Shown here: one piece after another, positions 1 to 64,000 of the stretch
Layout of the letters: each line of letters starts with the position of its first letter
Numbering within the stretch: the stretch's first letter is position 1
Assembly (NCBI GenBank): GCA_035627595.1
Contig: DASPLK010000001.1
Span: 5,619 to 69,618 of the forward strand
Direction of reading: 5' to 3'
Length of the DNA: 64,000 nt
DNA from: Minisyncoccota bacterium
GTDB taxonomy: Bacteria > Patescibacteriota > Minisyncoccia > Phycocordibacterales > Phycocordibacteraceae
Notes under the pieces: model-generated
Told to the model about the DNA's origin: nothing
The model's database searches: none
The model's input: only the letters and a program-made list of their open reading frames with translations
Position numbers and translations under genes: made by a program

Positions 1-895
1 AGAGTTGTTGAACGACGCTGCCAGGCGTGATGAATAGTAATGAGCCTATGAGACAGGCAGTGGCCGCTCCACCTGCCATGAGATATTTGGCACCTTTACG
101 TATTTGTATATTCGATAGTTTTGACGCTGCCCACCAGCCAAGTAGAAATAGAATGGTTGCGATTAGGACCGTGCCCGATGCACGTGTAAGTCCAAGCATC
201 TGACTTGGATTAACAATGACAGTTGAGAGCTCTATTCTTCCCAGCACGAGCGGAATGATATTTAGAAGTACGGGCGACAGAACGATCGCTCCAAGACTGC
301 TTCCAAGCAAGATCCTCCACTTCTTCCCTTCCGTCTTCATGTATTCAATGAGGCCAAGCAGTAACGCGAGCATGAGATACATACCTGCGTAGGTCGCATT
401 ACCAAACAGAGGATCGCTCTTAGCTAGATCCAGCCAGAGCAGCGGTCCTTGGTATCCAAGCCCTGCTGTACCTATGATCGTAAGAAGTGCGCCTGCACCG
501 GCACCCAGCGCAATGCCCTTTCGGATCATTCCCCATTCACGTATATGCAACATAGTCCCGAGGACCAGAGACCAAGCGATCATGTGAAGCAAAAAGTACA
601 CTCCGACGAGGCGCTCAGTATCTCCCCAGAACGAGTGTGATGCTGAGACGCCTGCAAACATTGAGATAAGTAGCGAGACGGTTAGTAATGCTACTGAGAT
701 CAAAATAGGACGTCTTGCAGAAATTGTCCTCCCTACTCTCACCATATGCCAGGCATACAAGAGTAGTAGCGTATCCACTACAGCAATCAAAAGAAAGTAC
801 TTACCACTGACGCTATTAGGGAGTGCGAACCATGGCAGAAATGGAAGAACACAAAAGGTGGCAGCTGTAAGGAGAGTTACCAATTGATGTCTCAT
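1..895 (-). CDS. Polytopic integral membrane protein; 5' start at 895 (ATG), the gene runs off the window edge
   Basis: Open frame on the minus strand from ATG (revcomp of 893-895) to position 1 with no stop. Translation (MRHQLVTLLTAATFCVLPFLPWFALPNS...YAWHMVRVG...) is dominated by hydrophobic helices. It is not in the ORF track because it runs off the edge. Confidence 0.4.
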   Translation of the reverse strand, partial: MRHQLVTLLTAATFCVLPFLPWFALPNSVSGKYFLLIAVVDTLLLLYAWHMVRVGRTISARRPILISVALLTVSLLISMFAGVSASHSFWGDTERLVGVYFLLHMIAWSLVLGTMLHIREWGMIRKGIALGAGAGALLTIIGTAGLGYQGPLLWLDLAKSDPLFGNATYAGMYLMLALLLGLIEYMKTEGKKWRILLGSSLGAIVLSPVLLNIIPLVLGRIELSTVIVNPSQMLGLTRASGTVLIATILFLLGWWAASKLSNIQIRKGAKYLMAGGAATACLIGSLLFITPGSVVQQL

Positions 896-920
896 GAGGT
901 AATAGTACACCGTATACAAA

Positions 921-953
921 AGCAAAAGACCACCCGAAGGTGGTCTTTTGCTT
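921..953 (-). terminator. Rho-independent terminator hairpin (aaaagaccacccgaaggtggtctttt) downstream of the 994..2916 gene
   Basis: Perfect GC-rich inverted repeat flanked by A and T runs, readable on both strands. Confidence 0.5.
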
Positions 954-993
954 TGACTAGATCAGGTTACCTGATACCAGCCCCCTAAGTTAA

Positions 994-2916
994 TTAGGAG
1001 TTGGTGTCGAGGTAGATGCTGTCAGTCTTGAAGTCGTCAAGGTTGAAGTCGTACGTTAGGTTACCCGTTACATCCGAGAGGGCGTAGCGGATATCGCCGA
1101 CTGCTACCGAGAAGAATCCATCGGTCGTTGCCGTGATGTTCGCGGTGATGGTGAAGCGCTCAGTGTCACCCTCCTCAACGAGGAAGCGTGCATCTGCGTT
1201 CTGGGTACCCGAGAGGGTTGCGCCAGTTGGCGATGTAATGACAGCTGAGAGAGTACCTGAACCACTTACCTCAAGATCAGACTCGGTCGTACCAGATGCA
1301 TCCGGTGCGGTGCCGTCAACGTATACATCCGAATCGAATGCAGTTACGTCGAAGGTGATCTCGAAGGTTCCACGGTCTGCGCCAGTCTCAGGGGAGGTAA
1401 CATCCTCCTCTGCAGAGACGAACTCAACCATGATGCCGCTCTGGTAGAGGCCGTGTGCCTCACCGTCTGCGTCACCGGTGATGTCGCCGTTAGCGAGATC
1501 CTCACCAGACTCATCCTCAATATCAGCAGCCTCAAGCTGTGCCTCAGACATGCTGACTACGAGAGTAGAACCATTGGTGATGTCCTCAAGGAGGTCAACC
1601 TCAATGGTGAAGTCGTAGGTGTCCTCACCGTCAAGTACGAGCTCAAGATCATCGAAGGTGATGTTCTCGGTGGTACCTGCGCCATCTGCAACGTTCTCAG
1701 AGGCAACCTCCTCACCGTCCTGCATGAGGCGGATTTCGGAGATCATGTCCTCGAGGTCATCCGTCGTAGAAGTTGCAGTGAAGGTAAGGTCGTCAATCGT
1801 AACCTCAGAATCACCCTCGAGCTCGAGAGAGAAGGCAAGAACCTCCACACCCTCGGTCTCATCGGAGTCATCGGTGTCGATCACACGTGCATCGTTGATG
1901 TCATCTGCATCATCCGTGAGCGCGAGCTCAAGGCTGATGTCAGCAGCAGCAGCGAAGGTCGTGAAGTCGAACTGACGAGCAGCCTCAGTGATGGTCTCGG
2001 TGATGGTTGCGCCATCCGCATCGCGGAAGCGAACCTCATCGAAGTCCACGGACCAAGTTGCATCGATGTCAGCAGAGTCGAGGTTAGAAACACCCGAAAC
2101 TGCAACTACGAGCTCACCAGCCTCACCTGCGCGGATGATTGCACCGCCATCAAGGGAAACAGTCTTCTCGTAATCATTGTCCTCGTTGAAGTCATCTGCA
2201 TCAACGCGAGCAACCTCCTCACCATCAAGCATGATGGAGATCTCGGTAGCTACGTCCTCGAGGTCATCGCTAGTTGCGGCACCGTCTACGTTTGCGAAGA
2301 CGAGGCGAACTGCAGTGAGTTCGATGTCAGAACCATCGTCAACCTCGATCTCGAGGCCAGCGACCTCAACATCCTCCTCGTCCTCACCGACGTCCTCGCC
2401 GTTGAAGTCAGAAAGAAGATCGGTTGCTTCGATAGCACCTGCACCGCCCTCGAGGTCACCCGAGTCGTTGTCAGAATCATCGTCGTCGCCACCGGTAGAA
2501 CCGGTGCCGAGCTCTGCGTTAACCGCAGCGCGGGTCATCGGGCCGAAGTAGCCAGCTGCCGGGGTAATACCCTTGGAAGTCTGGTACGCAGCGACTGCAG
2601 CTGCAGTCTGTGCACCGAAGTAACCGGTTGCACCAGCAGCGATCGTGTGACCCTTGCTGATGAGCCAGTTCTGAAGGCGAGTAACCTCTGCGCCAGAAGC
2701 GCCGAGGGTCATGTCGGTCGTGAAGGCAGCACCAGTGGAGGTTGAAGAACCACCCTGGAGAGCCTGGAGCTGTGCGAGAAGAGCAGCAACCTGTGCCTCA
2801 AGCTCGGCGGTCGTAGCTGCCTTTGCAGGAACTGCAACGGCGAACGACGAGAAGACGAGCGCGAGACCAGCAACTACTGCTGCAGACTTCGCTACAACGT
2901 TGTTTGCAATAGTCAT
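994..2916 (-). CDS. Secreted hyper-acidic protein with signal peptide and a peptidoglycan-binding (PG_binding_1-like) domain
   Basis: N-terminal signal peptide MTIANNVVAKSAAVVAGLALVFSSFAVAVPAKA. A coiled segment is followed by the PG_binding_1-like motif LGASGAEVTRLQNWLISKGH...GYFGAQTAAAVAAYQTSKGITPAAGYFGPMTRAAV. Then comes ~440 aa that are extremely rich in D, E and T. Confidence 0.6.
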   Translation of the reverse strand: MTIANNVVAKSAAVVAGLALVFSSFAVAVPAKAATTAELEAQVAALLAQLQALQGGSSTSTGAAFTTDMTLGASGAEVTRLQNWLISKGHTIAAGATGYFGAQTAAAVAAYQTSKGITPAAGYFGPMTRAAVNAELGTGSTGGDDDDSDNDSGDLEGGAGAIEATDLLSDFNGEDVGEDEEDVEVAGLEIEVDDGSDIELTAVRLVFANVDGAATSDDLEDVATEISIMLDGEEVARVDADDFNEDNDYEKTVSLDGGAIIRAGEAGELVVAVSGVSNLDSADIDATWSVDFDEVRFRDADGATITETITEAARQFDFTTFAAAADISLELALTDDADDINDARVIDTDDSDETEGVEVLAFSLELEGDSEVTIDDLTFTATSTTDDLEDMISEIRLMQDGEEVASENVADGAGTTENITFDDLELVLDGEDTYDFTIEVDLLEDITNGSTLVVSMSEAQLEAADIEDESGEDLANGDITGDADGEAHGLYQSGIMVEFVSAEEDVTSPETGADRGTFEITFDVTAFDSDVYVDGTAPDASGTTESDLEVSGSGTLSAVITSPTGATLSGTQNADARFLVEEGDTERFTITANITATTDGFFSVAVGDIRYALSDVTGNLTYDFNLDDFKTDSIYLDTNS

Positions 2917-3454
2917 AAACTGATTTGTTTTTAAGTAATCATCGAAACGCCACGATGCGATTATTTCTAATGGAGCATCGCAACGCTCGTTTCAATCTTT
3001 GTAATGCAGAGTTTCCTCTGCGACTTTCCAACCAGTTTTCACACTATCCGACGAGGCGAAGTATCGACCTGCGCCCCATCGGCTAGTTGGCAAATGTTCA
3101 GAATTCGTACTGAGTCCATCCGTAATCTTTCCTGTGCTTCCGTACTGGTCGTGTCTCCGGATATGGAGACGGACAAGCGAACGGTTTATGAACCGTTCAT
3201 GTTTAAGGACCCTTTCGGGCCTATGCGCTTGTCAAAGTACAGTTCGCCGCATGGCGAATCCCCATCTATCCGCACAAGACTAAGTATACAGAGTCTTTGG
3301 GCAGTTATATGGGAAAAGGAATGTGGATAACACGTACAAGGGAAGCACAAAAAGACCGTTCCCGGTCTGTAGTACTCCCCTCTTTCTACATTGCTACCAC
3401 ACAGGAAGAATAGGTCGAAAATGAAGAAAAGTCAATTGCTGAGCTTGCCAACTA

Positions 3455-4300
3455 CTAGGAGCCCGCAAGAGCGTAGGTGGTCCACCGGCGTTCACCGGTA
3501 CGGGTCACGACCCCTTCTGAAACGAGCGTCTGGAGCTCACGCTGAATGGTCTTCTCGCTTACGTCGCGAATGGCAGTAGAGATATCCTTTATATAGGAAG
3601 GGCCCTTTGCACGGAGCGTCGAAAGTATCGCTTCCTTGCGATCATTGCGCCTCGGTTCCCGAGAAACCTCAGGTTTCTGTTCGTTGTCCTTTATCTGTCC
3701 TTTAACATGTCCTTTAGAGACAGGGGTAGGTATTGGGCGTGGCGTATCGGTGTCAGTCATGTAGGACGTACGCGACGTACTCATGGACGGACTTGCTGCG
3801 CGCGCCAGCTCCGCGAGCGACACGCTCTCGGGGAGAGACACGCGCGGCTCTTCATACCCGGCAACCTCCTCAAGGAGAAGATGTGCTTCCCTGCCGATTA
3901 GGTCAGCATTCATCGGAGAGAGGACCCCGCTTGAGCGAGCGATCGAGAGGACACTCGAGAGGGCGAGGAGCTCGCGAGAGAGTGCATCCTTGGCAGATGC
4001 CGGAGGGAGAATTGCCGCGTCAACAAGCGCGACCGAGACACGATTCACACGGTCGTAAAGCGAGGGTGAATGACGGAACGCGGGGGTGATTAAATGAATC
4101 GCTTTTGCGAGACGCTCCGCCTTCTTATAGATATACACGCGCTTTATGTCCTTTTCGAATACATTGGAGAATATTGTTTTTTCTAGGACGAAACTATCAA
4201 ATCCGGACGCGTTACTTTGCATCTTTACCGTGCGGTTGTCTTTGATGTGTCCTTTATCGGTCATGGGTATTTTGTCCTTGTCCTTGAACGTTAAAGACAA
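3455..4300 (-). CDS. Putative DNA-binding protein with C-terminal winged-helix HTH; the true start is likely internal
   Basis: C-terminal ILSTLRAKGPSYIKDISTAIRDVSEKTIQRELQTLVSEGVVTRTGERRWTTYALA resembles DeoR/HTH_11-type wHTH. The N-terminal part has no recognised domain. Confidence 0.4.
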   Translation of the reverse strand: MSLTFKDKDKIPMTDKGHIKDNRTVKMQSNASGFDSFVLEKTIFSNVFEKDIKRVYIYKKAERLAKAIHLITPAFRHSPSLYDRVNRVSVALVDAAILPPASAKDALSRELLALSSVLSIARSSGVLSPMNADLIGREAHLLLEEVAGYEEPRVSLPESVSLAELARAASPSMSTSRTSYMTDTDTPRPIPTPVSKGHVKGQIKDNEQKPEVSREPRRNDRKEAILSTLRAKGPSYIKDISTAIRDVSEKTIQRELQTLVSEGVVTRTGERRWTTYALAGS

Positions 4301-4388
4301 TTATACCCCCGTGTGTCCTTTTGGGAAGACTTCATTAAGACGAGCCGCTTTGTCGCGTTCTTACGTAGCTTTTGCAGGTACTGCGTGG

Positions 4389-4397
4389 TGCTAGAAT
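4389..4397 (+). promoter_or_regulatory. Extended -10 element TGcTAGAAT 8 nt upstream of the ftsK ATG, implying a leaderless transcript
   Basis: tgctagaat at 4389-4397 and ATG at 4406. The same TGCTAGAAT nonamer recurs upstream of ruvB. Confidence 0.3.
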
Positions 4398-4405
4398 GTA
4401 TATAA

Positions 4406-6565
4406 ATGGCGCGTAAAAGAAGGCGTAAGAGCGAAGGCGGATATAAAGCTGTGGCCCGATGGACCATGGCAGTTTTCCTTATCGTGTTCGGCCTTGTGCT
4501 CGGACTTGGCGCCTTCAACATGGCAGGTATTGTGGGCCACGCAGTCTTCCAGGGCGTCTATGGCATCGTTGGAATTGGTGCGCTCGTCCTTCCCTTCCTC
4601 ATCGTTGCGCTCGGCGCTTCGGTCCTACTTAAGAGGACTTTGGTAACTCCGCTGACGAGCGTCGGCATCTTTGTCATCCTCGCCGCAGCACTCTCTTTGA
4701 TCGGCATCTTCTCTGCCACTCTGGGAGGAGCAACTGGCGCGTTTGCCGGACAGGCGGCTGTCGAGTTCTTCGGTCCATTCGTTGCCCCCTTAATCTTGCT
4801 CGGACTCGTCGGAGTTGGTCTTGCCATCTCGACTGATATCGTCGCGATTGCCGAAGCGGTAGGTACGCACCTCGGCAAGGCTGGCAGCGCAATGGGCGCA
4901 GTGAAGCTCCCTGCCCTTCCTAGAAAGAAGGAGGAGGATCTCGAAGAGGAGGGGGAATCAGAGGAGGCCGATGAGGAGGAAGAGCCGGTATCCAAAGTGA
5001 TTGATGAGGACCGCGAACCGACCGTAACCATGTTCAATGACGCGCGCCCACAAACCGGCGAAGTCGCTATCCCGAACTTCGATGCCGAGTACAAAGCACC
5101 TCCTCTCTCTATCCTCGGCGAGGACAGGGGCAAGCCTGGCGTCGGTGATATCAAGGCGAACGCCAACATCATCAAGCGCACTTTCCAGAACTTCGGCATC
5201 CCTGTCGAGATGGACGAGGTCTCGGTGGGTCCTACCGTCACCCGCTACGCCATGAAGCCAGCCGAGGGCGTCCGCCTCTCCAAAATCCTTTCCCTACAGA
5301 ACAACCTTGAGCTCGCGCTAGCTGCGCACCCGGTCCGTATTGAAGCTCCTATTCCGGGCAAGTCTTTGGTAGGTATCGAGGTTCCAAACTCAGCGAAAGC
5401 AACGGTGGGTCTTGGAGGGGTCATGAGCGCGCCTGAATGGTCAGCAAGCCAGAAGCCGCTATTGTCTGCCCTTGGCCGCGATATCACTGGCACGCCGCAC
5501 TACGTGAACATTGCGAAGATGCCGCATGGTCTTATCGCCGGCGCTACCGGCTCGGGTAAGTCAGTTGCCATCCATGCAGTCATCACTTCCCTCCTATATA
5601 GGAATGGACCGAACCAGATGCGCTTTATTATGATCGATCCAAAGCGCGTCGAGCTCACTCTCTACAACGGCATCCCCCATCTTCTGACCCCGGTCATTAC
5701 TGATCCGAAGAAAGCCATTATGTCTTTGAAGTGGGCAGCTAAGGAGATGGATCGCCGCTACAACATTCTTGAGGGCGAGCAGGTCCGCGACATCGAGAGC
5801 TACCACAAGACTGTATTCGAGCCCGCAAAGAAAAAGGGTGGCGACGACCTTCCCGAGGCGATGCCATACATCGTTATCGTTATCGATGAGTTGGCCGATA
5901 TCATGCAGACCTATCCTCGAGAGCTTGAGGCAGCAATCGTTCGCCTCGCGCAGATGTCTCGTGCAGTTGGTATACACCTCGTCCTTTCTACCCAGCGTCC
6001 GTCAGTTAATGTCATCACCGGCCTCATCAAGGCAAACGTGCCTACCCGTATGGCGCTCCAAGTCGCTTCCCAGATAGACTCGCGCACCATCCTTGACGCA
6101 GGAGGCGCAGAAATGCTCCTTGGCGCCGGCGATATGCTCTACCTTTCCGCAGATATGCAGAAGCCGGTCCGCATCCAGACTGCCTACATCGCAGAGGCCG
6201 AAGTGAAAAAGGTTGTTTCCTACATCAAGCAGCACAACGCGGGTACGCTCGGCTCTCTTGATCTTGGCGGAGGCGATGGTGTACAGGTCGCCCCCAATGA
6301 TGCGGTCATGATGTCTCTTGCGGACGACGACGTGGACGACGACCTCTACACAGAGGCCAAGGCGGCTGTAGAAGAGGCAGGACGTGCCTCTACCTCCTAT
6401 CTCCAGCGCAAGCTCCGCATTGGCTACTCACGTGCTGCGCGCCTCATGGATCTCCTTGAGGAGAAGGGTGTAATTGGTCCGGCTGATGGCTCCCGACCAC
6501 GTGACGTCCTCTCTCGTTCAGGCAGCGTGCCCGCTGAGGACGCCGAGGAGCCTCGGGATTTCTAA
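4406..6565 (+). CDS. ftsK: DNA translocase FtsK/SpoIIIE
   Basis: N-terminal multi-TM domain and an acidic linker. Walker A is GATGSGKSVAIH and Walker B is IVIVIDELADIM. C-terminal gamma winged helix is SYLQRKLRIGYSRAARLMDLLEEKGVIGP. Confidence 0.9.
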   Translation: MARKRRRKSEGGYKAVARWTMAVFLIVFGLVLGLGAFNMAGIVGHAVFQGVYGIVGIGALVLPFLIVALGASVLLKRTLVTPLTSVGIFVILAAALSLIGIFSATLGGATGAFAGQAAVEFFGPFVAPLILLGLVGVGLAISTDIVAIAEAVGTHLGKAGSAMGAVKLPALPRKKEEDLEEEGESEEADEEEEPVSKVIDEDREPTVTMFNDARPQTGEVAIPNFDAEYKAPPLSILGEDRGKPGVGDIKANANIIKRTFQNFGIPVEMDEVSVGPTVTRYAMKPAEGVRLSKILSLQNNLELALAAHPVRIEAPIPGKSLVGIEVPNSAKATVGLGGVMSAPEWSASQKPLLSALGRDITGTPHYVNIAKMPHGLIAGATGSGKSVAIHAVITSLLYRNGPNQMRFIMIDPKRVELTLYNGIPHLLTPVITDPKKAIMSLKWAAKEMDRRYNILEGEQVRDIESYHKTVFEPAKKKGGDDLPEAMPYIVIVIDELADIMQTYPRELEAAIVRLAQMSRAVGIHLVLSTQRPSVNVITGLIKANVPTRMALQVASQIDSRTILDAGGAEMLLGAGDMLYLSADMQKPVRIQTAYIAEAEVKKVVSYIKQHNAGTLGSLDLGGGDGVQVAPNDAVMMSLADDDVDDDLYTEAKAAVEEAGRASTSYLQRKLRIGYSRAARLMDLLEEKGVIGPADGSRPRDVLSRSGSVPAEDAEEPRDF

Positions 6566-6568
6566 TCT

Positions 6569-6892
6569 ATGTTCCGCACCCTAGCCGCCGTCACCCTCAC
6601 ACTTCTTGCCGGCTACGGAGTCGTAAAGGCCGTTCCCCTTCTCATTGGTCCGGAGATACGGATAGATGCTCCCCTTGCCCATCAAAGTATCCCTGATGGG
6701 TTCATCACTATCTCAGGAACCGCCGTTCATACTCAGGAGTTGACGCTCAACGGAGCGCCGTTCCTAATTGATGAAAAAGGACGATTCCAGACTACTCTCT
6801 TGCTTCCCCAGGGAGGCGCTATACTTACCCTAATGGCAACGGATCGGTTCGGGAGACACGTAAGTGTCGAACGGAGCGTATACGTGCCCTAA
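6569..6892 (+). CDS. Hypothetical small secreted or membrane-anchored protein
   Basis: 107-aa ORF starting 4 nt after the ftsK stop, with a hydrophobic N-terminus (MFRTLAAVTLTLLAGYGVVKA). No recognised motif. Confidence 0.35.
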   Translation: MFRTLAAVTLTLLAGYGVVKAVPLLIGPEIRIDAPLAHQSIPDGFITISGTAVHTQELTLNGAPFLIDEKGRFQTTLLLPQGGAILTLMATDRFGRHVSVERSVYVP

Positions 6893-6904
6893 TCCATATA
6901 GCCT

Positions 6905-7969
6905 ATGCCTGCAAAGAAAACCGCTGCTAAGAAGACCCCGAAGAAAATCTCCCCTTCCCCTGAAGAGCTGGAGGCTAGCGGCGGCGACGCCAAAGCGAAG
7001 TCTATAGAGCTCGCTATCAAGGAGATCAAGACCAAGTTCGGCGACGAAGCCATCATGACGTTTGGCGCTGGTAAGCCTGCTGCCATCCCGGCTATTTCAA
7101 CCGGCTCCATCGGACTTGATGCGGCGCTTGGTGTAGGCGGCCTTCCCCGCGGACGTATCATCGAGATATTCGGTCCAGAATCATCTGGAAAGACTACGCT
7201 CGCCCTCCACGCGATCGCTGAAGCGCAGAAGAATGGTGGTGTTTGTGCGTTCGTCGACGCGGAGCACGCACTTGACCCTGAATACGCTCGCAAGATCGGC
7301 GTAAAGCTCCAGGAGCTCCTCATCTCCCAGCCGGACACCGGCGAACAGGCACTCGAAATTGTCGAGTCACTCGTACGCGCTAACTCCGTGGACATCATTG
7401 TGGTGGACTCAGTGGCCGCACTCACCCCAAAGGATGAGATCGAGGGTGATATGGGTGCGCACCACGTGGGCAAGCAGGCACGCCTCATGTCCCAAGCGCT
7501 CAGAAAGTTGACCGCTATTACAGCAAAGTCCAACACCATTGTCATTTTCATCAACCAGATCCGTATGCAGATCGGCGTCATGTTCGGCAACCCGGAGACA
7601 ACACCCGGCGGTAAGGCACTTAAGTTCTATACTTCCGTCCGTCTTGATATCCGCCGTATCGCGCAAATCAAAAAGGGCGAAGAGGTTGTGGGCGGCCGCG
7701 TACGCGTGAAGGTTGTCAAGAACAAGGTCGCTGCCCCGTTTAAGACGACTGAGTTCGACCTACTCTATAACGAAGGCATTAGCCGTGAGGGCGAACTTAT
7801 CGCACTCGGTGAGAAGTTCGATATCGTCGAGAAGTCGGGCTCGAGCTACTCTTTCGGCGAGGTGAAAATGGGACGCGGGTATGATGCGACACGCACCTTC
7901 CTAAGGGAGAACAAGCCAATTGCGAACGAGATCCTTAAGAAGATCCGCGAGCGCCTTGCGGCAGAATAA
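6905..7969 (+). CDS. recA: Recombinase RecA
   Basis: [21 protein letters not shown]-loop, and [18 protein letters not shown] and [13 protein letters not shown] blocks typical of RecA. Length 354 aa with a Lys-rich N-terminal extension. Confidence 0.95.
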
Positions 7970-7975
7970 GACACC

Positions 7976-8004
7976 AAAAGACCCGCCATGTGGCGGGTCT
8001 TTTG
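7976..8004. terminator. Bidirectional terminator hairpin (aaaagacccgccatgtggcgggtctttt) between recA and the convergent anti-sigma gene
   Basis: Inverted repeat with A-run and T-run flanks. Confidence 0.5.
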
Positions 8005-8337
8005 CTAGGACAGCTGCATTCGTTGATTTCCAGCCATAAGGCGAATGATATCCCGCAGCATCCAGAGTGCTGCTGTGCATACGACCAACGTGAGCACCTG
8101 CACCAGAAGTTCGGTATGAAGAAACGCCGAGAGGAAGAACCTGAGTACCGCAGACACATCCCCCACCGCCGGCATATTGCGGAATATTTGTGCGACAAAT
8201 ACGAACCTCCCTATTGCGTAGAGGGAGATGCCCAGAAGGACCACCGCAAGTGCTATTCCACTCGTATACGGCCGTACCGTATGTATCGTATGCACCCTAC
8301 GCATGACGTTTTGTTTAATCTTGCTTTCCATATTCAA
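8005..8337 (-). CDS. Putative membrane anti-sigma factor, overlapping and co-transcribed with the ECF sigma gene
   Basis: 110-aa ORF overlapping the upstream sigma gene by 23 nt. One or two TM helices (GIALAVVLLGISLYAIGRFVFVAQIF). The call is from position only. Confidence 0.4.
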   Translation of the reverse strand: MNMESKIKQNVMRRVHTIHTVRPYTSGIALAVVLLGISLYAIGRFVFVAQIFRNMPAVGDVSAVLRFFLSAFLHTELLVQVLTLVVCTAALWMLRDIIRLMAGNQRMQLS

Positions 8338-8914
8338 GTGAGTCTTTAAATTGCTTCTTGGCCCTGTGTACTCTGGTCTTCACCGCAGACACCGTACTTC
8401 CCTCTATCTGTGCTATCTCCTCTTGGCTCTTCCCTTCAAAGAACTGAAGTCGGAGAACACGGGCGGCTGCCTCTGGGAGGCGCGCAAGTGCGGACAAGAC
8501 CTCGTCGCGCACGGTCATGTCTTCAAGGAAGCTCTCAGTATCGGGGAGCCGCTCGAATGCCTCCGGCTCCATCTGAAGTGTCCTTCCCCGCTCCTTCTTT
8601 CGCTTCTGGTACCGGGTGAACGCAAGCCGGGTCAGGATGAGATAGCTCCATGAGCTGAATGAGGCACCCTCCTGAGGGCTGTAGCGGTCGGCGTAGAGGT
8701 ATACGCGAGTGAAGGTATCCTGCACGATCTCTTCGGCATCCTCACGGCTATAGAGGATAGACTGGGCTTTTCGGAGAAACGCATCTTCATATCGGTCAAC
8801 CAGGACCCCGAACGCCTCCGGATTTGAACGCGAAATCATGAGCACCTCCGCGTCAGGCATCTGGTCCCAGGCGCCCGGCTCTCGGTTGGCCTTCCGCATA
8901 TTGTCTTGTATCAT
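8315..8914 (-). CDS. ECF-type sigma-70 family RNA polymerase sigma factor
   Basis: Region 2 FGVLVDRYEDAFLRKAQSILYSREDAEEIVQDTFTRVY. Region 4 HTH SQEEIAQIEGSTVSAVKTRVHRAKKQF. Confidence 0.8.
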   Translation of the reverse strand: MIQDNMRKANREPGAWDQMPDAEVLMISRSNPEAFGVLVDRYEDAFLRKAQSILYSREDAEEIVQDTFTRVYLYADRYSPQEGASFSSWSYLILTRLAFTRYQKRKKERGRTLQMEPEAFERLPDTESFLEDMTVRDEVLSALARLPEAAARVLRLQFFEGKSQEEIAQIEGSTVSAVKTRVHRAKKQFKDSLEYGKQD

Positions 8915-8972
8915 ACCGTCTGCACGTGGCCGGGCAATCTCTATAACCGCTTGGCCTCCCTTTTAGTTACCT

Positions 8973-9548
8973 ATGGCTATCCTTTCCTATAACGAAATCG
9001 TCCAGAAGACCGTCATCGACTACAACGGCGAGCCGTACGAAGTCCTCTCATCGCATGTCTTCCGCATGCAGCAGCGTAAGCCTGTGAATCAAACCAAGCT
9101 CCGTAACCTTGTCTCCGGTAAAGTTATTGAGATCTCTTTTCACCAAAGCGAGTCCGTTCCGGAAGCGGATATCTCTCGCATGAACGCGAACTACCTCTAC
9201 ACGAACCGCGGCGAGTCCTGGTTCGCAGAGGAAGGTAATGCGAAGAACCGCTTCGCGTTTCCTGAGGATGCGATCGCGGACAAGGTGAAGTGGCTCAAGC
9301 AGAATGCAACAGTCGAAATACTCCTCTTTAAGGACAATCCCATCACCGTTCGTATCCCGGTTAAGGTGGACCTCGCCGTAAAGGAGGCGCCGCCAGCAGT
9401 TAGAGGCGATACCGCGACTGGTGGCGATAAGAAGGTGGTCATGGAGACCGGCGCCGTGGTCTCTACTCCCCTCTTTATTAATGTAGGCGACATCCTCAAG
9501 ATCAATACCGACACCGGCGAGTACGTTGAGCGCGTCGAGAAAGCATAA
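8973..9548 (+). CDS. efp: Elongation factor P
   Basis: 191 aa with the KOW-like N-terminus (IDYNGEPYEVLSSHVFRMQQRKPVNQTKLRNLVSGKV) and an OB-domain C-terminus typical of EF-P. Confidence 0.9.
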   Translation: MAILSYNEIVQKTVIDYNGEPYEVLSSHVFRMQQRKPVNQTKLRNLVSGKVIEISFHQSESVPEADISRMNANYLYTNRGESWFAEEGNAKNRFAFPEDAIADKVKWLKQNATVEILLFKDNPITVRIPVKVDLAVKEAPPAVRGDTATGGDKKVVMETGAVVSTPLFINVGDILKINTDTGEYVERVEKA

Positions 9549-9564
9549 TCCTTCTCTAATGAAA

Positions 9565-9610
9565 GAAGCCCCATCCTTACGGACGGGGCTTCGCGCGTTA
9601 TGCGCTTTTT
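9565..9610 (+). terminator. Tandem hairpins after efp (gaagccccatccttacggacggggcttc, then gcgcgttatgcgc+TTTTT)
   Basis: The second hairpin is followed by a T5 run. Confidence 0.45.
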
Positions 9611-10413
9611 GATGCCGTGTTCTACGACATCGGGTCGGGGATCGCTACAACCACTCTTTCAGTGGGAGCGCTCTCCATGGAATTTGCGATTGCGACACTG
9701 CCGCACACGACAGTTAACGTGGCGACGAACGCGAGGAAGACAACGCGACAAAGGCTCGGTTTCTTATTCTTTTGCATTTTCCACTTTTTGGTTGGAATGA
9801 ACAACAAATGCGACGCCGGATTGCGTCGCCTTCATATATAAACATGAAGAGCTCATGTTTGGCAAATCTGTACCAAATGAGCGAGGCCCGCGCGGTGCGC
9901 GAGCCTCATATGCCCTAGTTGGAATGTAAGCCCTGCCGCGCCTGCCGCTCCATGTCAGCAACCAGCTGCAACGCACGGTCCCACACTCCGTCGAAAAAAC
10001 TCACGATCAAAGGCCAGACCAGCGGAGCCGTCATCACCAGGATCATCAGAAGGACGATCACCCCGATATGCATGTGCATCCCGTCCTTGACGCTTCGATC
10101 GCGTCGGTCATATTCTTCGCCACACGAAGCCATGCATTCCTCCTCCTGAGCGGTGCGCTCCCAGGAGATGAAACCATGTCGCATGAAAAATGGCAAAGAT
10201 GACAATGCACCTACTCCCTGCTACCGTATAGATAGTTTGAGTCACCCCACCGGGACGGCAGAGGCAGGGCACACCGATCCCTGAATTGAGGCCCCGAGGG
10301 GTTTCCGGTTGGGGTTGCGGTCGCCACCCTTTGGGCTGCGGTGCCTTGATCCATCTGAGTGGCGTTATGCCGCAGGAACCATGGCCTAAGCAACTGTGGA
10401 GTGATCAAGGGTT

Positions 10414-10443
10414 GAGCCCCTCGCGCTAGGCGCGAGGGGCTCT
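10414..10443 (-). terminator. Hairpin gagcccctcgcgc-tagg-cgcgaggggctc 25 nt downstream of the rpsR stop
   Basis: 13-bp perfect GC-rich stem. The flanks are only weakly U-rich. Confidence 0.4.
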
Positions 10444-10467
10444 TAAATTTACCCTATTGAGATCTGC

Positions 10468-10674
10468 TTACGCGGAGAGGTATGGGAGAAGTCCCATATA
10501 GCGGGCGCGCTTGACCGCAAGTGCGATCTGGCGCTGCTTCTCTGCCGTCATGCCCGTACGCTTCCTACCTACGATCTTAGCGTGCGTGTTCATGAACTGG
10601 CGGAGGTACGCGACATCTTTGTAGTCGACAAACTTCTTGTGTTCGAGCTCTTCGCGCTCTGACTGATGTGCCAT
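10468..10674 (-). CDS. rpsR: 30S ribosomal protein S18
   Basis: KFVDYKDVAYLRQFMN...GKIVGRKRTGMTAEKQRQIALAVKRARYMGLLPY. Confidence 0.9.
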   Translation of the reverse strand: MAHQSEREELEHKKFVDYKDVAYLRQFMNTHAKIVGRKRTGMTAEKQRQIALAVKRARYMGLLPYLSA

Positions 10675-10700
10675 GTTAGTACGTGTTATGGGTTAGTAAT

Positions 10701-11144
10701 CTAGAACGGAATGTCCTCTGGATTGATCTCGTCATCCGGGTACTGGATGGAGTCGCCTCCGGTATCCTGGGACTGGTCGTCCGCAGCGGGAGCCTGACGG
10801 CCACCATCGGCGCGCTCGCCACCTGCAGGACCGAACTGGAAATTGTCGACGACGATCTCCGTGCGGTACTTCTTTTGGCCTTCTGCCTCCCATGAGCGGG
10901 TTTGCATGCGGCCTTCGACAAATACCGGGCGTCCCTTCTTTAGGTACTGGCCCATCACCTCTGCGGTGCGACCGAATGCGACGATATTGTGGAACTCGGT
11001 CTGCTCCTGCTGCTGGCCCTCCTTGTTACGGAAGGAGCGGTTGGTTGCGAGGCCAAAGGTTGCTACCTGCTGTCCCGACGGCAATGCGCGGAGTTCCGGA
11101 TCGCGCGTAAGGTTGCCGTACAGAAGGACTTTGTTGAGATACAT
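10701..11144 (-). CDS. ssb: Single-stranded DNA-binding protein
   Basis: OB-fold N-terminus, Gly/Gln/Asp-rich tail and a C-terminal acidic DIPF tip. It lies between rpsF and rpsR in the classic operon order. Confidence 0.9.
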   Translation of the reverse strand: MYLNKVLLYGNLTRDPELRALPSGQQVATFGLATNRSFRNKEGQQQEQTEFHNIVAFGRTAEVMGQYLKKGRPVFVEGRMQTRSWEAEGQKKYRTEIVVDNFQFGPAGGERADGGRQAPAADDQSQDTGGDSIQYPDDEINPEDIPF

Positions 11145-11151
11145 AGGTCTA

Positions 11152-11649
11152 TTATACCCCTGCGTCCTTCAATGCCTGATCGAGATCAGCATCCGCAAAT
11201 CCCTCCTCGCCTTCTAGCTTCTCTGGGGAGCGGAACATGATCTCGTGCATCTCAGCCGCATGGGTTGCTGCCTCCTTCGTAGTCTTCAAGTCGATGAAGC
11301 GCACGAAACGGGGCTCGCTCTGTGCCATCTCAAGGACGGTACCGTGTCCTTCAGTGGTCGCGTCATACGCGATCCATGCGAAGTATGCGGATACGAAATC
11401 CCTGCGGCCTGTTGTCTCCTGGCGGGAGATGGTGTATGCGAGCTGGATCTTCTCCGGCTCACCTTCCGCGACGATGTCGCCTGCTGCCGCGATCTTCTCG
11501 CGGATAGCCTGATAGGTTTTCTTCACCTCTTCCTGGGGTAGTTCAGGATCGATGTGGAAGCCAAGCTCGTAGGTACGGGTTTCGTTATTACCCTCCTCGA
11601 TCTCTAGCTCGGTGCTATCAACACCGTGTTCGATTTCCTTTTCATTCAT
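11152..11649 (-). CDS. rpsF: 30S ribosomal protein S6 (with N- and C-terminal extensions)
   Basis: The YELGFHIDPE...EKIQLAYTISRQETTGRRDFVSAYFAWIAY core matches S6. Operon context rpsF-ssb-rpsR. Confidence 0.75.
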   Translation of the reverse strand: MNEKEIEHGVDSTELEIEEGNNETRTYELGFHIDPELPQEEVKKTYQAIREKIAAAGDIVAEGEPEKIQLAYTISRQETTGRRDFVSAYFAWIAYDATTEGHGTVLEMAQSEPRFVRFIDLKTTKEAATHAAEMHEIMFRSPEKLEGEEGFADADLDQALKDAGV

Positions 11650-11697
11650 AACGGGCGAACTGTACCACGCGGATTCTGACCCCGCAATGAAGCCGTT

Positions 11698-12504
11698 TTA
11701 GAGCCTGAAGACCCGTCGTGCGTTCTCAAGGATGGCGGCCCTGACCGTGTCCTGCTCCTCACCGCGTATGCGAGCGATGGCGCCTACAACATCAATAACT
11801 GCCAAAGGGTCGTTCCGGGTGCCACGCCTCCCTTCCGGTGCTACATAGGGCGCATCGGTCTCAGAAATAATCGCTGTAAGCGGTATAGAGCGAATGACCT
11901 CGTCGTAGTCCTTGGTGAAGGTGAGGACTGCGGTAAAGGAAAGCGTAAACCCGAGCGCAACGAGCGCCTGTGCCTCTTCTACTCCGCCTACAAAGAAATG
12001 TACGTCGCCGAACAAGCGGTCGCCGTGCTCAGCCTTCTTCTCAGTCAGAATTTCAATAAGGTCCTGATATGCATTCTGCGTCCCTTTGGTAGGGCGCGCA
12101 TGGATGATGAGCGGCTTATCGAGCGAGGTCGCGATATCGACATGTTTTAGGAAGAGCTCTTTTTGGCGACCCTTATCGGATTCCTCTTGTCGGTAGTAGT
12201 CGAGGCCACACTCCCCTATTGCGATTACCTTTGAGTGCGCAGCAAGCGCGCGGTACTTCTCTATATCAAACACCTCGGTCGTATTGTCGTTTGGATGGAG
12301 GCCCACCGACGCGTAGAGGTCGTCGCATCCTTCGACAAGCGCAATGGCGCGCTCGCTTGAGGCGTAGTCAACACCGACCATAATTGCACCCACATCCTGT
12401 TCCTGCATCTTTTGCAGGATCTCTTCCTTATCCGCGTCATACGGCGGGAACTGTACATGCGCATGCGCATCGAAATACTTCATGGGAAGACGATACCACG
12501 GCAC
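11698..12504 (-). CDS. tatD: TatD-family metal-dependent DNase/hydrolase
   Basis: FDAHAHVQF, GLHPND and ECGLDYY motifs. Length 268 aa. Confidence 0.85.
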   Translation of the reverse strand: MPWYRLPMKYFDAHAHVQFPPYDADKEEILQKMQEQDVGAIMVGVDYASSERAIALVEGCDDLYASVGLHPNDNTTEVFDIEKYRALAAHSKVIAIGECGLDYYRQEESDKGRQKELFLKHVDIATSLDKPLIIHARPTKGTQNAYQDLIEILTEKKAEHGDRLFGDVHFFVGGVEEAQALVALGFTLSFTAVLTFTKDYDEVIRSIPLTAIISETDAPYVAPEGRRGTRNDPLAVIDVVGAIARIRGEEQDTVRAAILENARRVFRL

Positions 12505-12618
12505 CTCATAATTGCTTCAGGCAGGGAGACGTATAGTACACGCACGTCTCCGAGAGAATATCGAGTATCTCGATGAAGACGTCAGCAAGGTGGCGCACAA
12601 GGTGTGGCCGCTTTGCGT

Positions 12619-14043
12619 TTATGTGAGCCGCGGGAAAAGATTTTCTGGTTTCTTGTTCTCCCGCACCGCATTCAATATCTTCTCTGCTGTATCTGGCATG
12701 ATGGGCGTCAGGTGCGCTGCTATCTTCGCGAGGTGACGGACGAGTTTCTCAATATCAGCCAGCGCGATGTCCTTTTCGTCGGTTTTTATCTTCTTATATG
12801 GCTCTCGCTCAGTCATGTACTCGTCCCCCTTCCCTACGTGCTCAAAGATGAGGTCCATCGCCTCATTGAATGCAAAGCCCTCGATCATCTTCGTAAATGC
12901 TGGCTCGATGGTGACATCCTCTTTTGAAAGCGCGACCGGTGTAAGATGCTCCTCAGCAAGTTTCATCACGCGCGCGACCAGGTTCCCGAGTCCGTTCACG
13001 AGGTTTGCGGTATACCACTCGTCTAAGCGTTCCCAGGTGACGTCCGAATCCTCGACTGGATGCACATGACGCAAGAACAGGTATCGGGTGGCATCGGTAC
13101 CGTATTTCTCCACCAACTCATACGGGCTGATGACATTGCCTAAAGACTTGCTCATTCTTTGTCCGCCCGAGTTAATGAAGCCATGATAGAAGACATGGTC
13201 GGTGTTCTTGATATCGGCGGACATGAGCATCGCCTGCCACATGAGTGACTGGAAACGCACCTGATCCTTGCCTGCCATTTGCACAGTCGTGCCTTCGACC
13301 CAGTATTTCTCAAAATTGCCTGACTCCGGCCACCCGAGCGTGGAGATGTAGCTCGTGAGCGCATCGAACCACACATACATGACCTGTGAGTCATCGCCTG
13401 GTACGGGAACGCCCCAGGTGAGTTTCTCCTTTTGTCGCGAGATGCTGAAATCCTCTAGCCCTCCTGAAACGAAATTGATCGCTTCCTCCCTCCTCCATTC
13501 AGGCACGATGCTGCCGGACTGTGCCAAGTACGAAAGAAGCTTCTCCTGGTATGCACTCAAGCGGAAGAAGTAGTTCTCCTCTGTGAGCTCACGCAATTCA
13601 AGTGAAGGGTGGAGCGCGCACCTTCTCTCCTCTATCTCACGCTCGGTCTTGTACGCTTCGCAGCCGACACAGTAGAGGCCAGTGTAGCTCTTCTTATAGA
13701 TATCGCCCTTAGCCTCACATCGCTTCCACATTTCTTGTGCGGCTCGTATGTGCTTCTCATCCGTAGTGCGAATAAAAGCATCGGTTGTCAGTCCGAGCAC
13801 ATCACGGAGCTTGTAGACCTCATTCGCGTAATGATCAACATACTCCTTCACGCCCTGGCCTTTCTTCTCAGCAGCTTCGTATATCTTCTGTCCGTGCTCG
13901 TCGGTGCCCGTAGTGAAAAATACATCTTCGCCATTAAGGCGCCACATACGAGCGAGCGCATCTGCTTGGATGATCTCAAGGGCGAACCCTATATGTGGAT
14001 CCGCATTCACGTATGGGAGCGTGGTAGTAAGGTACCGGGCCAT
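12619..14043 (-). CDS. metG: Methionyl-tRNA synthetase, short form lacking the C-terminal tRNA-binding domain
   Basis: HIGH-class motif PYVNADPHIGFA and KMSKS KMSKSLGNVI. Only 474 aa. Confidence 0.9.
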   Translation of the reverse strand: MARYLTTTLPYVNADPHIGFALEIIQADALARMWRLNGEDVFFTTGTDEHGQKIYEAAEKKGQGVKEYVDHYANEVYKLRDVLGLTTDAFIRTTDEKHIRAAQEMWKRCEAKGDIYKKSYTGLYCVGCEAYKTEREIEERRCALHPSLELRELTEENYFFRLSAYQEKLLSYLAQSGSIVPEWRREEAINFVSGGLEDFSISRQKEKLTWGVPVPGDDSQVMYVWFDALTSYISTLGWPESGNFEKYWVEGTTVQMAGKDQVRFQSLMWQAMLMSADIKNTDHVFYHGFINSGGQRMSKSLGNVISPYELVEKYGTDATRYLFLRHVHPVEDSDVTWERLDEWYTANLVNGLGNLVARVMKLAEEHLTPVALSKEDVTIEPAFTKMIEGFAFNEAMDLIFEHVGKGDEYMTEREPYKKIKTDEKDIALADIEKLVRHLAKIAAHLTPIMPDTAEKILNAVRENKKPENLFPRLT

Positions 14044-15167
14044 TATGCTGCACGCGAACGCTTGCCACGGTCGACATCGTCCAGGAACTCGCGCAGTGCA
14101 GCCGCAAGCGGGACCGCGAGTAGGACGCCGAGGAATCCGGCCAAAGCGCCACCCGCAATAAGGGCGATGATGACCATGAGCGGCGGAATACCGACGACCT
14201 TATTAACAACCAGCGGATAGATGAGGTGCGCCTCGAGCTGATTTACGATCAGGTAAAGGCCGGCAACCATGAACGCAAGCGGTAATCCTCCAAAAGAGAA
14301 CGAGATAATGACGCCTAGGATACCGGCGATAAGAGAGCCGAATATCGGAATGAGATCAAACAGGGCTGCGACCACCGCAAGCAAAAGTGCGTACGGCACA
14401 CCAAGCAGGACGAGTCCAAGATATACGATGACACCTACGATGAGCGAAAGGACGAGCTGGCCCTGCATCCAGAGACCTATCTTCTTCTTTGCCCTCCCCC
14501 AGAGACCTACGACATAGTCTTCATGCTTCTGCGGGGTGATGAAGCGAAGGAACTGCTCCACGCCTGTCTCCTGAATGGCGAAGTAGAACGAGAGAACAAT
14601 GACGAGCAAAAGGGCGAACACGCCGCCGAAGAATGCGGAGACGAGCTGTATCGCACCTTCGGAACCTTCTGCAACCGCGCTGCGGTATGTGAACAGTGTC
14701 TCGATGATGGAGGCCGCGGTACCGCCTGTATCCGCAGAGAAAAACGGGGTCTGCGTCATGCCGGACAGCCCTGCGGGAAGCTCCATGGTCTCCAGATATG
14801 CAGGCACGGATGTGAGGAAGTTCTGTGTATCGTTAAGAATTGGCGGAAGCATGAAATACACGATGCTGAACAAGGTGCCAAATACCGCCAAGTACATGAC
14901 GAGCACCGAGAGGATGCGCGGAAGCTTGTATCGCATGAAGAATTCGATGCCCGGCTCGAGCGCAGATGCGATTACGACCGCGGTGATGACGAGAAGCGCC
15001 AGATCCTTGAGAATCCAGAGCGCGTACGCGGCAGCGCCCACAGCGATAAGGCGAATGAACGTGCCGGTTGTGACAGAGATAGCTCGCGGCGTTTCCATAT
15101 TGAAAATACTAGCACCAAAACGAAAACGCGACAGCCTAGGGCTGTCGCGTTTGTTACCGCTCCGCAT
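14043..15167 (-). CDS. AI-2E / UPF0118 (PerM) family transporter
   Basis: 374 aa with 8 predicted TM helices and the topology and composition of the AI-2E family. The call is by pattern only. Confidence 0.6.
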   Translation of the reverse strand: MRSGNKRDSPRLSRFRFGASIFNMETPRAISVTTGTFIRLIAVGAAAYALWILKDLALLVITAVVIASALEPGIEFFMRYKLPRILSVLVMYLAVFGTLFSIVYFMLPPILNDTQNFLTSVPAYLETMELPAGLSGMTQTPFFSADTGGTAASIIETLFTYRSAVAEGSEGAIQLVSAFFGGVFALLLVIVLSFYFAIQETGVEQFLRFITPQKHEDYVVGLWGRAKKKIGLWMQGQLVLSLIVGVIVYLGLVLLGVPYALLLAVVAALFDLIPIFGSLIAGILGVIISFSFGGLPLAFMVAGLYLIVNQLEAHLIYPLVVNKVVGIPPLMVIIALIAGGALAGFLGVLLAVPLAAALREFLDDVDRGKRSRAA

Positions 15168-15537
15168 GGCAGTGTTCGTTGCGACTGGACGAATCGCTCA
15201 GGTTTAGGCTCTCGCCATCCCCCATCGGAACATCGCATATAAGTGCGATATCACCCACGACAAGCCAGTCCTCAACCAACGAGCGAGCGCTTTCTCGACT
15301 CACGACCCGGCCTTCCCGTCCGATGAAAAACGGAATGTCCGAAGCGTCGAAGAATTTGCTCGACACGCGGAACGCGACCTGTTCAGTCACGGGGTCATGA
15401 TGCGGAATCACGAAGACCATATCCCGGACGAGCGGTTCATCCTTCGGCGCATCAATCAGGCGGTATGGAAGCTCCTGGGTGCTGCCGGCAGAGAATACGG
15501 CAGCGAATGCGCACATAGACGCAAGCAGAGTTCGCAT
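15154..15537 (-). CDS. Hypothetical secreted protein
   Basis: Signal peptide MRTLLASMCAFAAVFSAGS. 127 aa with no recognised motif. Confidence 0.35.
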   Translation of the reverse strand: MRTLLASMCAFAAVFSAGSTQELPYRLIDAPKDEPLVRDMVFVIPHHDPVTEQVAFRVSSKFFDASDIPFFIGREGRVVSRESARSLVEDWLVVGDIALICDVPMGDGESLNLSDSSSRNEHCHAER

Positions 15538-15596
15538 GACATATCCTTTCTATTTAAACGAGCCCCGCCGTAGCATGGCCCTCACGGCCCAGTAGG

Positions 15597-16925
15597 TCAA
15601 GCGAGCGCGTTACGTAGGTGGTCTGCGACCTCCTCAATAGTCATGCGCTTCTGCTCGCCCGTATCACGATCACGCACAGTAACCGTATCTTTAAGCTCCG
15701 GTGTCTCTCCGAGAGTATCGAAGTCGATGGTAATACACCACGGCGTGCCAATCTCGTCCTGACGTCGGTAGCGTTTACCGATATTGCCGTTATCGTCCCA
15801 GGCAATCGCTGGATGTACCTTCTGGAGAGCTTTGCGTACTTCCCTCGCCTTCTCGACGAGCTCCGGCTTGTTCTTCAAAAGTGGTGACACCATCGCCTTT
15901 ACAGGAGCAACCTTTGGCATGAAGCGGAGCACAGTACGGGTTTCACCGCCAAGCTCATCCTCATCGTATGCTGATGCAAGAACCGCGAGGAAAGTGCGGT
16001 CTAGGCCAAACGACGGCTCGATGACATGTGGGATCAACTTCTCCTTGCTCTCCTCATCAAGATACTCAAGTGAAACGCCTGACGTCTCCATATGTGCGCG
16101 CAAATCAAAATCGGTGCGGTACGCAAGGCCCCACAACTCACGACGACCGAATGGATACTCGTACTCAAGGTCAATTGTGCGCTTGGAGTAATGTGCGAGA
16201 TCTTCTGCTGCAATCTCAGTCGGGTAGAAACGATCCATAGAGAGACCGATGGTCTTAGCGTATGCCGTTACATCAGCTTCCCACTTCGCAAATGATTCCT
16301 CCCATGCATCTGGGCGTATAAAGTACTCAATCTCCATTTGTTCAAACTCACGCAGACGGAAGACGAACTCGCGCGGTGCGATCTCATTACGAAATGCCTT
16401 ACCAATCTGCGCCATGCCGAATGGTAGCTTCGGATGGTACGTGTCAATAATATTCTTGAAATTAACAAACATGCCGCCCGCAGTCTCAGGACGAAGGTAG
16501 GCAGTGGATGATTCATCCTCTGTAGCGCCGACTGATGTTTTAAACATCATGTTGAACTGGCGCGGTTCACTTAATGTCCCCTCTTTCTTACACTCAGGGC
16601 ACGTTGAAAGGTCTTCGAGATGGTCTGCACGGAAGCGTTTCTTGCAGTTACTGCACTCGACCAGCGGGTCGGAGAACCCAGCGACATGACCTGACGCGAC
16701 CCATGCTTTCGGGTTCATAACAATGGAAGCATCCACGCCGTACATGTCATCCCGCTCCTCAACAAACATACGCCACCAGAGCTGTTTCAGGTTGTTCCGA
16801 AGAGCCACGCCATGTGGTCCATAGTCGAAGGTACCGGCCATGCCGCCATATATCTCAGAGCCGGGAAACACGAACCCGCGGCGTTTAGCCAGGGAGACGA
16901 TGGTGTCGAGGGATACATTCTTCAT
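15597..16925 (-). CDS. glyQS: Glycyl-tRNA synthetase (alpha2 dimeric type)
   Basis: N-terminus MKNVSLDTIVSLAKRRGFVFPGSEIYGGMAGTFDYGPHG. Class II motifs and the CNCKKRF...CPECK zinc knuckle. Confidence 0.9.
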   Translation of the reverse strand: MKNVSLDTIVSLAKRRGFVFPGSEIYGGMAGTFDYGPHGVALRNNLKQLWWRMFVEERDDMYGVDASIVMNPKAWVASGHVAGFSDPLVECSNCKKRFRADHLEDLSTCPECKKEGTLSEPRQFNMMFKTSVGATEDESSTAYLRPETAGGMFVNFKNIIDTYHPKLPFGMAQIGKAFRNEIAPREFVFRLREFEQMEIEYFIRPDAWEESFAKWEADVTAYAKTIGLSMDRFYPTEIAAEDLAHYSKRTIDLEYEYPFGRRELWGLAYRTDFDLRAHMETSGVSLEYLDEESKEKLIPHVIEPSFGLDRTFLAVLASAYDEDELGGETRTVLRFMPKVAPVKAMVSPLLKNKPELVEKAREVRKALQKVHPAIAWDDNGNIGKRYRRQDEIGTPWCITIDFDTLGETPELKDTVTVRDRDTGEQKRMTIEEVADHLRNALA

Positions 16926-16933
16926 AGAAAAGG

Positions 16934-18823
16934 TTAGCGGGTGACGGTACCGAGGGAGTTATTGTACCCTGGATCGCTCGTCGTCTCGGTCGTGAGATCA
17001 GACGCAGTGCTGGTGACCTGCTTCTCTACGAAACGGTCGTAGCCTGATATCGTCTGTGGGAACACGAGTACGGGACTTGTACCTCGCTGGGAAGTGCTTG
17101 GCAAGAGTGAGACCTGGAACGCTGCCGTACGTCCGGAAGTTCCCGCAGGCATGTCCCCTACCACCCAGGAAACCTCACGGGTAGAGGCGTTATAGGTTAC
17201 AGAGCCGTCTGCAGGCTGCACCATGCCGGTAAAGGTCACGTACGACGGCAGTGTTGCGGTTACTTTAGCGCCACCAACTGAATTTACGGTATTCGATGCC
17301 GACAGCAATATAGTGTACGTCGTCTCCTGGTCGGCGACTGGCGGCCACGGGCCCGTGTTTGTAAATGGACCTGTGGAGCGCACCGCACGGGAAGTGAGCG
17401 TGAGGTCGGTCGACACCTTAACGGTCTTTGTTACGGTCGAGTTAATAGTTTCTGGAACACCCGACTCCCCGACGCGCCTTCCCGCGACCGATACGGTAAA
17501 TGTCATGGTTGGGTTCCGAAGCGCGGCGAGCTCTGCTTTGGAGCGCATGGGGACCGTGAACGATCCTCCTCCGGAGTCGCCCGGCTGAAGTTCGCGAAGT
17601 CCCGCACTTGTCTCGCGGTTAAAGACGATGGTCTGATCGCTCGAACGATAGAACCCGCTAGAAGCCTTTACATTGCGCGTGTCCGCAGCGTCGCCTGAGA
17701 CGCGAACGTTAATTTGCCCATCGAGTACAGTTGTTGGAAGCGAGTTCGCCCAGCTGAGCGTACCCTGTACCTGCTCCCCTGCCCGTACGATGACGGTGTC
17801 GCTCTCGTCGCGATTAAGGGAAAGTGCCACTCCAAGGAACGGACGCGTGATTGTGACGAGTGCTTCTTGGGTCGTATAGGTGACTGCAAGTGCCTGGCTA
17901 CCCCCACCACGCGGCGTACCCGCAGTGAAGCGGAACACCCGCTCGTCGCCTTGTTGGCCCGTAAGTATGCCGGTAACGCGGATGGTCTTTGATTCTCCCG
18001 GGGCAAGACCGCCGAGCTCGAAGAGATTGCCCTGCGCTGCGGCTGGTTCTGTACTTTGAACTTGGAATCCAAATGGATACTCCCCCATTACTGCGACGCT
18101 TTCAACTGGATCAGTGCCATTCGCACGGGCGATGACTGTAACGGTCACGGGCTGACCGGATGCGCTTTCGCTTAAAGCCGCAACCGAGAGCGAGACAGGC
18201 GAACTTGTGATGGTAAAGGAGTATTCTTCACGCTTAACAAACACGGCGTTCGACCCCTCTATACGGTATTCGAAGGTTACCGGAATGGTGACCACCTGAT
18301 TGGCCGCGCCTGAGATTACCGCGCGCGCGGTGCGGGTCGCTCGCTCCCCGGGCATGACGCTGCCTACGGTATCCGTATAGCGAACCATTTCTTCAGATGT
18401 ATTGTCTGCGGATCGCGTGCCCTCTGGGTATTCGACCGTAAGAAGCGTGCTCTCAATGGGCGCAGGATTCCGGTTGTCTATTGTGATTACAAGCTGCACC
18501 GCATCCCCGCTTGCGATGGAGGTAGGGCCTTTTATCGCTACATCGACTCGATCGGTCGATACCGATCGAGTACCGAAGAAAAGAAATAGGACCGCGATGA
18601 TAGATGCGATTGCGAAAAATGCTATCGCGCCGATCAAGAAGTACGCGGACGGTGAGATGCGCTTTTTCTCAGGCGTAGGCTCAGGCTCCCAATGCCGCTC
18701 AACTGGCGGAGGCGGAGGTGCCGCAACTGGCATGGGAGTTTCCATCCGCGGCAGATCCGCATCCTTGGCGTAGAGCTTATGCTGAAGGTCTTCAAGGCCG
18801 TGCAGGTTCTCGTCTTCGGGCAT
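16934..18823 (-). CDS. Membrane-anchored surface protein of unknown function
   Basis: Cytoplasmic N-terminus with a PPPPP run, a single TM helix (YFLIGAIAFFAIASIIAVLFLFF), then ~530 aa rich in T, S, V and G suggesting beta-sandwich repeats. Confidence 0.45.
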   Translation of the reverse strand: MPEDENLHGLEDLQHKLYAKDADLPRMETPMPVAAPPPPPVERHWEPEPTPEKKRISPSAYFLIGAIAFFAIASIIAVLFLFFGTRSVSTDRVDVAIKGPTSIASGDAVQLVITIDNRNPAPIESTLLTVEYPEGTRSADNTSEEMVRYTDTVGSVMPGERATRTARAVISGAANQVVTIPVTFEYRIEGSNAVFVKREEYSFTITSSPVSLSVAALSESASGQPVTVTVIARANGTDPVESVAVMGEYPFGFQVQSTEPAAAQGNLFELGGLAPGESKTIRVTGILTGQQGDERVFRFTAGTPRGGGSQALAVTYTTQEALVTITRPFLGVALSLNRDESDTVIVRAGEQVQGTLSWANSLPTTVLDGQINVRVSGDAADTRNVKASSGFYRSSDQTIVFNRETSAGLRELQPGDSGGGSFTVPMRSKAELAALRNPTMTFTVSVAGRRVGESGVPETINSTVTKTVKVSTDLTLTSRAVRSTGPFTNTGPWPPVADQETTYTILLSASNTVNSVGGAKVTATLPSYVTFTGMVQPADGSVTYNASTREVSWVVGDMPAGTSGRTAAFQVSLLPSTSQRGTSPVLVFPQTISGYDRFVEKQVTSTASDLTTETTSDPGYNNSLGTVTR

Positions 18824-18857
18824 TTCCCAAAGTATAGCGCACGCGGAGATATGATGA

Positions 18858-19424
18858 TTACAGTCCTGACGCCTCTATGCCACGATTCACACGCGTAATC
18901 AGGTCTTTGCGCTTAGCAAGCGCATATTCCCGTGCGGCATTCCCAAAATGACCATCCGTCTGCGGCACCTGCTCTCCCGCATCGAGTCCTGCATCCTGCA
19001 GCAGGTACAGCGCAGCCAGGGTCTCGGCGGCATCCTGCTCTTCGTCCGCCAGCGTCGGTAGTATTTCGAGATACTCCTTGAAGAGCTCGTATATTTCTCC
19101 TCCGCCACTATCAGTCACCAGGCGTAGCATGAGGTTCGCGACGCGGCCGGCGCGCTCGCGTGCGTCTGGTGCTAAATCAGTAAAGTAATCGTGCGCAAGA
19201 ATGGCGCCTGAGAGTCGCCATCCCTCCTTTCCCCTAAGCAAGATCACATCAGATTGAGCGAGCGTCGTGAGCGCGGCGGACAATTTAGCGCCAGGCTTCC
19301 GCACCCCCTGCGCGCGTGCGCGCACAAGCCCGAGCTCGCTTGTTAAAAGAGAGACGAGCGAACTTGCTTCTCCAAGGGGAGATCTCCCGAGCACAATTGC
19401 CTCTGTCGCGTACTTATGACGCAT
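18858..19424 (-). CDS. recO: DNA repair protein RecO (short form)
   Basis: N-terminal OB-fold pattern AIVLGRSPLGEASSLVSLLTSELGLVRARAQGVRKPGAKLSAAL is typical of RecO. 188 aa. It overlaps ileS by 11 nt. Confidence 0.6.
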   Translation of the reverse strand: MRHKYATEAIVLGRSPLGEASSLVSLLTSELGLVRARAQGVRKPGAKLSAALTTLAQSDVILLRGKEGWRLSGAILAHDYFTDLAPDARERAGRVANLMLRLVTDSGGGEIYELFKEYLEILPTLADEEQDAAETLAALYLLQDAGLDAGEQVPQTDGHFGNAAREYALAKRKDLITRVNRGIEASGL

Positions 19425-22400
19425 TTGTGATGGTAAAGCCGACGGAGCCCGTCGATAACTCAGCGGTATGTGGCACTTCCGGAAGCGGAGCGAACTCTAT
19501 ATACGCTGTGCCTGGTACCTGCGCGTCAGAAAGAGTCTCCCGTGCAGATTCCTCAATGGTGATCACGACCTTGTCGCGTGGAGAGAGGTCCATGCTCTTT
19601 CTGGCATCCGCGACCGCGCGCGCGAACTCGCGCTGATCTCCCCTGCGAATAAGCTCGGGTGTAAGTTCCGTATCAAGCGCCACGCTTCCCTCTTCCTTGG
19701 AGGCGTCCATAACTACCTCTTCAACGTTGAGTTCTTCTTTGATGAGCGCGAGGAGTTCCATAGAGAGTGCCGAGCCACCAAGTGTGAGCTTGCCAAGCGG
19801 TTGGCGGACTTTCACATTTGCCCTCTGACGCTCCATAAGCGCAGTCGAGGTGAGTGCGCGCACACGCTTCATATCAGTAAGAAGTGCGGCGTCCCTGTTC
19901 CCAAAGAGTGCGGTAAAGAACTGCTTCTTCATTACCGGCCACTTTGCCAAATGCACACTGATCGGCTCACTTTCCGTACGGATTGCACGGAATATCTCAT
20001 CAGCCACAAACGGCATCACTGGGGCAATGACCTTAGAGAATTCCTTGAGCACATGCTCAAGGGTACGGAGCGCTGCCTGACGGTCAGCCTCGTCGTTCGC
20101 TTTAATGCGATCGCGCGAGCGGCGTACGTACCAGGTGGAAAGATCCTCGACGAAGTCGCGTAGCGGGCGAGCGGCACGCACCAGGTCATAGCGGTCAAAA
20201 GCATCGGTCGTGCCCTCGATAACCTCGGCGAGACGCGCCAGTATCCAGCGGTCGAGTACGTGCGTACTCTCCTTCCCGCGGAGCGATGGATCGAGATCGT
20301 CCTTATACAGCGCATAAAACGCGTAAACGTTCCGGAGCATGTTTACTACGCGATTCTGCGCTTCTTTCACATCTTCGTCGCGGAATGTAAGATCTTCAGC
20401 CTGCATTACTACACTGCCCATAAGGTAGTAGCGGAACGCGTCGGCACCATACAGATCGAAGAGTTGGTACGGATCGGTGTAATTCTTCTTGGACTTCGAA
20501 AGCTTCTCACCGTTTGCGGCGAGAATCGTGCCGGTTGTAACTACGTTCCTAAATGGTGCCCTATCAAAGATCGATACCGAGATTGCGTGCATGTAGTAGA
20601 ACCATGCGCGGGTCTGACCGATGTACTCGGATATGAAATCACCAGGCGAGCGCTTCTCGAAGTCGCCCTTGTGCTCGAAGGGATAGTGGTACTCCGCAAA
20701 TGGCATGGAGCCTGACTCGACCCAACAATCTACAACCTCTGGAATACGCGTAAGCGCAGCGCCCTCTTCGTCGATGAGCTCGACGCGGTCGATGTATGGG
20801 AGATGGAAATCAAGCTCGTAGTTGCGATTGTGTGGAAGTGGCGTAAACGGGAGTTCCATTACCGCACCTGGCTTATGCGACAGGGTCGATGCGTGCTGGC
20901 GTGATTTCTCCTTATCAAGCCCCTCGGCGACTGCGGTGAGTGTTTCAAGACCGCAGCCATGTGTAACGATAAGCACGCACTCATTCTGGTGCGTCTTTTC
21001 TATCTCATAGAGAAACTCGCCAAAGCGGCGCTTTACGTCCTGATAGCTTTCGCCGCCTTCTACCTGCACGTCGTACGCGTGGTCATTCCTCCAAGCGATG
21101 AATTCTTCAAGCGGACGGCCCTCCAGCTTCCCGAACGAAAACTCGCGAAGCCGATCGTCAAAGACGATGTCCGCCTTATCGATGCCAAGACCTTCGGCGG
21201 CCATTTCTGCGGTTTCCTTCGTACGGCGTACGGGCGACGCATAGATGCGCGTCGGCGCACAGGTCTTTAGGAACTCGACGCCTTTCTTTACATCTTCCTT
21301 CCCCTCTTCGGTAAGGCCAAACGTATCAAGCGCGCTGCTGAGGGTCTTGGACGCGGTGTTCTCCGCCTGTCCGTGACGCATGATGTAGTAGCGGTTGCCG
21401 CTCTTCTTCGTGCGCATTTTCAGCTCCTCCAAGGAACCAACGACCGTGACGGCGCCCGTTTTGTCTTTCCATATCGGAAGCGGACTCGCCCAGAAACGGT
21501 TGCGGGAGATCGTCCAGTCAGGAGCTGACTCTATGTTCTTCTTAAACCTGCCGTGCTTTAGGTGCTCCGGCGACCAGTTGATCTTCTCGTTCTCCGCAAG
21601 CATGCGATCCTTCACTGCCTGGATGTCGATGAACCAGCTCGAGACTGCGTTATAGATGAGCGGCGTACCACAGCGGTAGCAGTGCGGATACGAGTGCGTG
21701 TTAGGTGCTTTTGCAAAGAGAAGTCCGCGCGTCTCGAGGTCGTCCTTGATCAGCGGTTCCGCCTTTTTTATATATTGACCCTGGAGGAACTCAGGCGCAT
21801 CTACGTTATAAGTCGCGTTTGGGTTGAGGAGCGGCACCATCGGGAGTCCTTCTTTAAGCCCAAGCTGGTAGTCGTCTTCGCCATAGATGACAGCTGTGTG
21901 CACGACACCAGTACCATCGGTGGTAGTCACGAAGTCTGCAGATAGAACTTCCCACTTCTTCCCCACATGCGCGCGTGCTTTTGCAACGTCATACAGCGGT
22001 TCGTACGAGATTCCTGTAAGGTCGCGGCCCTTCAGCTCCTTCTCGAACTCCGTTACGCCATACGTCTCCATTCGCTCCTTAGCGAGTACGACTGGCACGT
22101 TATTTATACGCACAATGACGTAATCGATGTCTGGACCGACCGCGAGGCCGACATTGCCCGGCAGTGTCCATGGCGTCGTGGTCCACGCGAGTATGTGCGT
22201 GCCTTTTGGAAGACCCTTTGATTCAGGATCGATTATCTTGAACTTTACCGTTACCGCTTCCTCGGTGATGTCCTTATAGGTATTGTCCATCGCAATCTCG
22301 GCCTTTGCGAGCGGAGTCTCGCAGTGTGGGCAGTACATGAGGACCTTGCGTCCTTCATAAAGGCGCCCCTTCTTATGTATTTCTGAAAGCGCCCACCACA

Positions 22401-22872
22401 CACTCTCGATGAACGAGTTGTCCATCGTCTTGTACGAATTATCGAAATCAACAAAGCGCCCGAGCCGCTCAATGTACCGCTTCCACTCATGCACGTATGC
22501 AAGCACCATGGAGCGTGCCTTCTCGTTAAAGTTCTCAATGCCGAGCTCGAGAATGTCCTTCTTGCTTTTGAGACCTAGCTCCGTCTCTACAAGTGATTCG
22601 ATCGGAAGTCCGTGCGTGTCCCAGCCCCAGCGACGGCGCACACGGTATCCCCGCATGGTCTTATATCGCGGAATGACATCCTTAGATGTTGAAGCGAGGA
22701 AGTGGCCAGGGTGCGGGAGACCAGTCGCAAATGGCGGTCCATCATAGAACGTGAACTCGCCCTTCGGGGCAGGCTTTTCGAGTGACTTCTCGAATATCTG
22801 CTGTTCCTTCCAAAACGCGAGTACCTCCTCCTCGCGCTTTGCTATATCCGATTTTCCCCGCTCATCTGCCAT
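19414..22872 (-). CDS. ileS: Isoleucyl-tRNA synthetase (type 2) carrying an inserted histidine-phosphatase (PGAM-like) domain
   Basis: PHPGHFLAS (HIGH region), CP1 editing block TTPWTLPGN and KLSKSKKN (KMSKS). IleRS-collinear blocks flank a ~200-aa insert at about aa 487-688. The insert holds YIMRHGQAEN ... VLIVTHGCGL. Confidence 0.9.
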   Translation of the reverse strand: MADERGKSDIAKREEEVLAFWKEQQIFEKSLEKPAPKGEFTFYDGPPFATGLPHPGHFLASTSKDVIPRYKTMRGYRVRRRWGWDTHGLPIESLVETELGLKSKKDILELGIENFNEKARSMVLAYVHEWKRYIERLGRFVDFDNSYKTMDNSFIESVWWALSEIHKKGRLYEGRKVLMYCPHCETPLAKAEIAMDNTYKDITEEAVTVKFKIIDPESKGLPKGTHILAWTTTPWTLPGNVGLAVGPDIDYVIVRINNVPVVLAKERMETYGVTEFEKELKGRDLTGISYEPLYDVAKARAHVGKKWEVLSADFVTTTDGTGVVHTAVIYGEDDYQLGLKEGLPMVPLLNPNATYNVDAPEFLQGQYIKKAEPLIKDDLETRGLLFAKAPNTHSYPHCYRCGTPLIYNAVSSWFIDIQAVKDRMLAENEKINWSPEHLKHGRFKKNIESAPDWTISRNRFWASPLPIWKDKTGAVTVVGSLEELKMRTKKSGNRYYIMRHGQAENTASKTLSSALDTFGLTEEGKEDVKKGVEFLKTCAPTRIYASPVRRTKETAEMAAEGLGIDKADIVFDDRLREFSFGKLEGRPLEEFIAWRNDHAYDVQVEGGESYQDVKRRFGEFLYEIEKTHQNECVLIVTHGCGLETLTAVAEGLDKEKSRQHASTLSHKPGAVMELPFTPLPHNRNYELDFHLPYIDRVELIDEEGAALTRIPEVVDCWVESGSMPFAEYHYPFEHKGDFEKRSPGDFISEYIGQTRAWFYYMHAISVSIFDRAPFRNVVTTGTILAANGEKLSKSKKNYTDPYQLFDLYGADAFRYYLMGSVVMQAEDLTFRDEDVKEAQNRVVNMLRNVYAFYALYKDDLDPSLRGKESTHVLDRWILARLAEVIEGTTDAFDRYDLVRAARPLRDFVEDLSTWYVRRSRDRIKANDEADRQAALRTLEHVLKEFSKVIAPVMPFVADEIFRAIRTESEPISVHLAKWPVMKKQFFTALFGNRDAALLTDMKRVRALTSTALMERQRANVKVRQPLGKLTLGGSALSMELLALIKEELNVEEVVMDASKEEGSVALDTELTPELIRRGDQREFARAVADARKSMDLSPRDKVVITIEESARETLSDAQVPGTAYIEFAPLPEVPHTAELSTGSVGFTITNAS

Positions 22873-22913
22873 AGTTTCCTTATCCTAGCGTTTAGGCGCT
22901 AAAAAGGAAACGG

Positions 22914-24584
22914 TTACATACGTTCAGGTGCCGGTATCCCTAGAAGCCAGAGGCCGCGCTCCATGGTGCGCACGAATCCTTGAGCCACCATAAGTTTGTA
23001 CGCCTCGTACTCACCGTCTCTAATTCGCTCCTTCGCATAAAACGCATTCCACTCTCCTGCCAACTGCGTAAGGTAGGTGGCAATATGCTGCGGCGCTTTT
23101 TCTGCTTCTGCGCGTTCGGCAACTTTTGGAAAACGCGCGATGAGTCGCTCGATGGTGTACGGCTCATCGGGAGCGTTCTGGATGCTCGGCCGCACGCTTG
23201 ATTGCGCGAGGATGGATTTCGCACGTACGAGCGCGTACTGCAGGTACGGTCCCGAGTCGCCGTCTAGCGAGAGCGACTTCTCTGGATCAAATACAACATT
23301 CGTGCCAGGAGACGCGCGAAGGATCATGTACTTGAGCGCACCGACTGCAACTTTCTCTGCAACAAGCGGGTCGTCGTTCTTACCAAGCGCCTTCTCCATC
23401 ACTTCTTCGATGATGCCAGCTGCGGTTAGAACATTTCCCTTTCGAGAGGACATCTTGCCGGTTGTAAGCTGTAAAAGGCCGTGAGGCACGTGATGCGTCT
23501 TTTGTGCAATCAATGGTGCTATCTCCTCGATCGCGGCTAGGAACACTTTGAAATGCCCTACCTGCTCCAGGCCAGTAAGTATGTAGGAATGATCGTTTGG
23601 AATACGCTGCTCCTTTAGGAATGCGAGTCCAATCTCTTTCGTCTCATAGGTTGGCGTGCCGCGACTCGTGATGAAAACGAGTGTATGAAGACCCTTTGCC
23701 TCTCCTTGGTACACGACCGCGCCTTCACTTCTCGTAAAGATGCCCTTCTCTAGGGCGTCCCCTACTACCTCCATGCCTATAGGTGTGGTCTCACTCTCAA
23801 ATATGAAATAGTCGAAATCCGAATTGAGTACGCGGTATATCTCTTTAAATGCACTAAACGCAGCGTCGCGCCCCTTCCGCCAAAGCTCAAGAAGCGCGCG
23901 ATCTTCCTCTGTGTGCTCGGACTCGTCCTTTGCGAGTGCTGTGTACAGCGCGACATTGAGCTCATCAATTTCAGCCTTTGCTACCTCGCTCTCTTCGTAC
24001 GCCCGCCCGCCCGCTTCGTACGCGCTTCCTACCTCCTTAGCTGTAGCTGGCTCCGTGATGCCCTTCTTACGCAGGCCCCAAATACCCTTTGCGACATGTG
24101 GTCCTACATCGCCGCCATACGAATCGCGTATAACGTGTGCGCCGGTATTCTCTACGAGACGCGAAAATGATTCGCCGATAACTGTGCTCATAAGATGGCC
24201 AATATGCATCTCCTTGAATGGGTTCGGGCATGAGTACTCGACCACAACCCGCTCTCCAGCACGTGAGGAGCCTTTTCCCCAGTCTTCGTCTATATCCGCG
24301 AGTGTCTGCGCGAGGTACGTCCGTGAGCTTGTTACGTTGATAAATCCAGGACCAGCAACATCCACCGACGTCGCGTCGTCTTTAAGTGCATCCTTAAGGA
24401 TTGCGGCAAGATCCTCCGCAAGGGTGCGCGGATTCACATTGAGCTCTTTGGCTGCAGCAAGTGCTGCATTGACCGCGTAATCGCCATGCCTCAAGTCGCC
24501 AGGCCACTCCACCGCAAAGGAAACGTTGGGGGCACCTCTCGCCTTCAGCGCATCAGCAATAATTGTACGTATGCGGTCTTCCAT
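22914..24584 (-). CDS. argS: Arginyl-tRNA synthetase; the ORF track extends to 24650, but the start is probably the ATG at 24584
   Basis: MEDRIRTIIADALKARG N-terminus, HIGH motif CPNPFKEMHIGHLMSTVIGES, and a KMSSRKGN-like motif near the C-terminus. Confidence 0.9.
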   Translation of the reverse strand: MEDRIRTIIADALKARGAPNVSFAVEWPGDLRHGDYAVNAALAAAKELNVNPRTLAEDLAAILKDALKDDATSVDVAGPGFINVTSSRTYLAQTLADIDEDWGKGSSRAGERVVVEYSCPNPFKEMHIGHLMSTVIGESFSRLVENTGAHVIRDSYGGDVGPHVAKGIWGLRKKGITEPATAKEVGSAYEAGGRAYEESEVAKAEIDELNVALYTALAKDESEHTEEDRALLELWRKGRDAAFSAFKEIYRVLNSDFDYFIFESETTPIGMEVVGDALEKGIFTRSEGAVVYQGEAKGLHTLVFITSRGTPTYETKEIGLAFLKEQRIPNDHSYILTGLEQVGHFKVFLAAIEEIAPLIAQKTHHVPHGLLQLTTGKMSSRKGNVLTAAGIIEEVMEKALGKNDDPLVAEKVAVGALKYMILRASPGTNVVFDPEKSLSLDGDSGPYLQYALVRAKSILAQSSVRPSIQNAPDEPYTIERLIARFPKVAERAEAEKAPQHIATYLTQLAGEWNAFYAKERIRDGEYEAYKLMVAQGFVRTMERGLWLLGIPAPERM

Positions 24585-24606
24585 GTTGGGACTATAACAG
24601 AAAATG

Positions 24607-24647
24607 CCCTGGTGCGGCGGCCGTGGTAGCTGGCCGCCGCACCAGGG
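24607..24647 (-). terminator. Long GC hairpin (ccctggtgcggcggccgtggtagctggccgccgcaccaggg) between the 24660 gene end and the argS start
   Basis: ~17-bp inverted repeat. Confidence 0.4.
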
Positions 24648-24659
24648 CACCTTTCCTTT

Positions 24660-25382
24660 CTAGTTCATTCGTCCGACGAAAAACTTTGGCAAGAAGCTAT
24701 CTACCCATGAACCAAGACCGGTCGCAATTCGCGGACGTACTCCGCCGGCTACCGCAACTCGCTCGGTTAGGTTCACCTTGGTCGCGGTGAGCGATGTCCC
24801 CTTTCCACTTCCAAAAGCGAGTACGGAATCACCCTCGCTTATATCCGAGAAGACACGGGCACCGCTCTGGGCATATATGGTCTTCTCATCGGTGCGCACT
24901 GTGATGGTCTTTCCGTCTCCAGTAACAATAGTGAGCGTGCGTGCCTCTGGATCGATTGACTGCACCGTACCTGAGTGGACAATGTGATTGCTGGAAATCG
25001 ACCAGTCACGTACGGAATCTGCATTAACCGTAAACGGTGCCATATTGGACTGAATGGTGCCTGTAAAGCTCACATAGTCACCAGGCGTCACTTGCGTGAG
25101 AGTGATCTTGCCGCCGTCTTTGCGAGCTATTGGCGTTCCCTCTCCGGTCTGGACATTCCAAGTGAGTTTTCCCGAACCCCATAATGTCTCCGCGCGAAAG
25201 CCATCGGCAGTCACCTCACGGACGCGAGCCCCTTTCACGTTCACCTTTCCGCTCTCCTGCATGACTACTTCGAGTGTTACGCCTACCGAGCCTGGATCAT
25301 AATCGCTACTGGCTGACGCCACGGCTGGAAGCGTGACGAGTGCTATCGCGAGCGTAAGGAGGGTTGTCGTGATTCGGTTCAT
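24660..25382 (-). CDS. Secreted beta-repeat protein (DUF5666-like), paralog A
   Basis: Signal peptide MNRITTTLLTLAIALVTLPAVASA. Repeated GTV.S.D....LTI.T.DGKTITV-type strands. Clearly paralogous to 25529..26293. Confidence 0.5.
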   Translation of the reverse strand: MNRITTTLLTLAIALVTLPAVASASSDYDPGSVGVTLEVVMQESGKVNVKGARVREVTADGFRAETLWGSGKLTWNVQTGEGTPIARKDGGKITLTQVTPGDYVSFTGTIQSNMAPFTVNADSVRDWSISSNHIVHSGTVQSIDPEARTLTIVTGDGKTITVRTDEKTIYAQSGARVFSDISEGDSVLAFGSGKGTSLTATKVNLTERVAVAGGVRPRIATGLGSWVDSFLPKFFVGRMN

Positions 25383-25483
25383 GCGTGTATGCGTTACTGC
25401 GGACTCAAGTCCTTACTTAGGCTGACGACCTTGTTCCTCTTTTCTTACTACACCACGAGTTTTAAAAATGTGAAGCTGATATG

Positions 25484-25515
25484 AAGAGACCGCCTACATG
25501 GTGTAGGCGGTCTCT
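25484..25515 (-). terminator. Terminator hairpin (aagagaccgcctacatggtgtaggcggtctctt) after paralog B
   Basis: Perfect 12-bp stem. Confidence 0.45.
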
Positions 25516-25528
25516 TCAAGGGGATGTA

Positions 25529-26293
25529 CTAGCGGTCGTTTCCAAAGATCGCGCCAATTTTCTTCCAGAATCCCCATGCGTTCCCTTTCGGGAACTTATT
25601 GTCCTTCTCCACCGCAGCTTTAGCGGTTAGCGATATGGAGGATGCAGTGAGCACGTTGGTATCAGAATTGTATGCACCATATGCCACAACCTTTGAGTCG
25701 ACATCTATATCGCCAAGCGCATCAAGCGCGCTCGCGTACTCGGTATCGCCGGTCACCCGTACCGTCACATTGCCGCGACCGGTTGTTGAAAGTGTGAACC
25801 GGTCATCGTCCACATCGGTTACGGTACCAGTGAATGCAATGCGATTTTCTGCGAGCGACCAATTCTTCACGACGTCGGCCGCAACGGAGAACGAGCTCCC
25901 TGAGGATAGGGTTCCGCTAAAGCTGATATAGTCGCCGTCTTGTATATCCCCCATCTCCGATGAACTGCCGTTCTTTTGGATGAAGTCTGTGTCGCCATCT
26001 GTTCGCACGGTCCACGTGATAGAGCTCGCGTCCCACATGGTCTGTGCGGTGATGGTACTGCCGGAGACATCGGTCACCCTTGCGCCTCTAACGGTGGTTT
26101 TGCCGTTATCGGCAATCATAATCTCGAGGGTCGAACCTACTGATCGCGGTGCGAACGCTTTATTTGCATTGCCGCTCTGGGCAAGCGCATATACCGGCGC
26201 CACAATGAGTGCCGCGACCACAGCGACGGTACCTAAGTTCTTGTAGTGAGTCTTCATATGTTCAGTTCGGTTAGTGCGTATAAGCGCTACCAA
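25529..26293 (-). CDS. Secreted beta-repeat protein (DUF5666-like), paralog B
   Basis: Hydrophobic leader (VAVVAALIVAPVYALA) and the same block order as paralog A: LEIMIADNGKTTVRGARVTDV versus LEVVMQESGKVNVKGARVREV. Confidence 0.5.
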   Translation of the reverse strand: MVALIRTNRTEHMKTHYKNLGTVAVVAALIVAPVYALAQSGNANKAFAPRSVGSTLEIMIADNGKTTVRGARVTDVSGSTITAQTMWDASSITWTVRTDGDTDFIQKNGSSSEMGDIQDGDYISFSGTLSSGSSFSVAADVVKNWSLAENRIAFTGTVTDVDDDRFTLSTTGRGNVTVRVTGDTEYASALDALGDIDVDSKVVAYGAYNSDTNVLTASSISLTAKAAVEKDNKFPKGNAWGFWKKIGAIFGNDR

Positions 26294-26362
26294 CTACTAA
26301 AGACGTATGCGATACATGCCGCTTACCTCACTGCTTTCTCACCCTGCTGAACTGACTATGAA

Positions 26363-27619
26363 TTACACGAACGATTCTGGGACCGCGTGGCTAAGCGCCA
26401 TTGTGCGTATGTCTTCACGCACCTTCCCAGCGTCACGATTTGTGAGGACTTCGATCATAAGCTCTGCGACGCGCGCGCACTCTTCTTTGGTGAAACCGCG
26501 AGTCGTGAGTGCCGGCGTACCAAACCGGATGCCGGAGGGGTCCATGGGCTTACGGGTATCGTCCGCAATCGAGTTCTTATTGAGCGTTATGCCTGCTTCG
26601 TCTAGGAGCTTCTCCGCATCGCCGCCGGAAATATTGAACGAACTCCATACGTCCGCAAGAATGAGGTGGTTATCCGTGCCGCCGGTTATGAGCCGTGCGT
26701 TGTTTGCGGCAAACACTTCTGCCATAGCGGCCGCGTTCTCGACGACATTTGCCGCATAGGTCTTAAACGTTGGACGGAGCGCTTCGCCAAACGCGATAGC
26801 CTTGGCTGCGATCTGGTGCATGTGCGGACCACCCTGGAAGCCAGGGAACACTGCCTTGTCTATCTTCTGCGCAATCTCCTCGTTCTCCCTCGTGAGGATC
26901 ATGCCGCCGCGGGGACCGCGCAACGTCTTATGCGTCGTCGTGGTCATGACATCGAATCCATAATCGAATGGGTTCTTCGCTGCGCCGCCGGCGATAAGGC
27001 CTGCGATATGTGCCACGTCCGCAACCGCATATGCGCCAACTTCCTTTGCGATAGCGGCAATTTTCTCCCAGTTAAGCTCACGCGGGTATGCGGAGAAACC
27101 AGCAAGAATGATCTTGGGCTTCTCGGCTAGCGCGGTTTCGCGCAGCTGCTCGTAGTCGATCTCTCCGGTCTCTATGTCCTTCATCTTGTAGCGGACGAAG
27201 CGGAACACCTTGGAGATGTAAGTGACCGGATGTCCGTGCGTTAGGTGTCCGCCATGAGAGAGATCCATGCCGAGCACGGTATCGCCCGGCTCAAGCAAGG
27301 CCATGTACGCGGCAATGTTCGCGTTAGCACCTCCCAGAGGCTGCACGTTCGCAAATCCTGCACCGAACAACTCCTTTGCACGCGCGATTGCTATCCGCTC
27401 CACTTGGTCGGTGTATTCCTGACCGCCGTAGTAGCGCTTGCCGGGATATCCTTCCGAATACTTATTGGTAAGCACTGAGGACATCGCCTCGCGCACCGCA
27501 AGTGATACATAGTTCTCGCTTGGAATGAGCTCGAGCCCTTCTGCCTCACGATTCTCTTCTCCCTCTATTGTCTTGAAGACCTCAACGTCTTCCCTTTTGA
27601 TGTGGTCGTACATAGCCAT
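26363..27619 (-). CDS. glyA: Serine hydroxymethyltransferase
   Basis: LELIPSENYVS, the TNKYSEGYPGKRYYGG motif and the PLP-Lys region THKTLRGPRGG. Confidence 0.95.
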   Translation of the reverse strand: MAMYDHIKREDVEVFKTIEGEENREAEGLELIPSENYVSLAVREAMSSVLTNKYSEGYPGKRYYGGQEYTDQVERIAIARAKELFGAGFANVQPLGGANANIAAYMALLEPGDTVLGMDLSHGGHLTHGHPVTYISKVFRFVRYKMKDIETGEIDYEQLRETALAEKPKIILAGFSAYPRELNWEKIAAIAKEVGAYAVADVAHIAGLIAGGAAKNPFDYGFDVMTTTTHKTLRGPRGGMILTRENEEIAQKIDKAVFPGFQGGPHMHQIAAKAIAFGEALRPTFKTYAANVVENAAAMAEVFAANNARLITGGTDNHLILADVWSSFNISGGDAEKLLDEAGITLNKNSIADDTRKPMDPSGIRFGTPALTTRGFTKEECARVAELMIEVLTNRDAGKVREDIRTMALSHAVPESFV

Positions 27620-27756
27620 ACTCGTTACGTAAATAAGGAAATGTGGCTGGCCTTAGGCAAAGCTCGACCAGGTGTGGGTGGTACGGTTCGTAAGCATTGG
27701 GAGTAGTATACAGCCCCGCCCTGTCTTCATGTACCAGTCTTCGATAGCATTTATTT

Positions 27757-28824
27757 ATGCCCTTCATGACCGCTACAGAGCTGAAGCCATACCCTTTCAC
27801 AAATATGGCGGCTACCCCCCTGTTCCCGGTCCGCACAATCGGGCCACTCTTCGAATCAACGCGTTTTAAAGACACCAAAGACCCGTGCATCGCATTTGAT
27901 GGAACGACTTGGCACATATATGGCTCGGGCGGAGATGTGCGAAGCGAGGAATGGCAAATACTCCATGCGACCGCACCCACGATTGAAGGTCCTTGGACTG
28001 AACAGGAGCCAGCGGTTCTGCGCGGCGTTGAAGGGCCGCATGTTGCGGCTCCTTCCGTCATCTATGACTTTGATGACAAGCTCTTTCACATGGCAGTGCA
28101 GAAGGACTTCATGTCTATTGGTGGTGGTATCGCCTATCTAGTCTCTGCGGATGGACACATATTTACCAAAATGCGTACGCTCGTTGAGCCTAAAGGCATG
28201 AGCGAGGCTGGGCTCTATGATCCGCAGTTTGCGCAGATTAAAGGTAAGAAGTATCTCGTGTACTCGGGCATACCTGCTCTACTTTCGTACGACCATCCAT
28301 TCATTCCTCAGCCTGATGTGTATCTCGCGCGCTCGGTCACTGACCGTTGGGTCGGGTATTGGAAGCGCATGAAGCGTGTACTTGCGCATGATGACATCGC
28401 TTGGCACCACAACCGTCTCGGTCACCCTGACTACGAATGGGGCATCGAAGGCCCGCAGATCGTAGAACTTCCTGATGGGAAAATCCTTCTGAACGCGACC
28501 TGCTTCCTCGAAGAGGGACGACGCGGTACCCGGCAGCGCGTATTCTTCGCGCACGCGGATGATGTTAAAGGTCCCTACACGAGTATAGGACCGGTGCTCC
28601 TACCTCCTGATACCGGGTGGGAATCTGGCGAGAACGGACACGCAAGCCTTTGGGTTGAGCATGGATGTTTGTATCTCTTCTACCAAGCGCGCTCCAAGGA
28701 CGAACCTAATCCGCACGACAACAATTGGCGATATGGGATTGCCGTCTACTCGCTTGAAGACATACGCACCGCCCGCGAGCAAGCAGAAAAGCGAGATGAG
28801 GCGCTAGAGGCCAGTGGTGCCTAA
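27757..28824 (+). CDS. Five-bladed beta-propeller glycoside-hydrolase-like protein (GH43/GH117/GH130 clan)
   Basis: DPCIAFDGTTWHIYGSGG N-terminal blade with catalytic-Asp-like DP, then repeated aromatic/Gly blade motifs. The specific family is not assignable by eye. Confidence 0.4.
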   Translation: MPFMTATELKPYPFTNMAATPLFPVRTIGPLFESTRFKDTKDPCIAFDGTTWHIYGSGGDVRSEEWQILHATAPTIEGPWTEQEPAVLRGVEGPHVAAPSVIYDFDDKLFHMAVQKDFMSIGGGIAYLVSADGHIFTKMRTLVEPKGMSEAGLYDPQFAQIKGKKYLVYSGIPALLSYDHPFIPQPDVYLARSVTDRWVGYWKRMKRVLAHDDIAWHHNRLGHPDYEWGIEGPQIVELPDGKILLNATCFLEEGRRGTRQRVFFAHADDVKGPYTSIGPVLLPPDTGWESGENGHASLWVEHGCLYLFYQARSKDEPNPHDNNWRYGIAVYSLEDIRTAREQAEKRDEALEASGA

Positions 28825-29232
28825 TCCGCCCCGCTCCGGTGTGCCGAGCGTATCAACCTCCTTCAGAGTGAACCGGTCGTACGGCATGACGACCATCTGC
28901 GCGACACGGTCGCCGCGCGAGACAAGCACCGGCTCGTCGGTAAAGTTGTAGAGAATAGCGCGGTACTCGTCCGCATCACCGGCATAATCCTCGTCCATAA
29001 TTCCGACACCGTTTGCGAACATGAGGCCACGCTTATGCAGCGAACTTCGAGCGGCAAGGAGTACGAAATGCCCCTTCGGTAACTTAAGTGCGAAGTTAAG
29101 AAATGCGTAGCCTATGCTCTTTGGTGCGATGGTAACGTCCTCGCGCACGTAGCAATCAAGCGCGGTCGCCCCTTCCGTTCCATACGACGGCATTGGCAGA
29201 TCCTTATCGATGCGCCGGATCTCTATATCCAT
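28804..29232 (-). CDS. dut: dUTP diphosphatase; the ORF track extends to 29316, but the start is likely the ATG at 29232
   Basis: Motifs GTEGATALD, RSSL, GVGIMDEDYAGD and DRVAQMVV, and a C-terminal GGLGTTG. Confidence 0.8.
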   Translation of the reverse strand: MDIEIRRIDKDLPMPSYGTEGATALDCYVREDVTIAPKSIGYAFLNFALKLPKGHFVLLAARSSLHKRGLMFANGVGIMDEDYAGDADEYRAILYNFTDEPVLVSRGDRVAQMVVMPYDRFTLKEVDTLGTPERGGLGTTGL

Positions 29233-29234
29233 AC

Positions 29235-29921
29235 CTACGCAGCAAGCTTCCTGACGAGCTCGTACACCTCCTCGTGTATATCTTCCGGCGCGCGCATGGA
29301 ATCCCCCTCCATGCATTCGATGAGGTGCCAGTGCTCCTCGCTTGCGGCAAGCGCGCGGGCGGATGCGTGGCTACGCTCGAGGTACCGCCTATCCTCTTCG
29401 ACTGTATCTCGATCGCCCGTAAGCGTGTGGTTCTTGACCGAACGCTTCTCCTGCAAAAGCCTAAGCGATATCTCGACCGGCACATCAAGATAGATGACTG
29501 CATCCGGTACCGGCACCCCGAGGACGCCGTGCTCCATCTCCTTAAGCCAAGACAGGAAGAGTATGCGGTCCTCCTCATCCTCTATCTTCCCTGCCTGATG
29601 GATCATGTTGGCGCTCGTGAAGCGGTCGGAGATAACGATCTTCCCTTCCAATAGCCACTGCCGTATCTGCGGCGACGCCTCCTGGCGGTCGAGTGCATAC
29701 GGGAGCGACGCAAGCTTTGGGTCGAGGTTCACGAAGTCGCCGTGTTCTCCGGCAAGGCACTCGGCAAGAAGTTTTCCGAAAAATTGGTCCTGGTATCGCG
29801 GGAAGTCTATCTTCTCGGATGCGATGCCTTCATTGCCAAGACGTTCTGCCAGCATCTTTGCCTGGGTTGCCTTCCCGGACCCGTCGTTCCCGTCGAGCAC
29901 GATGAATCGTCCGTTATGCAT
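29235..29921 (-). CDS. tmk: Thymidylate kinase; the ORF track extends to 29969
   Basis: P-loop FIVLDGNDGSGKATQ, DRQEASP and a lid region. Confidence 0.85.
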   Translation of the reverse strand: MHNGRFIVLDGNDGSGKATQAKMLAERLGNEGIASEKIDFPRYQDQFFGKLLAECLAGEHGDFVNLDPKLASLPYALDRQEASPQIRQWLLEGKIVISDRFTSANMIHQAGKIEDEEDRILFLSWLKEMEHGVLGVPVPDAVIYLDVPVEISLRLLQEKRSVKNHTLTGDRDTVEEDRRYLERSHASARALAASEEHWHLIECMEGDSMRAPEDIHEEVYELVRKLAA

Positions 29922-30399
29922 ATGTGCCGAGGATATTATCCGGATGCGACTTATTAAAGAGGCGCTCACTTCCCTCCATGAGATATACGCGCGCTATACC
30001 AGCATCTAATATTGCGCTCCAACAGGGTTCGCACGCCCACCAGTGTCCCCAGAGGTATAAATCAGCACCATCAACTGAATCCAACTTAGAAAGTGCGGCT
30101 CTGATAGCGCGCACTTCGCTATGGTTCTTAGGATGGCAGCCTTCGCAGAGCTCATACCCTTCCCCTGTCGGAACATTGCGCTTCACGCGCTCGCACTCCT
30201 GCTTCTTATGAAAATCGCTTCCATTTGCCCCCTCTCCGACAACAACACCATCAACGACAACTACCGATCCCGTCTTCACCGCATCATCCATAGAGTGTGC
30301 GAGCGCATAGTTTCGAGCCGCTGCCATGAATGGGTTCCCTTCCTCTACATAGAGGAAGCTGCGCCCTTCCGGCAGATAGGGGTATGAGATGGGTCCCAT
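29914..30399 (-). CDS. dCMP deaminase (ComEB/cytidine-deoxycytidylate deaminase family)
   Basis: Zinc motifs HSEVRAIRAA and ACEPCWSAI (the H-A-E ... PC..C deaminase signature). Confidence 0.8.
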   Translation of the reverse strand: MGPISYPYLPEGRSFLYVEEGNPFMAAARNYALAHSMDDAVKTGSVVVVDGVVVGEGANGSDFHKKQECERVKRNVPTGEGYELCEGCHPKNHSEVRAIRAALSKLDSVDGADLYLWGHWWACEPCWSAILDAGIARVYLMEGSERLFNKSHPDNILGTYA

Positions 30400-30459
30400 T
30401 GCTCACTAGTGTAGCGCATCTGAAGGTGTGTATAAGACCCCTTTTACCAGGCGCGTATA

Positions 30460-31305
30460 ATGGCTCTCATGGCCCGCTTCGACACCCTCTATCAGGAAAT
30501 GCTTCAGAAGATCCTTACCGAAGGCACCAGGGAGCTTTCAGAGCGCACTGGGCACGAGACTACCGCCATCCCCGGCCTCCACTTCTCCATTGATATTGAA
30601 AAGGAAGGCTTCCCGCTCCTTACCCTCCGAAAGATACCGATTCCAATGTTCGTCGCCGAGCAGATCTGGTTCATCGCAGGCCTTCGGAAGCCCGCGGATT
30701 TCTTGCGCGACTACACCAAAATCTGGGACGGGTTCACAAACCCTAACGACGTCGTCACGGTCGCGTATGGATACCGCTGGAGACGGCACTTCGGCCGTGA
30801 TCAGCTAAAACTCCTCATTGAGCTTTTGAAGAAGGAGCCGTCCTCCCGACACGGGGTCATCGTTACCTGGGATCCGGCAAGCGACGGTCTTTCACTCTTC
30901 AAGAAGAAGAACGTTCCCTGCCCCTACTCTTTCACTGTGAACATCATCGGCGGCCGGCTACACCTACACAACATCGTGCGTTCGAATGACATGTACCTCG
31001 GCTTCCCTGCAGATGTTGCCGGGTTCGCTCTCCTGCAGTGCATCCTCGCGCAGAAGCTCGGCGTCACGCCTGGTGTGTACTCGCATTCAATCTCCAACGC
31101 GCACCTATATGACAATCAGTATGACGCAGTAAAAGAACTGATCTCTCGCAAGGACGAGCACCCGGCGATACATCTCACGCTTCCTAAAAATGCGTACGAC
31201 CGTGCGGAGAAGAAGGATCGCACCTTGGTTGAAGAGATGGTTGCCGACATAACGAGCAAGTATTCCCCGCAGCCTGCAATTTCTGGCGTAAAGGTTATTC
31301 TGTAG
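30460..31305 (+). CDS. thyA: Thymidylate synthase ThyA; a TATAAT overlaps the first ATG, so the real start may be the ATG at 30469 (leaderless)
   Basis: FPLLTLRKIPIPMFVAEQIWFIAG, the catalytic Cys region PCPYSF and a DMYLGFP-type motif. Confidence 0.95.
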   Translation: MALMARFDTLYQEMLQKILTEGTRELSERTGHETTAIPGLHFSIDIEKEGFPLLTLRKIPIPMFVAEQIWFIAGLRKPADFLRDYTKIWDGFTNPNDVVTVAYGYRWRRHFGRDQLKLLIELLKKEPSSRHGVIVTWDPASDGLSLFKKKNVPCPYSFTVNIIGGRLHLHNIVRSNDMYLGFPADVAGFALLQCILAQKLGVTPGVYSHSISNAHLYDNQYDAVKELISRKDEHPAIHLTLPKNAYDRAEKKDRTLVEEMVADITSKYSPQPAISGVKVIL

Positions 31306-31307
31306 CT

Positions 31308-31940
31308 ATGGCAATCCTCACGAAGACCGACATCTTGGAACGCGTCGCATCCGGCGAACTAGCGTTCACGCCGAATCTAGACGCGTTCCAGCTCCAGAGC
31401 CACGCGGTGGACTTGCGGCTTGGATTTACCTTTCTCATGCCCAAAGCGTGGCGCTTGACCGACAACGGCCGCGAGGCGGTTGATATCGATCCACTGAAGG
31501 ATCACGGCCCAGAATACTTCGATATCATCGAACTTGAGCAGGGCCAGTATTTTGAACTCCTTCCAGGAGAATATGTGCTCGTTTCTTCACTTGAGTCCCT
31601 GAAAGTGCCAAATGACATCATGGCAGTGCTCTATCCCCGCTCCTCGATTAACCGCAAAGGTCTCTCGGTCGACCTCACGGGCATTATTGATTCAGGATAC
31701 GAAGGTCCCTTGACCCTCCCCGTCAGGAATAACACTCGCTCCACCGTCCGCATCCACCCGGGCGAGCGCTTCTGCCAGGTCGTGTTCGAAGAACTCACCG
31801 CTCCCATCGAAGATCCGCGCAAGAGTCGCTGGCATCAGAAAGATGTCGTCGAGAAGGGCCCGAAGGAGAAGTCGGTAGAAATGAAACTCGTCTTTGAGGG
31901 CGACATCCGCAAACTGAAGCAGGACCATCCTGCTTCCTGA
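31308..31940 (+). CDS. dcd: dCTP deaminase
   Basis: MAILTKTDILERVASGELAFTPNLDAFQLQSHAVDLRLG N-terminus typical of Dcd. dUTPase-like fold motifs. Confidence 0.8.
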   Translation: MAILTKTDILERVASGELAFTPNLDAFQLQSHAVDLRLGFTFLMPKAWRLTDNGREAVDIDPLKDHGPEYFDIIELEQGQYFELLPGEYVLVSSLESLKVPNDIMAVLYPRSSINRKGLSVDLTGIIDSGYEGPLTLPVRNNTRSTVRIHPGERFCQVVFEELTAPIEDPRKSRWHQKDVVEKGPKEKSVEMKLVFEGDIRKLKQDHPAS

Positions 31941-31945
31941 CACCC

Positions 31946-32386
31946 ATGGAGGAGCTTCAGAAACTCCTCGCCCCCTACCGTGCATTCATAACGTACACGC
32001 CGCTGCGCACCGAGGTTTATGCGCATGCGCTTTTTGATACGGATGGTGCGGTTATGTACCTTATAGAGCCGCGCGCTTCTCTTGATCCTAAGGAAGAGGC
32101 GCTTGCGGCTATGAAGACTGCGGGAGATCTACCCACTGCGATACTCGTGCCGGGACGCAGATTCGATGCTTCCGGCACGCGGCACGGCCAGGGCGGCGGC
32201 TGGTACGACCGGTTCCTTGCTCGGGTGCCGAGCGAGTGGCTGCGGGTAGGATTCTGCTTTGACGATCAGTTCTCCCTAGTCCCGCTTGTACGGAACGCGT
32301 GGGACCAGCCTGTGGACTACATATGCGTCATAGATCGGAAATCAGGAGGTATGAAGATATACGCCTCTGGTAGACTGGTCGCATGA
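31946..32386 (+). CDS. 5-formyltetrahydrofolate cyclo-ligase family protein (short)
   Basis: VPGRRFDASGTRHGQGGGWYDRFL matches the MTHFS G-x-G-x-G-YYDR motif. Confidence 0.6.
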   Translation: MEELQKLLAPYRAFITYTPLRTEVYAHALFDTDGAVMYLIEPRASLDPKEEALAAMKTAGDLPTAILVPGRRFDASGTRHGQGGGWYDRFLARVPSEWLRVGFCFDDQFSLVPLVRNAWDQPVDYICVIDRKSGGMKIYASGRLVA

Positions 32387-32904
32387 AGCCTCGCGTCTCA
32401 GCTATCGTCGCCATCGGCGACGATCTCGTAATCGGAAAAGGCAACGGGTTGCTCTGGCATATTCCAGACGACCTAAAGCGCTTCAAAGAGCTCACGCTCG
32501 GGCATCCGGTCGTGATGGGGCGCAAAACTTTTGATTCCATCCTCGCCATCCTCGGCAAGCCGTTGCCGGGGCGTACCAGTATCGTTATTACGCGCGACGC
32601 TGAGTGGTCGCATGACGGCGCGATCGTAGCCCATTCCCTACAGGAAGCACTCAAGAAAGCTAGCGCGCTTGATCAAGAGGAAGTGTTTGTGATTGGTGGC
32701 GGACAAATATATAAAGAAGCATTCGATCAGCTCGACCGCATCTATCTCACTCGCATCTTCGATGCTAAGGAAGGCGACACTTTCTTCCCTCCCTACGAGC
32801 ACGTATTCACTGAAAAGCTGTTTGAGGAGCAGCGCACGTGGAATGACATCACGTACTGCTGGATTGATCTCGACCGCCCTGCTGCCACGGAAGATCCTTC
32901 ATAA
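32383..32904 (+). CDS. folA: Dihydrofolate reductase
   Basis: SAIVAIGDDLVIGKGNGLLWHIPDDLKRFKELTLGHPVVMGRKTFDSI. Confidence 0.9.
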   Translation: MKPRVSAIVAIGDDLVIGKGNGLLWHIPDDLKRFKELTLGHPVVMGRKTFDSILAILGKPLPGRTSIVITRDAEWSHDGAIVAHSLQEALKKASALDQEEVFVIGGGQIYKEAFDQLDRIYLTRIFDAKEGDTFFPPYEHVFTEKLFEEQRTWNDITYCWIDLDRPAATEDPS

Positions 32905-33604
32905 AAGGCGCGAATATATCTTCCTCTACGGGGAATGTGAATGAGTTCCCTTCCGACCTCTTTCCGATCTGTGTAGTAGATACGTATGGCGCATTCTTGA
33001 TACGCACAAGCGGCGTGCCTTCATTCGCCTCACCCATGACTAACACCGCTGCGGCAGCTAATGAGTCTGGCAGGTTCGTCTGACTGCCGGAAGTCGCGGC
33101 GCCAGTTAGATCATGTCGCATACGGTTGTCATAGATAGGTTCGAACCCCGCCCAAGCGACCGCCATGCCAACAACACCGCGTCTAAGAAACACACTGCGG
33201 GAGTCTGTAAGGACGAGATAGAGGTGCTCTTTTTGGTACGTCTCCTTAAACCAGGTAAGGAGTCTGTCGGCGCTCCTTTGCGGATCCTCGGGCCAGAGCA
33301 CGTAGTAATCACCAAACGGGTCGATACCCGCGTTTGGTATGAGCGTGCCGTTTGTAATGGTATGCATTACAAACCCACCGGGAGTGTGTTCGCGAGCAAG
33401 ATAGGCACCCGCCTCCGCGGCGACAAGCGCATCAACATCAGTACCCTCTTTTAAGACACATCTCCCCTCGCCTATAGCGACTACCTTTGAGGAGATAACA
33501 ATGACGTCATGCTCTTCGAGAGTAAGCGAGGAAGCTTTGATCTTCGCGTATAGGTCGTCCTTTGGTGGGACGAGCGTATCAATATGTATGGGGGTAATTT
33601 CCAT
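32849..33604 (-). CDS. CofE-family (F420-0:gamma-glutamyl ligase-like) protein
   Basis: Block-by-block match to CofE: VIVISSKVVAIGEGR, NAGID, LVLTDSRSVFLRRGVVGMAVAWAG and DLTGAATSG...LVMGEANEGTP. It converges on folA with a 56-nt overlap. Confidence 0.65.
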   Translation of the reverse strand: MEITPIHIDTLVPPKDDLYAKIKASSLTLEEHDVIVISSKVVAIGEGRCVLKEGTDVDALVAAEAGAYLAREHTPGGFVMHTITNGTLIPNAGIDPFGDYYVLWPEDPQRSADRLLTWFKETYQKEHLYLVLTDSRSVFLRRGVVGMAVAWAGFEPIYDNRMRHDLTGAATSGSQTNLPDSLAAAAVLVMGEANEGTPLVRIKNAPYVSTTQIGKRSEGNSFTFPVEEDIFAPFMKDLPWQQGGRDQSSST

Positions 33605-33677
33605 CTGCGTATTCTACCTAAAATGCAAAACCCCCGCCGTTTCCGGCAGGGGTTCGCAACGATACTGGTGAAGTGGA

Positions 33678-34322
33678 TCAGGCAGCGATCGCAGCGGCCG
33701 CGAGGTGTCCCATGATGACGGGACGCGCCTGAGGCCAGCCGCGGACGATCTCGATCTTGCGCGCCGGAGCGGGCTTGATTACGTCGCAGCCGATGCCGCC
33801 AGGTTCCGGAAGCAGGAACACGAGCAGAACACCCTTGCGGCCGCGCAGCTGGTACAGATGCGAGACCTTGGTGTCGACGACTACGTCGCATTCTTCGAGA
33901 TGGCTCAGGACCGTCCTGCCGCTGTTGCGGACGAACTCCAGCCTGATGTCCTTCGGGAAGTTGTTCTGCCGCCACCAGGAAAGCACGTACGGCTCCGAAG
34001 TGGCCCGGAAATTTACCACCGGGACGACGTCGTGTCCGTTCGCCTTCAGCATCTGGACCATGTTCACGGCGCCCGGAACGGGCTGTCGTGCGTACTGGAA
34101 CAGCTTGCCGTTCTCGAAAAGCTCGCACTTCGACTCCTCGTAGAGCTCGGCGGTATACTCCCTTCCTCGCCCCCCGTTGGCGCCCGGATACGTGTGTCCG
34201 ATGGACGCCTTCCCCCCGAATTGCCCCGGGGGGATCAGCATGCCGCCGCGCTCGCACGCATATGCATGGAGTGCACGGTCGACCTGGATAAGGCCGGTGA
34301 CGCTGATCCCGATTTTCGCCAT
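33678..34322 (-). CDS. Hypothetical protein in a GC-rich island; weak similarity to 5'(3')-deoxyribonucleotidase (NT5C/HAD-like) with the DxD motif replaced
   Basis: The region is ~63-65% GC and open in three frames. This frame has the most protein-like composition. The C-terminal half is loosely collinear with NT5C (PVPGAV...VVPV...W...P...V). Confidence 0.3.
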   Translation of the reverse strand: MAKIGISVTGLIQVDRALHAYACERGGMLIPPGQFGGKASIGHTYPGANGGRGREYTAELYEESKCELFENGKLFQYARQPVPGAVNMVQMLKANGHDVVPVVNFRATSEPYVLSWWRQNNFPKDIRLEFVRNSGRTVLSHLEECDVVVDTKVSHLYQLRGRKGVLLVFLLPEPGGIGCDVIKPAPARKIEIVRGWPQARPVIMGHLAAAAIAA

Positions 34323-34457
34323 TTCTTTTCCTTCACACTATGTTGCAGAAAGGTACGTTATGGCGCATGAACGCCATAACGGTCGAGTCTATCCTATTGC
34401 TTCATAAACGCAACAAGCCGCACCAATTTGGTGCGGCTTGTTTAAGGGAGTGCGTCC

Positions 34458-34877
34458 TTACTTCACCTCGACGCCCATGGAGCGCGCGGTGCCCTCGACG
34501 ATGCGCTCTGCAGCCTCGATGGAACCTGCATTGAGATCCGGCATCTTGGTCTCAGCGATCTCACGAACCTGCTCGCGGGTGAGCGTACCTGCCTTCTTGA
34601 GTGGGGTCTTGCCTGAACCCTTCTCGGCGCCGACGGCCTTAAGGATAAGGCGGGACATCGGGGAAACCTTGAGGATGAAGGAGAACGTACGGTCATCGTA
34701 TACGGTGAGATCCACCGGAACGATCTGGCCCATACGATCCTTGGTAGCCTCGTTGAACTTGTTCACGAAGTCGCCGATGTTGACGCCTGCGGGACCAAGG
34801 ACGGTACCAACCGGCGGAGCAGGCGTAGCCTTTCCTGCCGGAATCTGGAGCTTGATAACTTTTACTGCTTTAGCCAT
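34458..34877 (-). CDS. rplK: 50S ribosomal protein L11
   Basis: [34 protein letters not shown]. Confidence 0.95.
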
Positions 34878-34901
34878 ACGAAATTGTTAGGTGACTGTAC
34901 C

Positions 34902-35474
34902 TTAGAGCTTCCTTACCTGCAAGAAGTCGAGCTCGACCGGGGTTTCGCGGCCGAACATGGCCACAAGGACCTTGACCTTGCCGCGCTCCTCGTCGATCTC
35001 CCCCACCTTGCCCTCAAGATCCTTGAACGGACCGTCAGCGATGACAACCGGATCGTCCTTCATAAGGTCGATACGGTGCTTTGGTGCTTCGGCGCCCATA
35101 CGCTTCATGAGGGTGTCCACCTCCTTCTGCTCCATGGGAACCGGGGTTGTGCCGGAGCCGACGAAGCCGGTGACGCGCGGCGTGTTGCGAACGACAAACC
35201 AAGAGTCCTCGTCGACAATCATGCGGACCAAGATGTAGCCCGGATAGATCTTCTCTTCCTCGACGATGCGCTTACCGCCCTTCACACGGATCTTCTTTTC
35301 GGTCGGAACGACCACTTCGAAGATCTTATTCTCCATGCCGAGCGACTCGATGCGCTGCTTCAAGTTCCTCTCGACCGCGTTCTCATACCCTGCGTAGGTA
35401 TGGATCGTATACCAGCGTGGTTCGCTGCTTATTGCGTCATCAGAGAATTCCGGTGCAGATCGCATCTTGTCCAT
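34902..35474 (-). CDS. nusG: Transcription antitermination factor NusG
   Basis: The WYTIHTYAGYENAVERNL NGN domain and a C-terminal KOW (GPFKDLEGKVGEID). Confidence 0.9.
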   Translation of the reverse strand: MDKMRSAPEFSDDAISSEPRWYTIHTYAGYENAVERNLKQRIESLGMENKIFEVVVPTEKKIRVKGGKRIVEEEKIYPGYILVRMIVDEDSWFVVRNTPRVTGFVGSGTTPVPMEQKEVDTLMKRMGAEAPKHRIDLMKDDPVVIADGPFKDLEGKVGEIDEERGKVKVLVAMFGRETPVELDFLQVRKL

Positions 35475-35485
35475 AGAATTGGATA

Positions 35486-35671
35486 CTAGCGGCTAATGAG
35501 GTACGCGATACCCTGTGTGAACACGTAATCGAGCGCGGCGATAAGCGCCACGCCGAATGCGCAGATCAGAAGGATAAGGATGACGTGGGTCGTCGCCTGC
35601 TTCTGGGTTGGCCAGACAACATGCTTCAACTCCGCGCGTACGTTCTTCAGGTAGGTGGTAAGTCCCTGCAT
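35486..35671 (-). CDS. secE: Preprotein translocase subunit SecE
   Basis: 61 aa with a single TM helix, located upstream of nusG-rplK in the conserved order. Confidence 0.8.
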   Translation of the reverse strand: MQGLTTYLKNVRAELKHVVWPTQKQATTHVILILLICAFGVALIAALDYVFTQGIAYLISR

Positions 35672-35750
35672 AGTGGTTCTAAATAAAAAAGCCCCGCGGG
35701 CCTTTATGTATTAAATGATACTACTCCCCTTCCATAGCGTCAATAAAGAG

Positions 35751-35778
35751 AAAAAGCCCGCAATTGCGGGCTTTTTCT
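35751..35778. terminator. Symmetric terminator (aaaaagcccgcaattgcgggcttttt) at the end of the 35794..36564 gene; a second weaker hairpin lies at 35685..35706
   Basis: Hairpin with A5 and T5 flanks. Confidence 0.55.
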
Positions 35779-35793
35779 CTTAAAGCAAGAGTG

Positions 35794-36564
35794 CTAACGG
35801 ATCTCGTACGTAATCGAGATGTTTGCCGTGTACTCATTCTGCCCCACAGGAAGGGTCGGTGCATTTGCTGCCTTCATGTCCATTTCCATGGATTCGCCAT
35901 AGCCGTAAGGTATCGGCTGCTGGCTATTGTCATAGAAGGAGACAACCTTACCGAGCCTGACGCCGAGCTGATCCGCGAGACGGTCAGCTTCAGCGCGAGC
36001 TTTCTCGATAGCCTCCTCACGCGCTTCACCGCGAACCTCATCCGGATTATCGAGCGTAAACTCCGGACCGTTGATGTTCTGCACGCCGATCTCACCAAGT
36101 TTTCCAAGGACTTCGCTCGCCATGTCGGTCGCGCGGATCTTCACCTCGACCGTTTGAGATACCTGGTATCCCGAGATGGTTGGTGCGCAGGTGCGACCCA
36201 TCGGGCAGGTACGCGGATAGTCGTACTGCGGGGAGACGTTGTAGGAAACGGTGCGGATATCATCCTCATCGATCTCAAGCTCCTCGAGTGCTGCGAGCGC
36301 AGCGTCATTCTTTGCAGTTGCTGCTTCCTGCGCGGCTTCAACATTCTGGTTAGTCTCTGTCACGGTGTAGGTCACGCGTGCGATGTCCGGCACAGCTGCT
36401 GCCCTGCCCTCACCCTGAACCGTGATGGTGTTCATCATCGGTGCGTTTGTACGGCCAAGCTCATCAAATATATCGATCGTCTTCACTAGGAGGAAGATTG
36501 AAAGAAGGACCAGCACGCCGATGAGTGCGTAGCGGGTCAGCTTGTTGTTCATGAGTTCCTGCAT
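35794..36564 (-). CDS. SIMPL/DUF541 family periplasmic protein (YggE-like)
   Basis: N-terminal TM anchor, then the ITVQGEG..A..PDIARV.Y.V start and the GY.V.QTVEV and ISITY blocks characteristic of DUF541. Confidence 0.65.
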   Translation of the reverse strand: MQELMNNKLTRYALIGVLVLLSIFLLVKTIDIFDELGRTNAPMMNTITVQGEGRAAAVPDIARVTYTVTETNQNVEAAQEAATAKNDAALAALEELEIDEDDIRTVSYNVSPQYDYPRTCPMGRTCAPTISGYQVSQTVEVKIRATDMASEVLGKLGEIGVQNINGPEFTLDNPDEVRGEAREEAIEKARAEADRLADQLGVRLGKVVSFYDNSQQPIPYGYGESMEMDMKAANAPTLPVGQNEYTANISITYEIR

Positions 36565-36572
36565 AAAATCCT

Positions 36573-37685
36573 TTATTTACTGATGTCCTTGGATGATAGC
36601 ACGCGAGCGCGAGGCACCAGGAGCCACACTGCGAGTACTGTTGCAATCGCACCCGAAAGCATGAGGCCGATAGATCCTGCGAGCGCGCGAATAATCTCAG
36701 CCGCGAACACCTCTCGATTCACGATAAAGGAGAACGGTGCGGTCGATTCAGAGAATAAGAGAAGGAGCGGCAGGGAAACTCCCGCGTATGCCAAGGGCAG
36801 TGTATTCACGACCGCGCCCATATGCTCCCTTCCCACCTTCATGGACTTCTTCCACACGCTGGCGCGAGAAAGCTCAGGGTTCGCGTCATGCAGCTCAGCG
36901 ACCGTGTGCACCTGCGATACGCTCACGTCGTTCAGGACGCCGATGATACCGACCAGGATGCCGCCAAGGAGAAGCCCGATGAGGTCGAAAGTGCCTGCGG
37001 TAGCGAAGTTGAGATATGCCGCCTCATCGGTCGCAAGTCCCGAGAGTTTCGCTGCCATGACCGATACCTGAGCAAGCACGGCTGCGACGACAAGCGCCGC
37101 GAAGCTGCCAAGGAGCGCAATCACGGTTGGGCGGTTCACGCCGTGCGTAACGAACATGCTGAGGGCAAGTATGACCACGCCGAATCCAACAGAGGTTATG
37201 ACCGGCGGAAATCCTGAAGACAGAGCCGGTACGAGACCAAATATGATGAGCGCAAAGCTAAGCGCGAGCGCGACAAGGGAGCGAACGCCTGCCATGCCTG
37301 CAACCAACACCGCCACTACCACAAAGAGCCCGAGGAGCGTCAGGAGCACGCCCGACCGGTCGGGATCCCATACCGACCATGTGTCCGGTCCGCCGAACAT
37401 GTCCGATACACGATGAAGATAGAAGCGGTCCCCTACCTCAAGCTGCGTTGGGGTCGCGTTCTCAAACGACACCTGCTCCCCTTCTCGCACGCCCTCGAGG
37501 ATACGCACGGTAATGAGTTGGTAGGTCTCAGTAATATCGGTACCCTCGACCACGCGCGAACCCGAAGACTCAACGGATTCAACGATTGCTTTGAAGGTCG
37601 TATCTGAAAATGACTCCTCCTGTGCTCCCGCACCAAACGGGACCAAAAGGAGCGTGAATACGGAGGCTAGGAGTGCGCGCTGCAT
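36573..37685 (-). CDS. YibE/F-like multi-TM membrane protein with an N-terminal extracytoplasmic domain
   Basis: Signal peptide and a ~110-aa soluble domain, then ~8 TM helices including the GVLNDVSVSQVH motif typical of YibE/F. Confidence 0.5.
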   Translation of the reverse strand: MQRALLASVFTLLLVPFGAGAQEESFSDTTFKAIVESVESSGSRVVEGTDITETYQLITVRILEGVREGEQVSFENATPTQLEVGDRFYLHRVSDMFGGPDTWSVWDPDRSGVLLTLLGLFVVVAVLVAGMAGVRSLVALALSFALIIFGLVPALSSGFPPVITSVGFGVVILALSMFVTHGVNRPTVIALLGSFAALVVAAVLAQVSVMAAKLSGLATDEAAYLNFATAGTFDLIGLLLGGILVGIIGVLNDVSVSQVHTVAELHDANPELSRASVWKKSMKVGREHMGAVVNTLPLAYAGVSLPLLLLFSESTAPFSFIVNREVFAAEIIRALAGSIGLMLSGAIATVLAVWLLVPRARVLSSKDISK

Positions 37686-38089
37686 ACCTTACAGATGCCG
37701 AAGAACTCGAGCGCATCATCCTCTATGGAGGCGAAGCGCTTTGACTTTGCGAGGAGCTTCTCGCTGACTGAGTTTGGGAGACATACATCCACATCCTCTA
37801 TCGCACCGCATGAGCGACAGATGAGGTGATGATGGTGTGTACCGGGCGCCTCATAGAGCGAGCTGCCGCGGAGCTGTACCCTCCGCACAATGCGGGCTCG
37901 TTCGAACTCCTGAAGTCCGCGGTACACGGTCGCCTGATCAAGCACGCCACGAAGCGCGCGTACAATCGCTTCGGCGTTCTGGGGTGCACGCTGCGAGCGC
38001 AACCGCGCAAGAAGCGCGATACGCTGCGGGGTCGCGCGGATGCCTTTCGTACGCAAGTGCGCGGCAGCTGCTTCTTCCCTTTTATTCAT
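37667..38089 (-). CDS. zur: Fur-family regulator, probably the zinc uptake regulator Zur; the ORF track extends to 38224
   Basis: RATPQRIALLARL wHTH and an HHHHLICRSCG...C..C metal site. Divergent to a ZIP zinc transporter. Confidence 0.7.
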   Translation of the reverse strand: MNKREEAAAAHLRTKGIRATPQRIALLARLRSQRAPQNAEAIVRALRGVLDQATVYRGLQEFERARIVRRVQLRGSSLYEAPGTHHHHLICRSCGAIEDVDVCLPNSVSEKLLAKSKRFASIEDDALEFFGICKVCSAHS

Positions 38090-38115
38090 GCCGCTAGCAT
38101 ACCATTCTTTTCCAC

Positions 38116-38145
38116 ATGCGAATGACTTGCAACTAGAATTGGCAT
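38116..38145. promoter_or_regulatory. Imperfect 30-nt palindrome (ATGCGAAT-N14-ATTGGCAT) overlapping a TAGAAT -10 at 38133-38138; candidate Zur operator and ZIP promoter
   Basis: Located in the zur/ZIP divergent intergenic region. The outer 8-mers are reverse complements with one mismatch. Confidence 0.25.
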
Positions 38146-38162
38146 ACGATATCCTCTCTCCT

Positions 38163-39038
38163 ATGTCACTACCATTCATATATGCACTTCTAAGCGTTCT
38201 TGCGATAAGCCTCGTGTCCCTCATCGGTCTGTTCGGCCTTTCGCTTCGGGAGCGTACGTTGAAGACTTCGCTCTTCGCGCTTGTTTCCCTCGCGGTGGGC
38301 GCGCTTCTTGGAGACGCCTTTATCCACTTAATTCCCGAAGCATTTGCGGAGAGTACGAATGCGCTGTCAGTTTCCCTTGCGATCGTTGCGGGTGTGCTCT
38401 CCTTCTTTGTTATTGAGAAGGTGCTTCACTGGCACCATCATCAGGGCATCGAGGATGTTGAACACGGCACGAAGCCAGTCGGCAAACTCATCCTGATCTC
38501 AGACGGTTTCCACAACTTCATCGACGGCATTATTATCGGCGCAAGCTACCTCGTCTCCCCTGAGGTGGGCGTCGCGACAACGATCGCAGTTATTCTCCAT
38601 GAGATCCCGCAAGAAATTGGCGATTTCGGGGTACTCATCCATGCGGGATTCTCGCGCGCAAAGGCGCTCTGGTATAACTTCATTTCTGCACTTGCTGCAG
38701 TCGCTGGAGCCGTCCTTGTATTCTTCCTAGGTTCGAATGTTGAAGGCATCGTCACATTCATGGTGCCGATTGCCGCAGGAGGATTCATCTACATTGCGCT
38801 CTCCGACCTCATACCGGAATTGCACAACAATGAGGATAAGAGTGCGCGCCATGCTCTGCTCCAGTTCTTCTGGATCATCATCGGCGTACTCCTTATGGTC
38901 CTATTGATCGGCATCGAAGGAGACGGACATGCGCATGGCGACGAGTCGCACACGGAAGAGGTGCATGAGATTGATGGCTCTCTCCACGAAGAAGAGCACG
39001 GTCACGAGCTCGACCTACATCTTGAGGAAGCACACTAA
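38163..39038 (+). CDS. ZIP-family (ZupT-like) zinc transporter with a His-rich C-terminal tail; the ORF track start at 38040 is probably upstream read-through
   Basis: HNFIDGIIIGASY and HEIPQEIGDFGVL metal-binding TM motifs. The tail is HAHGDESHTEEVHEIDGSLHEEEHGHELDLHLEEAH. Confidence 0.8.
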   Translation: MSLPFIYALLSVLAISLVSLIGLFGLSLRERTLKTSLFALVSLAVGALLGDAFIHLIPEAFAESTNALSVSLAIVAGVLSFFVIEKVLHWHHHQGIEDVEHGTKPVGKLILISDGFHNFIDGIIIGASYLVSPEVGVATTIAVILHEIPQEIGDFGVLIHAGFSRAKALWYNFISALAAVAGAVLVFFLGSNVEGIVTFMVPIAAGGFIYIALSDLIPELHNNEDKSARHALLQFFWIIIGVLLMVLLIGIEGDGHAHGDESHTEEVHEIDGSLHEEEHGHELDLHLEEAH

Positions 39039-39039
39039 G

Positions 39040-39068
39040 AAAAAGGCCGGGTATCCCGGCCTTTTTTA
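39040..39068. terminator. Bidirectional terminator (aaaaaggccgggtatcccggcctttttt)
   Basis: Hairpin with A5 and T6 flanks between convergent genes. Confidence 0.55.
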
Positions 39069-39734
39069 GTTCCCCTGTAGGGTCTCGAGCATCCGAAGGA
39101 GTGCTGCGTGTTCGGGAAGCGTCATGATATCAAGCGACGAGTCCGTCCAGCTCATGACATCACGCTCCAGCACCTCGAACCGGAGCACATCGGCGGCACG
39201 CGCAAGATAGTAGACAGTATGCACTTGCGCCTCGAAACGCTCTACCGTGATAGTGCGGTATGAACGCCCAGCAACGGTAGCGAATCCGAACTCCTCTATG
39301 GACTCCGGCTGCATTCCAGAAGGCTCGAGCATTGTGTTCTCGAGCATGACCGCGTCAGCGGTTCCGCCTACCGGTATTTCATAACGGCGCACCACAATCG
39401 CATGTGCAGGCGATCCTTCCATACCTGGCTTCTCAAATGCCGCAATCAAGGTTGGATCACCACCAGGTGCTGCATGATTCTGTGCATATCCCTCCGGAAT
39501 CGCGAATGCTATTCCGATTGAAGAGAGTTCAACGTTCGGAAGTGGGCACGGCGCAAACGCGCAGGTCGGACCAGTCCTTCCAACACTCTGTCCGTCCGGA
39601 CAAAGTTTTGCCTCCATAGTGCAAGCGGTCTCGCCCGGCTGAGGAATCGCATTACGCTCAAGGATGTTCCTGTAGAGGAAGCCGCCGAGTCCGACGACGA
39701 TTATAAGTACGACTCCTGCAATAATCTGCTTCAT
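39066..39734 (-). CDS. Hypothetical membrane-anchored protein with a Cys-rich juxtamembrane segment
   Basis: N-terminal TM helix, then CTMEAKLCPDGQSVGRTGPTCAFAPCP. The rest has no recognised motif. Confidence 0.4.
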   Translation of the reverse strand: MKQIIAGVVLIIVVGLGGFLYRNILERNAIPQPGETACTMEAKLCPDGQSVGRTGPTCAFAPCPLPNVELSSIGIAFAIPEGYAQNHAAPGGDPTLIAAFEKPGMEGSPAHAIVVRRYEIPVGGTADAVMLENTMLEPSGMQPESIEEFGFATVAGRSYRTITVERFEAQVHTVYYLARAADVLRFEVLERDVMSWTDSSLDIMTLPEHAALLRMLETLQGN

Positions 39735-39737
39735 ATG

Positions 39738-40148
39738 CTATTGAGTTGATTCCTTCTTAAGTGAGTCTCGGATCTCTTCAAGCACCGTGAGCTCGGGGCT
39801 CTTTGGTGCCGGCTCTATCTTCCCTTCTTCTTCGTCCTTCTTTGCTTTCGCGACAAGCGAATTTATCGCCTTCACGAGGAGGAAGAGCGCGAACGCGGTG
39901 ATGATGAAGGTAATGATTGCTTGAATGAAAAGACCGTACTGAATAGTTGCGTCCGTGTTCGGTATCGCGATCGCAAGATCCGCGAAATTAATACCTCGAG
40001 TTAGCAAGGAGAGCGGTGGCGTGATGACATTAGTGACGAGCGAAGTGGTTATCGCATTGAACGCAGCGCCGATTACAACACCGACTGCCAGATCGATAGC
40101 ATTGCCGCGGAGGGCGAACTTCTTGAATTCATCGAAAAAGGATTTCAT
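39738..40148 (-). CDS. mscL: Large-conductance mechanosensitive channel; the ORF track extends to 40259
   Basis: MKSFFDEFKKFALRGNAIDLAVGVVIGAAFNAITTSLVTNVITP. Confidence 0.85.
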   Translation of the reverse strand: MKSFFDEFKKFALRGNAIDLAVGVVIGAAFNAITTSLVTNVITPPLSLLTRGINFADLAIAIPNTDATIQYGLFIQAIITFIITAFALFLLVKAINSLVAKAKKDEEEGKIEPAPKSPELTVLEEIRDSLKKESTQ

Positions 40149-40213
40149 ACCGGGAGTATAGCAAAAGGGCGGGACCAAAAGGATCCCGCCCTCATCTGCA
40201 CGCCGCGGCCGAA

Positions 40214-40750
40214 CTAGGCAGCGAGCTTCTGCGTCGGGGTGCCGGTCAGCTGGCGCCACCCTCTCTCCCCGTCCTGCCTGTAGAACAGGAGGTCGGAAAG
40301 CGAAAGTGCCGTTTGAGGCAGCACCAGATTATGCGGCGATTCGGTCGCCATCGCGTACGCCTGAGCAATCGCCCCGGGCACGCACGACGTCAGGAGCGGC
40401 ACGTAGGCGGGCGTATCCATCAGGTCAGCAGACGGGCAGGACTCCATCGCGATTCCCTGCAGACGTTCAATGAGCGAGTCGGCGCCACTGAACTCTACCG
40501 CCAGGAACGTGCCCCGATTGGAAAACCCAGACGGGATGATGGCCGAGGCCGGCAGCTTCTTGAACTGGTCTGACAGCTTCTCGATGTCGTGCGGCTGCAG
40601 ACGCGTCGTAATGCAGACCGGAATCCACGAGTACCAGCGTTGGTCGTAGTTCTGACTGCCCAGCTCTGCCATGAGCTTGCTGCGGGCGGTCGAAATGACC
40701 TCGATATGGCGTGCCGGGACCCCAAGCGCAATTGCAAAGGTACTATTCAT
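40214..40750 (-). CDS. Hypothetical protein encoded in a GC-rich segment; possibly a degenerate 2H-phosphoesterase-like fold
   Basis: 178 aa in ~62% GC sequence. Two H-x-T-like positions read C-I-T-T and L-L-T-S. No confident family. Confidence 0.3.
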   Translation of the reverse strand: MNSTFAIALGVPARHIEVISTARSKLMAELGSQNYDQRWYSWIPVCITTRLQPHDIEKLSDQFKKLPASAIIPSGFSNRGTFLAVEFSGADSLIERLQGIAMESCPSADLMDTPAYVPLLTSCVPGAIAQAYAMATESPHNLVLPQTALSLSDLLFYRQDGERGWRQLTGTPTQKLAA

Positions 40751-40841
40751 TCTCTATGCCTCCTCACCTAAAATAGAGATGACGTGATACTAGCCCTAAA
40801 AGAAATGGCCGTCCACCCATGAACGGCCATTTCTTTATCTT

Positions 40842-40916
40842 TGGGCGACTACCGGGAATCGAACCCGAATCGACAGGACCACAACCTGTAGTGTTAACCG
40901 TTACACCATAGCCGCC
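40842..40916 (-). tRNA. tRNA-His (GTG) with a genome-encoded G-1 and an 8-bp acceptor stem
   Basis: Revcomp is GGCGGCTATGGTGTAACGGTTAACACTACAGGTTGTGGTCCTGTCGATTCGGGTTCGATTCCCGGTAGTCGCCCA. The cloverleaf folds, the anticodon loop is TTGTGGT, and C73 pairs with G-1. Confidence 0.8.
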
Positions 40917-40948
40917 ATGAACTCGCTTCTTATACCACGCGACGCGCT

Positions 40949-41518
40949 CTAACGGTAGCTCGGATTCTCTTCAGGTACGCCCTGGGACGCGTTTGCGAGT
41001 CGTGCGAGCGCAAACAAGAGGGACGAGAGCCGGTTCGCGTATGCCCTCGACGGATCCGAAATCTTTCGAAGTCCCAACTCATGCACCCCGACCAAGCGGC
41101 GTTCGGAGCGACGGGAGAGCGTGCGTGCAACATCGAGCATCGCGGACAGTTCGGTGCCACCAGCGATCGAGAATGATACGACCGGTGGAATAGCCGTCTC
41201 GATGGTATTAACCAACGTCTCGACTTGGGTCACCTTCGTCTTTCTAACCTTCTTGGGCGCGCCGGCAACCTCTGCCTGGATGATGAAAAGGGTCTCTTGC
41301 ACGTCGTGAAGAATTACAGAGGTCTTGTGCGTCTTCTTCCCTACCGTGATCGTTGGATCGATGCCATCACGAGCGCGTATTTTGCAGAACCCCAAGAACG
41401 CATTCAATTCATCCAACGTGCCAAGGCACTCCGGTACTTCGGATGATTTAGAAATACGGCTCTGGTTACACCCGAAGGTCTTAGTGGTGCCGTTGTCGCC
41501 TTTGCCGGTATAGAGCAT
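40949..41518 (-). CDS. ATP:cob(I)alamin adenosyltransferase, PduO type
   Basis: MLYTGKGDNGTTKTFGCNQSRISKSSEVPECLGTLDELNAFLG N-terminus and the helical-bundle C-terminus typical of PF01923. Confidence 0.8.
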   Translation of the reverse strand: MLYTGKGDNGTTKTFGCNQSRISKSSEVPECLGTLDELNAFLGFCKIRARDGIDPTITVGKKTHKTSVILHDVQETLFIIQAEVAGAPKKVRKTKVTQVETLVNTIETAIPPVVSFSIAGGTELSAMLDVARTLSRRSERRLVGVHELGLRKISDPSRAYANRLSSLLFALARLANASQGVPEENPSYR

Positions 41519-41536
41519 AGGACTTCAAAGATCTCC

Positions 41537-41959
41537 CTACTGCCAGAGCGTAAGAATGACCGCTGCAATAAGAAGCGCAACAAAGTTCTCCGCAATATGA
41601 AAGAGGAAAAGCTTCCAGTCTCCATCCTCAAACAGGACATCGTTTGCTTTAAGCGGAACGGTAAATCCGATCCAGACGAGAAGCGCGAGCATGAATGCTC
41701 CGCCAATACCGATAGGGCTGAGGAGTCGCACAAGAAGCGCGAGCACGAATGCAGTCACAAGCGCGCCGAGTGCCGCGAGCGCCATTGCTTTCTTCGCGCT
41801 TATCTTCATGTTCTTTACGCTCTCCGGCGTATATCCCTTGAGCTTCATCCAGTGCTTGCCGAACGCCGGGCCGTACCATAGCGCGCCGGTGCCCATGATG
41901 AGAACTGCGGCGAGGAGGACGGAGAGGTAATTGATAGCGACATCCATGAGAAATTCCAT
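41537..41959 (-). CDS. DUF1761-like small membrane protein
   Basis: 140 aa with 4 TM helices and the GALWYGPAFGKHWMKL motif. Confidence 0.45.
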   Translation of the reverse strand: MEFLMDVAINYLSVLLAAVLIMGTGALWYGPAFGKHWMKLKGYTPESVKNMKISAKKAMALAALGALVTAFVLALLVRLLSPIGIGGAFMLALLVWIGFTVPLKANDVLFEDGDWKLFLFHIAENFVALLIAAVILTLWQ

Positions 41960-42020
41960 TACAGGGTATGGCTCTTAGTATAAACCAATGGCCCCGCAAA
42001 TGCGGGGCCATTGGCGCCGG

Positions 42021-42102
42021 TGCCCAGGAGAGGACTCGAACCTCCACCCCCGAAAGGACATCCACCTCAAGGATGCGTGTATACCAATTTCACCACCTGG
42101 GC
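42021..42102 (-). tRNA. tRNA-Leu (GAG), long variable arm; 3' CCA not encoded
   Basis: Revcomp is GCCCAGGTGGTGAAATTGGTATACACGCATCCTTGAGGTGGATGTCCTTTCGGGGGTGGAGGTTCGAGTCCTCTCCTGGGCA. The anticodon loop is TTGAGGT. Confidence 0.8.
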
Positions 42103-42164
42103 AGGTGTGTCTGGCACTATAGCCGCTTCCCTTCCTTATGACAATAGGAAAAGAGAAAGGAGGC

Positions 42165-42743
42165 TTACGCCTCCTTCTTCTCTTCAGTCTCAGGAGCTGT
42201 CTCCTCGACTGCTGGTGCTTCCGGCTCACCTGCCTTCTCCTCTTCAGGAGCCATCTCGGTGCCGTCTGGTGCCTGTGCAGGATCCTGCTCCATCACCTCT
42301 TCAGGAGTTACCTCCTCCGGCTTCTCCTCCTCCTTGAAGTCATCCGTGGACATCTTCACGAGACGCATGTTGCGGAGCTGGCGGCGTACCTCACGTGCGA
42401 CCTTTTCGCGGATGAAGTAGAGCTTCGCGCGGCGGACCTTCGAGCGACGAACAATCTCGATCTTCTCGATGAACGGTGCGTATAGGGGGAAGATCTTTTC
42501 GACGCCAACACCCGACATGGTCGCGCGGACCGTGAAGGTAGCGCCTGCCTCGGTGCCGTGCTTCACGGCGATGACGAGACCCTCGAACATCTGGACGCGG
42601 GTCTTGCCTTTCTCAACGATTTTCTGGTGGACACGAACGGTATCGCCCGGCTTGATGCCGAGCTTTACACGCTCCTCGGTCCGTACAGGAGTTATCACGT
42701 TTTGCATGGGCCAGACTGTACCATAGGGCCTATTTAAACGCAA
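42165..42743 (-). CDS. rplS: 50S ribosomal protein L19 with an acidic Glu/Pro-rich C-terminal extension
   Basis: The [44 protein letters not shown] core and a ~60-aa [11 protein letters not shown] tail. Confidence 0.85.
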
Positions 42744-42756
42744 AAGGCGCCGCGCC

Positions 42757-43494
42757 TTAGGCGCTCCTTAAATACTCAGTTTCCGGGAATTTTTTGACCG
42801 CTTCCGCCATATCTGCCGGGATGGGTGAAGTTATCGAAACCCGCTCCCCGCTTATAAGCGGTATCTCGAGTCCGTAAGCATGGAGCCCGAGCCGAGGAAG
42901 CCCTAGGTCGCACGGACGCTTTGGCGCGTACAGAGAATCGCACACGATCGGATGATGGATCGCTTTCAGATGCACGCGGATCTGGTGCGTTCGGCCGGTA
43001 CGCGGCTTGGCTTCGATGAGGGAGTGGGTACCTATATCGGAAACGACGCGGTAATGCGTGATAGCGTCGCGCATGGTGCCGCGCGCTTTGGGCTGCGCGC
43101 TTCTCAAACGGAAATCCTTTCGAGAGCGGCCAATAGCAAAGTCGATGACGCCCTCGCGCTCTTTAGGCACGCCGTATGTAAATGCGAGATAGGTCTTCTG
43201 TACATCGCGGCTCTTAAACGCTTCCTTTAGGTGTGCGTGTGCCTCCTTAGTCTTACAAAATACGAGAACGCCCGAGGTCTCACGGTCGAGTCGATGCACG
43301 ACGCCGGGACGATGGAGCTCTTTGCCGTTTACCAAATACTGCGTCTCCCCCACCTCTACAGATGCAGGGTATGTGCGCGCGAACCAATCGCTCGCGGTCT
43401 CATCAGTCGTTGTTGCATCCGGATGCGTCATGACGCCTGCGGGCTTATCGACTGCAACTATCTCTTCGTTCTCAAATAGAATCTTGAGGTCCAT
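42757..43494 (-). CDS. RluA-family pseudouridine synthase
   Basis: [13 protein letters not shown] catalytic motif. Confidence 0.85.
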
Positions 43495-43526
43495 AGGACT
43501 ACGCTAACGCGAACGGTGCCTTTTCG

Positions 43527-44246
43527 CTACTTTCCCATCCGCCGCTCGCGCTTTTGAAACTCAGCGAGCATGCTGAGAAGTTCTTCCTTTTCGAAATCCG
43601 GCCAGAGCGTATCAGTGAACATAAGCTCGCTGTACGCGCTGCCCCAGGTAAGAAAATTAGAGAGTCGCATCTCTCCGCCTGTCCGGATAATGAGGTCCGG
43701 ATCAAGAAGCCCTTTGCTCCACATCGCTTCCTTAAGCGAGTCTTCTGTCACTTCTTTTCCGGCCAGCTTCCTCGCCGCATCAAGTATTTCGGCACGTCCG
43801 CCATACGAGAGCGCGATAATAAGCGTGCTGCGCCCATTACCCTTCGTGCGCGCTTCTACTCCCTGCATCTTTCTTCTGAACATAGGCGAAAACCGCTCGC
43901 TCTCGCCAATGAAGCGTATGCAAATCCCATCCTCCTCCAGTTCCTGTAGACCCTCTGAAAGCACGTGCTCAAGCAGTTGCATGAGGTACGACACCTCCGC
44001 CTCGCTCCTGTTCCAGTTCTCGGTTGAGAACGCATAGACCGTAAGCTCCCGCACACCCGCTTCTCGCGCCCAACGAGCCACTTCCTTCAGCTTTTCGAAT
44101 CCATGCTTATGACCATCCATACTCAATAGGCCGTGCGCTTTCGCCCAGCGACGATTGCCGTCCATGATGATGCCAACCGCATCAGGCATAAGTAATGGAA
44201 AACTTTGTGTACTGCCCGATCGCCGGAGACCAGCTGACAGCGACAT
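43527..44246 (-). CDS. uppS: Undecaprenyl diphosphate synthase; the start is possibly at Met20 (44189)
   Basis: IIMDGNRRWA, AFSTENWNR and the C-terminal RTGGEMRLSNFL. Confidence 0.9.
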   Translation of the reverse strand: MSLSAGLRRSGSTQSFPLLMPDAVGIIMDGNRRWAKAHGLLSMDGHKHGFEKLKEVARWAREAGVRELTVYAFSTENWNRSEAEVSYLMQLLEHVLSEGLQELEEDGICIRFIGESERFSPMFRRKMQGVEARTKGNGRSTLIIALSYGGRAEILDAARKLAGKEVTEDSLKEAMWSKGLLDPDLIIRTGGEMRLSNFLTWGSAYSELMFTDTLWPDFEKEELLSMLAEFQKRERRMGK

Positions 44247-44457
44247 TCTCTACGTTCGCGAGCAAGGGACCACGATGCAGTTTCTCGATATAACGCTCCA
44301 ATTTTTTGTGCTCCCCTTCCGCTGTGACGCGCACCGTGCCGTCTGGAAGATTCATAACTTCACCCACGAGTTTCAGGCCGCGCGCCTTCCGCTGGGCAAA
44401 ATCCCGATACATAACCATCTGCACCCTGCCTGATACGATTGCCTCAATCCGCTCCAT
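44182..44457 (-). CDS. acyP: Acylphosphatase; only the C-terminal 92 codons of the 195-aa ORF-track entry
   Basis: IVSGRVQMVMYRDFAQRKARGLKLVGEVMNLPDGTVRVTAEGE matches the acylphosphatase signatures. The upstream part of the ORF runs through tRNA genes. Confidence 0.65.
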   Translation of the reverse strand: MERIEAIVSGRVQMVMYRDFAQRKARGLKLVGEVMNLPDGTVRVTAEGEHKKLERYIEKLHRGPLLANVENVAVSWSPAIGQYTKFSITYA

Positions 44458-44531
44458 AGATAGATAGAACCAGAGCATAGCGCACTGGGTTACTTTAAAA
44501 ACGTGAAGAAGTGCGTTAAGGTATTCCCGAT

Positions 44532-44604
44532 GCGCGCTTAGCTCAGTTGGTAGAGCACCCCGTTTACACCGGGATGGTCGGGGGTTCGAGTCCCTCAGCG
44601 CGCA
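44532..44604 (+). tRNA. tRNA-Val (TAC)
   Basis: GCGCGCTTAGCTCAGTTGGTAGAGCACCCCGTTTACACCGGGATGGTCGGGGGTTCGAGTCCCTCAGCGCGCA. The anticodon loop is TTTACAC. Confidence 0.8.
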
Positions 44605-44611
44605 CCGATAG

Positions 44612-44640
44612 AAAAAGGACGCATTTATGCGTCCTTTTTC
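44612..44640 (+). terminator. Rho-independent terminator (aaaaaggacgcatttatgcgtcctttttc) after tRNA-Val
   Basis: Perfect hairpin followed by a T5 run. Confidence 0.6.
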
Positions 44641-44645
44641 ATTTG

Positions 44646-44727
44646 TGCGCATGAGAGGACTCGAACCTCCAAGGATTGCTCCATACGCTTCTGAGGCGTA
44701 CGCGTATACCAATTCCGCCACATGCGC
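44646..44727 (-). tRNA. tRNA-Leu (CAG), long variable arm
   Basis: Revcomp is GCGCATGTGGCGGAATTGGTATACGCGTACGCCTCAGAAGCGTATGGAGCAATCCTTGGAGGTTCGAGTCCTCTCATGCGCA. Confidence 0.8.
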
Positions 44728-44760
44728 AGCTTTCAGAGAATATACCAGAACGAAATGCTG

Positions 44761-44832
44761 TGCCCCCACCAGGAATCGAACCTAGATCAAGAGCTTAGAA
44801 GTCTCCTGCTTTATCCATTAAGCTATAGGGGC
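44761..44832 (-). tRNA. tRNA-Arg (TCT); one mismatch at 31-39 of the anticodon stem
   Basis: Revcomp is GCCCCTATAGCTTAATGGATAAAGCAGGAGACTTCTAAGCTCTTGATCTAGGTTCGATTCCTGGTGGGGGCA. The anticodon loop is CTTCTAA. Confidence 0.65.
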
Positions 44833-44851
44833 ATTAGGTAGCTTAGCTAGC

Positions 44852-45205
44852 CTAGAGCGAAGGGTCAACGAACTGGTACTCACTCTGGAACCGTTGTGCT
44901 TCGGCGGCCCTCTCAGCAAACAACGCCTCCGTCTCTTTTAGCGCCTCTGGCGAGATTGTGTTTGAAGTCGTTGGGAGGTTCAAGATTGGATCAGCCTTAG
45001 CCCCTTCCAGATACTCCCAGGTCGCAAAGACCGCAAGTCCAGCGAGAAGGACAATCGTAGAGACGACAAGTACGACCCAATCGCGCGCAGGTCGTACCCG
45101 TGATCCGTAGGAGATGCGCGGGAGCGAGGTGAGCTTGGGATTTAGTGAGGAAAGGTTCATGGTGCTAGTTCGGTACCTACCGTAAAGTTTGCTGCTGCGG
45201 TCCAC
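44852..45205 (-). CDS. Small single-TM protein downstream of pilO, possibly a pilus-assembly accessory protein
   Basis: 117 aa with a TM helix WVVLVVSTIVLLAGLAVFATW. Position only. Confidence 0.35.
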   Translation of the reverse strand: MDRSSKLYGRYRTSTMNLSSLNPKLTSLPRISYGSRVRPARDWVVLVVSTIVLLAGLAVFATWEYLEGAKADPILNLPTTSNTISPEALKETEALFAERAAEAQRFQSEYQFVDPSL

Positions 45206-45681
45206 GCAGCGCCCTCCGCGTCTGTAGCGTCGAGTGAGATGTTCGTGAGAGTGATGTCATATGGCGCGAACTCGAGCGTTCCCACGGTGCGCATCACTGC
45301 TTCGAATGAGCCGCGCACCTGCAACGCGAGCGAAAGCATCGTGCGCCCAGTCTCAGCCGTATCCTCATTCACACTTACCACCGATACATCCGCGCCAAAT
45401 GCATCACCTGCGGTCCCCACGCTTTCAAGAAATGAGACGGCTGCAGTCGCGGGAACAAAGTAACCTTTTATACGCGCCTCGCTTTCGGTAAGTACTGAAA
45501 GCGCGCTCTGCGCCTCGTGTATGTTCATGAGCTCCGCGTTCTTCTGCTGCGCCTCCGTCTCTGCAGAGACGATGCGCGACCCAATGCCCTCCACATGGAG
45601 GTACGAAAATACGTAGGCAGCCACTGATGCGATCAAGAAGAGAGCGGCTATGGAGAGCTGGGTTAGTACGGCGTTCTTCAT
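45157..45681 (-). CDS. pilO: PilO-like type IV pilus assembly protein
   Basis: N-terminal TM helix, then a coiled-coil and a ferredoxin-like domain. Gene order pilM-pilN-pilO with 4-nt overlaps. Confidence 0.5.
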   Translation of the reverse strand: MKNAVLTQLSIAALFLIASVAAYVFSYLHVEGIGSRIVSAETEAQQKNAELMNIHEAQSALSVLTESEARIKGYFVPATAAVSFLESVGTAGDAFGADVSVVSVNEDTAETGRTMLSLALQVRGSFEAVMRTVGTLEFAPYDITLTNISLDATDAEGAAWTAAANFTVGTELAP

Positions 45682-46235
45682 GGCGTAAAGGGTCCTGTGA
45701 GGGTGATGATGAACTCGAGGTCGATCTCCTTCGCATACGTACTGATCGGCAGATTGGTTGCCTCGATGAATGGAAGAGCTGCGAGCGCCTGATCGTAGTT
45801 CTGAAGTGCGCTTCTTGTTCCCGCGGTGCCCGAGATATTCATGGTATGCGTGCCGTCTGGCGAAGGTGTGAACGCGATGTGCGTGATTCGTATATCCTCG
45901 TGCGGCACAGCGAGCACGGCGCGTACAGCGCTTGTCCCCGAGGACTGCGTCTTAAGCCGCGATAGATGTTCTACATCGTCTGAAAGACGCGTCAGGCGCT
46001 CCCCTACTTCTTTCTCCTGTGCGTTATCAAGTAGCGCATTCAGGCGCGCAAGATCTGCTTCTTTCACGCGGAGCTCCTGGCTGAACGCAAGGTATGGCGG
46101 TACGAGCATCGCAGCACCCATCAAGATTGCCACACCAAAAAGTGAGAGCGTGACGGTCGCCAAGCGCATGAAGTACTCACGCGTGAACGCGCGGCGCTTT
46201 TCAGGGGGGAGCAGATTGGTTAGTTCACGGGACAT
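45678..46235 (-). CDS. pilN: PilN-like type IV pilus assembly protein
   Basis: Short cytoplasmic N-terminus LLPPEKRRAFTREY (the PilM-binding motif), a TM helix and a periplasmic coiled-coil. Confidence 0.55.
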   Translation of the reverse strand: MSRELTNLLPPEKRRAFTREYFMRLATVTLSLFGVAILMGAAMLVPPYLAFSQELRVKEADLARLNALLDNAQEKEVGERLTRLSDDVEHLSRLKTQSSGTSAVRAVLAVPHEDIRITHIAFTPSPDGTHTMNISGTAGTRSALQNYDQALAALPFIEATNLPISTYAKEIDLEFIITLTGPFTP

Positions 46236-47298
46236 ATTCTCTCAGCGCAAGGCCGATTGCTGTGCCATAGGCCAAAGACCCCATGTAATCGACTGGCGGC
46301 AGCCACTCATCGCGCGACGCCATGTTTGTAAATACGTCCCCGAGTTCGACCGGCAGCTTCAGGGATGCCTCAAGATATTCCGGAAGGCCGCGCACGGTCG
46401 CGTTGCCGCCCACCAATATCACGCGCGTTACTTTATCGGTTGCGCGATCCTGCCAATACTGGAGACGTCGCGCGATCTCTTCGCGCACGGCAGAAACGGT
46501 CGAGAGCATCGCTGCGACGTACTCGTCATTCCCCTCGCCACCCATAAGCCCCTTCTCCGCTTTCACTTTTTTTGCTTCCTCCTCGGTCACTCCGAAGTAC
46601 TTCTGCACCGCGAGCGTGAGCGCATGACCGCCAATATCCAGCGTGGTTGTGAAGCGCGGCATGCGGCAGCTAACCACCATAAGCTTCGTCGTCGTACGGC
46701 CGATGTCGATAATAAGCACCGTCTCCTTATCGCCATGCGGCAGGAGCGCGCGCGCAAGCGCGAACGTCTCGCCTTCCATGGCACGCACGCGTATGCCGGC
46801 AGCGTCCATGATTTCAAGAAGCTCATCCACCACGCGGCGCGCGTACCCAACGCCAACAACCTGTGTCTCTGCACCCTGCATCGCTAGTGGCGCGATGTCG
46901 AATATGGTCTCTGCAGGCGGCAACGGCACATACTCATCTATCCGCTGCTCGGCTGCAGTGCGCATCTCGCTTGGTGTTATGCCTGGCACTGTCGCTTCGA
47001 ACAAATATCCGCGGCTCTCCGAGAGCGCGATGTTCGCGAAGCGAACATGGTATTTCTTTGCGAGCGCTGAGAGTGTATCGACGACCTTCTGCTTATCCGC
47101 AATTTCGCCACCTGTCACTATTCCCTCCGGAAGACGCACTTCTGCAAACTGAGATAGCTCAAGCCCATGCAGTCGTTCCTTGAGAAGGACCATCTTTATA
47201 CCGCTTGCAGAAATATCAATGCCAGCAGTTGGCAGAGAGAGGTATGACGGCGGCGGAAACTCGACGCGCGCAAGACGTTTAAGGTCGATGCGTGACAT
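46225..47298 (-). CDS. pilM: PilM, actin-like ATPase of type IV pilus assembly
   Basis: GIDISASGIKMVLL N-terminal phosphate-1 motif and the actin/FtsA-like fold blocks (VGGNATV, DIGGHAL). Confidence 0.8.
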   Translation of the reverse strand: MSRIDLKRLARVEFPPPSYLSLPTAGIDISASGIKMVLLKERLHGLELSQFAEVRLPEGIVTGGEIADKQKVVDTLSALAKKYHVRFANIALSESRGYLFEATVPGITPSEMRTAAEQRIDEYVPLPPAETIFDIAPLAMQGAETQVVGVGYARRVVDELLEIMDAAGIRVRAMEGETFALARALLPHGDKETVLIIDIGRTTTKLMVVSCRMPRFTTTLDIGGHALTLAVQKYFGVTEEEAKKVKAEKGLMGGEGNDEYVAAMLSTVSAVREEIARRLQYWQDRATDKVTRVILVGGNATVRGLPEYLEASLKLPVELGDVFTNMASRDEWLPPVDYMGSLAYGTAIGLALREYVP

Positions 47299-47338
47299 TA
47301 CCTACAGAGTATAGCGTGCTCGTGTATATGAAGTCGTG

Positions 47339-47665
47339 CTAATTCGCACTTGTGCCGGGTGGTACGGGCTGCTCTGGAATAAGAAATGCAAATGATTCCC
47401 CCTGCCCTACCGCAAATAGCATGCCGTTTGATTCTAGCCCCATGAGTTTCCGAGGCGAGAGATTCGTCACAAAGGGCAGCTGCTTACCGATAAGGTCTTC
47501 CGGTTCGCTGATGTACGCCTGGATGCCTGAAACGATCTGTCGCGGCTCTTCTTCACCAAGATCAACCATGAGCCGCACGAGCTTCTCGCTTTCTGGCACG
47601 CGCTCAGCGGAGATTATGGTGCCTATCTTTACTTCTACCTTTGAAAACTCATCGTAGCTGATCAT
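47339..47665 (-). CDS. Stand-alone tRNA-binding (EMAP/Myf, CsaA/YgjH-like) domain protein; the ORF track extends to 47839
   Basis: FSKVEVKIGTIISAERVPESEKLVRLMVDLGEE...IVSGIQAYI...LIGKQLPFVTNLSPRKLMGLESNGML is the OB-fold seen at the C-terminus of long MetRS. Confidence 0.7.
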   Translation of the reverse strand: MISYDEFSKVEVKIGTIISAERVPESEKLVRLMVDLGEEEPRQIVSGIQAYISEPEDLIGKQLPFVTNLSPRKLMGLESNGMLFAVGQGESFAFLIPEQPVPPGTSAN

Positions 47666-48056
47666 GGTTCTTTTGCTTATCGAGAAAGCTGGTAAGTATG
47701 AGGGCTGCTGCTGAGGAGTCCACTGCTCCCTTGGTGCGTATTCCCTCGAAGTCGCGGCGCGCTTCCTGCGTCGTGAGCATCTCTGGCTCATAAAAGACTG
47801 TAAGGCCGGTCTCTTCCTCAAGAGCCTTCGCAAACTCACGCGCTTCTTTGGCGACTGGATTCTCCGCGCCTGAGAAGTCGAGCGACTCCCCCATCACAAT
47901 CGCCCCCACCCGCTCGCGTTCGATGAGGTTCTTAACACTTCCAAGAAGGAGCGGGTCGTTCGGAAGTATCGCGTGCGGAAATCCCATGACTCCCGCATCG
48001 TCCGAAAGCGCAATACCCACACGCTTGGTGCCGTAGTCGATGCCGAGATGCTTCAT
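47649..48056 (-). CDS. ruvX: Holliday-junction resolvase-like nuclease RuvX/YqgF; the ORF track extends to 48134
   Basis: MKHLGIDYGTKRVGIALSD (RNase H-like N-terminus with the DxG motif). Confidence 0.8.
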   Translation of the reverse strand: MKHLGIDYGTKRVGIALSDDAGVMGFPHAILPNDPLLLGSVKNLIERERVGAIVMGESLDFSGAENPVAKEAREFAKALEEETGLTVFYEPEMLTTQEARRDFEGIRTKGAVDSSAAALILTSFLDKQKNHDQLR

Positions 48057-48094
48057 GGAAGGCATGGTACCAGAAAACATGCTAGTATCGCGGC

Positions 48095-48352
48095 ATGCAG
48101 CAGCAGCTAGAGAGCCAGATGGGCGTGGAAGCACTCGCGGCAGGGTTCGGACTTACTCCCGGCGTCTTTCTCGCAATCTTCCTTCTCGTGTCCGTATGGT
48201 CGCTTGCGATCAAGGGATACGCGCTCTGGCACGCTGCGCGCGAGGGTCAGCGCACGTGGTACATCGCCCTATTGGTCGTGAATACGTTTGGCATCCTTGA
48301 GCTCGCATACCTCTTGTTCTTCCGTCTTAAAGACGAGGAGGAAGAGGCATAA
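48095..48352 (+). CDS. Small two-TM membrane protein with an acidic C-terminus
   Basis: 85 aa with two hydrophobic helices. It ends with KDEEEEA. Confidence 0.4.
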   Translation: MQQQLESQMGVEALAAGFGLTPGVFLAIFLLVSVWSLAIKGYALWHAAREGQRTWYIALLVVNTFGILELAYLLFFRLKDEEEEA

Positions 48353-48358
48353 CACCCT

Positions 48359-48443
48359 GGAGGGGTGCGTGAGTGGTCGAAACGAGCTGTCTTGAAAACA
48401 GCCGGGCCGCAAGGTCCCGTGGGTTCGAATCCCACCCCCTCCG
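48359..48443 (+). tRNA. tRNA-Ser (TGA), long variable arm
   Basis: GGAGGGGTGCGTGAGTGGTCGAAACGAGCTGTCTTGAAAACAGCCGGGCCGCAAGGTCCCGTGGGTTCGAATCCCACCCCCTCCG. The anticodon loop is CTTGAAA. Confidence 0.8.
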
Positions 48444-48475
48444 CCTCATTAGTGCACCCATGCTAGTGTTCCTAC

Positions 48476-48826
48476 ATGGAATCAGTGCCCACAAACGATC
48501 CGCAGAAGCGATTTGAAGAATCTCCGGAGGCGCTTCGCCCCGGAAACGTGCTTACCTACCACGCTGAGGACGGCGGGTATTTCATCTCACAGTTCGGGTG
48601 GAGAGTAGAGACCTTGCCTGAGGGCATGGAGATTAAAACGAAGAGCTTTGCGTTAGTCGTTGGTGTCGCCATGCCGGAAAGTACAGGCAAGATCGTGCGC
48701 AAGGATGGGAAAATACTTTTCATTGCGAACGACGGTTTTTCGAAAGGATTCGAGTCAAAGTTTTTCAATGGAGATGTTGTTGAGATCGTTTCGCTTCCAG
48801 ATACGCAGAACGAAACGGGTGCGTAA
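48476..48826 (+). CDS. Hypothetical protein
   Basis: 116 aa with protein-like composition. No motif recognised. Confidence 0.35.
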   Translation: MESVPTNDPQKRFEESPEALRPGNVLTYHAEDGGYFISQFGWRVETLPEGMEIKTKSFALVVGVAMPESTGKIVRKDGKILFIANDGFSKGFESKFFNGDVVEIVSLPDTQNETGA

Positions 48827-48847
48827 CGCACACAGCGCACCGCGCTG

Positions 48848-49339
48848 GTGCTATCATCTACGCATATGCCGCGACCGCCGGTCTTTGAATGGCAAGGGAG
48901 AGAATATGTATTCGAAGAGAAGAGCGCCGACTGGTACTGGGCGCTCGGCATCATTGCTATCGCTGCGATCGTTGCGTGCGTTCTATTCAATAACATTCTC
49001 CTCGGACTCGTCATCGCGGCGGCGGCAGTCGCGGTCGCGCTTAACGCGGCCAAGCATTCGCGCATCCATCGTTTCCAAATCACCGACGACGGTATAGTTG
49101 TCGATCAGAACCTCTACCCTTACAGCAACATGCTGCATTTTTCAGTTCTCGAATATCCAGACCCCACCTGGCCCCCTGCCCTTTCTATTAAGACCAAGAG
49201 TTTTCTAGTACCACATCTCCTTATACCAATTGTTGGCCCTGACCCGGAGGATGTGTACGAGTACGTACTCAATCACCTCCCGGAAGGGCGTCATGACGAG
49301 TCGATCATCGACAGCATCATCGACATGCTCCGTCTCTAA
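48848..49339 (+). CDS. Hypothetical membrane protein (two TM helices near the N-terminus)
   Basis: WYWALGIIAIAAIVACVLFNNILLGLVIAAAAVAVAL, then a soluble ~100-aa region. Confidence 0.4.
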   Translation: MLSSTHMPRPPVFEWQGREYVFEEKSADWYWALGIIAIAAIVACVLFNNILLGLVIAAAAVAVALNAAKHSRIHRFQITDDGIVVDQNLYPYSNMLHFSVLEYPDPTWPPALSIKTKSFLVPHLLIPIVGPDPEDVYEYVLNHLPEGRHDESIIDSIIDMLRL

Positions 49340-49384
49340 CGCTTGCAGATACGCCCTTTAAACGGTACAGTCAGCAACGTTCCT

Positions 49385-49456
49385 GCTCTCGTCGTTCAAT
49401 GGATAGGACGCAACTTTGCGGAAGTTGTAATGTAGGTTCGATTCCTACCGAGAGCA
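49385..49456 (+). tRNA. tRNA-Arg with anticodon GCG (not the usual bacterial ACG); paralog of the tRNA at 50109
   Basis: GCTCTCGTCGTTCAATGGATAGGACGCAACTTTGCGGAAGTTGTAATGTAGGTTCGATTCCTACCGAGAGCA. Anticodon stem CAACT/AGTTG, loop TTGCGGA. Confidence 0.6.
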
Positions 49457-49469
49457 CTAGATATACATG

Positions 49470-49497
49470 AAAAGGGACGGCCGGGCCGTCCCTTTTC
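49470..49497. terminator. Bidirectional terminator (aaaagggacggccgggccgtcccttttc)
   Basis: Perfect hairpin between tRNA-Arg(GCG) and the convergent membrane-protein gene. Confidence 0.5.
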
Positions 49498-49498
49498 G

Positions 49499-50107
49499 TT
49501 AGCGGAGCACGTGCGCGATCCTTCGTGAGAGCACAGGGATTTCCAGCGTGTCGTTTCGCACCACCCACTTATACAGAGCTGGCGAAAGCGCGAGCGTGAA
49601 TACGACGGTGCCCAACAGATGCATGAGGGTGAACGGAATCTGGCCAATCACTGCAACCATCAATGACTGCCCGAAGAAGATCGGGCCGGTCATAAGTCCC
49701 GTCACCGCGTCATAGACGAGCGTTCCTACGATACCGAACGCGAGGAAGTTCTTCGTGGAGGCCTTCCTGTTCTGGAAGAAGAGGTGCGCGCCAGCACCCA
49801 AAGCGCCGTACATGAATCCGGTGACCACCGTCCACATACCAATACCAGAGGTCACGAGATCAAAGAGCGCGATGCCGAGGAAGCCAAAAAGGAAGGAGGT
49901 GAGGAAACCGAAGCGAGTCGCAAACGGCATCATAGTCGCAAGCATCGGCTCAAAGTTCGCCGGGCGCATGGGAAGAAGGCGGATAAGGAAGACCGCCGCG
50001 AAGCCGATAATGAGCTTGAGCCAGCCGGTTTTAATAGAGATGGTCTGCATAGGAATCCCATTGTAGCCGAGGAGAGCCCAAGGTCCAACCGTGGTATAAC
50101 TGCCCAA
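49499..50107 (-). CDS. ECF-transporter S-component-like membrane protein (6 TM); the start is possibly Met20 (50050)
   Basis: ~185-aa core with 6 hydrophobic helices and a loop, LIRLLPMRPANFEPMLATMMPFATRFG, of the kind seen in ECF substrate-capture proteins. Confidence 0.45.
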   Translation of the reverse strand: MGSYTTVGPWALLGYNGIPMQTISIKTGWLKLIIGFAAVFLIRLLPMRPANFEPMLATMMPFATRFGFLTSFLFGFLGIALFDLVTSGIGMWTVVTGFMYGALGAGAHLFFQNRKASTKNFLAFGIVGTLVYDAVTGLMTGPIFFGQSLMVAVIGQIPFTLMHLLGTVVFTLALSPALYKWVVRNDTLEIPVLSRRIAHVLR

Positions 50108-50108
50108 C

Positions 50109-50180
50109 GCTCTCGTCGTTCAATGGATAGGACATCTCCCTCCGAAGGAGGCAATGCAGGTTCGATTCCTGCCGGGAGCA
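50109..50180 (+). tRNA. tRNA-Arg (CCG)
   Basis: GCTCTCGTCGTTCAATGGATAGGACATCTCCCTCCGAAGGAGGCAATGCAGGTTCGATTCCTGCCGGGAGCA. The first 25 nt are identical to the tRNA at 49385. Confidence 0.75.
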
Positions 50181-50310
50181 CTAAACTTGTGTGCTTTCCA
50201 CTACTAGGTACAATAGCCCCAGGCTGTCTGCCGAGAGTAGTCTCGGATTCGCATTGAGCGAATAGGAAATGGGGTTCAATTCCCCTACTGTGCCGCAACG
50301 GTAATGCCCC

Positions 50311-50937
50311 TTGGGACGAGTCCGGTCATCAGACAGCCTATTATTCCCGAGCAGGAGCGTGCGCTTCAATATGGATTCCACAACTCTGCTCGTGCGGAGC
50401 TTTTTATTTATCTCTATGACCCGACGAACTCTTCTTCTCATCGCCCCTCTTCTGATCGTGCTCGTACTTATCGCTGCCTATGCACTTAAGCCACAAGCTG
50501 AAGCACCCGCGATACCAGAACAGGCGCAGGAAAATACTGAAGTGCCGGTAGAAGCTTCTGAGAATGAAGAGCCGGCGCCGGTTGAAGATCCGGTGTTCGC
50601 AGTCGCGAAGCGTGAAGCGGCAGCTGATATGTCAGCAGCACTTGCGCCAGCAACGGCGACAATGATTGTTGAGGGCATCTCTCATCCGGTCCGAGCGCCT
50701 GAAGGCGCGACGATCGAGGAAGCGATGGCAGGACTTAGGGCCGAGGGTGTGCTTACGTACAAGCTGCGCTCATACACGGGCCTCGGCTCCTTCGTCACGG
50801 AGATAAATGGAAAGTCCGACACGAACGAGTACTATTGGATCCTCCATATAAATGGCAAGAAGTCGGCAACCGGCATCTCGCAGACGCGCATTAGCTCTGG
50901 TGACGTTGTCGAATGGAAATATGAACATAAGTATTAG
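50311..50937 (+). CDS. Membrane-anchored DUF4430-domain protein (transcobalamin beta-domain-like)
   Basis: N-terminal TM helix and a Pro/Glu/Ala linker. The C-terminal domain ends ...NEYYWILHINGKKSATGISQTRISSGDVVEWKYE (the YW..NG...G.....L..GD.V.W motif of DUF4430). Confidence 0.55.
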   Translation: MGRVRSSDSLLFPSRSVRFNMDSTTLLVRSFLFISMTRRTLLLIAPLLIVLVLIAAYALKPQAEAPAIPEQAQENTEVPVEASENEEPAPVEDPVFAVAKREAAADMSAALAPATATMIVEGISHPVRAPEGATIEEAMAGLRAEGVLTYKLRSYTGLGSFVTEINGKSDTNEYYWILHINGKKSATGISQTRISSGDVVEWKYEHKY

Positions 50938-50941
50938 AGCT

Positions 50942-53230
50942 ATGCGCGTACCCGTTACCCTTCTTGTTACCCTTTCACTTTTAGTAAGTTCCCTGCCGCT
51001 TCACGCGCTTGCGGAAGATCTTCCGGTTGAGCCGGCACAAATCGTCGAGCCGACCGCCGTTCCTCAGGAACCCGCGCCTGAGGTGGCTATGCCGGTAGAA
51101 CCGGTACCCACCGCTCCGATTGAAGCACCGGTAGAGATCCCTGTTCCTGTAATCGAGGAGCCGATTGTTGTAATGCCGCAGATGCAGTTGATGACCGCTG
51201 CAGCAGAGCCACTTGAGACGGAGCCAGTGCATTTTGACCTGACCGGCTCTATCGAACTCTCCAACGGCTGCGTCATTACGGATGAGTCTGGTACAGAACA
51301 CGTCTTTCCTACTGCGACGACAACTGAATACCTGGCGGTGTGTGCGCTTGTTGAGGCAGTAGAGGAAGGAGTCATATCTGAAGTCTCCGTCACTGACGCG
51401 AGCTTCGGCCTCTATGTATCAAGCATCAATGGTGTTGCCGCGGGTGCTAATGAGTACTGGTCGCTCTGGGTTAACGGAGGGTACGGCAATTGCGGCATAA
51501 GCTGCCAGACGCTTTCCGCAGGCGACACTATTATCCTCATCCGTACGCACTCTGTCCCCGATGAAAGTGACCCGAACATATATGTAGAGACCCAGCTGGA
51601 TCGACTTGAAATTAATGTCGACGCGCTTGTCGAGACGTATGACAACATACTTGTTCCTGATAGCTGCTCAGTCATAGACACAGTCGGTGTAACTCACGAT
51701 TTCCCTGTTGTGAGCGATTTGCTTGGCGTGTGCGCACTTGTCGCCGCAACCGCAGAAAGCCACATCACTGGCTACGAGCTCAAGAACGAAACATTCGGTC
51801 TATATGTGACCAGCGTTAACGCTATTGCCGCGGGCACCAACGAATACTGGTCCCTTTGGATCAATGATGGGTACGCGAATTGCGGTGTTAGCTGCCAAAC
51901 ACTTTCTTTGGGTGACCGCATGGCGCTCATTCGTACGGCGTACGATCCAGTTACGTATGCTGAGACGCAGCTCGAGCGCGTTGAGTTCCGCGTTATCGGC
52001 TCAGTACATGTGGAAGCCAATGAAGAAGATCCAGGCACCGGAGGCACGGGCGGTAGCGGCGAAGAGAATGAGGATGGCGCATTTGATGTGGCACGAGCAT
52101 TCTCATACCTAGCAGGCCTACAAGAAGAGGATGGTTCTATCGAGAATGACCTTGTAACTGACTGGGCTGCAATTGCCTTCTCAGTTTCAGGAGCACCAGC
52201 TTCTGCCAAATCACTCCTAAAGCAGTACTTGAAGGAGGAAGAGACTGACCTTGATACACCTTCCGATTACATACGCCACGCGATGGCAATGCTCGCACTC
52301 AACCTGAATCCGTATTCGGCAGGTCCCGAGGACTACATCACTCCGGTCGTTGAATCGTTCGATGGTACACAGCTCGGAGAGGATCGGTACATCAACGACG
52401 ATGTGTTTGCGCTCTTTCCGCTTACGCACGCCGGGTACGATGAGGACGACGAAATCATCCAGAAGACTGTCGCATTCCTTATAAGCCAGCAGGGATCTAA
52501 CGGCTCATGGGAAGGTATCGACCTTACTGCAGCTGCCATTCAAGCGCTCGTACCGCTCTCCTCGCTTCCAGGCGTCCCCGACGCGCTTACGCGTGCGGAG
52601 GCATATCTCAGAGCTAGCCAGGAGAGCGATGGTGGGTTTGGCGATCCATTTGCCACCCCATGGGTCATCCAGGCCATAGAGGCACTTGGAGACTCCCCAG
52701 AATCCTGGGAAGTTAACGGCAATACGCCACTTAGCTATCTGGCATCGATTCAGAATGGAGATGGAAGCGTAACGACTGCCTCCGGCACGGTAAATGATGC
52801 CGCATGGGCTACTGCATACGCGATCGCAGCCGCTAAGGGCGACACTTGGCATGATCTTCTAGACGACGTGAATAGACAGGAGCCTACGGTAGGCGATGAT
52901 GACGATAATAGCGGCAGCAACTCCTCAGATGAGGAAGATTCTGAAGGCGAGGTGCTCGGCACGACGGATGAGATAACTCCCGAGCCACTTACCCCTTCGT
53001 TCACCTTCGAGACTCCTATAGAGGCGCCGGCGCGCACTGTAGCGAAGGCGGCTACTGCTCCCGTGCCAGCAACAGAGGAATCTCTTGTTGAGGAGGAAAC
53101 CGACAATGAGGTTGCTGCGCCTACGCAAACAGCAAGCACCGCAGACGCACCAGGCGGCTCTTGGCTCATGCAAACGCTCGGCTCCTTATGGAGCGGATTC
53201 GTAAACTTCTTGAAGAGCTTGTTCTCCTAA
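50942..53230 (+). CDS. Large surface protein: signal peptide, Pro-rich linker, 2x DUF4430, then an alpha/alpha-toroid (prenyltransferase-like QxxDGSW repeats); the ORF track starts at 50852
   Basis: Repeats end ...NEYWSLWVNGGYGNCGISCQTLSAGDTIILI and ...NEYWSLWINDGYANCGVSCQTLSLGDRMALI. The toroid motifs are ISQQGSNGSWEG, ASQESDGGFGDPF and ASIQNGDGSV. An acidic tract and a hydrophobic C-terminus follow. Confidence 0.6.
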   Translation: MRVPVTLLVTLSLLVSSLPLHALAEDLPVEPAQIVEPTAVPQEPAPEVAMPVEPVPTAPIEAPVEIPVPVIEEPIVVMPQMQLMTAAAEPLETEPVHFDLTGSIELSNGCVITDESGTEHVFPTATTTEYLAVCALVEAVEEGVISEVSVTDASFGLYVSSINGVAAGANEYWSLWVNGGYGNCGISCQTLSAGDTIILIRTHSVPDESDPNIYVETQLDRLEINVDALVETYDNILVPDSCSVIDTVGVTHDFPVVSDLLGVCALVAATAESHITGYELKNETFGLYVTSVNAIAAGTNEYWSLWINDGYANCGVSCQTLSLGDRMALIRTAYDPVTYAETQLERVEFRVIGSVHVEANEEDPGTGGTGGSGEENEDGAFDVARAFSYLAGLQEEDGSIENDLVTDWAAIAFSVSGAPASAKSLLKQYLKEEETDLDTPSDYIRHAMAMLALNLNPYSAGPEDYITPVVESFDGTQLGEDRYINDDVFALFPLTHAGYDEDDEIIQKTVAFLISQQGSNGSWEGIDLTAAAIQALVPLSSLPGVPDALTRAEAYLRASQESDGGFGDPFATPWVIQAIEALGDSPESWEVNGNTPLSYLASIQNGDGSVTTASGTVNDAAWATAYAIAAAKGDTWHDLLDDVNRQEPTVGDDDDNSGSNSSDEEDSEGEVLGTTDEITPEPLTPSFTFETPIEAPARTVAKAATAPVPATEESLVEEETDNEVAAPTQTASTADAPGGSWLMQTLGSLWSGFVNFLKSLFS

Positions 53231-53268
53231 ACGAAAAGCGGCCCGGATATCCGGGCCGCTTTTCGTTT
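53229..53268. terminator. Bidirectional terminator (aaacgaaaagcggcccggatatccgggccgcttttcgttt) between the surface-protein gene and rpsT
   Basis: Long perfect palindrome. Confidence 0.55.
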
Positions 53269-53275
53269 AGGAGCG

Positions 53276-53542
53276 TTAGGCTGAGACGCGAGCGATCGAT
53301 CTCGCGAGGCGCGACTTCTTCCTGGATGCAGTGTTCTTCTTGATGATGCCGCGCTTTGCTGCCTTATCAATAGCCTTGTAGGCAGCGGAGAGCGAAGTAG
53401 AAGCTGTCTTGGTATCGCCTGCAGTTACGGCCTTCTTCACGACCTTGGTGGTCGCGGTGAGAACGCGCTTGCGGCGCAGGTTGAAGACGTGCTTCTTGAG
53501 GGAAGCGCGGTGGGCCTTCTTAGCTGATTTGGTGATTGCCAT
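53276..53542 (-). CDS. rpsT: 30S ribosomal protein S20
   Basis: MAITKSAKKAHRASLKKHVFNLRRKR... Confidence 0.9.
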   Translation of the reverse strand: MAITKSAKKAHRASLKKHVFNLRRKRVLTATTKVVKKAVTAGDTKTASTSLSAAYKAIDKAAKRGIIKKNTASRKKSRLARSIARVSA

Positions 53543-53612
53543 ATGTAGCAGAATCCTACGCTAGAGCGCCCATATACGCAAGTTTTAGGGCTAAAAGTGG
53601 TACGATACCCCT

Positions 53613-54167
53613 ATGATTCGCCAGGTGACCGGTACCGTGCTCGAAGTAGAGGGCGCATGCGTCATCATCGACGTCGCCGGATTCGGCATCTCCCTTCGAG
53701 TTCCAGGTACCGAGTCCTTTACCCCCGGACAGCAGGTGACCCTGAAGACCCATATGGCCGTGAAGCAGGATGGCATCGAGCTCTACGGCTTCTCTGACCC
53801 TAAAGATCTCGCATTCTTTGAGCTTTGCCTTACGGTTCCTGGCGTTGGACCCAAGACTGCGCTCTCTTTTCTTGTACGCTCGCCGCGCGAAGCCTTGGAA
53901 GCGGCGATCGGACGCCGCGATCTCTCATACCTTACAAGGGTTGTTGGGCTTGGAAAGAAGGCTGCGGAAAAATTGATGGTCGAGCTTTCAGAAAAGATGG
54001 GTGTTGGTGAGGGAGAGCACCAGGGTGACGATGCTGAGGTGTTCGACACTCTGGTCGCGCTTGGGTATACAGATCGCGAGGCCAGAAAGGCGCTAGCCGC
54101 AGTTCCGCTCCATGTGACCGGGCGCGATGCGCGGCTGAAAGCAGCGCTTTCACAGGGACCCTCCTAA
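53613..54167 (+). CDS. ruvA: Holliday junction branch migration protein RuvA
   Basis: MIRQVTGTVLEVEGACVIIDVAGFGISLRV OB domain, HhH motifs (VPGVGPKTAL, VVGLGKKAAEKLMVEL) and a C-terminal RuvB-binding domain. Confidence 0.9.
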   Translation: MIRQVTGTVLEVEGACVIIDVAGFGISLRVPGTESFTPGQQVTLKTHMAVKQDGIELYGFSDPKDLAFFELCLTVPGVGPKTALSFLVRSPREALEAAIGRRDLSYLTRVVGLGKKAAEKLMVELSEKMGVGEGEHQGDDAEVFDTLVALGYTDREARKALAAVPLHVTGRDARLKAALSQGPS

Positions 54168-54169
54168 CC

Positions 54170-55429
54170 ATGCAGGCACTTCGCTCAATTCTGCAGCGCA
54201 TACTTCCCCGCTCCTTGTACCGAGCGCTTCTTCGCCCATATCATCTTCTCTTTGCATTTCTTGCCGCCCTTCGTTATGGCTTTCCAGCAAAGGACATGAC
54301 CGTCATTGCGGTCACCGGCACAAAGGGCAAATCCTCCGTTACAGAGATGCTCTTCCATGTACTTAGCTATGCCGGCCTTCCCGCAGCGGTCGCAGGAACC
54401 ATCAGCTTCAAGATTCTCAATGAGGAGAAGCCGAACCTATTCAAAATGACCATGCCGGGGCGCGGATTCATTCAACGCTTTCTACGCGAGGCGTCTGATA
54501 AGGGAGCGAAGTATGCAGTCATTGAGGTTACCTCAGAAGCAACACTGCAGTTTCGCCACTACTTCCTTTCCTTAGACGCGCTTATATTTACGAACCTCCA
54601 GAAGGAGCACATCGAGTCGCATGGATCATTTGAGAACTACGCGCGCGCGAAACTCTCAATCGGCACCGCGCTCGCGCGCTCCGTGAAGCGTCCGCGCGCC
54701 ATTATTGCCAACGCCGACACAGTGCACAGCGAACCGTATCTTGAGCTTCCGGTCGAGGAGAAGCTCCCCTTCTCATACATAGATGCGTACGATGTTGAGC
54801 TTGGTCCCGGCACCGCCACGTTCTCATACAAAGACGCGCGCTTCACCCTCCAGCTCCCGGGCGGATTTAGCATCATGAACGCGCTTGCAGTCATCAAGGC
54901 CGCTGAATTCCTTGGCGTACCACTTCCGAAAATTGCTGAGGCGCTTTCTGATTTAAAGCGCATACCCGGACGCACCGAGCGTATTGATGTCGGACAGGAC
55001 TTCCAAGTCGTCGTCGATTACGCGCACACGCCTGACTCCTTGGAAGCCTTGTATGGCGCGTATCCAAATAGGAAAATCTGCGTACTCGGAAACACAGGCG
55101 GTGGGCGTGACACATGGAAGCGCCCTTCCATGGGTGCGATCGCGGACAAAGCATGCGACATCGTTATCCTTACGGACGAAGATCCATATGACGAGGACCC
55201 AATGAAGATCGTGCATGAGATGGCAAAGGGCATGGAGCGTACGCCGAAGATAATCATGGACCGCAGGGAGGCTATACGCGCCGCGATAGCAGAAGCGAGC
55301 ACCGGTGACTCCGTTCTCATCACCGGCAAAGGTACTGATCCGTACATCATGCGTGCAAACGGCCAGAAGGAGCCTTGGAGTGATGCACAGGTAGTTCGTG
55401 AGGAACTAGCGAAGCTCTTAGGTAAATAG
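54170..55429 (+). CDS. Mur-ligase-family protein (MurE-like central and C-terminal domains, no N-terminal UDP-substrate domain)
   Basis: The VIAVTGTKGKSS P-loop and the VVVDYAHTPDSLEALY motif (DYAHTPD is MurE-like). Only 419 aa. Confidence 0.55.
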   Translation: MQALRSILQRILPRSLYRALLRPYHLLFAFLAALRYGFPAKDMTVIAVTGTKGKSSVTEMLFHVLSYAGLPAAVAGTISFKILNEEKPNLFKMTMPGRGFIQRFLREASDKGAKYAVIEVTSEATLQFRHYFLSLDALIFTNLQKEHIESHGSFENYARAKLSIGTALARSVKRPRAIIANADTVHSEPYLELPVEEKLPFSYIDAYDVELGPGTATFSYKDARFTLQLPGGFSIMNALAVIKAAEFLGVPLPKIAEALSDLKRIPGRTERIDVGQDFQVVVDYAHTPDSLEALYGAYPNRKICVLGNTGGGRDTWKRPSMGAIADKACDIVILTDEDPYDEDPMKIVHEMAKGMERTPKIIMDRREAIRAAIAEASTGDSVLITGKGTDPYIMRANGQKEPWSDAQVVREELAKLLGK

Positions 55430-55445
55430 TTGCTATCATAGAGGT

Positions 55446-56426
55446 ATGAAGGCCGACGCCCTCTTCTTCCTCGCGATATTCGTATTCATATTCGTCGCCT
55501 GGGTATCTACTGGTGGCCCGAAGCGCCCGATCTCTTTTGCAGGCCCTTTCATCACACCGGTCACTAATACTGGCCAGGAGCAAGAGGGGTACGGCAGCTG
55601 GCGCGCTGCGCTTGAAGGCGAAGATAATTGGTGGAATGGAGCATGGTCGGGGTTTGTGGATCACAATCCCCGTGAGTCGAGCATCGGGCAAGCACAAGAG
55701 GACCTCGCCGATGCGCAGCGCGCGCTCCAGGAGGCGCGCCTCTTTGGCCCGGCGTCTGTATATAAGGACATTGTGACGCTTTCGGCGAACACTGGCGCGC
55801 TTGCTGCGGATGATCCGGACGAGGAGTACCTCACCATTTCGGTCTCCGGACGCGCAGAGGGCCCGATCTCTATGAGTGGGTGGCGCCTCGTTTCTGTGCG
55901 CACGAAAGAATCCGCCACACTCCCCTCTGCGGTGTCCGTCTTTAGGTCCGGTAGCGTAAACCAGACCACGCCGCTTGCGCTTTCTCCAGGGGAGCGCGCG
56001 ATCGTCTCTACTGGTCGTTCTCCTGTCGGCGCCTCGTTTAGAGAAAACAGCTGTTCTGGATATCTCTCCGCGCGCCAGGATTTCGTACCAGAACTAGCTA
56101 AGAGCTGCCCTTCCCCTATGGACGACTTCGAGCGCTTCTATAGTGGCAGCGCGAGCGACTACCAGGCGTGTAAGACAGCAGTACAGAACGGCACCCGGTG
56201 CGAGCGGCCAAGCCAGGGAGGCGCCTCGAACGCCTGCGACAATTTCATACGCGAACACTATAGTTATAACGGCTGTGTTACTTACCATGCGTCTGACCGC
56301 AATTTCTTCGGGAGTACCTGGCGTCTGTATCTCGGTGAGAGCCGCGACGACCTCTGGCCGACCCGCAACGAGACCATCAAACTTCTCGATGCGGCCGGCA
56401 ATACAGTCGACATCGTGACGTACTAG
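55446..56426 (+). CDS. Membrane-anchored lamin-tail-domain (LTD)-like protein
   Basis: N-terminal TM helix. EEYLTISVSGRAEGPISMSGWRLVS and the C-terminal ETIKLLDAAGNTVDIVTY resemble the LTD beta-sandwich signature. Confidence 0.4.
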   Translation: MKADALFFLAIFVFIFVAWVSTGGPKRPISFAGPFITPVTNTGQEQEGYGSWRAALEGEDNWWNGAWSGFVDHNPRESSIGQAQEDLADAQRALQEARLFGPASVYKDIVTLSANTGALAADDPDEEYLTISVSGRAEGPISMSGWRLVSVRTKESATLPSAVSVFRSGSVNQTTPLALSPGERAIVSTGRSPVGASFRENSCSGYLSARQDFVPELAKSCPSPMDDFERFYSGSASDYQACKTAVQNGTRCERPSQGGASNACDNFIREHYSYNGCVTYHASDRNFFGSTWRLYLGESRDDLWPTRNETIKLLDAAGNTVDIVTY

Positions 56427-56453
56427 GAAAGCGATGGTACGGTATCTCGGTAT

Positions 56454-56526
56454 CCGCCTATAGCTCAGTTGGTAGAGCAGCTCCCTTTTAAGGAGACGGT
56501 CCCTGGTTCGAGTCCAGGTGGGCGGA
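56454..56526 (+). tRNA. tRNA-Lys (TTT)
   Basis: CCGCCTATAGCTCAGTTGGTAGAGCAGCTCCCTTTTAAGGAGACGGTCCCTGGTTCGAGTCCAGGTGGGCGGA. The anticodon loop is CTTTTAA. The first pair is C1-G72. Confidence 0.7.
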
Positions 56527-56537
56527 CAAGGTATAAC

Positions 56538-56570
56538 GCAAAAGCCGGAAGACATGCTTCCGGCTTTTGC
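56538..56570. terminator. Bidirectional terminator (gcaaaagccggaagacatgcttccggcttttgc)
   Basis: Perfect palindrome after tRNA-Lys and after the convergent 83-aa ORF. Confidence 0.55.
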
Positions 56571-56578
56571 TATTTCTC

Positions 56579-56830
56579 TTACGAAACTTGTTCGCTCGCG
56601 CGCAGATGCGCCGGCAGCCAGTCCATTACTCGCTTGCGGTGTATGTCGAGCGTCCACTCATTTCCCCCAACGAAGAGTTGTGGGTACTTCTTGCTGAACG
56701 TATTGAGAAGCGACGTCGAAGCACGCGGAAACTGCTCAGGGAGACCATCGTTGTACATGCGCAAGAACTCAGCTTGGCTAAGCTTTCGTTCGCTGCGCTC
56801 CCTATCGAGATCTGGACCGCGCATAAGCAT
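56579..56830 (-). CDS. Hypothetical 83-aa protein
   Basis: Its ATG overlaps the stop of an upstream 33-codon basic ORF (TAATG). No motif recognised. Confidence 0.35.
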   Translation of the reverse strand: MLMRGPDLDRERSERKLSQAEFLRMYNDGLPEQFPRASTSLLNTFSKKYPQLFVGGNEWTLDIHRKRVMDWLPAHLRASEQVS

Positions 56831-56931
56831 TAGCGGCCCAGGAGCGCAGCCTTTGCCGCAAGACGCTTTTTCGTCTTGTGTGGGCGCTTCCTGATTTTGA
56901 GTGGGCTTACGCCCTGCTTCTTCTTAACCAT
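56830..56931 (-). CDS. Candidate 33-aa highly basic small protein (MVKKKQGVSPLKIRKRPHKTKKRLAAKAALLGR), not in the ORF track
   Basis: ATG...TAA frame translationally coupled (TAATG) to the 83-aa ORF. Located downstream of the csp terminator hairpin. Confidence 0.25.
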   Translation of the reverse strand: MVKKKQGVSPLKIRKRPHKTKKRLAAKAALLGR

Positions 56932-56986
56932 GTCGTTTCGCTATGAATGTAATAAACGGTAAGAGCGCCAAGCGGCGCTCAATACC

Positions 56987-57187
56987 TTAGACCCTCTTTA
57001 CGTTGGTCGCGTTCGGTCCCTTCGGGCCCTCACCGACTTCAAACGTAACAGAGTCGCCCTGGCGGAGGTCATCGAATCGTACATCAACGAGCTCGTTGGA
57101 ATGGAAGAAGAGATCCTTCCCCATACCCTCGACCTTGATGAATCCGAAGCCCTTGTCCGTAAGGCCGGCAATGGTTCCTGTCTGCAT
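56987..57187 (-). CDS. Cold-shock protein (CspA family)
   Basis: GTIAGLTDKGFGFIKVEG...DLFFHSNEL and RNP motifs. 66 aa. Confidence 0.9.
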   Translation of the reverse strand: MQTGTIAGLTDKGFGFIKVEGMGKDLFFHSNELVDVRFDDLRQGDSVTFEVGEGPKGPNATNVKRV

Positions 57188-57333
57188 ACTGGTTGCTTTT
57201 CATACACCTGATAACTATCAAGTGCAGGAGGCTGAGAACGAGGAGTCGACGTCTACTTATTAACCAGCTCTGCGATTGATAGGATAACTATACCATACAT
57301 TATAGATAAAGGGTACTTTTCCCTTCATACAGC

Positions 57334-57984
57334 CTACTTAAGCGAAAGCGCCCAGCGTTCAAGCGATTCTCCTAACGGCAGCCCGCTCTTCCTTGAGTCC
57401 GAAAGAAGCTCGATCAGTTCGCGTGAAAGGACGCGCGCTTCCTGCGTTGACCACCCCCTTCCGCCCTTCTGCATCATGTCGCGGGCTTTCCAGTGAAGGA
57501 GTCCGTGCACCATCTCCGGGGCATCACCCATCCGGTACGACTTCTGTATCTCTTTCCAAAGCATCTTTCCGTCACGAGCGGCAAGCGCGTTCACCAAGGC
57601 ACTATTGAATCCTCGCTCCGCCTTCTTTGGCGCATCAAATGAAAATACTTTTGCTGCTGCTGCCTCAACCTTCTTTGTGCGTGCGGCAAGGAGCTTTGGT
57701 GCGAGTATCGCAATCGCGTTCTCACTCTCCTGAAGCTGAGGCAGCGCTTTAAGCACAAGCTCTGCGGTCTCCGCGCGCGCAAACGGATCATCGAGAAGTA
57801 CGAGTGATTTTAGAAAGAAGAGTCCTTGGGTACCTGCCGACTCATCAAGCGTAGCTGTAGTTATCTCGTCCGCGTTTAATCTGACGTATGCAACGTCTGG
57901 TGCCTTGGCGCGGGCTGCCGCTACCCACTGGAACGCTTTCTGGCGCGCCTTCTCTACATCTGTTCCGGTGAAAAGGTAGATCAT
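57334..57984 (-). CDS. holA: DNA polymerase III delta subunit-like (HolA, short form)
   Basis: MIYLFTGTDVEKARQKAF N-terminus and helical C-terminal domain resemble HolA. 216 aa. It overlaps polA by 4 nt. Confidence 0.45.
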   Translation of the reverse strand: MIYLFTGTDVEKARQKAFQWVAAARAKAPDVAYVRLNADEITTATLDESAGTQGLFFLKSLVLLDDPFARAETAELVLKALPQLQESENAIAILAPKLLAARTKKVEAAAAKVFSFDAPKKAERGFNSALVNALAARDGKMLWKEIQKSYRMGDAPEMVHGLLHWKARDMMQKGGRGWSTQEARVLSRELIELLSDSRKSGLPLGESLERWALSLK

Positions 57985-60338
57985 AGCGGCTCCATCGCTC
58001 CCCAGCTCTTCCCAGCTTTGGCTTCTGCAATTATCGGGACACCCTTCGTTTCTTCTGCAGTGAGCATTGATTCCATGATACGTTTTATTTCCGACACGAG
58101 CGAAGCAACTTTGGCATCTGGTATCTCGTACACAAGCTCGTCATGCACTTGGAGCATGAGACGAGCTTCCCCATCCACCGTCTTGTCGATCTCCACCATC
58201 GCGAGCTTAATAACATCCGCCTGTGTTCCTTGGATAGGCGCATTGATTGCCATGCGCTCAGCCTGCGCTCTAACGTATGGCAGAGGCGACCTCATCTCTG
58301 GGAACTGACGCCGCCTCCCGAATAGGGTCTCGGTATACCCATTCTTCCTCGCGAATCCCTTCGTCTCCTCCAAATGCTCGGAAAGCGTCTTAAACGTTTC
58401 AAAATAATCTTCATAGAAGCGGTGTGCTTCAGCGGTTGTGGTGCCGAGCTGCGTACGGAGCGCATTCACACCCATACCGTAAAGGATGCCGAAGTTGATG
58501 ATCTTCGCCCTTCGGCGCATCTCCCTGTCGACCTTATCGCTTGAAACACCAAAGACGGCCGCAGCTACTTCTTGATGCACATCGCGGCCTGATTTAAAGA
58601 TATCGATAAGCTTTTCATCGCCTGAAAGTATCGCCGCGATCCTGAGCTCAATTTGAGAGTAATCAAGTGCGACTAGCGTCGTGCCCTTAGGTGCGATGAA
58701 TGCATTTCTAATTAGCCTTCCCCGTTCGGTACGGATCGGAATGTTCTGAAGGTTCGGGTTAAGGCTCGCCATACGACCGGTCGTGGTGCCGGTCTGGATG
58801 AACTGGGTATGCAGGCGCCCGTCCTCGCCGAGCATTGGCGGAATACTCTCGACGTAGGTCGAGAGTAGCTTCTGTATCTGCCGATACTCGAGGATGTCAT
58901 CCACGATCGGGTGAAGTTCTCGTATCTTCTCAAGTTCCGATTCTTTAGTTGAACGCTGTCCGGTCGAGGTTTTCTTCTGACCTTTGGGTTTTAACTGCAT
59001 CTCATCAAAGAGGACATCACCCAACTGCTTTGGAGAGCTTATATTGAACTCGTGCCCTGCAGCTTCGTATATGCGCTTCTCGATTGCGGTAAGCTCCGCG
59101 CGATACCGTGCGCGCAATTCCTCAAGCATGAGTGTATCTATGAGGACGCCGCACTTCTCAGCCTTACGGAGCACGGGGATGAGCGGCTTCTCGATACGGT
59201 CGTAAACATTCTGTACGCTCGGTATCTCGGCGAGTTTTTGTTCTAGTTCAGCATACGCTTCAGCGAATGTGTGCTTCTTTGTAAACGCGAGCACGTCCTC
59301 AAGGGAGGGGTTGGTGAAATCCGATACGAGAAGCCAGAGCATCGTCTTCGCTTCCTCAAGGCGATCAGGGTCTACCTCTTCTTTTGGTCCCTCTTCTTCC
59401 TCCGGCTCCTCCCCTTCAATTGCGAACAGAACACTCTTCACACGCCCACGAAGCGACCGGAATCCAAGCTCATCAAATAGCGCAAGAATCTTCGGCAAGG
59501 ATATGTTGTCGTTGCGCTCGGTGTCTTTGAGCGAGAATGCGATTGGCGCATCTGTACGTATGGTCGCGAGCATCTTCGAGAACTGCGCATCCTCCTCATG
59601 CTCCTTGAGGAGATTCATGATGCGCGGTTTAACACCCTTTTTTTGAAACGCTTCCTCGTCCTTGTGGAGCGCTTTATATATATCTTCGATTGCACCGAAT
59701 GTTGTGATGAGCTCGGTTGCAGTCTTCTCTCCTATGCCCGGCACGCCGATGATGTTGTCGGAGGGGTCGCCGCGTAGCCCTTTGTAATCAGGAATGAGCA
59801 CAGGGTCGAAATTAAAACGCTCGCGAACGGCCTTCTCGTCATACATGATCGTGTCGTTGATTCCCTTCTTAAGGGTGTACACCTTTACGCGTTCTCCATC
59901 GACCAACTGGAGCGTGTCCATATCACCGGAGGCGATAACAACCTCGATATCTTTTTCTCCTGCCAGCTCATAGGCGATGGTGCCGAGGATATCGTCGGCC
60001 TCGAACCCTTCACGCTCATATATAGGTATGCAAAAAGCCTGGAATACTTTCCTCGATGTCGTTATCTGTGCAGATAGCGCGTCGTCCGACTTCTGGCGCG
60101 TTGCTTTGTATCCCTCGTACGCTTCGTGGCGCACGGTTGGTTTTGGAAGATCGTAGCAGGCAGCAATGTAGTCAGGCGATAGCTCCTGCATGATCTTGAG
60201 AATCATCGCGGAGAGCCCGTACAGCGCGCCCGTTGGCTGACCATCGGGACCTTGGAAGTCCGGTAGTGCGTGATACGCACGGTGAATGATCGCATGCGCA
60301 TCAAGCAGAACGAGTCGCTTTTTCTTTGCTTTAGCCAT
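57981..60338 (-). CDS. polA: DNA polymerase I (5'-3' exonuclease plus polymerase domains; the short middle region suggests no functional 3'-5' exonuclease domain)
   Basis: N-terminal FEN/5'-nuclease blocks (LLDAHAIIHRAYHAL, GIPGIGEKTA). C-terminal family-A motifs: motif A DYSQIELRIAA, motif B RRRAKIINFGILYGM and motif C LQVHDELVYE. Confidence 0.9.
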   Translation of the reverse strand: MAKAKKKRLVLLDAHAIIHRAYHALPDFQGPDGQPTGALYGLSAMILKIMQELSPDYIAACYDLPKPTVRHEAYEGYKATRQKSDDALSAQITTSRKVFQAFCIPIYEREGFEADDILGTIAYELAGEKDIEVVIASGDMDTLQLVDGERVKVYTLKKGINDTIMYDEKAVRERFNFDPVLIPDYKGLRGDPSDNIIGVPGIGEKTATELITTFGAIEDIYKALHKDEEAFQKKGVKPRIMNLLKEHEEDAQFSKMLATIRTDAPIAFSLKDTERNDNISLPKILALFDELGFRSLRGRVKSVLFAIEGEEPEEEEGPKEEVDPDRLEEAKTMLWLLVSDFTNPSLEDVLAFTKKHTFAEAYAELEQKLAEIPSVQNVYDRIEKPLIPVLRKAEKCGVLIDTLMLEELRARYRAELTAIEKRIYEAAGHEFNISSPKQLGDVLFDEMQLKPKGQKKTSTGQRSTKESELEKIRELHPIVDDILEYRQIQKLLSTYVESIPPMLGEDGRLHTQFIQTGTTTGRMASLNPNLQNIPIRTERGRLIRNAFIAPKGTTLVALDYSQIELRIAAILSGDEKLIDIFKSGRDVHQEVAAAVFGVSSDKVDREMRRRAKIINFGILYGMGVNALRTQLGTTTAEAHRFYEDYFETFKTLSEHLEETKGFARKNGYTETLFGRRRQFPEMRSPLPYVRAQAERMAINAPIQGTQADVIKLAMVEIDKTVDGEARLMLQVHDELVYEIPDAKVASLVSEIKRIMESMLTAEETKGVPIIAEAKAGKSWGAMEPL

Positions 60339-60768
60339 AGATAAGTTTTCGTGAGTTTTCGGAAAGGACTTCGAGCCGCAGTTTATAATCCGCTTCTGGA
60401 AGCCCGTCAGCTACCTGCTCTGGCCACTCTAAAAGGACGAGGTTGTCCTTGTCGTGAAGCACTTCATCAAATCCTAGTGGCGCGAGCTCCTTTCCGCCTT
60501 GAAGGCGGTACGCGTCGATATGTACAAGCCGCTTAAAGGAAGCCTCCTTGGGTAGCTGATAAACCTTCATGAGAACGAATGTCGGGCTCGTCACCGCTCC
60601 ATCGACCCCGAGCGCTTTCGCCACATTCTGAGTGAAAGTGGTCTTACCAGCCCCAAGCTCCCCAGAAAGCGTCACGAGCGTAGCGCCTGCATCTTTAGGG
60701 GCAAGGACTTGGGTAAACCCGGCGGCGGCGGCTTCGACCTCAGTAAGGGAGTGGAGTTCTTTTTCCAT
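60331..60768 (-). CDS. tsaE: tRNA t6A37 biosynthesis ATPase TsaE (YjeE)
   Basis: P-loop LSGELGAGKTTFTQ and TSPTF.L...Y motif. Confidence 0.85.
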   Translation of the reverse strand: MEKELHSLTEVEAAAAGFTQVLAPKDAGATLVTLSGELGAGKTTFTQNVAKALGVDGAVTSPTFVLMKVYQLPKEASFKRLVHIDAYRLQGGKELAPLGFDEVLHDKDNLVLLEWPEQVADGLPEADYKLRLEVLSENSRKLIYG

Positions 60769-60834
60769 GCTCCTATTGTACCAATTCGCGCTTCCTGCGT
60801 AGCCCTAGCATCTGGAGCGCGTTATCATGGCGAT

Positions 60835-62505
60835 ATGCCCGTACATTTCGATACTGAAGCGGAAGATGAGAAGCTGGCGGCTGTGCATGCCGCTGAGGAG
60901 GAGGACCTTGCGCGCGTCATCTCCGAGAAGTACCGCCTTCCCTACATCGACATATCCCTCTACCCTGTGAACATGGACGCGCTCAGGCTCCTTCCTGAGG
61001 AGGACGCGCGTAAGGCGGAAGCGCTCATATTTGATAAGAACGGCAAGCATGTCCTTATTGCGCTTCGTTCTCCAGAAAATGAGCACTTAAACCGAATCCT
61101 CCATGATTTAGAAGTGCGCGGATATATTATCGAGCGCCACATGGCGAGCGCAAGCGGTCTTGCAAAAGTATTCGAGCGTTACAAAGATCTCTCTCTCGCG
61201 GCTGAAAGCAAACGAGGTGTGTTTGATATCGCAGGCGAAGAACTCACGGAACTCACCAAAAGACTCGACTCCCTACCCGCACTCCGCATGTTCCTCACGG
61301 ATGCGGTTAATCCTGCAAAGCGCGCACAGACCTCGAGACTTCTTGAAGGCGTTATCGCCGCAGCACTCGCCATGAAGGCCTCCGACATACACGTTGAGCC
61401 GGAAGCGGAGACTATCCGCCTACGTTTCCGCCTCGATGGTATGCTGACCGACATCTTCTATTTCGATGCGCACGCATACAAACTCCTCAATTCCCGCCTG
61501 AAGCTTCTGTCTGGGGTGAAGCTGAACGTCGCAAACCGGGCACAGGACGGCCGCTTCTCTATTGTTGTGAATGACAAGGAGATCGAAGTGCGTACATCGC
61601 TCATCCCCGGCAACTACGGCGAGAGTATTGTAATGCGCCTTCTCGATCCCTCAGGCATTGAACGGAGCTTCAAGGACATGGGTATAAATGAAAAGCTCTA
61701 CAACCGGCTCGCGATTGAGATCAGACGTCCCAACGGCATGTTGCTGACGACTGGTCCGACCGGCTCAGGAAAGACGACTTCTCTATATGCGTTCCTTAAA
61801 GATATTCATACGCCGGATGTAAAGATAATCACCATTGAGGATCCGATCGAGTACCACCTCCCGGGAATAGTGCAGACGCAGGCAGATGGCCGCGACTACA
61901 CATTCGCCTCAGGTCTCCGCTCTATCCTCCGCCAGGACCCAGACGTCATCATGGTTGGTGAAATCCGTGATATGGAAGTCGCCGAAACCGCCATCCAAGC
62001 GGCACTTACCGGACACTTCGTGTTCTCTACCCTGCACACCAATAACGCAGCCGGCGCGTTTCCGCGCCTCATGGACCTTGGTGTTGATCCAAAAACTATC
62101 CCGTCTGCAGTTACGGTCGCATTAGGACAAAGACTTGTGCGCACACTGAATCAGAAAACGAAGGTGAGGCGCGCTACGACGGATGAGGAACGGCGTACCA
62201 TGGAGCGCATCTTCTCAACCCTTACTGACTCCTCTCTCATGCCCGCGTCTTTCGATGAGGTATGGGACGCAGCGCCGGGCGAGGATGATACTGGATACAA
62301 GGGACGCACGGGCGTACACGAAGCAATATTCATGGATCAGCAGCTCGCCGATCTCCTACGGATGGGCCCGTCTGCAGCGGAGATTGAAAAAGAGACACGA
62401 CGCCAAGGCTACCTCACCATGGCCCAAGACGGCATCATCAAGGCGCTAAGAGGTGAAACCTCGCTAGACGAAGTTTTCAAGGTTGTTGATGTGCCGCGAG
62501 AATAA
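60835..62505 (+). CDS. pilB: Type IV pilus assembly ATPase PilB (GspE family); the ORF track starts at 60709
   Basis: N-terminal GspE_N domain. Walker A TGPTGSGKTTSLYA, Asp box, Walker B IIMVGEIRD and the His box LTGHFVFSTLHTNNA. TATCAT lies 6 nt upstream of the ATG. Confidence 0.85.
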   Translation: MPVHFDTEAEDEKLAAVHAAEEEDLARVISEKYRLPYIDISLYPVNMDALRLLPEEDARKAEALIFDKNGKHVLIALRSPENEHLNRILHDLEVRGYIIERHMASASGLAKVFERYKDLSLAAESKRGVFDIAGEELTELTKRLDSLPALRMFLTDAVNPAKRAQTSRLLEGVIAAALAMKASDIHVEPEAETIRLRFRLDGMLTDIFYFDAHAYKLLNSRLKLLSGVKLNVANRAQDGRFSIVVNDKEIEVRTSLIPGNYGESIVMRLLDPSGIERSFKDMGINEKLYNRLAIEIRRPNGMLLTTGPTGSGKTTSLYAFLKDIHTPDVKIITIEDPIEYHLPGIVQTQADGRDYTFASGLRSILRQDPDVIMVGEIRDMEVAETAIQAALTGHFVFSTLHTNNAAGAFPRLMDLGVDPKTIPSAVTVALGQRLVRTLNQKTKVRRATTDEERRTMERIFSTLTDSSLMPASFDEVWDAAPGEDDTGYKGRTGVHEAIFMDQQLADLLRMGPSAAEIEKETRRQGYLTMAQDGIIKALRGETSLDEVFKVVDVPRE

Positions 62506-62537
62506 GCAAAAGCCCCGGAATAATCCGGGGCTTTTGC
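62506..62537 (+). terminator. Rho-independent terminator (gcaaaagccccggaataatccggggcttttgc) after pilB
   Basis: Perfect hairpin followed by a T-rich stretch. Confidence 0.6.
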
Positions 62538-62750
62538 TTCCATCCTGCACACAACCCTCCAGGCAGTCCGTCCAAAAGAGGACGGGTGAACAAATCGCCT
62601 GAGGAGTATCCCAGTGCTCCACGTACAAGCGTGGTACCAGAAGGTCCTTGGGGAAGTGCCCGAAGCCGTCAAGCCTTGCCTAGAGGGTTCTATGTAGGAT
62701 GTAAATGAAAAAGGGCCTCTCAGAAGGTCCCCACGAGGCCGTCCCTCATG

Positions 62751-62759
62751 TGCTAGAAT
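62751..62759 (+). promoter_or_regulatory. Extended -10 TGcTAGAAT 20 nt upstream of the ruvB ATG
   Basis: Identical nonamer to the ftsK upstream element. Confidence 0.3.
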
Positions 62760-62779
62760 AGTAGCACCACCCCCATTTT

Positions 62780-63760
62780 ATGTCAAGTACTTCTGAGGTT
62801 GTCAAAGACAAGGACCGTCAGCTTGATGCGACGCTACGGCCGCATACCTGGGAGGATTACGTGGGCCAAGGGCACGTAAAAGCGAACGTTCAGATTGTCC
62901 TCCAGGCCGCTAAAAAGCGTGGAGACATGCCGGAGCATCTCCTCTTCTACGGTCCTCCGGGCGTCGGTAAGACGACCTTGGCGCACCTCGTAGCTGCATC
63001 CTTGGATGCACCCCTTAAGACCACTTCCGGAGTCGCGATTGAACGTGCAGGAGACCTCGCGGCCATCCTCACAAACCTTGAGCCGGGGTCGGTGCTCTTC
63101 ATCGACGAGATACACCAGCTCTCTTCGAAGATCGAGGAGCTCCTCTACCCCGCCCTTGAGAACGGCACGCTCGATATTGTGCTCGGAAAGGGTCCGTCAG
63201 CACGCACAGTGGAGCTTGCGCTTCCTCCTTTTACGCTCGTTGGCGCAACGACGCGCGTATCTCAACTATCCGCACCGCTTCGCTCTCGTTTCGGCGGCGG
63301 CGTATACCAGCTCGATTTCTATTCGGACGGTGACCTTCGCGCGATCATCGCGCGCTCAGCCGATGTGCTTGGACTTGATGCGCCGGGCGATGTTGTAGAG
63401 CGTATCGCGGCAAGAAGCCGTGCGACACCGCGCGTCGCGAACGCGCTTTTGAAGCGCGTTCGCGACTTCTCGGAAGTGCATGAGCGTCCGCTCTCCCCTG
63501 CTGTGTGTGATGAGGCATGCAAACTGTTTGGCATCGACACACTCGGTCTCACAAAAGACGACCGCCGATATCTCGAAACGCTTCGTGACGGGTTTAAAGG
63601 TGGGCCAGCAGGTATCCGCGCAATCGCGTCAGCACTCCATGAAGACCCGGATACGGTAGAAAATATATACGAACCATATCTGTTGCGACTCGGATTTATT
63701 GAGCGGACGAGCCGAGGTCGTGTGCTGACGCAGAAAGGAAGGGAGTATCTTCTAAATTAG
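62780..63760 (+). CDS. ruvB: Holliday junction ATP-dependent DNA helicase RuvB
   Basis: LLFYGPPGVGKTTLA Walker A, LFIDEIHQL Walker B, sensor motifs and a C-terminal winged helix. Confidence 0.95.
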   Translation: MSSTSEVVKDKDRQLDATLRPHTWEDYVGQGHVKANVQIVLQAAKKRGDMPEHLLFYGPPGVGKTTLAHLVAASLDAPLKTTSGVAIERAGDLAAILTNLEPGSVLFIDEIHQLSSKIEELLYPALENGTLDIVLGKGPSARTVELALPPFTLVGATTRVSQLSAPLRSRFGGGVYQLDFYSDGDLRAIIARSADVLGLDAPGDVVERIAARSRATPRVANALLKRVRDFSEVHERPLSPAVCDEACKLFGIDTLGLTKDDRRYLETLRDGFKGGPAGIRAIASALHEDPDTVENIYEPYLLRLGFIERTSRGRVLTQKGREYLLN

Positions 63761-63761
63761 T

Positions 63762-64000
63762 ATGGCGCCCGGCATCCTCGTCTTCAGGTGGATATCGATG
63801 CCTAACCCTGAACCAGCGCATGCGAAACTGCTCGCGTTTGGAGAGGGTAAAGATATCGGTACGGTGTACCTCGGTAACGCGACATACCATGCGCACCTGG
63901 CACAAGAGATACGAGATGAAGTCGGTAGCGCCCCTCTCTTTGCGGCAGCTGACGTGGATGAGTATGGAATGGTAACTTCCTGGAAGTCCTCAGGGTTCTC
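63762..64000 (+). CDS. 5' part of an unidentified protein (the gene runs off the window edge); its ATG overlaps the ruvB stop
   Basis: Open frame from ATG 63762 (a second in-frame ATG at 63798) to the window end: MAPGILVFRWISMPNPEPAHAKLLAFGEGKDIGTVYLGN... No motif recognised. Confidence 0.3.
   Translation, partial: MAPGILVFRWISMPNPEPAHAKLLAFGEGKDIGTVYLGNATYHAHLAQEIRDEVGSAPLFAAADVDEYGMVTSWKSSGF

Follow-up and report, generated by a model that had tools for sequence, protein, structure and literature searches.

What a complete histidine phosphatase domain does inside an isoleucyl-tRNA synthetase (IleRS) is the question raised by one gene of the window, i.e., the whole 64,000-nucleotide stretch of contig DASPLK010000001.1 from a Minisyncoccota bacterium analysed here. 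Aminoacyl-tRNA synthetases rank among the best-studied enzymes. The preliminary description of this DNA was not aware of any phosphatase or mutase fold within such an enzyme. In the searchable literature no paper describing a phosphatase nested in IleRS was found.

The gene, ileS, is one ORF without stops or frameshifts (0 of each). The product is identical to GenBank HYE22855.1 of Candidatus Paceibacterota, which is labelled 'class I tRNA ligase family protein', and the NCBI pipeline gives these essential enzymes merely this name. The whole protein scored 812 bits in the ileS model TIGR00392 (cutoff 621). By Pfam, tRNA-synt_1 (E=5e-123), Anticodon_1 and DUF5915 flank a His_Phos_1 domain. The full-length AF2 model was searched with Foldseek, and the top matches were the type-2 IleRS structures 8C8U/8C8V, 8WND and 1ILE, with E down to 1e-77 and TM on target of 0.74-0.81. 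The synthetase features were assigned as follows.

19414..22872, minus strand: ileS, type-2 isoleucyl-tRNA synthetase with nested phosphatase (1152 aa, single ORF)
22702..22713, minus strand: HIGH signature motif in the form HPGH, residues 54-57, recognized in the sequence (H54 and G56 invariant in the family)
21682..22278, minus strand: CP1 editing domain, residues ~199-397, matching the isolated IleRS editing-domain structures 1WK8, 1UDZ and 1UE0
20491..20505, minus strand: KMSKS signature motif in the form KLSKS, residues 790-794, recognized in the sequence
19795..20253, minus strand: anticodon-binding domain, residues 874-1026, by Pfam

The KLSKS positions K790, S792, K793 and S794 are invariant in the family, and so are the CP1 editing motifs (W230-T236, G320, G322, H325 and D334), by which the region is recognized as an editing domain. 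The fourth position of the HIGH motif is Ser in most close relatives. This HxGS form is specific to a subclade and did not correlate with phosphatase presence. Mupirocin-resistant IleRS (MupA/MupB, NF000257/NF000258) was not the family of the window protein, i.e., 619-634 bits against a cutoff of 1900. With HIGH, KMSKS, CP1 editing motifs and anticodon domain all conserved, the gene is predicted to encode an intact type-2 IleRS, as had been described.

Compared with type-2 IleRS of Thermus thermophilus (Tth, 1ILE) and Priestia megaterium (8C8U/8C8V), the window protein is collinear throughout, including HIGH, KMSKS, CP1, CP2, CP3, the anticodon-binding domain and, at the C-terminus, DUF5915. 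The differences are about 196 extra residues and the loss of the Cys zinc ligands of CP3, which are present in Tth and some relatives. The inserted span had been placed at 20811-21414, i.e., residues ~487-688. In the alignment to 1ILE, query residue 490 lies opposite Tth 482 and residue 687 opposite Tth 488. That type-2 enzymes normally have a short connector here was correct, i.e., 5 residues in Tth and 19 residues in P. megaterium IleRS2, the latter corresponding to ~209 in the window IleRS. The insertion site is composed of these segments.

21475..21525, minus strand: CP2-CP3 linker APDWTISRNRFWASPLP, residues 450-466 (A450-F460 invariant)
21403..21474, minus strand: N-terminal half of the CP3 subdomain, residues 467-490, by alignment and model
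20815..21402, minus strand: inserted segment relative to T. thermophilus IleRS, residues 491-686 (~196 residues in place of 5, Tth 483-487)
20731..20814, minus strand: C-terminal half of the CP3 subdomain, residues 687-714, by alignment

The CP3 host site begins directly past the linker, and in yeast IleRS the segment homologous to this linker lines the tRNA 3'-CCA pocket (PMC7955072). Conserved, rigid junctions join the insert to CP3, and the model is confident there. This connective-peptide subdomain, the host of the insert, is peripheral and variable in structure, and its sequence falls in the second half of the Rossmann fold. The insert is therefore outside the catalytic core proper. The preliminary description had placed the domain in the catalytic core; the in-frame nesting stands, but the host is the peripheral CP3.

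The insert itself carries a complete histidine phosphatase, which folds as a unit of its own.

20851..21393, minus strand: histidine-phosphatase (His_Phos branch 1) alpha/beta fold, residues 494-674, by Pfam, AlphaFold and Foldseek
21373..21378, minus strand: R499-H500 of the RHG motif, H500 being the predicted phospho-accepting nucleophile (R and H in 86/86 aligned IleRS-embedded copies)
21223..21225, minus strand: R550, second phosphate-pocket arginine (90/91 IleRS-embedded copies)
21049..21051, minus strand: E608 of the GGES motif, predicted general acid/base (91/92 IleRS-embedded copies)
20959..20961, minus strand: H638, second catalytic histidine of the THG motif (89/90 IleRS-embedded copies)

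Pfam His_Phos_1 (PF00300) matched residues 496-660 with E=8.5e-34 and 117-122 bits (cutoff 21.7). The motifs reported from the sequence, i.e., YIMRHGQAEN, SPVRRTKETAE, EGGES and VLIVTHGCGLETL, together with HPGH and KLSKS of the synthetase, were all found in the ORF, so that the hallmarks of the superfamily are in frame as claimed. The AlphaFold pLDDT of the insert was 92-98. In Foldseek, the insert model superposed on solved histidine phosphatases (4IJ5/4IJ6, 4PZ9/4QIH, 1H2E and 9MMH) with rmsd of 2.0-2.6 Å over 175-196 residues, and the alpha/beta/alpha fold of PF00300 was recognized at this rmsd in 4IJ6, 4QIH and 1H2E. The catalytic set is complete (R499, H500, R550, E608, R616 and H638). 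These residues are near-invariant across 93 IleRS-embedded copies, every tandem copy included, at an overall identity of just 30-50%, and no IleRS-embedded copy had a degenerate active site.

The nearest characterized enzymes are PhoE/YhfR (1EBB, 1H2E), iPSP/PspA (4IJ5), Rv2419c (4PZ9) and HFP (9MMH), which share the fold, the Arg-His...Arg...Glu...His arrangement, the size and the reduced cap region with the insert. The 4PZ9 entry is glucosyl-3-phosphoglycerate phosphatase (GpgP) Rv2419c. PhoE, iPSP, Rv2419c and HFP are free-standing and usually dimeric, whereas the window domain is nested in, or in relatives operon-coupled to, a synthetase.

The domain had been called PGAM-like, and it could be the cofactor-dependent phosphoglycerate mutase (dPGM) of the cell embedded in IleRS. 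This is very improbable. The insert resembles dPGM models in Pfam and NCBIfam, and HMM annotation would name it PGAM-family, but all dPGM equivalogs were far under their cutoffs, i.e., dPGM_arch 82-87 against 225, GpmB 58-62 against 261, pgm_1 26 against 82 and PRK14115 21 against 305 bits. The Asn following RHG, a dPGM trait, is not conserved either, as position 505 varies among S, N, H, T and W in embedded copies, and the nearest structures are phosphatases. Because every mutase equivalog model is far below cutoff, the insert is not considered a mutase. It is predicted, from sequence and model, to be a phosphatase-type domain near PhoE, iPSP and GpgP. The superfamily part of the PGAM-like assignment was thus upheld, and the mutase part was not. 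Metabolic reconstructions of CPR genomes based on HMMs may count the domain as 'phosphoglycerate mutase'.

Other memberships were also rejected at the equivalog cutoffs. Alpha-ribazole phosphatase CobC (TIGR03162) gave 82-87 bits against 162.9, phosphoserine phosphatase PspA (NF045917) 60-65 bits against 350, although PspA was the best structural match, and phosphohistidine phosphatase SixA (TIGR00249) 35.5 bits against 74.5, from a match confined to the N-terminal half. Since the insert is under every NCBIfam equivalog cutoff, no substrate is transferable by homology.

An artefact or selfish insertion, i.e., an assembly chimera, a segment decaying as a pseudogene or an intein-like element spliced out of the protein, is suggested by the unusual architecture alone and is hardly credible. 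The GC of the insert is 0.54-0.58, the same as that of the flanks. The identical in-frame architecture was found in 120/120 nearest protein clusters and, free of stops, in 80/80 independent GTDB loci examined, which belong to MAGs of Paceibacteria type and to a single closed chromosome (CP060229.1). The same in-frame junctions recur in hundreds of independent assemblies. The 120/120 clusters and 80/80 loci exclude an assembly chimera for practical purposes, and the insertion in one stop-free frame is genuine rather than a fusion artefact, as first proposed. The dN/dS of the insert was 0.10-0.27, against 0.02-0.16 in other IleRS regions, and the insert is under purifying selection. A pseudogene, or the structural relic that the preliminary description had left as an option, is refuted by this selection and by the near-invariant active site. 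An intein-like element was rejected, because the fold is His_Phos and not HINT and there is no conserved +1 nucleophile. The conserved 'PLPHN' is followed by a variable residue instead of Cys, Ser or Thr. The 'PLP' belongs to CP3 itself and also occurs in the insert-less CP3 of T. thermophilus.

The nested architecture was present in 86/150 best 50%-identity representatives. The phosphatase is nested at no fewer than three different sites of IleRS, i.e., CP3, the HYPF/QTRGWF loop and after KMSKS, and tandem phosphatase arrays were found in some IleRSs. Together with ValRS, these natural insertion sites map the loops that tolerate whole-domain insertion, which may be of use in protein engineering.

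The gene neighbourhood of ileS gave a second state of the same pair.

22914..24650, minus strand: argS (arginyl-tRNA synthetase), upstream neighbour of ileS (ArgRS upstream in 48/59 GTDB loci)
18858..19424, minus strand: recO-like gene, downstream neighbour of ileS (RecO downstream in 65/68 GTDB loci)

The recO-like start overlaps the ileS end by 11 nt. In relatives with the split arrangement, a free phosphatase gene of ~190 aa sits between argS and ileS, and its stop is 0-13 nt from the ileS start or overlaps it. These free-standing members of the same subfamily directly upstream of an insert-less ileS (e.g., P0163, P0210, P0181 and P0201) are new here. Metagenomes were scanned with a close set of free phosphatases (A4), the broader alignment (A3) being too diverse, and 70 informative loci were obtained, i.e., 36 nested, 31 adjacent, two with ileS nearby and one without ileS. 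In all 31 adjacent cases (31/31) the phosphatase and ileS are distinct ORFs, a median of 4 nt apart, and none combines a free copy with a nested one. At their CP3 site the IleRSs of these adjacent cases have 13-41 aa. The subfamily is linked to ileS in 69/70 informative loci, at IleRS divergence down to ~33% identity. It is almost always physically tied to ileS, nested or as an abutting gene. We conclude that the nested or adjacent phosphatase and the synthetase form a conserved module. Gene order around ileS may also be conserved without a functional link, e.g., the proteobacterial ribF-ileS-lspA.

A parallel was found in ValRS, where 71/120 relatives carry one to four phosphatase copies, 74 copies being in CP3 and nine in CP2. 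The ValRS-embedded phosphatases form their own clade, and the hosts are Gracilibacteria-type bacteria. Catalytic residues are conserved in the 84 embedded copies (R and H of RHG in 83/83), with N at the H638 position in 9/84. At the one locus examined, no free phosphatase was found beside an insert-less valS.

These distributions bear on a reading in which the domain is an ordinary metabolic phosphatase, e.g., for phosphoserine, a sugar phosphate or a cofactor pathway. The link to ileS would then come from operon history and genome compaction, and nesting would only ensure expression. The structural neighbours are consistent with it, i.e., iPSP, GpgP, PhoE, the riboflavin-pathway HFP and TIGAR, all metabolic small-molecule phosphatases. 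So are the variable attachment site and copy number and the acidic surface of the insert; inserts of the close family have a net charge of -5.6 +/- 3.3, with no sign of an RNA-binding surface. Patescibacteria also fuse housekeeping genes promiscuously, e.g., TsaC. A functionally unrelated His_Phos fusion is known in the bifunctional RNase H/acid phosphatase (NF005567; Rv2228c/SCO2299 type), and both proteins join a CobC-like His_Phos branch-1 domain to a nucleic-acid enzyme. That fusion is end-to-end with an RNase H partner, whereas the window domain is nested and scored 76-80 bits against a cutoff of 326. Against an unrelated enzyme stand the linkage in 69/70 loci down to ~33% IleRS identity and the capture at at least three IleRS sites, and, by a separate clade, at the homologous CP3 site of ValRS. 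Such repeated, host-specific capture is not expected of an unrelated enzyme, and this reading is considered rather unlikely.

The explanation that we moderately favour is a bifunctional enzyme with a co-localised, autonomous phosphatase. The IleRS half would charge tRNA-Ile as usual, and the tethered domain would work as an independent histidine phosphatase with phospho-His500 as intermediate. The phosphatase would act on a diffusible phosphorylated compound, and the benefit would lie in turning it over near the synthetase and at 1:1 stoichiometry with it; nucleotide-type by-products or substrates of aminoacylation are the leading candidates. Because the attachment site and the copy number differ between relatives, as does the presence of a covalent link, coupling would act through co-localisation or complex formation and not through a fixed active-site-to-active-site geometry. 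The ancestral state may have been a translationally coupled hp-ileS pair inside an argS-hp-ileS-recO cluster, a direction from adjacent to nested that is read from the existence of several nesting sites and from a crude NJ tree that lacks support values. The phosphatase would have been captured in frame several times into permissive surface loops of IleRS, sometimes with tandem duplication, and a separate clade into CP3/CP2 of ValRS in Gracilibacteria-type lineages.

A non-hydrolytic role is improbable. In this case the domain would be a sensor that binds a phosphorylated metabolite or nucleotide and controls IleRS allosterically, or it would serve in oligomerisation or as a scaffold, with its 'catalytic' residues kept for binding. 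The phosphate-binding residues are the catalytic residues, so conservation cannot separate binding from turnover. The rigid and conserved CP3 junctions would also suit such a role, as would dimerisation, since many His_Phos enzymes are dimeric. However, E608 (91/92) and both histidines are retained beyond the needs of binding, free-standing relatives resemble ordinary enzymes, and no active site is degenerate among the IleRS copies, the change of H638 to N being seen in ValRS (9/84).

A bolder reading may be proposed tentatively and with less confidence. The phosphatase could be an obligate catalytic partner of patescibacterial class Ia synthetases, i.e., IleRS in Paceibacteria and ValRS in Gracilibacteria-type bacteria, performing a novel accessory step tied to aminoacylation. 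One candidate step is removal of 2'/3'-phosphate from damaged tRNA ends ahead of charging. A preprint on CCA-adding enzymes contained no statement on HD-domain loss in Patescibacteria. A second candidate is hydrolysis of a nucleotide or pyrophosphate by-product where it is produced. A third is reversal of inhibitory synthetase phosphorylation, e.g., at the KMSKS-loop serine, which in other class I enzymes is targeted by Hip-type toxin kinases. If an accessory step is correct, it would be a new kind of synthetase accessory activity beside editing.

The classic example of such nesting is the CP1 editing domain of IleRS, ValRS and LeuRS, which is catalytic and sits inside their Rossmann fold. It is universal and ancient and hydrolyses mischarged tRNA, whereas the phosphatase is lineage-restricted, of unrelated fold and predicted to cleave phosphate esters. 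The nesting of CP1 in the class Ia Rossmann fold shows that connective-peptide loops tolerate whole domains. To our knowledge, no catalytic domains other than the editing domains have been described within the class Ia core. An intact phosphatase that is nested in IleRS or translationally coupled to it throughout a very large radiation of bacteria, together with the ValRS clade, points to an unrecognised translation requirement or regulatory layer in ultra-small host-dependent bacteria.

Other fusions were also found. A Sua5/YrdC-His_Phos fusion (P0238) occurs in five clusters only. In Patescibacteria, Ogt-like, glycosylase, TruB and His_Phos partners all occur fused to TsaC. As the clusters are few and the partners of TsaC many and unrelated, inference of function from P0238 was rejected as uninformative. 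In a single case (P0225), His_Phos was joined to an AlkB-like region, but the 2OG-oxygenase match of this region did not reach the Pfam cutoff. That an IleRS can carry an additional catalytic domain has a curated precedent in ileS_w_GNAT (NF040702), with GNAT (N-acetyltransferase) there and a phosphatase here. The window protein is not a member, i.e., 347 bits against a cutoff of 1999 and no GNAT match in Pfam. In one relative (P0200) both domains occur, His_Phos within CP3 and GNAT downstream of it.

The ileS gene was found on the minus strand as one uninterrupted ORF of 1152 aa, and a phosphatase domain was nested in its product.

19414-22872, minus strand, IleRS gene with nested phosphatase (ORF, Pfam and TIGR00392)

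As the preliminary description had stated, a single frame crosses the insert. Its interval, 20811-21414, corresponds to residues ~487-688, and each motif it quoted was found in the protein. Pfam assigned tRNA-synt_1 in two pieces, His_Phos_1 (PF00300; residues 496-660, E=8.5e-34), Anticodon_1 and DUF5915. The NCBIfam ileS equivalog TIGR00392 scored 812 bits (cutoff 621). In GenBank, the identical protein is HYE22855.1, "class I tRNA ligase family protein" of Candidatus Paceibacterota, and the GC content of the insert is like that of its flanks. The HIGH motif (22702-22713) has the canonical form HPGH in the window protein. In the aligned close relatives, HSGS (70/119) and HQGS (27/119) were found, i.e., the fourth-position His was changed to Ser, and HYGH is the form in more distant relatives and insert-less IleRSs. 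The Ser variant goes with subclade and not with the phosphatase.

The initial assignment of the insert to the histidine phosphatase superfamily agreed with the Pfam match and with structure prediction. The AlphaFold model of the whole protein (pLDDT 86.7, pTM 0.76) matches type-2 IleRS structures, and the insert is its most confident region (pLDDT 94-98). The module of CP3 and insert modelled alone (pLDDT 92, pTM 0.89) is predicted to share its fold with iPSP phosphoserine phosphatase (4IJ5/6), glucosyl-3-phosphoglycerate phosphatase Rv2419c, PhoE and the riboflavin-pathway HFP 9MMH, with rmsd of 2.0-2.6 Å over 175-196 residues. PhoE is also the nearest solved relative by sequence. The equivalog models of cofactor-dependent phosphoglycerate mutase, CobC, PspA and SixA all scored far under their cutoffs, and the mutase-type Asn following RHG varies among embedded copies. 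By these matches, the insert is a phosphatase-type member of unassignable specificity and not a mutase.

The active site was surveyed in 93 IleRS-embedded copies, whose mutual identity is only 30-50%. The catalytic residues were almost invariant, i.e., R499 and H500 (86/86), R550 (90/91), E608 (91/92), R616 (89/91) and H638 (89/90), and the protein varies most in the remainder of the insert. In comparisons with the two closest relatives (87% and 82% identical), the insert had a dN/dS of 0.10-0.27, with dS near saturation, similar to that of the anticodon-binding and C-terminal domains. The early suggestion of a structural relic is refuted by this conservation and selection. From sequence and model, the insert appears to be a real, live phosphatase domain with an intact-looking active site.

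In the alignment with T. thermophilus (Tth) IleRS (1ILE), query 490 corresponds to Tth 482 and query 687 to Tth 488; a 5-residue Tth loop is thus replaced by ~196 residues. The insertion had been placed in the catalytic core. It does lie in the second half of the Rossmann fold, but the replaced loop belongs to the peripheral CP3 connective-peptide subdomain, so a surface loop of CP3 is the better description. CP3 itself is small and peripheral, and IleRSs already differ in its topology, i.e., zinc-binding beta-alpha-alpha-beta-beta in Tth, beta-beta-alpha-alpha in Candida and three helices in S. aureus (PMC7191050). The CP3 zinc-knuckle cysteines flank the insert in some relatives and are lost in the window protein. 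The CP2-CP3 linker, APDWTISRNRFWASPLP, is family-invariant, and CP3 starts a few residues later. In the yeast enzyme, this linker lines the pocket that takes the 3'-CCA terminus of tRNA (PMC7955072).

PF00300 was found inside 1108-1187-aa IleRSs in 120/120 of the closest clusters (clustered at 90% identity), the most distant at 61% identity, and the frame across the domain was stop-free in 80/80 loci returned by the GTDB scan. This count covers the loci checked one by one; a further 300 loci were tblastn-positive and stand outside it. An artefact or a rarity is ruled out by these two results, and the preliminary view that this is no fusion artefact holds. GTDB record titles were Paceibacteria, Parcubacteria, Nomura-, Zambryski-, Adler- and Taylorbacteria, and Minisyncoccia, and one of the loci is on the closed chromosome CP060229.1. 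When 1.84 billion representatives were searched exhaustively with the insert only, 802 matches at E<=1e-10 were obtained. Of the best 150 of these, 86 were IleRS-embedded, with IleRS flanks as low as 31-45% identical to the query. Many Paceibacteria-type nested ileS contigs (L009, L011, L015 and others) were titled "uncultured Candidatus Saccharibacteria bacterium" and one (L057) "Spirochaetia bacterium"; generic or erroneous taxon labels, or mis-binning of the contigs, are the probable cause.

At least three nesting sites were found in IleRS.

Site 1, CP3 loop: window protein and most others
Site 2, loop between HYPF and QTRGWF: relatives P0149 (copy 1), P0212 and P0213 (copy 2)
Site 3, after KMSKS and before the anticodon-binding domain: P0149 (copy 2)

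Two or three phosphatase domains can also stand in tandem, with catalytic residues kept in every copy. In a crude NJ tree without support values, insert-less IleRSs were interspersed among insert-bearing ones. One relative, P0142, is a ValRS. Its 120 listed relatives come from Gracilibacteria/Peregrinibacteria-type bacteria, and 71 of them have between one and four nested His_Phos domains (CP3, 74 copies; CP2, 9 copies), again with the catalytic residues retained. Because ValRS inserts score ~217 bits mutually, against 73 to IleRS inserts and 70 to free proteins, their sequences suggest an independent capture at the homologous site.

Free phosphatases of the same subfamily (~190 aa, 34-37% identity to the insert) have their genes directly upstream of insert-less ileS, within argS-phosphatase-ileS-recO. 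The argS-ileS-recO synteny is conserved in GTDB (RecO downstream 65/68, ArgRS upstream 48/59). Metagenome contigs were scanned with an alignment of free members, and the count covers the 70 loci that extend 600 nt or more downstream. The phosphatase was nested in IleRS in 36/70 and a separate gene with ileS starting immediately downstream in 31/70; ileS was elsewhere in the locus in two and absent from one. The adjacent genes were distinct ORFs in 31/31 cases, with a median spacing of 4 nt and many overlaps of 1-10 nt, and the CP3 site of the downstream IleRS had 13-41 aa versus ~200. No free and nested copies occurred together among the metagenome loci scanned. Phosphatase and IleRS are thus a conserved two-part module, i.e., a translationally coupled gene pair or one polypeptide. 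An intact IleRS and an intact-looking histidine phosphatase are tied, genomically or covalently, across a deep clade. At L087 (minus strand, ~4350), one TGA stands in frame in the insert-less ileS beside free phosphatase P0181, at the conserved W/Y of the zinc motif PHC[W/Y]RC, and the gene caller cut the gene in two there; sequencing error, a pseudogene and UGA recoding are the candidate readings.

An ancestral coupled pair may have fused repeatedly and in frame into permissive loops. The phosphatase would then be an autonomous catalytic unit kept near the synthetase at 1:1 stoichiometry, coupled by co-localisation and acting on a diffusible phosphorylated molecule; nucleotide-type by-products of aminoacylation would be the leading candidates. 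With site, copy number and covalent linkage varying and the inserts net acidic, such co-localisation is favoured over the tRNA body being acted on in a fixed geometry. The phosphatase could still conceivably act directly on the 3' end of tRNA or on a synthetase loop that is phosphorylated. The chief alternative is a metabolic phosphatase that is unrelated in function and merely stays with ileS, as ileS operons with functionally unlinked genes exist in other bacteria and patescibacterial fusions are promiscuous, e.g., TsaC joined to Ogt-like, glycosylase, TruB or His_Phos domains. However, its linkage to ileS is near-exclusive (69/70 loci), and IleRS and ValRS have captured the domain repeatedly; both speak against this alternative.

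As the preliminary description had supposed, a full-text literature search gave no account of an aminoacyl-tRNA synthetase that contains a histidine phosphatase or has one as its partner; sequences of this architecture are public under generic annotation. Accessory domains in IleRS are not unprecedented, since NCBIfam NF040702 is a curated IleRS with a GNAT domain. The specialist interest lies in breadth, active-site conservation and the split/nested duality.

Patescibacterial TsaC (Sua5/YrdC, t6A synthesis) is commonly fused to Ogt/MGMT-type DNA_binding_1 (P0278-P0392, relatives of the Sua5/YrdC-His_Phos fusion P0238), and this fusion appears widespread; methylpurine-DNA glycosylase, TruB and His_Phos are rarer partners. 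The IleRS P0200 has three in-frame extras, i.e., a REP-associated tyrosine transposase/IS200-like domain in the CP1 region (NF047646, 81 bits, cutoff 80), a nested His_Phos, and a GNAT acetyltransferase domain downstream of CP3. The stretches concerned are residues 326-472 and 921-1065, and the gene may be chimeric or degenerate, or a case of extreme domain nesting. PF04480 (DUF559, endonuclease-like) and PF00216 (HU DNA-binding) were found in some Gracilibacteria-type ValRSs (P0416, P0451, P0425); in these lineages, class Ia synthetases seem prone to domain gain in general. Free-standing proteins of ~360-430 aa (P0172, P0192-P0194, P0206, P0239, P0247) are made up of two His_Phos domains in tandem, which belong to a related subfamily and are usually both catalytically intact.

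Nine tRNA genes (His, Leu x2, Val, Arg x3, Ser, Lys) lie over 16 kb at 40843-56527, and no tRNA-Ile gene was found in the 64-kb window. Four synthetase genes were placed on the minus strand within 12 kb (12619-24650), i.e., IleRS, ArgRS and the following.

12619-14043, minus strand, MetRS
15597-16925, minus strand, class II HGTP-type synthetase

Among them are an AI-2E transporter, a 629-aa DUF11-like surface protein and RecO, and the cluster order is kept in relatives (L082).

Follow-up and report, generated by a model that had tools for sequence, protein, structure and literature searches.

A probable FolC2-type folylglutamate ligase, publicly named as an F420 enzyme, beside folA in a Paceibacteria genome

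Next to the dihydrofolate reductase gene folA in the window, by which we mean the whole 64,000-nucleotide stretch of DNA from a tiny-genome Paceibacteria bacterium analysed here, lies a gene whose product is probably a folylglutamate ligase of the FolC2 type, a substitute for FolC of the Mur-ligase type. As judged from its sequence, the 251-residue product is most likely a divergent Paceibacteria member of the known FolC2 family that has been misnamed as an F420 enzyme. FolC2 (CT611, COG1478), a homologue of CofE, was predicted as a replacement of FolC, and the CT611 protein of Chlamydia makes up for the loss of folC in an E. coli mutant (de Crécy-Lagard 2007, PMC1971073); the case was restated in 2014 (Adams 2014, PMC4161248), and the family has an NCBIfam model of its own, TIGR04132 ("putative folate metabolism gamma-glutamate ligase"). 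A first-pass annotation of this DNA had put forward the glutamylation of folate by a CofE-like enzyme as a plausible and uncharacterised function. Folate glutamylation is the reading best supported by sequence, tree and gene context; "uncharacterised" does not stand, FolC2 having been predicted by reasoning of this very sort and validated by complementation in 2007. Literature searches for folC or FolC2 in Patescibacteria or the CPR gave nothing relevant. The features of the locus are the following.

26363-27619, minus strand: glyA, serine hydroxymethyltransferase (PF00464, E 4e-149)
28804-29316, minus strand: dUTPase (PF00692, E 7e-19; 129 aa in the public calls)
29235-29969, minus strand: tmk, thymidylate kinase (PF02223, E 5e-20; the public calls start later, giving 221 aa)
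29914-30399, minus strand: dCMP/cytidine deaminase (PF00383, E 2.9e-9)
30460-31305, plus strand: thyA, folate-dependent thymidylate synthase (PF00303, E 3.5e-52)
31308-31940, plus strand: dcd, dCTP deaminase (PF22769, E 7e-35)
31946-32386, plus strand: short MTHFS-like protein of the 5-formyl-THF cyclo-ligase family, 146 aa (PF01812, E 3.9e-13)
32383-32904, plus strand: folA, dihydrofolate reductase, 173 aa (PF00186, E 2.8e-48)
32849-32904, no strand: 56 nt shared by folA and the ligase gene where their 3' ends converge (ORF list and public gene calls)
32849-33604, minus strand: CofE-fold gamma-glutamyl ligase (PF01996), FolC2-like, 251 aa, ATG start (ORF list and public gene call)
33628-33655, minus strand: predicted terminator-like hairpin with a 12-bp stem, 8 G-C pairs and a T-run (consensus match only)
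33678-34322, minus strand: 214-aa ORF that separates the ligase gene from rplK (gene call in two assemblies)

The coding sequence of the ligase was called independently in two public assemblies. Its convergence on folA with an overlap of 56 nt, and the neighbouring MTHFS and thyA genes, had been pointed out in the first-pass annotation, and both observations are borne out, the folate neighbourhood extending further to dcd, the dCMP deaminase, tmk, dUTPase and glyA genes. The MTHFS-like protein covers the C-terminal half of PF01812 only (profile positions 104-185 of 186) and scores 58 bits on TIGR02727, under the cutoff of 84.9. Together, glyA, thyA and folA make up a complete thymidylate cycle in the window. 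On the other side, the predicted hairpin closely precedes the ligase start codon, between the ligase gene and a block formed by secE, nusG, rplK and the 214-aa ORF; co-transcription of the ligase gene with the co-directional secE-nusG-rplK genes, to which it is linked in 24/25 loci, is unlikely here because of this strong terminator-like element. The 214-aa ORF has no Pfam or NCBIfam match and no tblastn match in 69 loci (±10 kb of the ligase gene).

The window ligase is a CofE-superfamily protein (PF01996/COG1478), the similarity being far above chance. Pfam family PF01996 (F420_ligase) matches it with an E value of 3.3e-32 and 112 bits (cutoff 25), a phmmer comparison with the A. fulgidus CofE structures gives an E value of 1.3e-13, and its AlphaFold model (pLDDT 85.4) resembles CofE entries 7ULD and 2PHN in the PDB (Foldseek; E 2e-16, TM 0.68, 26% identity). 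All four sequence blocks from which homology to CofE had first been proposed are present in the translation, namely VIVISSKVVAIGEGR (residues 34-48), NAGID (91-95), LTDSRSVFLRRGVVGMAVAWAG (132-153) and GEANEGTP (191-198), and the PF01996 match backs that proposal. Public names differ from one family member to the next: the NCBI record of the window protein reads "coenzyme F420-0:L-glutamate ligase", and some Patescibacteria homologues (P0009, P0056) are entered as "putative folate metabolism gamma-glutamate ligase" or "dihydrofolate synthase / folylpolyglutamate synthase".

The best NCBIfam model for the window ligase is that of FolC2, TIGR04132, which it matches over the full length (model positions 1-241 of 241) with 172.7 bits, a score under the curated cutoff of 350 of this hypothetical-equivalog model; true members score 352-377 bits and intermediate lineages 191-345. 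On the CofE equivalogs TIGR01916, NF009809 and NF009810 it reaches 95.4, 98.2 and 65.7 bits against cutoffs of 180.65, 274 and 304, respectively, where genuine CofE controls obtain 297-368 bits. The controls separate: CofE of A. fulgidus scores 73 bits on TIGR04132 against 368 on the CofE model, that of Methanocella 89 against 297, and the Chlamydiales FolC2 P0235 357 against 110. P0235, which is above the TIGR04132 cutoff, and the operon-embedded P0174 served as proxies for CT611 of C. trachomatis. FolC2 proteins including P0174 are 36-37% identical to the window ligase (E 1e-49 to 1e-51) and A. fulgidus CofE (Af-CofE) is 29% identical (E 2e-19). Counter to the FolC2 assignment run, in the sequence, a score of 173 bits where 350 is the cutoff, the identity of about 36% to FolC2 of the validated type and a changed loop after NAGID, and, in the gene context described below, the convergent arrangement with folA, the equally conserved rplK/nusG linkage, a close relative (L005) with no folate genes within 10 kb, and the non-folate neighbours of several FolC2-like genes in other phyla.

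In a neighbour-joining tree of 60 sequences (Kimura-corrected p-distances, 200 bootstraps), from which CT611 itself is absent and in which P0235 and P0174 stand in for it, the window ligase groups with FolC2 and not with CofE. It belongs to a separate Paceibacteria clade (98% bootstrap) that branches as sister to the chlamydial/proteobacterial clade or close to it; the grouping of Paceibacteria with FolC2-like sequences has 85% bootstrap, or 98.5% when two basal sequences (L051, L057) are included, and the split of the whole FolC2-like superclade from CofE 98.5%. Residues T82, Y101, W151, F154, N177, P233 and W240 are common to the Paceibacteria and FolC2 proteins, and both have a C-terminal tail (DIFAPF...W) that CofE is without.

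The gene order around the ligase is conserved in related Paceibacteria. Among loci with enough flank, folA follows the ligase gene in convergent orientation in 28/29, and thyA and glyA are each present in 24/25; in 10 related loci the stop codons of the ligase gene and folA overlap by 4-20 nt. Since the upstream linkage to rplK/nusG is equally kept (24/25 related loci), synteny with folA alone could reflect general conservation of gene order, and the two genes, being convergent, share no operon. Further folate context comes from two members of the Paceibacteria clade (L021, L015), in which a CADD/CT610-like-folP-folB-folK set lies 7-9 kb from the ligase gene; this route needs a dihydrofolate synthase and therefore counts for the FolC2 reading. 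A Holosporales homologue is followed by a FolK-FolP fusion gene, a Peribacteria homologue has glyA upstream, and P0174 sits in an operon of the order folB-folKP-folA-[FolC2-family ligase]-CT610-like, which is that of the chlamydial folate cluster folB-folKP-folA-folC2-ct610 (PMC4161248). Beyond the Paceibacteria, the Holosporales and the operon of the Chlamydiae type, the folate context is patchy, several FolC2-like genes of other phyla having non-folate neighbours.

In the regions searched, no other candidate for the addition of glutamate to folates was seen. A tblastn search with E. coli FolC of the window and 33 related loci (±10 kb; 583,563 bp in all) gave no match at E <= 1e-3. The only Mur ligase found in the window (54170-55429), which had been described as MurE-like rather than FolC-like, is indeed so: considered as a short FolC on account of its FolC-like length and two-domain layout, it was ruled out by scores of 304 bits on TIGR01085 (murE; cutoff 257) and 52 on TIGR01499 (folC; cutoff 162). 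The first-pass annotation had held that a bona fide folC and a complete F420 pathway elsewhere in the genome would speak against its proposal; neither was found in the window or in the 33 related loci (±10 kb), the regions to which this statement applies.

Conceivably, the protein is an active CofE-fold gamma-glutamyl or amino-acid ligase whose substrate is neither F420 nor folate but some other carboxylated cofactor or metabolite, in which case the adjacency of folA would be inherited order only. The convergent, non-operonic arrangement with folA and the equally conserved rplK linkage fit this view, as do a close relative (L005) with no folate genes within 10 kb, the many FolC2-like genes in non-folate contexts elsewhere, the score under the TIGR04132 cutoff, and a post-NAGID loop that resembles neither characterised group. 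We nevertheless consider it unlikely: the clade-specific residues and the C-terminal tail are held in common with FolC2, intermediate sequences bridge the Paceibacteria clade and validated-type FolC2 in both scores (206-302 bits) and tree, the adjacent folate and thymidylate enzymes need polyglutamylated folate for which the window and 33 loci offer no other candidate, and those clade members that have folP, folB and folK need a DHFS.

The active site is largely that of the superfamily. D95, D134, S135 and E192 of the window ligase align with D109, D150, T151 and E208 of Af-CofE, which are taken to be its metal ligands. Their counterparts are invariant (the third being S or T) in 18/18 sequences of the Paceibacteria clade, 25/25 FolC2-like sequences and 8/8 CofE, and R141 and D229 are likewise conserved in all three groups. 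The exception is the loop after NAGID. NAGIDxSN, which includes S111 and N112 of Af-CofE, is invariant in CofE and FolC2 (25/25 FolC2-like sequences), whereas the core Paceibacteria clade has NAGID-P-F-G, the loss of SN being accompanied by a one-residue deletion after NAGID; the active-site-proximal loop is therefore unlike that of every characterised relative. A role for S111 or N112 in CofE is unmentioned in the text and supplements of PMC10861534. The window ligase also has G196 where FolC2 has Q. The lost SN and the deletion might be taken as signs of a CofE-fold protein that is degenerate or no longer catalytic, such as one that binds folate or has a regulatory role and has given up ligase activity. 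This is very improbable given that 26 clade members, 52-72% identical to the window ligase, have 47 invariant columns that hold D95, D134, S135 and E192, that is, all counterparts of the presumed metal ligands, and the MGE.NE.TP motif; in the alignment, the invariance of these active-site columns indicates strong purifying selection.

The positions that differ from CofE are those around the F420 chromophore. In Af-CofE the isoalloxazine ring is contacted by the G153-C155 segment, R234 and F92 (PMC10861534). G153-R154-C155 is replaced by S137-V138-F139 in the window ligase (S-V-F in its clade) and by T-T-P in FolC2, and R234 by F224 and I, respectively, with the qualification that the alignment near R234 is less certain; F92 aligns with F78, a position that varies within the Paceibacteria clade. 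K45 (8/8 CofE) and R242 (7/8) are both replaced in the Paceibacteria and FolC2 clades. R234, found in 7/8 CofE sequences only, was ruled out as a universal CofE signature. In the comparison with characterised CofE that the earlier annotation had recommended, the presumed metal-binding and catalytic residues are kept and the chromophore contacts are lost, in a ligase that falls outside the CofE clade. Its remark that F420 genes are not evident here agrees with our scan: no CofC, CofD, CofG or CofH family member occurs in the set of 40 larger window ORFs that were compared with Pfam, and the public gene calls for the flanking ±10 kb include no cofC/fbiD, cofD/fbiA, cofG or cofH/fbiC. That the protein is a genuine F420-0:L-glutamate ligase, extending the glutamate tail of its own F420 or of F420 scavenged from a host such as a methanogen, is very improbable, in that membership in PF01996, the NCBI name of the exact protein, the fact that among its relatives structures have been solved for CofE only, and the reported attachment of some Paceibacteria to methanogens are outweighed by three CofE equivalog scores far under cutoff, a position across the 98.5% split from CofE, the replaced chromophore contacts (G153-R154, R234), the lack of CofC, CofD, CofG and CofH among the scanned ORFs and conserved neighbours that are folate and dTMP genes.

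Set beside the known systems, the window ligase is closest to FolC2 (CT611/TIGR04132/COG1478), with which it has in common the fold and superfamily, the best full-length HMM match, the clade residues and tail, the replaced F420-chromophore contacts, and an association with folA and further folate genes, FolC being absent from the searched regions. It differs from FolC2 in the NAGIDPFG loop and in its separate clade; moreover, the window gene is convergent with folA where the chlamydial type lies inside the folate operon, and no de novo folate genes were seen in the window. With CofE and the FbiB N-terminal domain (TIGR01916, NF009809; PDB 2PHN, 2G9I, 7ULD) it shares the fold, the counterparts of D109, D150, T151 and E208, the MGE motif and, presumably, the chemistry, in which a nucleotide-dependent acyl phosphate is attacked by glutamate (PMC10861534); it departs from them in its identity of 26-29%, its scores under all CofE cutoffs, its replaced G153-R154-C155, R234, K45 and R242, its extra C-terminal tail and its lack of F420 genes nearby. 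With FolC, the Mur-family DHFS/FPGS (TIGR01499), it has in common only the proposed reaction and role, the glutamylation of dihydropteroate and folates; the folds and families are unrelated, and the replacement would therefore be a non-orthologous displacement.

As a FolC2-type enzyme, the protein would be an amide-bond ligase dependent on a divalent metal and, presumably, on a nucleotide. The gamma-carboxylate of folate, its likely substrate, or the carboxylate of dihydropteroate would be converted to an acyl phosphate, to which L-glutamate would then be added. The enzyme may be an FPGS only, serving folate salvage, or may have DHFS activity as well; in the window, where genes of de novo folate synthesis were not seen, its role may be confined to FPGS. 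Polyglutamylation in the Paceibacteria cell would allow folates to be retained and well used by the adjacent thymidylate cycle, in which GlyA would provide CH2-THF, ThyA would use it to make dTMP and DHF, and FolA would return DHF to THF, the MTHFS-like protein possibly supplying salvaged 5-formyl-THF. Taken more widely, and still tentatively, Paceibacteria (CPR) may possess a patchwork folate pathway in the style of Chlamydia, in which glutamylation would fall to a distinct FolC2 clade of deep divergence whose active-site loop has been remodelled (NAGIDPFG in place of NAGIDxSN); some members would combine it with a CADD-type pABA synthase and folP, folB and folK, and in genomes like that of the window it would be a pure folate-retention polyglutamylase for salvaged folates.

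The name F420-0 ligase, given to this protein and to many of its Patescibacteria homologues, wrongly suggests F420 metabolism in the CPR; the evidence favours the FolC2 name. Retention of folA, glyA and folD is common among CPR genomes. In 2025, a complementarity in folate between CPR bacteria and their hosts was proposed (PMC11974145), a study in which folC and polyglutamylation go unmentioned in the text and the available supplements. With a putative folate polyglutamylase conserved beside folA, Paceibacteria cells would themselves retain and use folates and, if this role is true, it bears on the folate-exchange proposal because polyglutamylated folates stay inside the cell and are not exported. 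The concept of FolC2, known since 2007, is itself unchanged by the window ligase. The range of FolC2, hitherto one of obligate intracellular bacteria, would now include a large environmental clade of ultra-small cells, and a few of its members carry the CADD-type pABA route earlier described in Chlamydia.

The ligase gene is called with the same coding sequence in two independent public assemblies (one from ENA, on a 124,705-bp contig, and one from Logan), and the exact protein is found in NCBI (P0001) under the name "coenzyme F420-0:L-glutamate ligase", where its source is given as Paceibacteria, a member of the Patescibacteria/CPR group.

32849..33604 (-): ligase gene, 251 aa, ATG start

All of the motifs quoted in the first-pass annotation occur in the translation of this frame, and the homology to CofE that it proposed is solid. 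The protein matches PF01996 (Pfam, E 3.3e-32) and the CofE structures from Archaeoglobus fulgidus (phmmer, E 1.3e-13), and an AlphaFold2 model built from a 26-sequence alignment (pLDDT 85.4, pTM 0.85) retrieved the CofE entries 7ULD, 2PHN and 2G9I in a Foldseek search of the PDB (E 2e-16, TM 0.68, 26% identity), with no PDB match other than CofE.

Within this superfamily, the top NCBIfam model is TIGR04132, "putative folate metabolism gamma-glutamate ligase", which the window protein matches over its full length at 172.7 bits, the CofE equivalogs scoring 95-98 bits. Control proteins were used to calibrate the contrast between TIGR04132 and TIGR01916.

Bit scores of control proteins and of the window protein
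A. fulgidus CofE: TIGR04132, 73; TIGR01916, 368
Methanocella CofE (locus L053): TIGR04132, 89; TIGR01916, 297
Chlamydiales FolC2 proxy (P0235): TIGR04132, 357 (above the cutoff of 350); TIGR01916, 110
Window protein: TIGR04132, 172.7; TIGR01916, 95.4

Graded intermediates from Woesebacteria, Peribacteria, Holosporales, Gammaproteobacteria, SAR116 and Bacillota score 191-345 bits on TIGR04132, with a lower CofE score in every case. BLASTP identity is 36-37% (E 1e-49 to 1e-51) against proteins of the FolC2 type and 29% (E 2e-19) against A. fulgidus CofE (Af-CofE). The phylogeny called for in the first-pass annotation was built by neighbor joining from 60 sequences, CT611 itself being absent from the set, and groups the window protein with FolC2-like sequences apart from CofE (98.5% bootstrap). 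The protein falls inside a Paceibacteria clade (98%), which joins the FolC2-like sequences at 85%, rising to 98.5% once two basal sequences are included. An exhaustive search indicated a family of moderate size, with 1319, 566 and 90 representatives of 50%-identity clusters at E <= 1e-3, 1e-10 and 1e-30, respectively.

Residues were compared in the alignment underlying this tree, in which the CofE set comprises eight sequences. D109, D150, T151 and E208 of Af-CofE, which we take to be the metal ligands, correspond to D95, D134, S135 and E192 of the window protein, and these positions, together with R141, the MGE motif and D229, are invariant in the Paceibacteria clade, FolC2-like proteins and CofE. 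The conservation of the CofE active site raised at first pass holds for these residues but not for G153-C155 and R234, which contact F420 in CofE. The isoalloxazine of F420 is held in CofE by an extended G153-C155 segment, by R234 of the dimer partner and by F92 (PMC10861534); G153 and R154 are invariant in our CofE set (8/8) and R234 is found in 7/8. The G153-C155 segment is replaced by S137-V138-F139 in the window protein and by T-T-P in FolC2, and R234 by F224 and I, respectively, in a region where the alignment is less certain. At the conserved CofE positions K45 and R242, Paceibacteria and FolC2 alike have I/L and A, and these two groups have in common T82, Y101, W151, F154, N177, P233, W240 and a C-terminal "DIFAPF...W" tail, none of which is shared with CofE. 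Such shared replacements and shared residues argue for a head-group pocket remodelled in the FolC2 direction, with the ligase chemistry apparently kept. The main sequence-level ground for caution is a loop that sets the core clade apart from both characterised groups: NAGIDxSN, whose S111 and N112 are invariant in CofE and FolC2, reads NAGID-P-F-G with a one-residue deletion in the core Paceibacteria clade. PMC10861534 and its supplements make no mention of a role for S111 or N112.

The genomic context was surveyed with one genome per GTDB species, yielding 69 loci, 33 of them in the Paceibacteria clade (42-72% identity). The 56-nt overlap of the ligase and folA coding sequences described at first pass was confirmed by ORF coordinates, Pfam and public gene calls.

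31946-32386 (+): MTHFS-like gene, 146 aa, matching positions 104-185 of the 186 in the 5-FTHF cyclo-ligase profile
32383..32904 (+): folA, converging on the ligase gene
33628-33655 (-): terminator-like hairpin, 12-bp stem and T-run, between the 214-aa ORF and the ligase ATG
33678-34322 (-): 214-aa ORF between rplK and the ligase gene, called as a gene in two assemblies

Past folA lie the short MTHFS-like gene, dcd, thyA, a dCMP deaminase gene, tmk, a dUTPase gene, a weak GH43-like ORF and glyA, so that the neighbourhood holds a complete thymidylate cycle (GlyA, ThyA, FolA) along with dUMP supply and dTMP phosphorylation. The MTHFS-like protein covers the C-terminal half of its profile only, scores under the NCBIfam equivalog cutoff and is possibly truncated or divergent. 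Just 5 clade loci out of 33 have a detectable homologue adjoining the ligase gene or folA. The other flank carries secE, nusG, rplK and the 214-aa ORF on the strand of the ligase gene. This ORF, with no Pfam or NCBIfam match and no tblastn match in the 69 loci, looks like a lineage-specific insertion. Because the strong terminator-like hairpin separates the upstream block from the start codon, the ligase gene looks like a separate transcription unit. A TAGAAT -10-like hexamer (site 33605-33616, (-)) ends 6 nt before the ATG; no Shine-Dalgarno was found at the gene, the promoter scan was silent at this site and, speculatively, the mRNA could be leaderless.

Across the Paceibacteria clade, folA is convergent and directly downstream in 28 of the 29 loci whose downstream flank spans 2 kb or more, the stop codons overlapping in 10 of these 28, and thyA and glyA are within reach in 24/25. 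Since rplK upstream of the ligase gene is equally conserved (24/25) and the arrangement with folA is tail-to-tail, synteny by itself is suggestive but not decisive. Independent lineages add weight: a FolK-FolP fusion is the next co-directional gene in Holosporales, glyA is directly upstream in Peribacteria, and a weak ECF S-component match, which at 27.6 bits misses the Pfam cutoff of 30.7, is directly upstream in Levyibacteria. Two Paceibacteria-clade loci, L021 (809-3155) and L015 (1-2373), have an operon at 7-9 kb from the ligase gene that comprises a CT610/CADD-like gene (Haem_oxygenas_2/TENA), folP, folB and folK, whose predicted products represent a Chlamydia-type pABA synthase and late folate synthesis enzymes in CPR bacteria; as dihydropteroate would be made, these cells would need a dihydrofolate synthase. 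The operon of the FolC2 proxy P0174 (folB-folKP-folA-ligase family member-CT610-like-Vut_1) is the chlamydial folate cluster of Adams et al. 2014 (PMC4161248). In a Bacillota MAG (L046, 1525-2642), a FolC2-like gene is followed by genes for a RibA-type GTP cyclohydrolase II and QueH, a pairing that may be meaningful because RibA of Chlamydia provides the first pterin step of its patchwork folate pathway (PMC4161248).

A conventional FolC was sought in the window, whose sole Mur ligase was considered as a candidate.

54170-55429 (+): MurE-type Mur-ligase protein, 419 aa

Its length and layout resemble FolC, but 304 bits on TIGR01085 (cutoff 257) versus 52 bits on the folC model (cutoff 162) favour MurE, bearing out the first-pass view. 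The protein is without an N-terminal domain, the TIGR01085 match starting at model position 72, and Pfam shows Mur_ligase_M and Mur_ligase_C only. FolC, FolP, FolK, CofC, CofD, CofG and CofH are absent by Pfam from the 40 window ORFs scanned, in agreement with the earlier remark that F420 biosynthesis genes are not evident. The suggested search for folC, run by tblastn in all frames over the window and the 33 clade loci (583,563 bp), found no relative of E. coli FolC at E <= 1e-3.

Elsewhere in the window, our own scan and public precomputed hits agree on a histidine-phosphatase insert splitting the catalytic domain of a tRNA synthetase, and three neighbouring ORFs are a possible module for vitamin uptake.

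19414-22872 (-): class-I/isoleucyl tRNA synthetase, 1152 aa, His_Phos_1 insert at residues 496-660
49499-50107 (-): weak ECF S-component-like protein
50311-50937 (+): DUF4430 protein
50852-53230 (+): 792-aa protein with faint squalene-cyclase-like repeats

The function proposed at first pass was thought to be uncharacterised; the same idea had been put forward as FolC2 by de Crécy-Lagard et al. 2007, who noted chlamydiae without folC and a COG1478/CofE homologue inside their folate cluster, and whose Figure 5A shows folC2 clustering, a 5-formyl-THF cycloligase gene included (PMC1971073). In that work the chlamydial protein CT611 complemented a folC mutant of E. coli. Some Patescibacteria homologues are already publicly named according to TIGR04132 or as "dihydrofolate synthase / folylpolyglutamate synthase", and our literature search found no paper connecting FolC2 with Patescibacteria. 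The window protein is most likely a divergent FolC2-type ligase, a new member of a known enzyme type. The analysis shows its family and fold, the catalytic residues, the remodelled pocket, its clade and the gene linkage; its substrate, nucleotide and DHFS-versus-FPGS scope are inferred. Homology with CofE, whose mechanism is given in PMC10861534, points to a probable dimer that carries two divalent metal ions. GTP (possibly ATP) would be used to phosphorylate either a folate, at its terminal gamma-carboxylate, or dihydropteroate, at its carboxylate, and L-glutamate would capture the resulting acyl phosphate. Given that genes for folate synthesis de novo were not seen in the window and that cofactor synthesis is generally missing in CPR bacteria (PMC11974145), salvaged folate is likely polyglutamylated, and would thereby be retained in the cell for use by GlyA, ThyA and FolA. 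The value of the finding is modest and lies mainly in the correction of an annotation and in a missing piece of CPR folate physiology.

Follow-up and report, generated by a model that had tools for sequence, protein, structure and literature searches.

The 64,000-nucleotide stretch of DNA analysed here (the window) stems from a tiny-genome (Paceibacteria/CPR) bacterium and carries a locus that is very probably a vitamin B12 (corrinoid) scavenging system. It consists of a gene for a candidate permease and, divergent from it, a two-gene operon for DUF4430-containing surface proteins (the cassette). The first-pass annotation of this DNA had proposed a locus for the capture of corrinoids outside the cell, comprising surface proteins that resemble transcobalamin and a permease similar to an ECF S-component. 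This core claim is supported by a riboswitch, by gene linkages in relatives and by profile matches to known beta domains, so that the corrinoid-uptake reading now rests on stronger evidence than was previously at hand.

The architecture of the surface proteins is already known. B12 scavenging was predicted in 2007 for bacterial surface proteins that combine an SLBB domain with a toroid and are accompanied by a second SLBB paralogue (Burroughs et al., 2007; PMC1796856); we count this prediction as a precedent. What appears to be new is the CPR setting and the transporter family.

A cobalamin riboswitch precedes the surface protein operon

Directly 5' of the small DUF4430 gene, we found a cobalamin riboswitch aptamer (50208-50351, plus strand) that was absent from the first-pass annotation. 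It covers the full Rfam model RF00174 (positions 1-189) with 29.0 bits, which is just below the gathering score of 31.5 and counts against our preferred reading; the corresponding E-value is 7.5e-5 when 2.8 kb are searched and 8e-6 for 301 nt. The closing helix P1 is formed by 50221-50230 pairing with 50330-50339. An nhmmer profile recovered homologous elements in 92 loci: 84 matches are positioned directly 5' of a small DUF4430 gene, one lies 5' of another DUF4430 protein, one is found in a duplicate copy of the window, and seven are located directly 5' of a permease homologue, in other species and loci that lack the cassette. Four relatives score at or above the Rfam gathering scores (L022, 52.9; L140, 50.4; L114, 42.1; L154, 34.8), and the Rfam B12-clan riboswitch scores in L062, L011 and L076 are about 43 bits. 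Compensatory changes occur in 25 of the 36 base pairs, and 92% of the cells of the alignment are paired, as compared to 80% in shuffled alignments (none of 500 shuffles reached 92%) and to 30-55% when the pairing partners were slid. The position of the riboswitch in front of the operon and of 47 of 51 related cassettes, together with its presence 5' of the permease homologue in seven other species, supports the corrinoid-capture reading.

The expression platform (50345-50415, plus strand) begins with a near-invariant 12-mer (TCCCGAGCAGGA, 50345-50356; conservation of at least 90% in 45 sequences) containing the Shine-Dalgarno-like motif AGGA, and in several relatives a start codon follows 2-4 nt past this AGGA. 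A terminator scan detected a terminator-like hairpin (50384-50399) with a U tract behind it, and in the MFE fold CCGAGCAG pairs with CUGCUCG to form an alternative structure. We infer the mode of control exerted by the platform: judged by the behaviour of this riboswitch class, plentiful intracellular cobalamin would be bound by the aptamer and would thereby lower the expression of both genes of the operon.

The class of the riboswitch also bears on the nature of the ligand. In Lactobacillus sakei, the transcobalamin-alpha/beta-like proteins Lsa1839 and Lsa1840 of an ECF-like operon are homologous to the pair described here, but haem uptake has been proposed for them (10.1101/864751), and the surface proteins might accordingly bind haem or yet another tetrapyrrole instead of corrinoids. 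We consider this highly improbable in view of a cobalamin-class element in front of almost all cassettes and of genomic partners that comprise an AdoCbl-dependent ribonucleotide reductase (RNR) and corrinoid adenosyltransferases; haem-related genes were not noticed in the neighbourhoods.

Architecture of the two surface proteins

The small protein (50416..50937, plus strand) consists of an N-terminal hydrophobic segment, an acidic and Pro-rich linker and one C-terminal, transcobalamin beta-like DUF4430 domain that scores 46.7 bits against Pfam (gathering score 23.8). It had been described as a membrane-anchored protein of 208 amino acids with a single DUF4430 domain; the domain stands, but the length does not, because an open reading frame starting at TTG 50311 overlaps the riboswitch and was therefore rejected. 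The start codon is either GTG 50359, ATG 50371 or ATG 50416, yielding proteins of 192, 188 or 173 amino acids, respectively. Since the hydrophobic segment ends in the residues AYA, it may be cleaved off as a signal and not serve as an anchor. A small DUF4430-type gene is found directly 5' of the large gene in 48 of 49 related loci.

The large gene (50942..53230, plus strand) encodes a surface protein of 762 amino acids. Its signal peptide (50942-51013) is followed by a Pro/Glu stalk, two DUF4430 domains with four Cys each (51236..51559 and 51632..52006), an alpha6/alpha6 toroid with QxxDGS(W/F)-type repeats (52088..52858), an acidic tail and a C-terminal hydrophobic helix, all encoded on the plus strand. 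These features agree with the secreted protein of about 760 residues, with stalk, two DUF4430 copies and toroid, that had been deduced from the sequence, as do the Pfam DUF4430 scores, which exceed the gathering score for both adjacent genes (57 bits in two stretches for the large protein; gathering score 23.8). In the AF2 model (pLDDT 91.6 for residues 95-654), the second DUF4430 stretch is beta-rich and the toroid is built from 12 helices. The 178 homologues of the large protein belong to the Paceibacteria/Patescibacteria wherever the source names an organism. The C-terminal helix of about 22 residues (WLMQTLGSLWSGFVNFLKSLFS; 53162..53227, plus strand) is aromatic and amphipathic, and is probably a membrane anchor or a sorting signal; nearly all family members inspected possess an equivalent C-terminus, while that of the L082 protein differs in having a classical TM segment and a basic tail.

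A family profile matches haptocorrin (4kki; E = 4.3e-4) and intrinsic factor (E = 1.3e-3), in both cases in the beta domain. These matches bear out the distant relationship of DUF4430 to the transcobalamin/intrinsic factor beta domain that had been stated in the first-pass annotation, and they lend further support to a role in corrinoid capture. The toroid, in turn, resembles the alpha domain of intrinsic factor and transcobalamin. Its Pfam matches are weak (SQHop_cyclase_C, 24.4 bits; Cobalamin_bind, E = 0.024); Cobalamin_bind is matched by 30 of 67 family members (E <= 0.01), and the Foldseek matches of the AF2 model fall into three groups. Both the sequence and the fold of the toroid resemble class II terpene cyclases no less than the B12 carriers, a likeness that counts against the scavenging reading. 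That the toroid is an enzyme (terpene cyclase/prenyltransferase-like) or a thioester (TED) domain, with DUF4430 having another binding role, is nevertheless barely credible, even though TED_complement is matched by 24 of the 67 family members. The protein possesses a single toroid of about 257 residues, whereas the matched class II terpene cyclases are larger (aligned over 223-247 of 334-725 residues); it is secreted and would therefore not meet isoprenoid diphosphates; only the last Asp of its DEDD sequence (residues 500-503) is conserved in the family; the toroid contains neither Cys nor a CGEQ motif; and a B12 riboswitch governs the operon.

The candidate corrinoid permease

The gene divergent from the operon (49499..50050, minus strand) encodes a six-helix membrane protein of 183 amino acids, a candidate corrinoid permease. 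Its open reading frame (49499-50107) extends to TTG 50107, with ATG 50050 being the most likely start codon. The resemblance to ECF S-components that had been noted for this protein was confirmed by its AF2 model (pLDDT 87.6): the best 19 Foldseek matches in the PDB are all S-components (FolT, RibU, ThiT, PanT), and ECF S-components are the only high-probability matches. The best Pfam match is the riboflavin S-component family ECF-ribofla_trS (24.5 bits, just short of the gathering score of 26.7). The further likeness to CbrT-like B12 importers was not recovered, since the family profile matched by sequence no solved PDB chain of any transporter; these chains presumably include CbrT and BtuM. 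All of the 518 close homologues are from Paceibacteria where they are named, and among 1.84 billion proteins no more than 236 cluster representatives were counted. The permease is a member of a small family of Paceibacteria that is related to Pfam DUF6580; an iterative HMM seeded with a DUF6580 protein recovers this family entirely. The permease gene of the window has no riboswitch of its own, which speaks against our interpretation of the locus.

Gene linkage in relatives

Linkage was counted with the permease as anchor, in loci of 80 GTDB species. Thirty of them contain at least one of the following: the cassette (16 loci), a class II RNR gene (9), an adenosyltransferase gene (9) or the riboswitch (22). 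Permease and cassette form tightly spaced same-strand arrays in at least eight species. In L022, genes for the small DUF4430 protein, the large protein and the permease are followed directly, on one strand, by a PduO-type gene; other gene orders are S (permease), NrdJ, CobA, riboswitch, DUF4430 (L076), S, NrdJ, DUF4430, toroid (L082) and NrdJ, AdoT, DUF6580, small, large (L171). The corrinoid-capture reading is supported by this repeated proximity of the permease homologue to genes for AdoCbl-dependent RNR or corrinoid adenosyltransferase. Two observations weigh against it: the permease is found within 2.5 kb of the cassette in only 8 of the 27 cassettes with adequate flanks, and the commonest neighbour of the cassettes is an F420-ligase-like gene.

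In about 40 of the 80 species, the permease gene is embedded in a backbone of conserved housekeeping genes (for M29 peptidase, His_Phos_1 and carbamoyltransferase), and the best NCBIfam match of the His_Phos_1 neighbour is the alpha-ribazole phosphatase CobC (67 bits, far under the cut-off of 163). Along with the infrequent proximity to the cassette and the best Pfam match to a riboflavin family, this would fit surface proteins that bind corrinoids next to an S-component-like protein that is no partner and carries something else, for instance alpha-ribazole or DMB (corrinoid precursor/lower ligand), cobinamide or an unrelated vitamin. Alpha-ribazole or DMB is the cargo proposed for CblT. We regard such a division of labour as unlikely: the B12-clan riboswitches of the seven cassette-less species are located directly 5' of the permease gene itself, AdoCbl-dependent RNR and adenosyltransferase genes adjoin the permease in nine species each, the same-strand arrays join it to the cassette, and no neighbourhood shows the nucleotide-loop assembly genes without which alpha-ribazole, DMB or cobinamide would be of no use.

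The surface proteins might also bind corrinoids without supplying them to the adjacent transporter, be it as an extracellular reservoir, to withhold B12 from competitors, or to dock an episymbiont onto a B12-displaying host. The long stalk and the multiple binding domains fit display rather than hand-over, most cassettes have no adjacent permease, and a BtuJ1 preprint reportedly describes extracellular B12 reservoirs in Bacteroides that would serve as a precedent. Acquisition genes are, however, typically marked by riboswitch control, here presumably repression by cellular B12, and linkage of the cassette to permease, NrdJ and adenosyltransferase genes recurs in several arrangements, which makes these variants quite improbable.

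Adenosyltransferase and proposed route of corrinoid uptake

As had been noted previously, a PduO-type ATP:cob(I)alamin adenosyltransferase is encoded 9 kb away from the locus (40949..41518, minus strand; TIGR00636, 128 bits, cut-off 108). By non-exhaustive inspection, no cob/cbi genes were recognised among the open reading frames of the window, in keeping with the earlier statement that it holds no cobalamin biosynthesis gene. The window and the 10 kb to either side of it yielded neither a B12-dependent enzyme nor an ECF energising module, and an ECF A/A'/T module was not present near the permease homologue in any of the 80 species; the missing enzyme and the missing module near the homologues both count against corrinoid uptake. 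The ABC ATPases near the permease homologues are LolD/MacB/DrrA-like.

The data show the folds of the domains, the riboswitch with its conservation and the gene linkages; from them, we infer how ligand binding, hand-over between proteins, transport and energy coupling might proceed in a corrinoid scavenging system. The 762-amino-acid protein would be held off the cell by its Pro/Glu stalk, with the C-terminal hydrophobic helix probably tethering it, and together with the small DUF4430 protein it would bind corrinoids extracellularly and pass them on. The membrane protein with the S-component fold would then move the corrinoid across the membrane, either energised by a shared ECF module encoded elsewhere or acting alone like BtuM, which is reported to work by itself. 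Inside the cell, the adenosyltransferase would convert the imported corrinoid to AdoCbl, whose likely consumer is the class II RNR seen beside the homologous transporter in relatives, though not in the window.

tRNA-Arg genes

ARAGORN detected a tRNA-Arg gene with the anticodon GCG (49385..49457, plus strand; Rfam tRNA, 61.4 bits) and another with the anticodon CCG (50109..50181, plus strand), the latter positioned between the permease gene and the riboswitch. The pair had been thought to enclose the whole locus and to represent an integration or recombination hotspot. It flanks the membrane protein gene only, and does so in conserved synteny, and we have therefore rejected it as a marker of integration: the order tRNA-S-tRNA is also present in the relatives L002, L004, L008, L009 and L091. 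A three-way alignment of the CCG gene with the other two tRNA-Arg genes of the window has a mean column identity of 82%.

Organization of the Locus

The two plus-strand DUF4430 genes (hereafter the cassette), the RNA element preceding them and the divergently transcribed membrane-protein gene probably constitute a B12-regulated corrinoid acquisition locus, and our data support the extracellular corrinoid-capture interpretation put forward in the first-pass annotation. The G+C content of the window is 54.8%, and the nearest relatives of its proteins are found in Candidatus Paceibacterota, in Parcubacteria and Kaiserbacteria MAGs. Read along the forward strand, the locus comprises a tRNA-Arg(gcg) gene (49385-49457), the membrane-protein gene (49499-50050, minus strand, with an open reading frame that reaches 50107), a tRNA-Arg(ccg) gene (50109-50181), a predicted cobalamin riboswitch (50208-50351, plus strand) situated between this tRNA gene and the small DUF4430 gene, the small gene itself (plus strand, ending at 50937) and the large gene (50942-53230, plus strand), which encodes 762 amino acids. 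The gene for a PduO-type adenosyltransferase was confirmed at 40949-41518.

While the original description of the locus is accurate, it needs correction with respect to the riboswitch, the start of an open reading frame and the tRNA pair. The small gene had been given as a 208-aa open reading frame; its DUF4430 content stands, but the frame of this length, from TTG 50311, overlaps the riboswitch RNA, so that the true start must be GTG 50359, ATG 50371 or ATG 50416. The tRNA-Arg genes had been thought to bracket the whole locus and to mark an integration or recombination hotspot. The pair encloses the membrane-protein gene alone, and the order tRNA-Arg(gcg), permease, tRNA-Arg(ccg) is kept in five loci of relatives (L002, L004, L008, L009, L091) whose permeases show roughly 72-81% identity where measured. 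Since the arrangement is common to relatives, it marks no integration event, and this explanation of the tRNA pair was discarded.

A Predicted Cobalamin Riboswitch Precedes the Cassette

The riboswitch is missing from the first-pass annotation, and a scan of the whole window at the Rfam gathering threshold returned tRNAs only. When the intergenic region was scanned with Rfam in E-value mode, a full-length match to RF00174 was detected at 50208-50351 on the plus strand (29.0 bits, the gathering score being 31.5; E = 7.5e-5 in a 2.8-kb search). Riboswitches in relatives were called with an nhmmer profile complemented by Rfam spot checks. When either the window copy or a profile built from 45 copies served as the nhmmer query, the element was located in 92 of the fetched loci, and 84 nhmmer matches lie directly upstream of, and on the same strand as, the small DUF4430 gene. 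Four copies reach or exceed their Rfam gathering scores, namely those of the relatives L022 (AdoCbl, 52.9/50), L140 (AdoCbl, 50.4/50), L114 (AdoCbl-II, 42.1/36.5) and L154 (Cobalamin, 34.8/31.5). In seven species that lack the cassette, the riboswitch is found directly upstream of the membrane-protein gene; the permease-linked copies of the relatives L062 and L011 score about 43 bits with Rfam.

For an assessment of covariation, we used an alignment of 45 sequences, took the structure from the window copy and counted 36 pairs. In this alignment 92% of the cells are paired, as compared to 80% in shuffled alignments (none of 500 reached the observed value) and 30-55% when the partners were slid, and 25 of the 36 pairs show compensatory changes. 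The element is hence no chance match, and its secondary structure is conserved and backed by covariation. It shares with the cobalamin riboswitches of Rfam clan CL00101 (RF00174, RF01482, RF01689) the core motifs GGAA, GGU, AUUCC, ACUGUGCCGCAACGGUAA and AGUCCGG, the closing helix, the placement 5' of B12 acquisition genes and the covariation. It departs from them in that the window copy falls slightly below the gathering score, and in that all copies studied here carry, next to the start codon, a 3' 12-mer, UCCCGAGCAGGA, that is unusual and nearly invariant. In the window this stretch reads TCCCGAGCAGGA (50345-50356) and follows the aptamer; its direct contact with the start codon is seen in several relatives.

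Two forms of the cassette riboswitch, both of which retain this 3' 12-mer, can be discerned in the alignment of 45 copies (drawn from the loci of relatives, L001-L172). The longer form, to which the window copy belongs, is enlarged by two hairpins between P1 and the GGAA core and corresponds to RF00174; the shorter form lacks these two hairpins and corresponds to the Rfam families AdoCbl (RF01482) or AdoCbl-II (RF01689). Between the riboswitch and ATG 50416, we found a terminator-like hairpin, CTCTGCTCGTGCGGAG, followed by a U tract (50384-50409), whose 5' arm has the invariant CCGAGCAG of the 12-mer as an alternative pairing partner. Together, this hairpin and the 12-mer pairing may serve as an attenuation platform, and control may be exerted either on translation or by termination; if GTG 50359 or ATG 50371 is the start codon, the hairpin falls inside the coding region.

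Predicted Surface Proteins with DUF4430 Domains and a Toroid

In agreement with the first-pass annotation, both plus-strand proteins exceed the gathering score of PF14478 (DUF4430; 23.8 bits), the small protein with 46.2-46.7 bits and the large one with 57.3-57.5 bits in two stretches. A kinship between DUF4430 and the beta domain of transcobalamin-type proteins had been proposed. It is borne out by a search of PDB sequences, in which the DUF4430 part of the family profile matches haptocorrin (4kki) in its beta domain at residues 348-431 (E 4.3e-4) and also the beta domain of intrinsic factor (3kq4 and 2pmv; E 1.3e-3). The full large protein used as a query yielded only 10 homologues, as its low-complexity stalk probably saturated the word index, while 178 relatives were recovered once the globular parts were aligned and used for the search; all of those with a source name derive from Paceibacteria or Patescibacteria. 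In an AlphaFold model of residues 95-654 (87 sequences; mean pLDDT 91.6), two domains are rich in beta structure, a Gly-rich linker is disordered and the toroid is made up of 12 helices. Each DUF4430 domain of the large protein contains four Cys residues, a feature that suits an extracellular location.

At the extreme C-terminus of the large protein resides a conserved aromatic, amphipathic helix of about 20 amino acids (e.g., WLMQTLGSLWSGFVNFLKSLFS and FWNRVRDILSSFFSFFTNLLY), which in the window is encoded by the last 22 codons (53162-53227). It is kept in nearly all relatives (L001-L058), while one relative, L082, has a classical transmembrane segment followed by a basic tail instead. The helix probably serves as an anchor; it may hold the protein to the membrane in a lineage-specific manner, act as a sorting signal or serve as a docking helix for a partner.

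The toroid with QW-type repeats that the first reading had recognized is confirmed both in fold and in repeats: it is an alpha/alpha fold as in class II terpene cyclases and prenyltransferases, and the toroid part of the family profile retrieves terpene cyclases from the PDB sequences (E 1e-7). The window copy gives weak Pfam matches to SQHop_cyclase_C and Cobalamin_bind; among 67 family members, DUF4430 was detected in 55, SQHop_cyclase_C in 59 and Cobalamin_bind in 30. Might the toroid be a class II terpene cyclase enzyme, as its fold and profile matches would allow? We rejected this assignment because the DEDD sequence at residues 500-503 is unconserved in the family except for its last Asp, leaving no family-conserved DxDD motif, and because the protein has one toroid only (about 257 residues) and carries a signal peptide. 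An alpha-2-macroglobulin/complement thioester domain has the fold alone in common with the toroid, whose sequence contains neither Cys nor a C[GA]EQ motif, and this candidate was likewise dismissed.

The comparison with the eukaryotic carriers transcobalamin, intrinsic factor and haptocorrin, which are described by PF01122, leads to a more differentiated picture. This model is matched at E <= 0.01 by 30 of the 67 relatives, and the toroid is hence related to that of the carriers; the window protein itself attains 14.1 bits (E 0.024; gathering score 25). Given this score below the gathering value and its beta-beta-alpha order, the large protein is no member of PF01122. The carriers are arranged alpha-beta and are soluble in plasma or stomach, whereas the window protein has a duplicated beta unit and is probably tethered to the cell.

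The Divergent Membrane Protein Has the Predicted Fold of an ECF S-Component

The 183-aa membrane protein scores near the threshold of the Pfam model ECF-ribofla_trS (24.5 bits versus a gathering score of 26.7) and 16.6 bits against the NCBIfam riboflavin S-component (cut-off 99), while some of its homologues pass ECF-ribofla_trS (e.g., the relative L062 with 33.8 bits). In the AlphaFold (AF2) model (pLDDT 87.6), it is predicted to adopt the six-helix S-component fold, in keeping with the S-component look noted at first reading: the first 19 Foldseek matches are without exception S-components (probability 1.00, or 0.99 in a single case; TM-score 0.41-0.73), and the matches at high probability are exclusively ECF S-components (FolT, RibU, ThiT, PanT), with BioY lower at 0.96. 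A likeness to CbrT-type importers, which had also been suggested, is not apparent at the sequence level: neither the profile of the permease family nor a DUF6580-type member retrieved any transporter at E <= 10 from the PDB chain sequences, which we take to include CbrT and BtuM. Both proteins are also absent from the top 50 Foldseek fold matches. We consider the membrane protein likely to be the importer of the locus.

We found 518 close homologues of the permease. A full HMMER scan recovered only 236 family members among 1.84 billion cluster representatives, indicating that the family is small and lineage-restricted; it is apparently confined to Paceibacteria. The whole family is recovered by an iterative HMM seeded with a Pfam DUF6580 protein encoded beside a cassette. 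One homologue with 51% identity to the window permease resides in an array with class II RNR and PduO genes on contig JACPBX010000008.1 (L066), which is labelled Candidatus Woesearchaeota archaeon and was placed in a DPANN bin; either a Paceibacteria contig was mis-binned here or the array was transferred between ultra-small lineages.

Gene Neighborhoods in Relatives

In a set of 80 GTDB species loci anchored on the permease, the cassette is present within 4 kb in 16 species, a gene for an AdoCbl-dependent class II ribonucleotide reductase within 3 kb in nine (the closest NCBIfam model, RTPR, gives 309 bits versus a cut-off of 340), a PduO- or CobA-type adenosyltransferase gene within 3 kb in nine and the riboswitch within 4 kb in 22. 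At least one of these four elements accompanies the permease in 30 of the 80 species. The arrangement differs from relative to relative: riboswitch, small, large, S and PduO in L022; S, NrdJ, CobA, riboswitch and DUF4430 in L076; S, NrdJ, DUF4430 and toroid in L082; NrdJ, adenosyltransferase, DUF6580, small and large in L171. This variation in gene order among lineages argues against simple inherited synteny.

A second set, anchored on the large protein, contains 73 unique metagenome loci. In 48 of 49 loci the large gene has the small DUF4430 gene in front of it, and in 47 of 51 the riboswitch lies 5' of the small gene. Of the 27 loci with adequate flanks, eight encode the membrane protein within 2.5 kb of the cassette. 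Since the permease is near the cassette in some loci and not in others, the two are linked but separable.

ECF Modules and B12-Dependent Enzymes

Inspection of the open reading frames of the 64-kb window revealed no ECF A/A'/T module, and Pfam-annotated gene tables contain no ECF genes in the 10 kb past each window end. A motif scan confined to ABC ATPases detected no ECF ATPases in the 10-kb permease flanks of the 80 species; the ABC ATPases present near the permease in 18 loci are LolD/MacB/FtsE/DrrA-like and were therefore rejected as ECF ATPases. B12-dependent enzymes are likewise absent from the window and the 10 kb on either side, with neither NrdJ nor MetH found past the window ends, and B12 use in this genome is predicted from PduO and the riboswitch. 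A deoxynucleotide-metabolism cluster (29235-32904; named by eye from the translations) encodes thymidylate kinase, dCMP deaminase, thymidylate synthase, dCTP deaminase and DHFR. No ribonucleotide reductase gene is located near it, so that the RNR of this genome must be encoded elsewhere.

Relation to Known Systems

Systems of this kind are already known as predictions, and the general idea has been put forward before. In bacteria, an alpha/alpha toroid with a transcobalamin-like SLBB domain fused to it N- or C-terminally has been described, with a second SLBB paralogue in the same operon, CbiO/CbiQ-type ATPase and T components in the SLBB operons of Firmicutes and a predicted role in B12 scavenging (Burroughs, Balaji, Iyer, Aravind, 2007; PMC1796856). 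The window locus resembles the Bacillus example of that study in its signal peptide, its DUF4430/SLBB domain and the toroid C-terminal to it, and the systems at large in the second paralogous SLBB protein, the predicted extracellular corrinoid capture and a host in which no B12 biosynthesis genes were seen (PMC1796856). It differs from them in its Paceibacteria (CPR) host, in the link to a riboswitch shown here and in having a solitary S-component-like protein as partner, with no CbiO/CbiQ-type module nearby. In the ECF-like operon Lsa1836-1840 of Lactobacillus sakei, separate secreted transcobalamin alpha-like and beta-like proteins are encoded together with ECF A and T components, and haem is the proposed substrate (10.1101/864751). 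Extracellular transcobalamin-like alpha and beta modules thus stand beside an S-component-type transporter in both cases; in the window locus, however, alpha and beta form one protein, an A/T module is lacking nearby and a cobalamin riboswitch is the predicted control element.

New here are the CPR host, the explicit prediction of cobalamin-riboswitch control, the stalked tandem-beta-plus-toroid architecture and a family of S-component-like permeases, uncharacterised to date, whose examined surroundings contain no ECF module. Literature searches on B12 acquisition in CPR bacteria, Patescibacteria and Parcubacteria (cobalamin or ECF) and on DUF6580 returned no relevant paper. ECF-CbrT is reportedly an S-component-type B12 transporter of Lactobacillus delbrueckii, and BtuM of Thiobacillus denitrificans is said to be a solitary one with no ECF module encoded nearby. 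Like these, the window permease is a small membrane protein with the predicted S-component fold of six helices and is genomically tied to B12 use, and as with BtuM no ECF module was seen nearby; unlike them, it belongs to a small, DUF6580-related family seen apparently in Paceibacteria alone, and its transport activity is a prediction.

It is conceivable, though we hold this only tentatively, that the locus represents a lineage-specific B12 pathway of Paceibacteria, in which a riboswitch-controlled, stalked beta-domain and toroid apparatus would feed a DUF6580-related S-component-like permease operating without an ECF ATPase module. The permease would then join CbrT and BtuM as a third, independent family of S-component-type B12 importers, the Candidate Phyla Radiation would have its first defined B12 route, and this route could draw cobamides from host or neighbor cells for AdoCbl-dependent ribonucleotide reductase. 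CPR bacteria have minimal genomes from which most cofactor biosynthesis is absent; despite this, some of the Paceibacteria loci examined encode the AdoCbl-dependent reductase. The locus offers a testable pathway consisting of a sensor RNA, two predicted surface binders, a candidate permease and an adenosyltransferase. Its predicted riboswitch control lends independent genomic support to the 2007 computational prediction of DUF4430-plus-toroid B12 binders, and DUF6580-related membrane proteins gain a candidate function.

Other Genes Recurring at These Loci

The commonest other neighbor of the cassette is a convergent gene resembling F420-0:gamma-glutamyl ligase (PF01996), found in 43 loci (L092, L162, L152 and 40 others). 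A gene for a Vut_1 'vitamin uptake transporter' often comes next (18 loci), and a DHFR gene is nearby in five loci; in the window, the ligase-like gene (32849-33604, minus strand) and the DHFR gene (32383-32904, plus strand) lie 17 kb from the cassette. No use of F420 is known for the organisms concerned. In 32 of the 80 species (e.g., those of L020, L026, L033 and L036), a His_Phos_1 phosphatase is encoded upstream of the permease homologue, directly adjacent in many, within a backbone of M29 peptidase, His_Phos_1, S and aspartate/ornithine carbamoyltransferase. Its best NCBIfam match is the alpha-ribazole phosphatase CobC (67 bits, far under the cut-off of 163), and a B12-related role is possible. 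Just upstream of tRNA-Arg(gcg), the window encodes a 163-aa membrane protein (48848-49339, plus strand) that matches no Pfam model and contains one or more hydrophobic segments; homologues of it are encoded a few genes from the cassette or the permease in six other loci (e.g., L116, 5779-6252).
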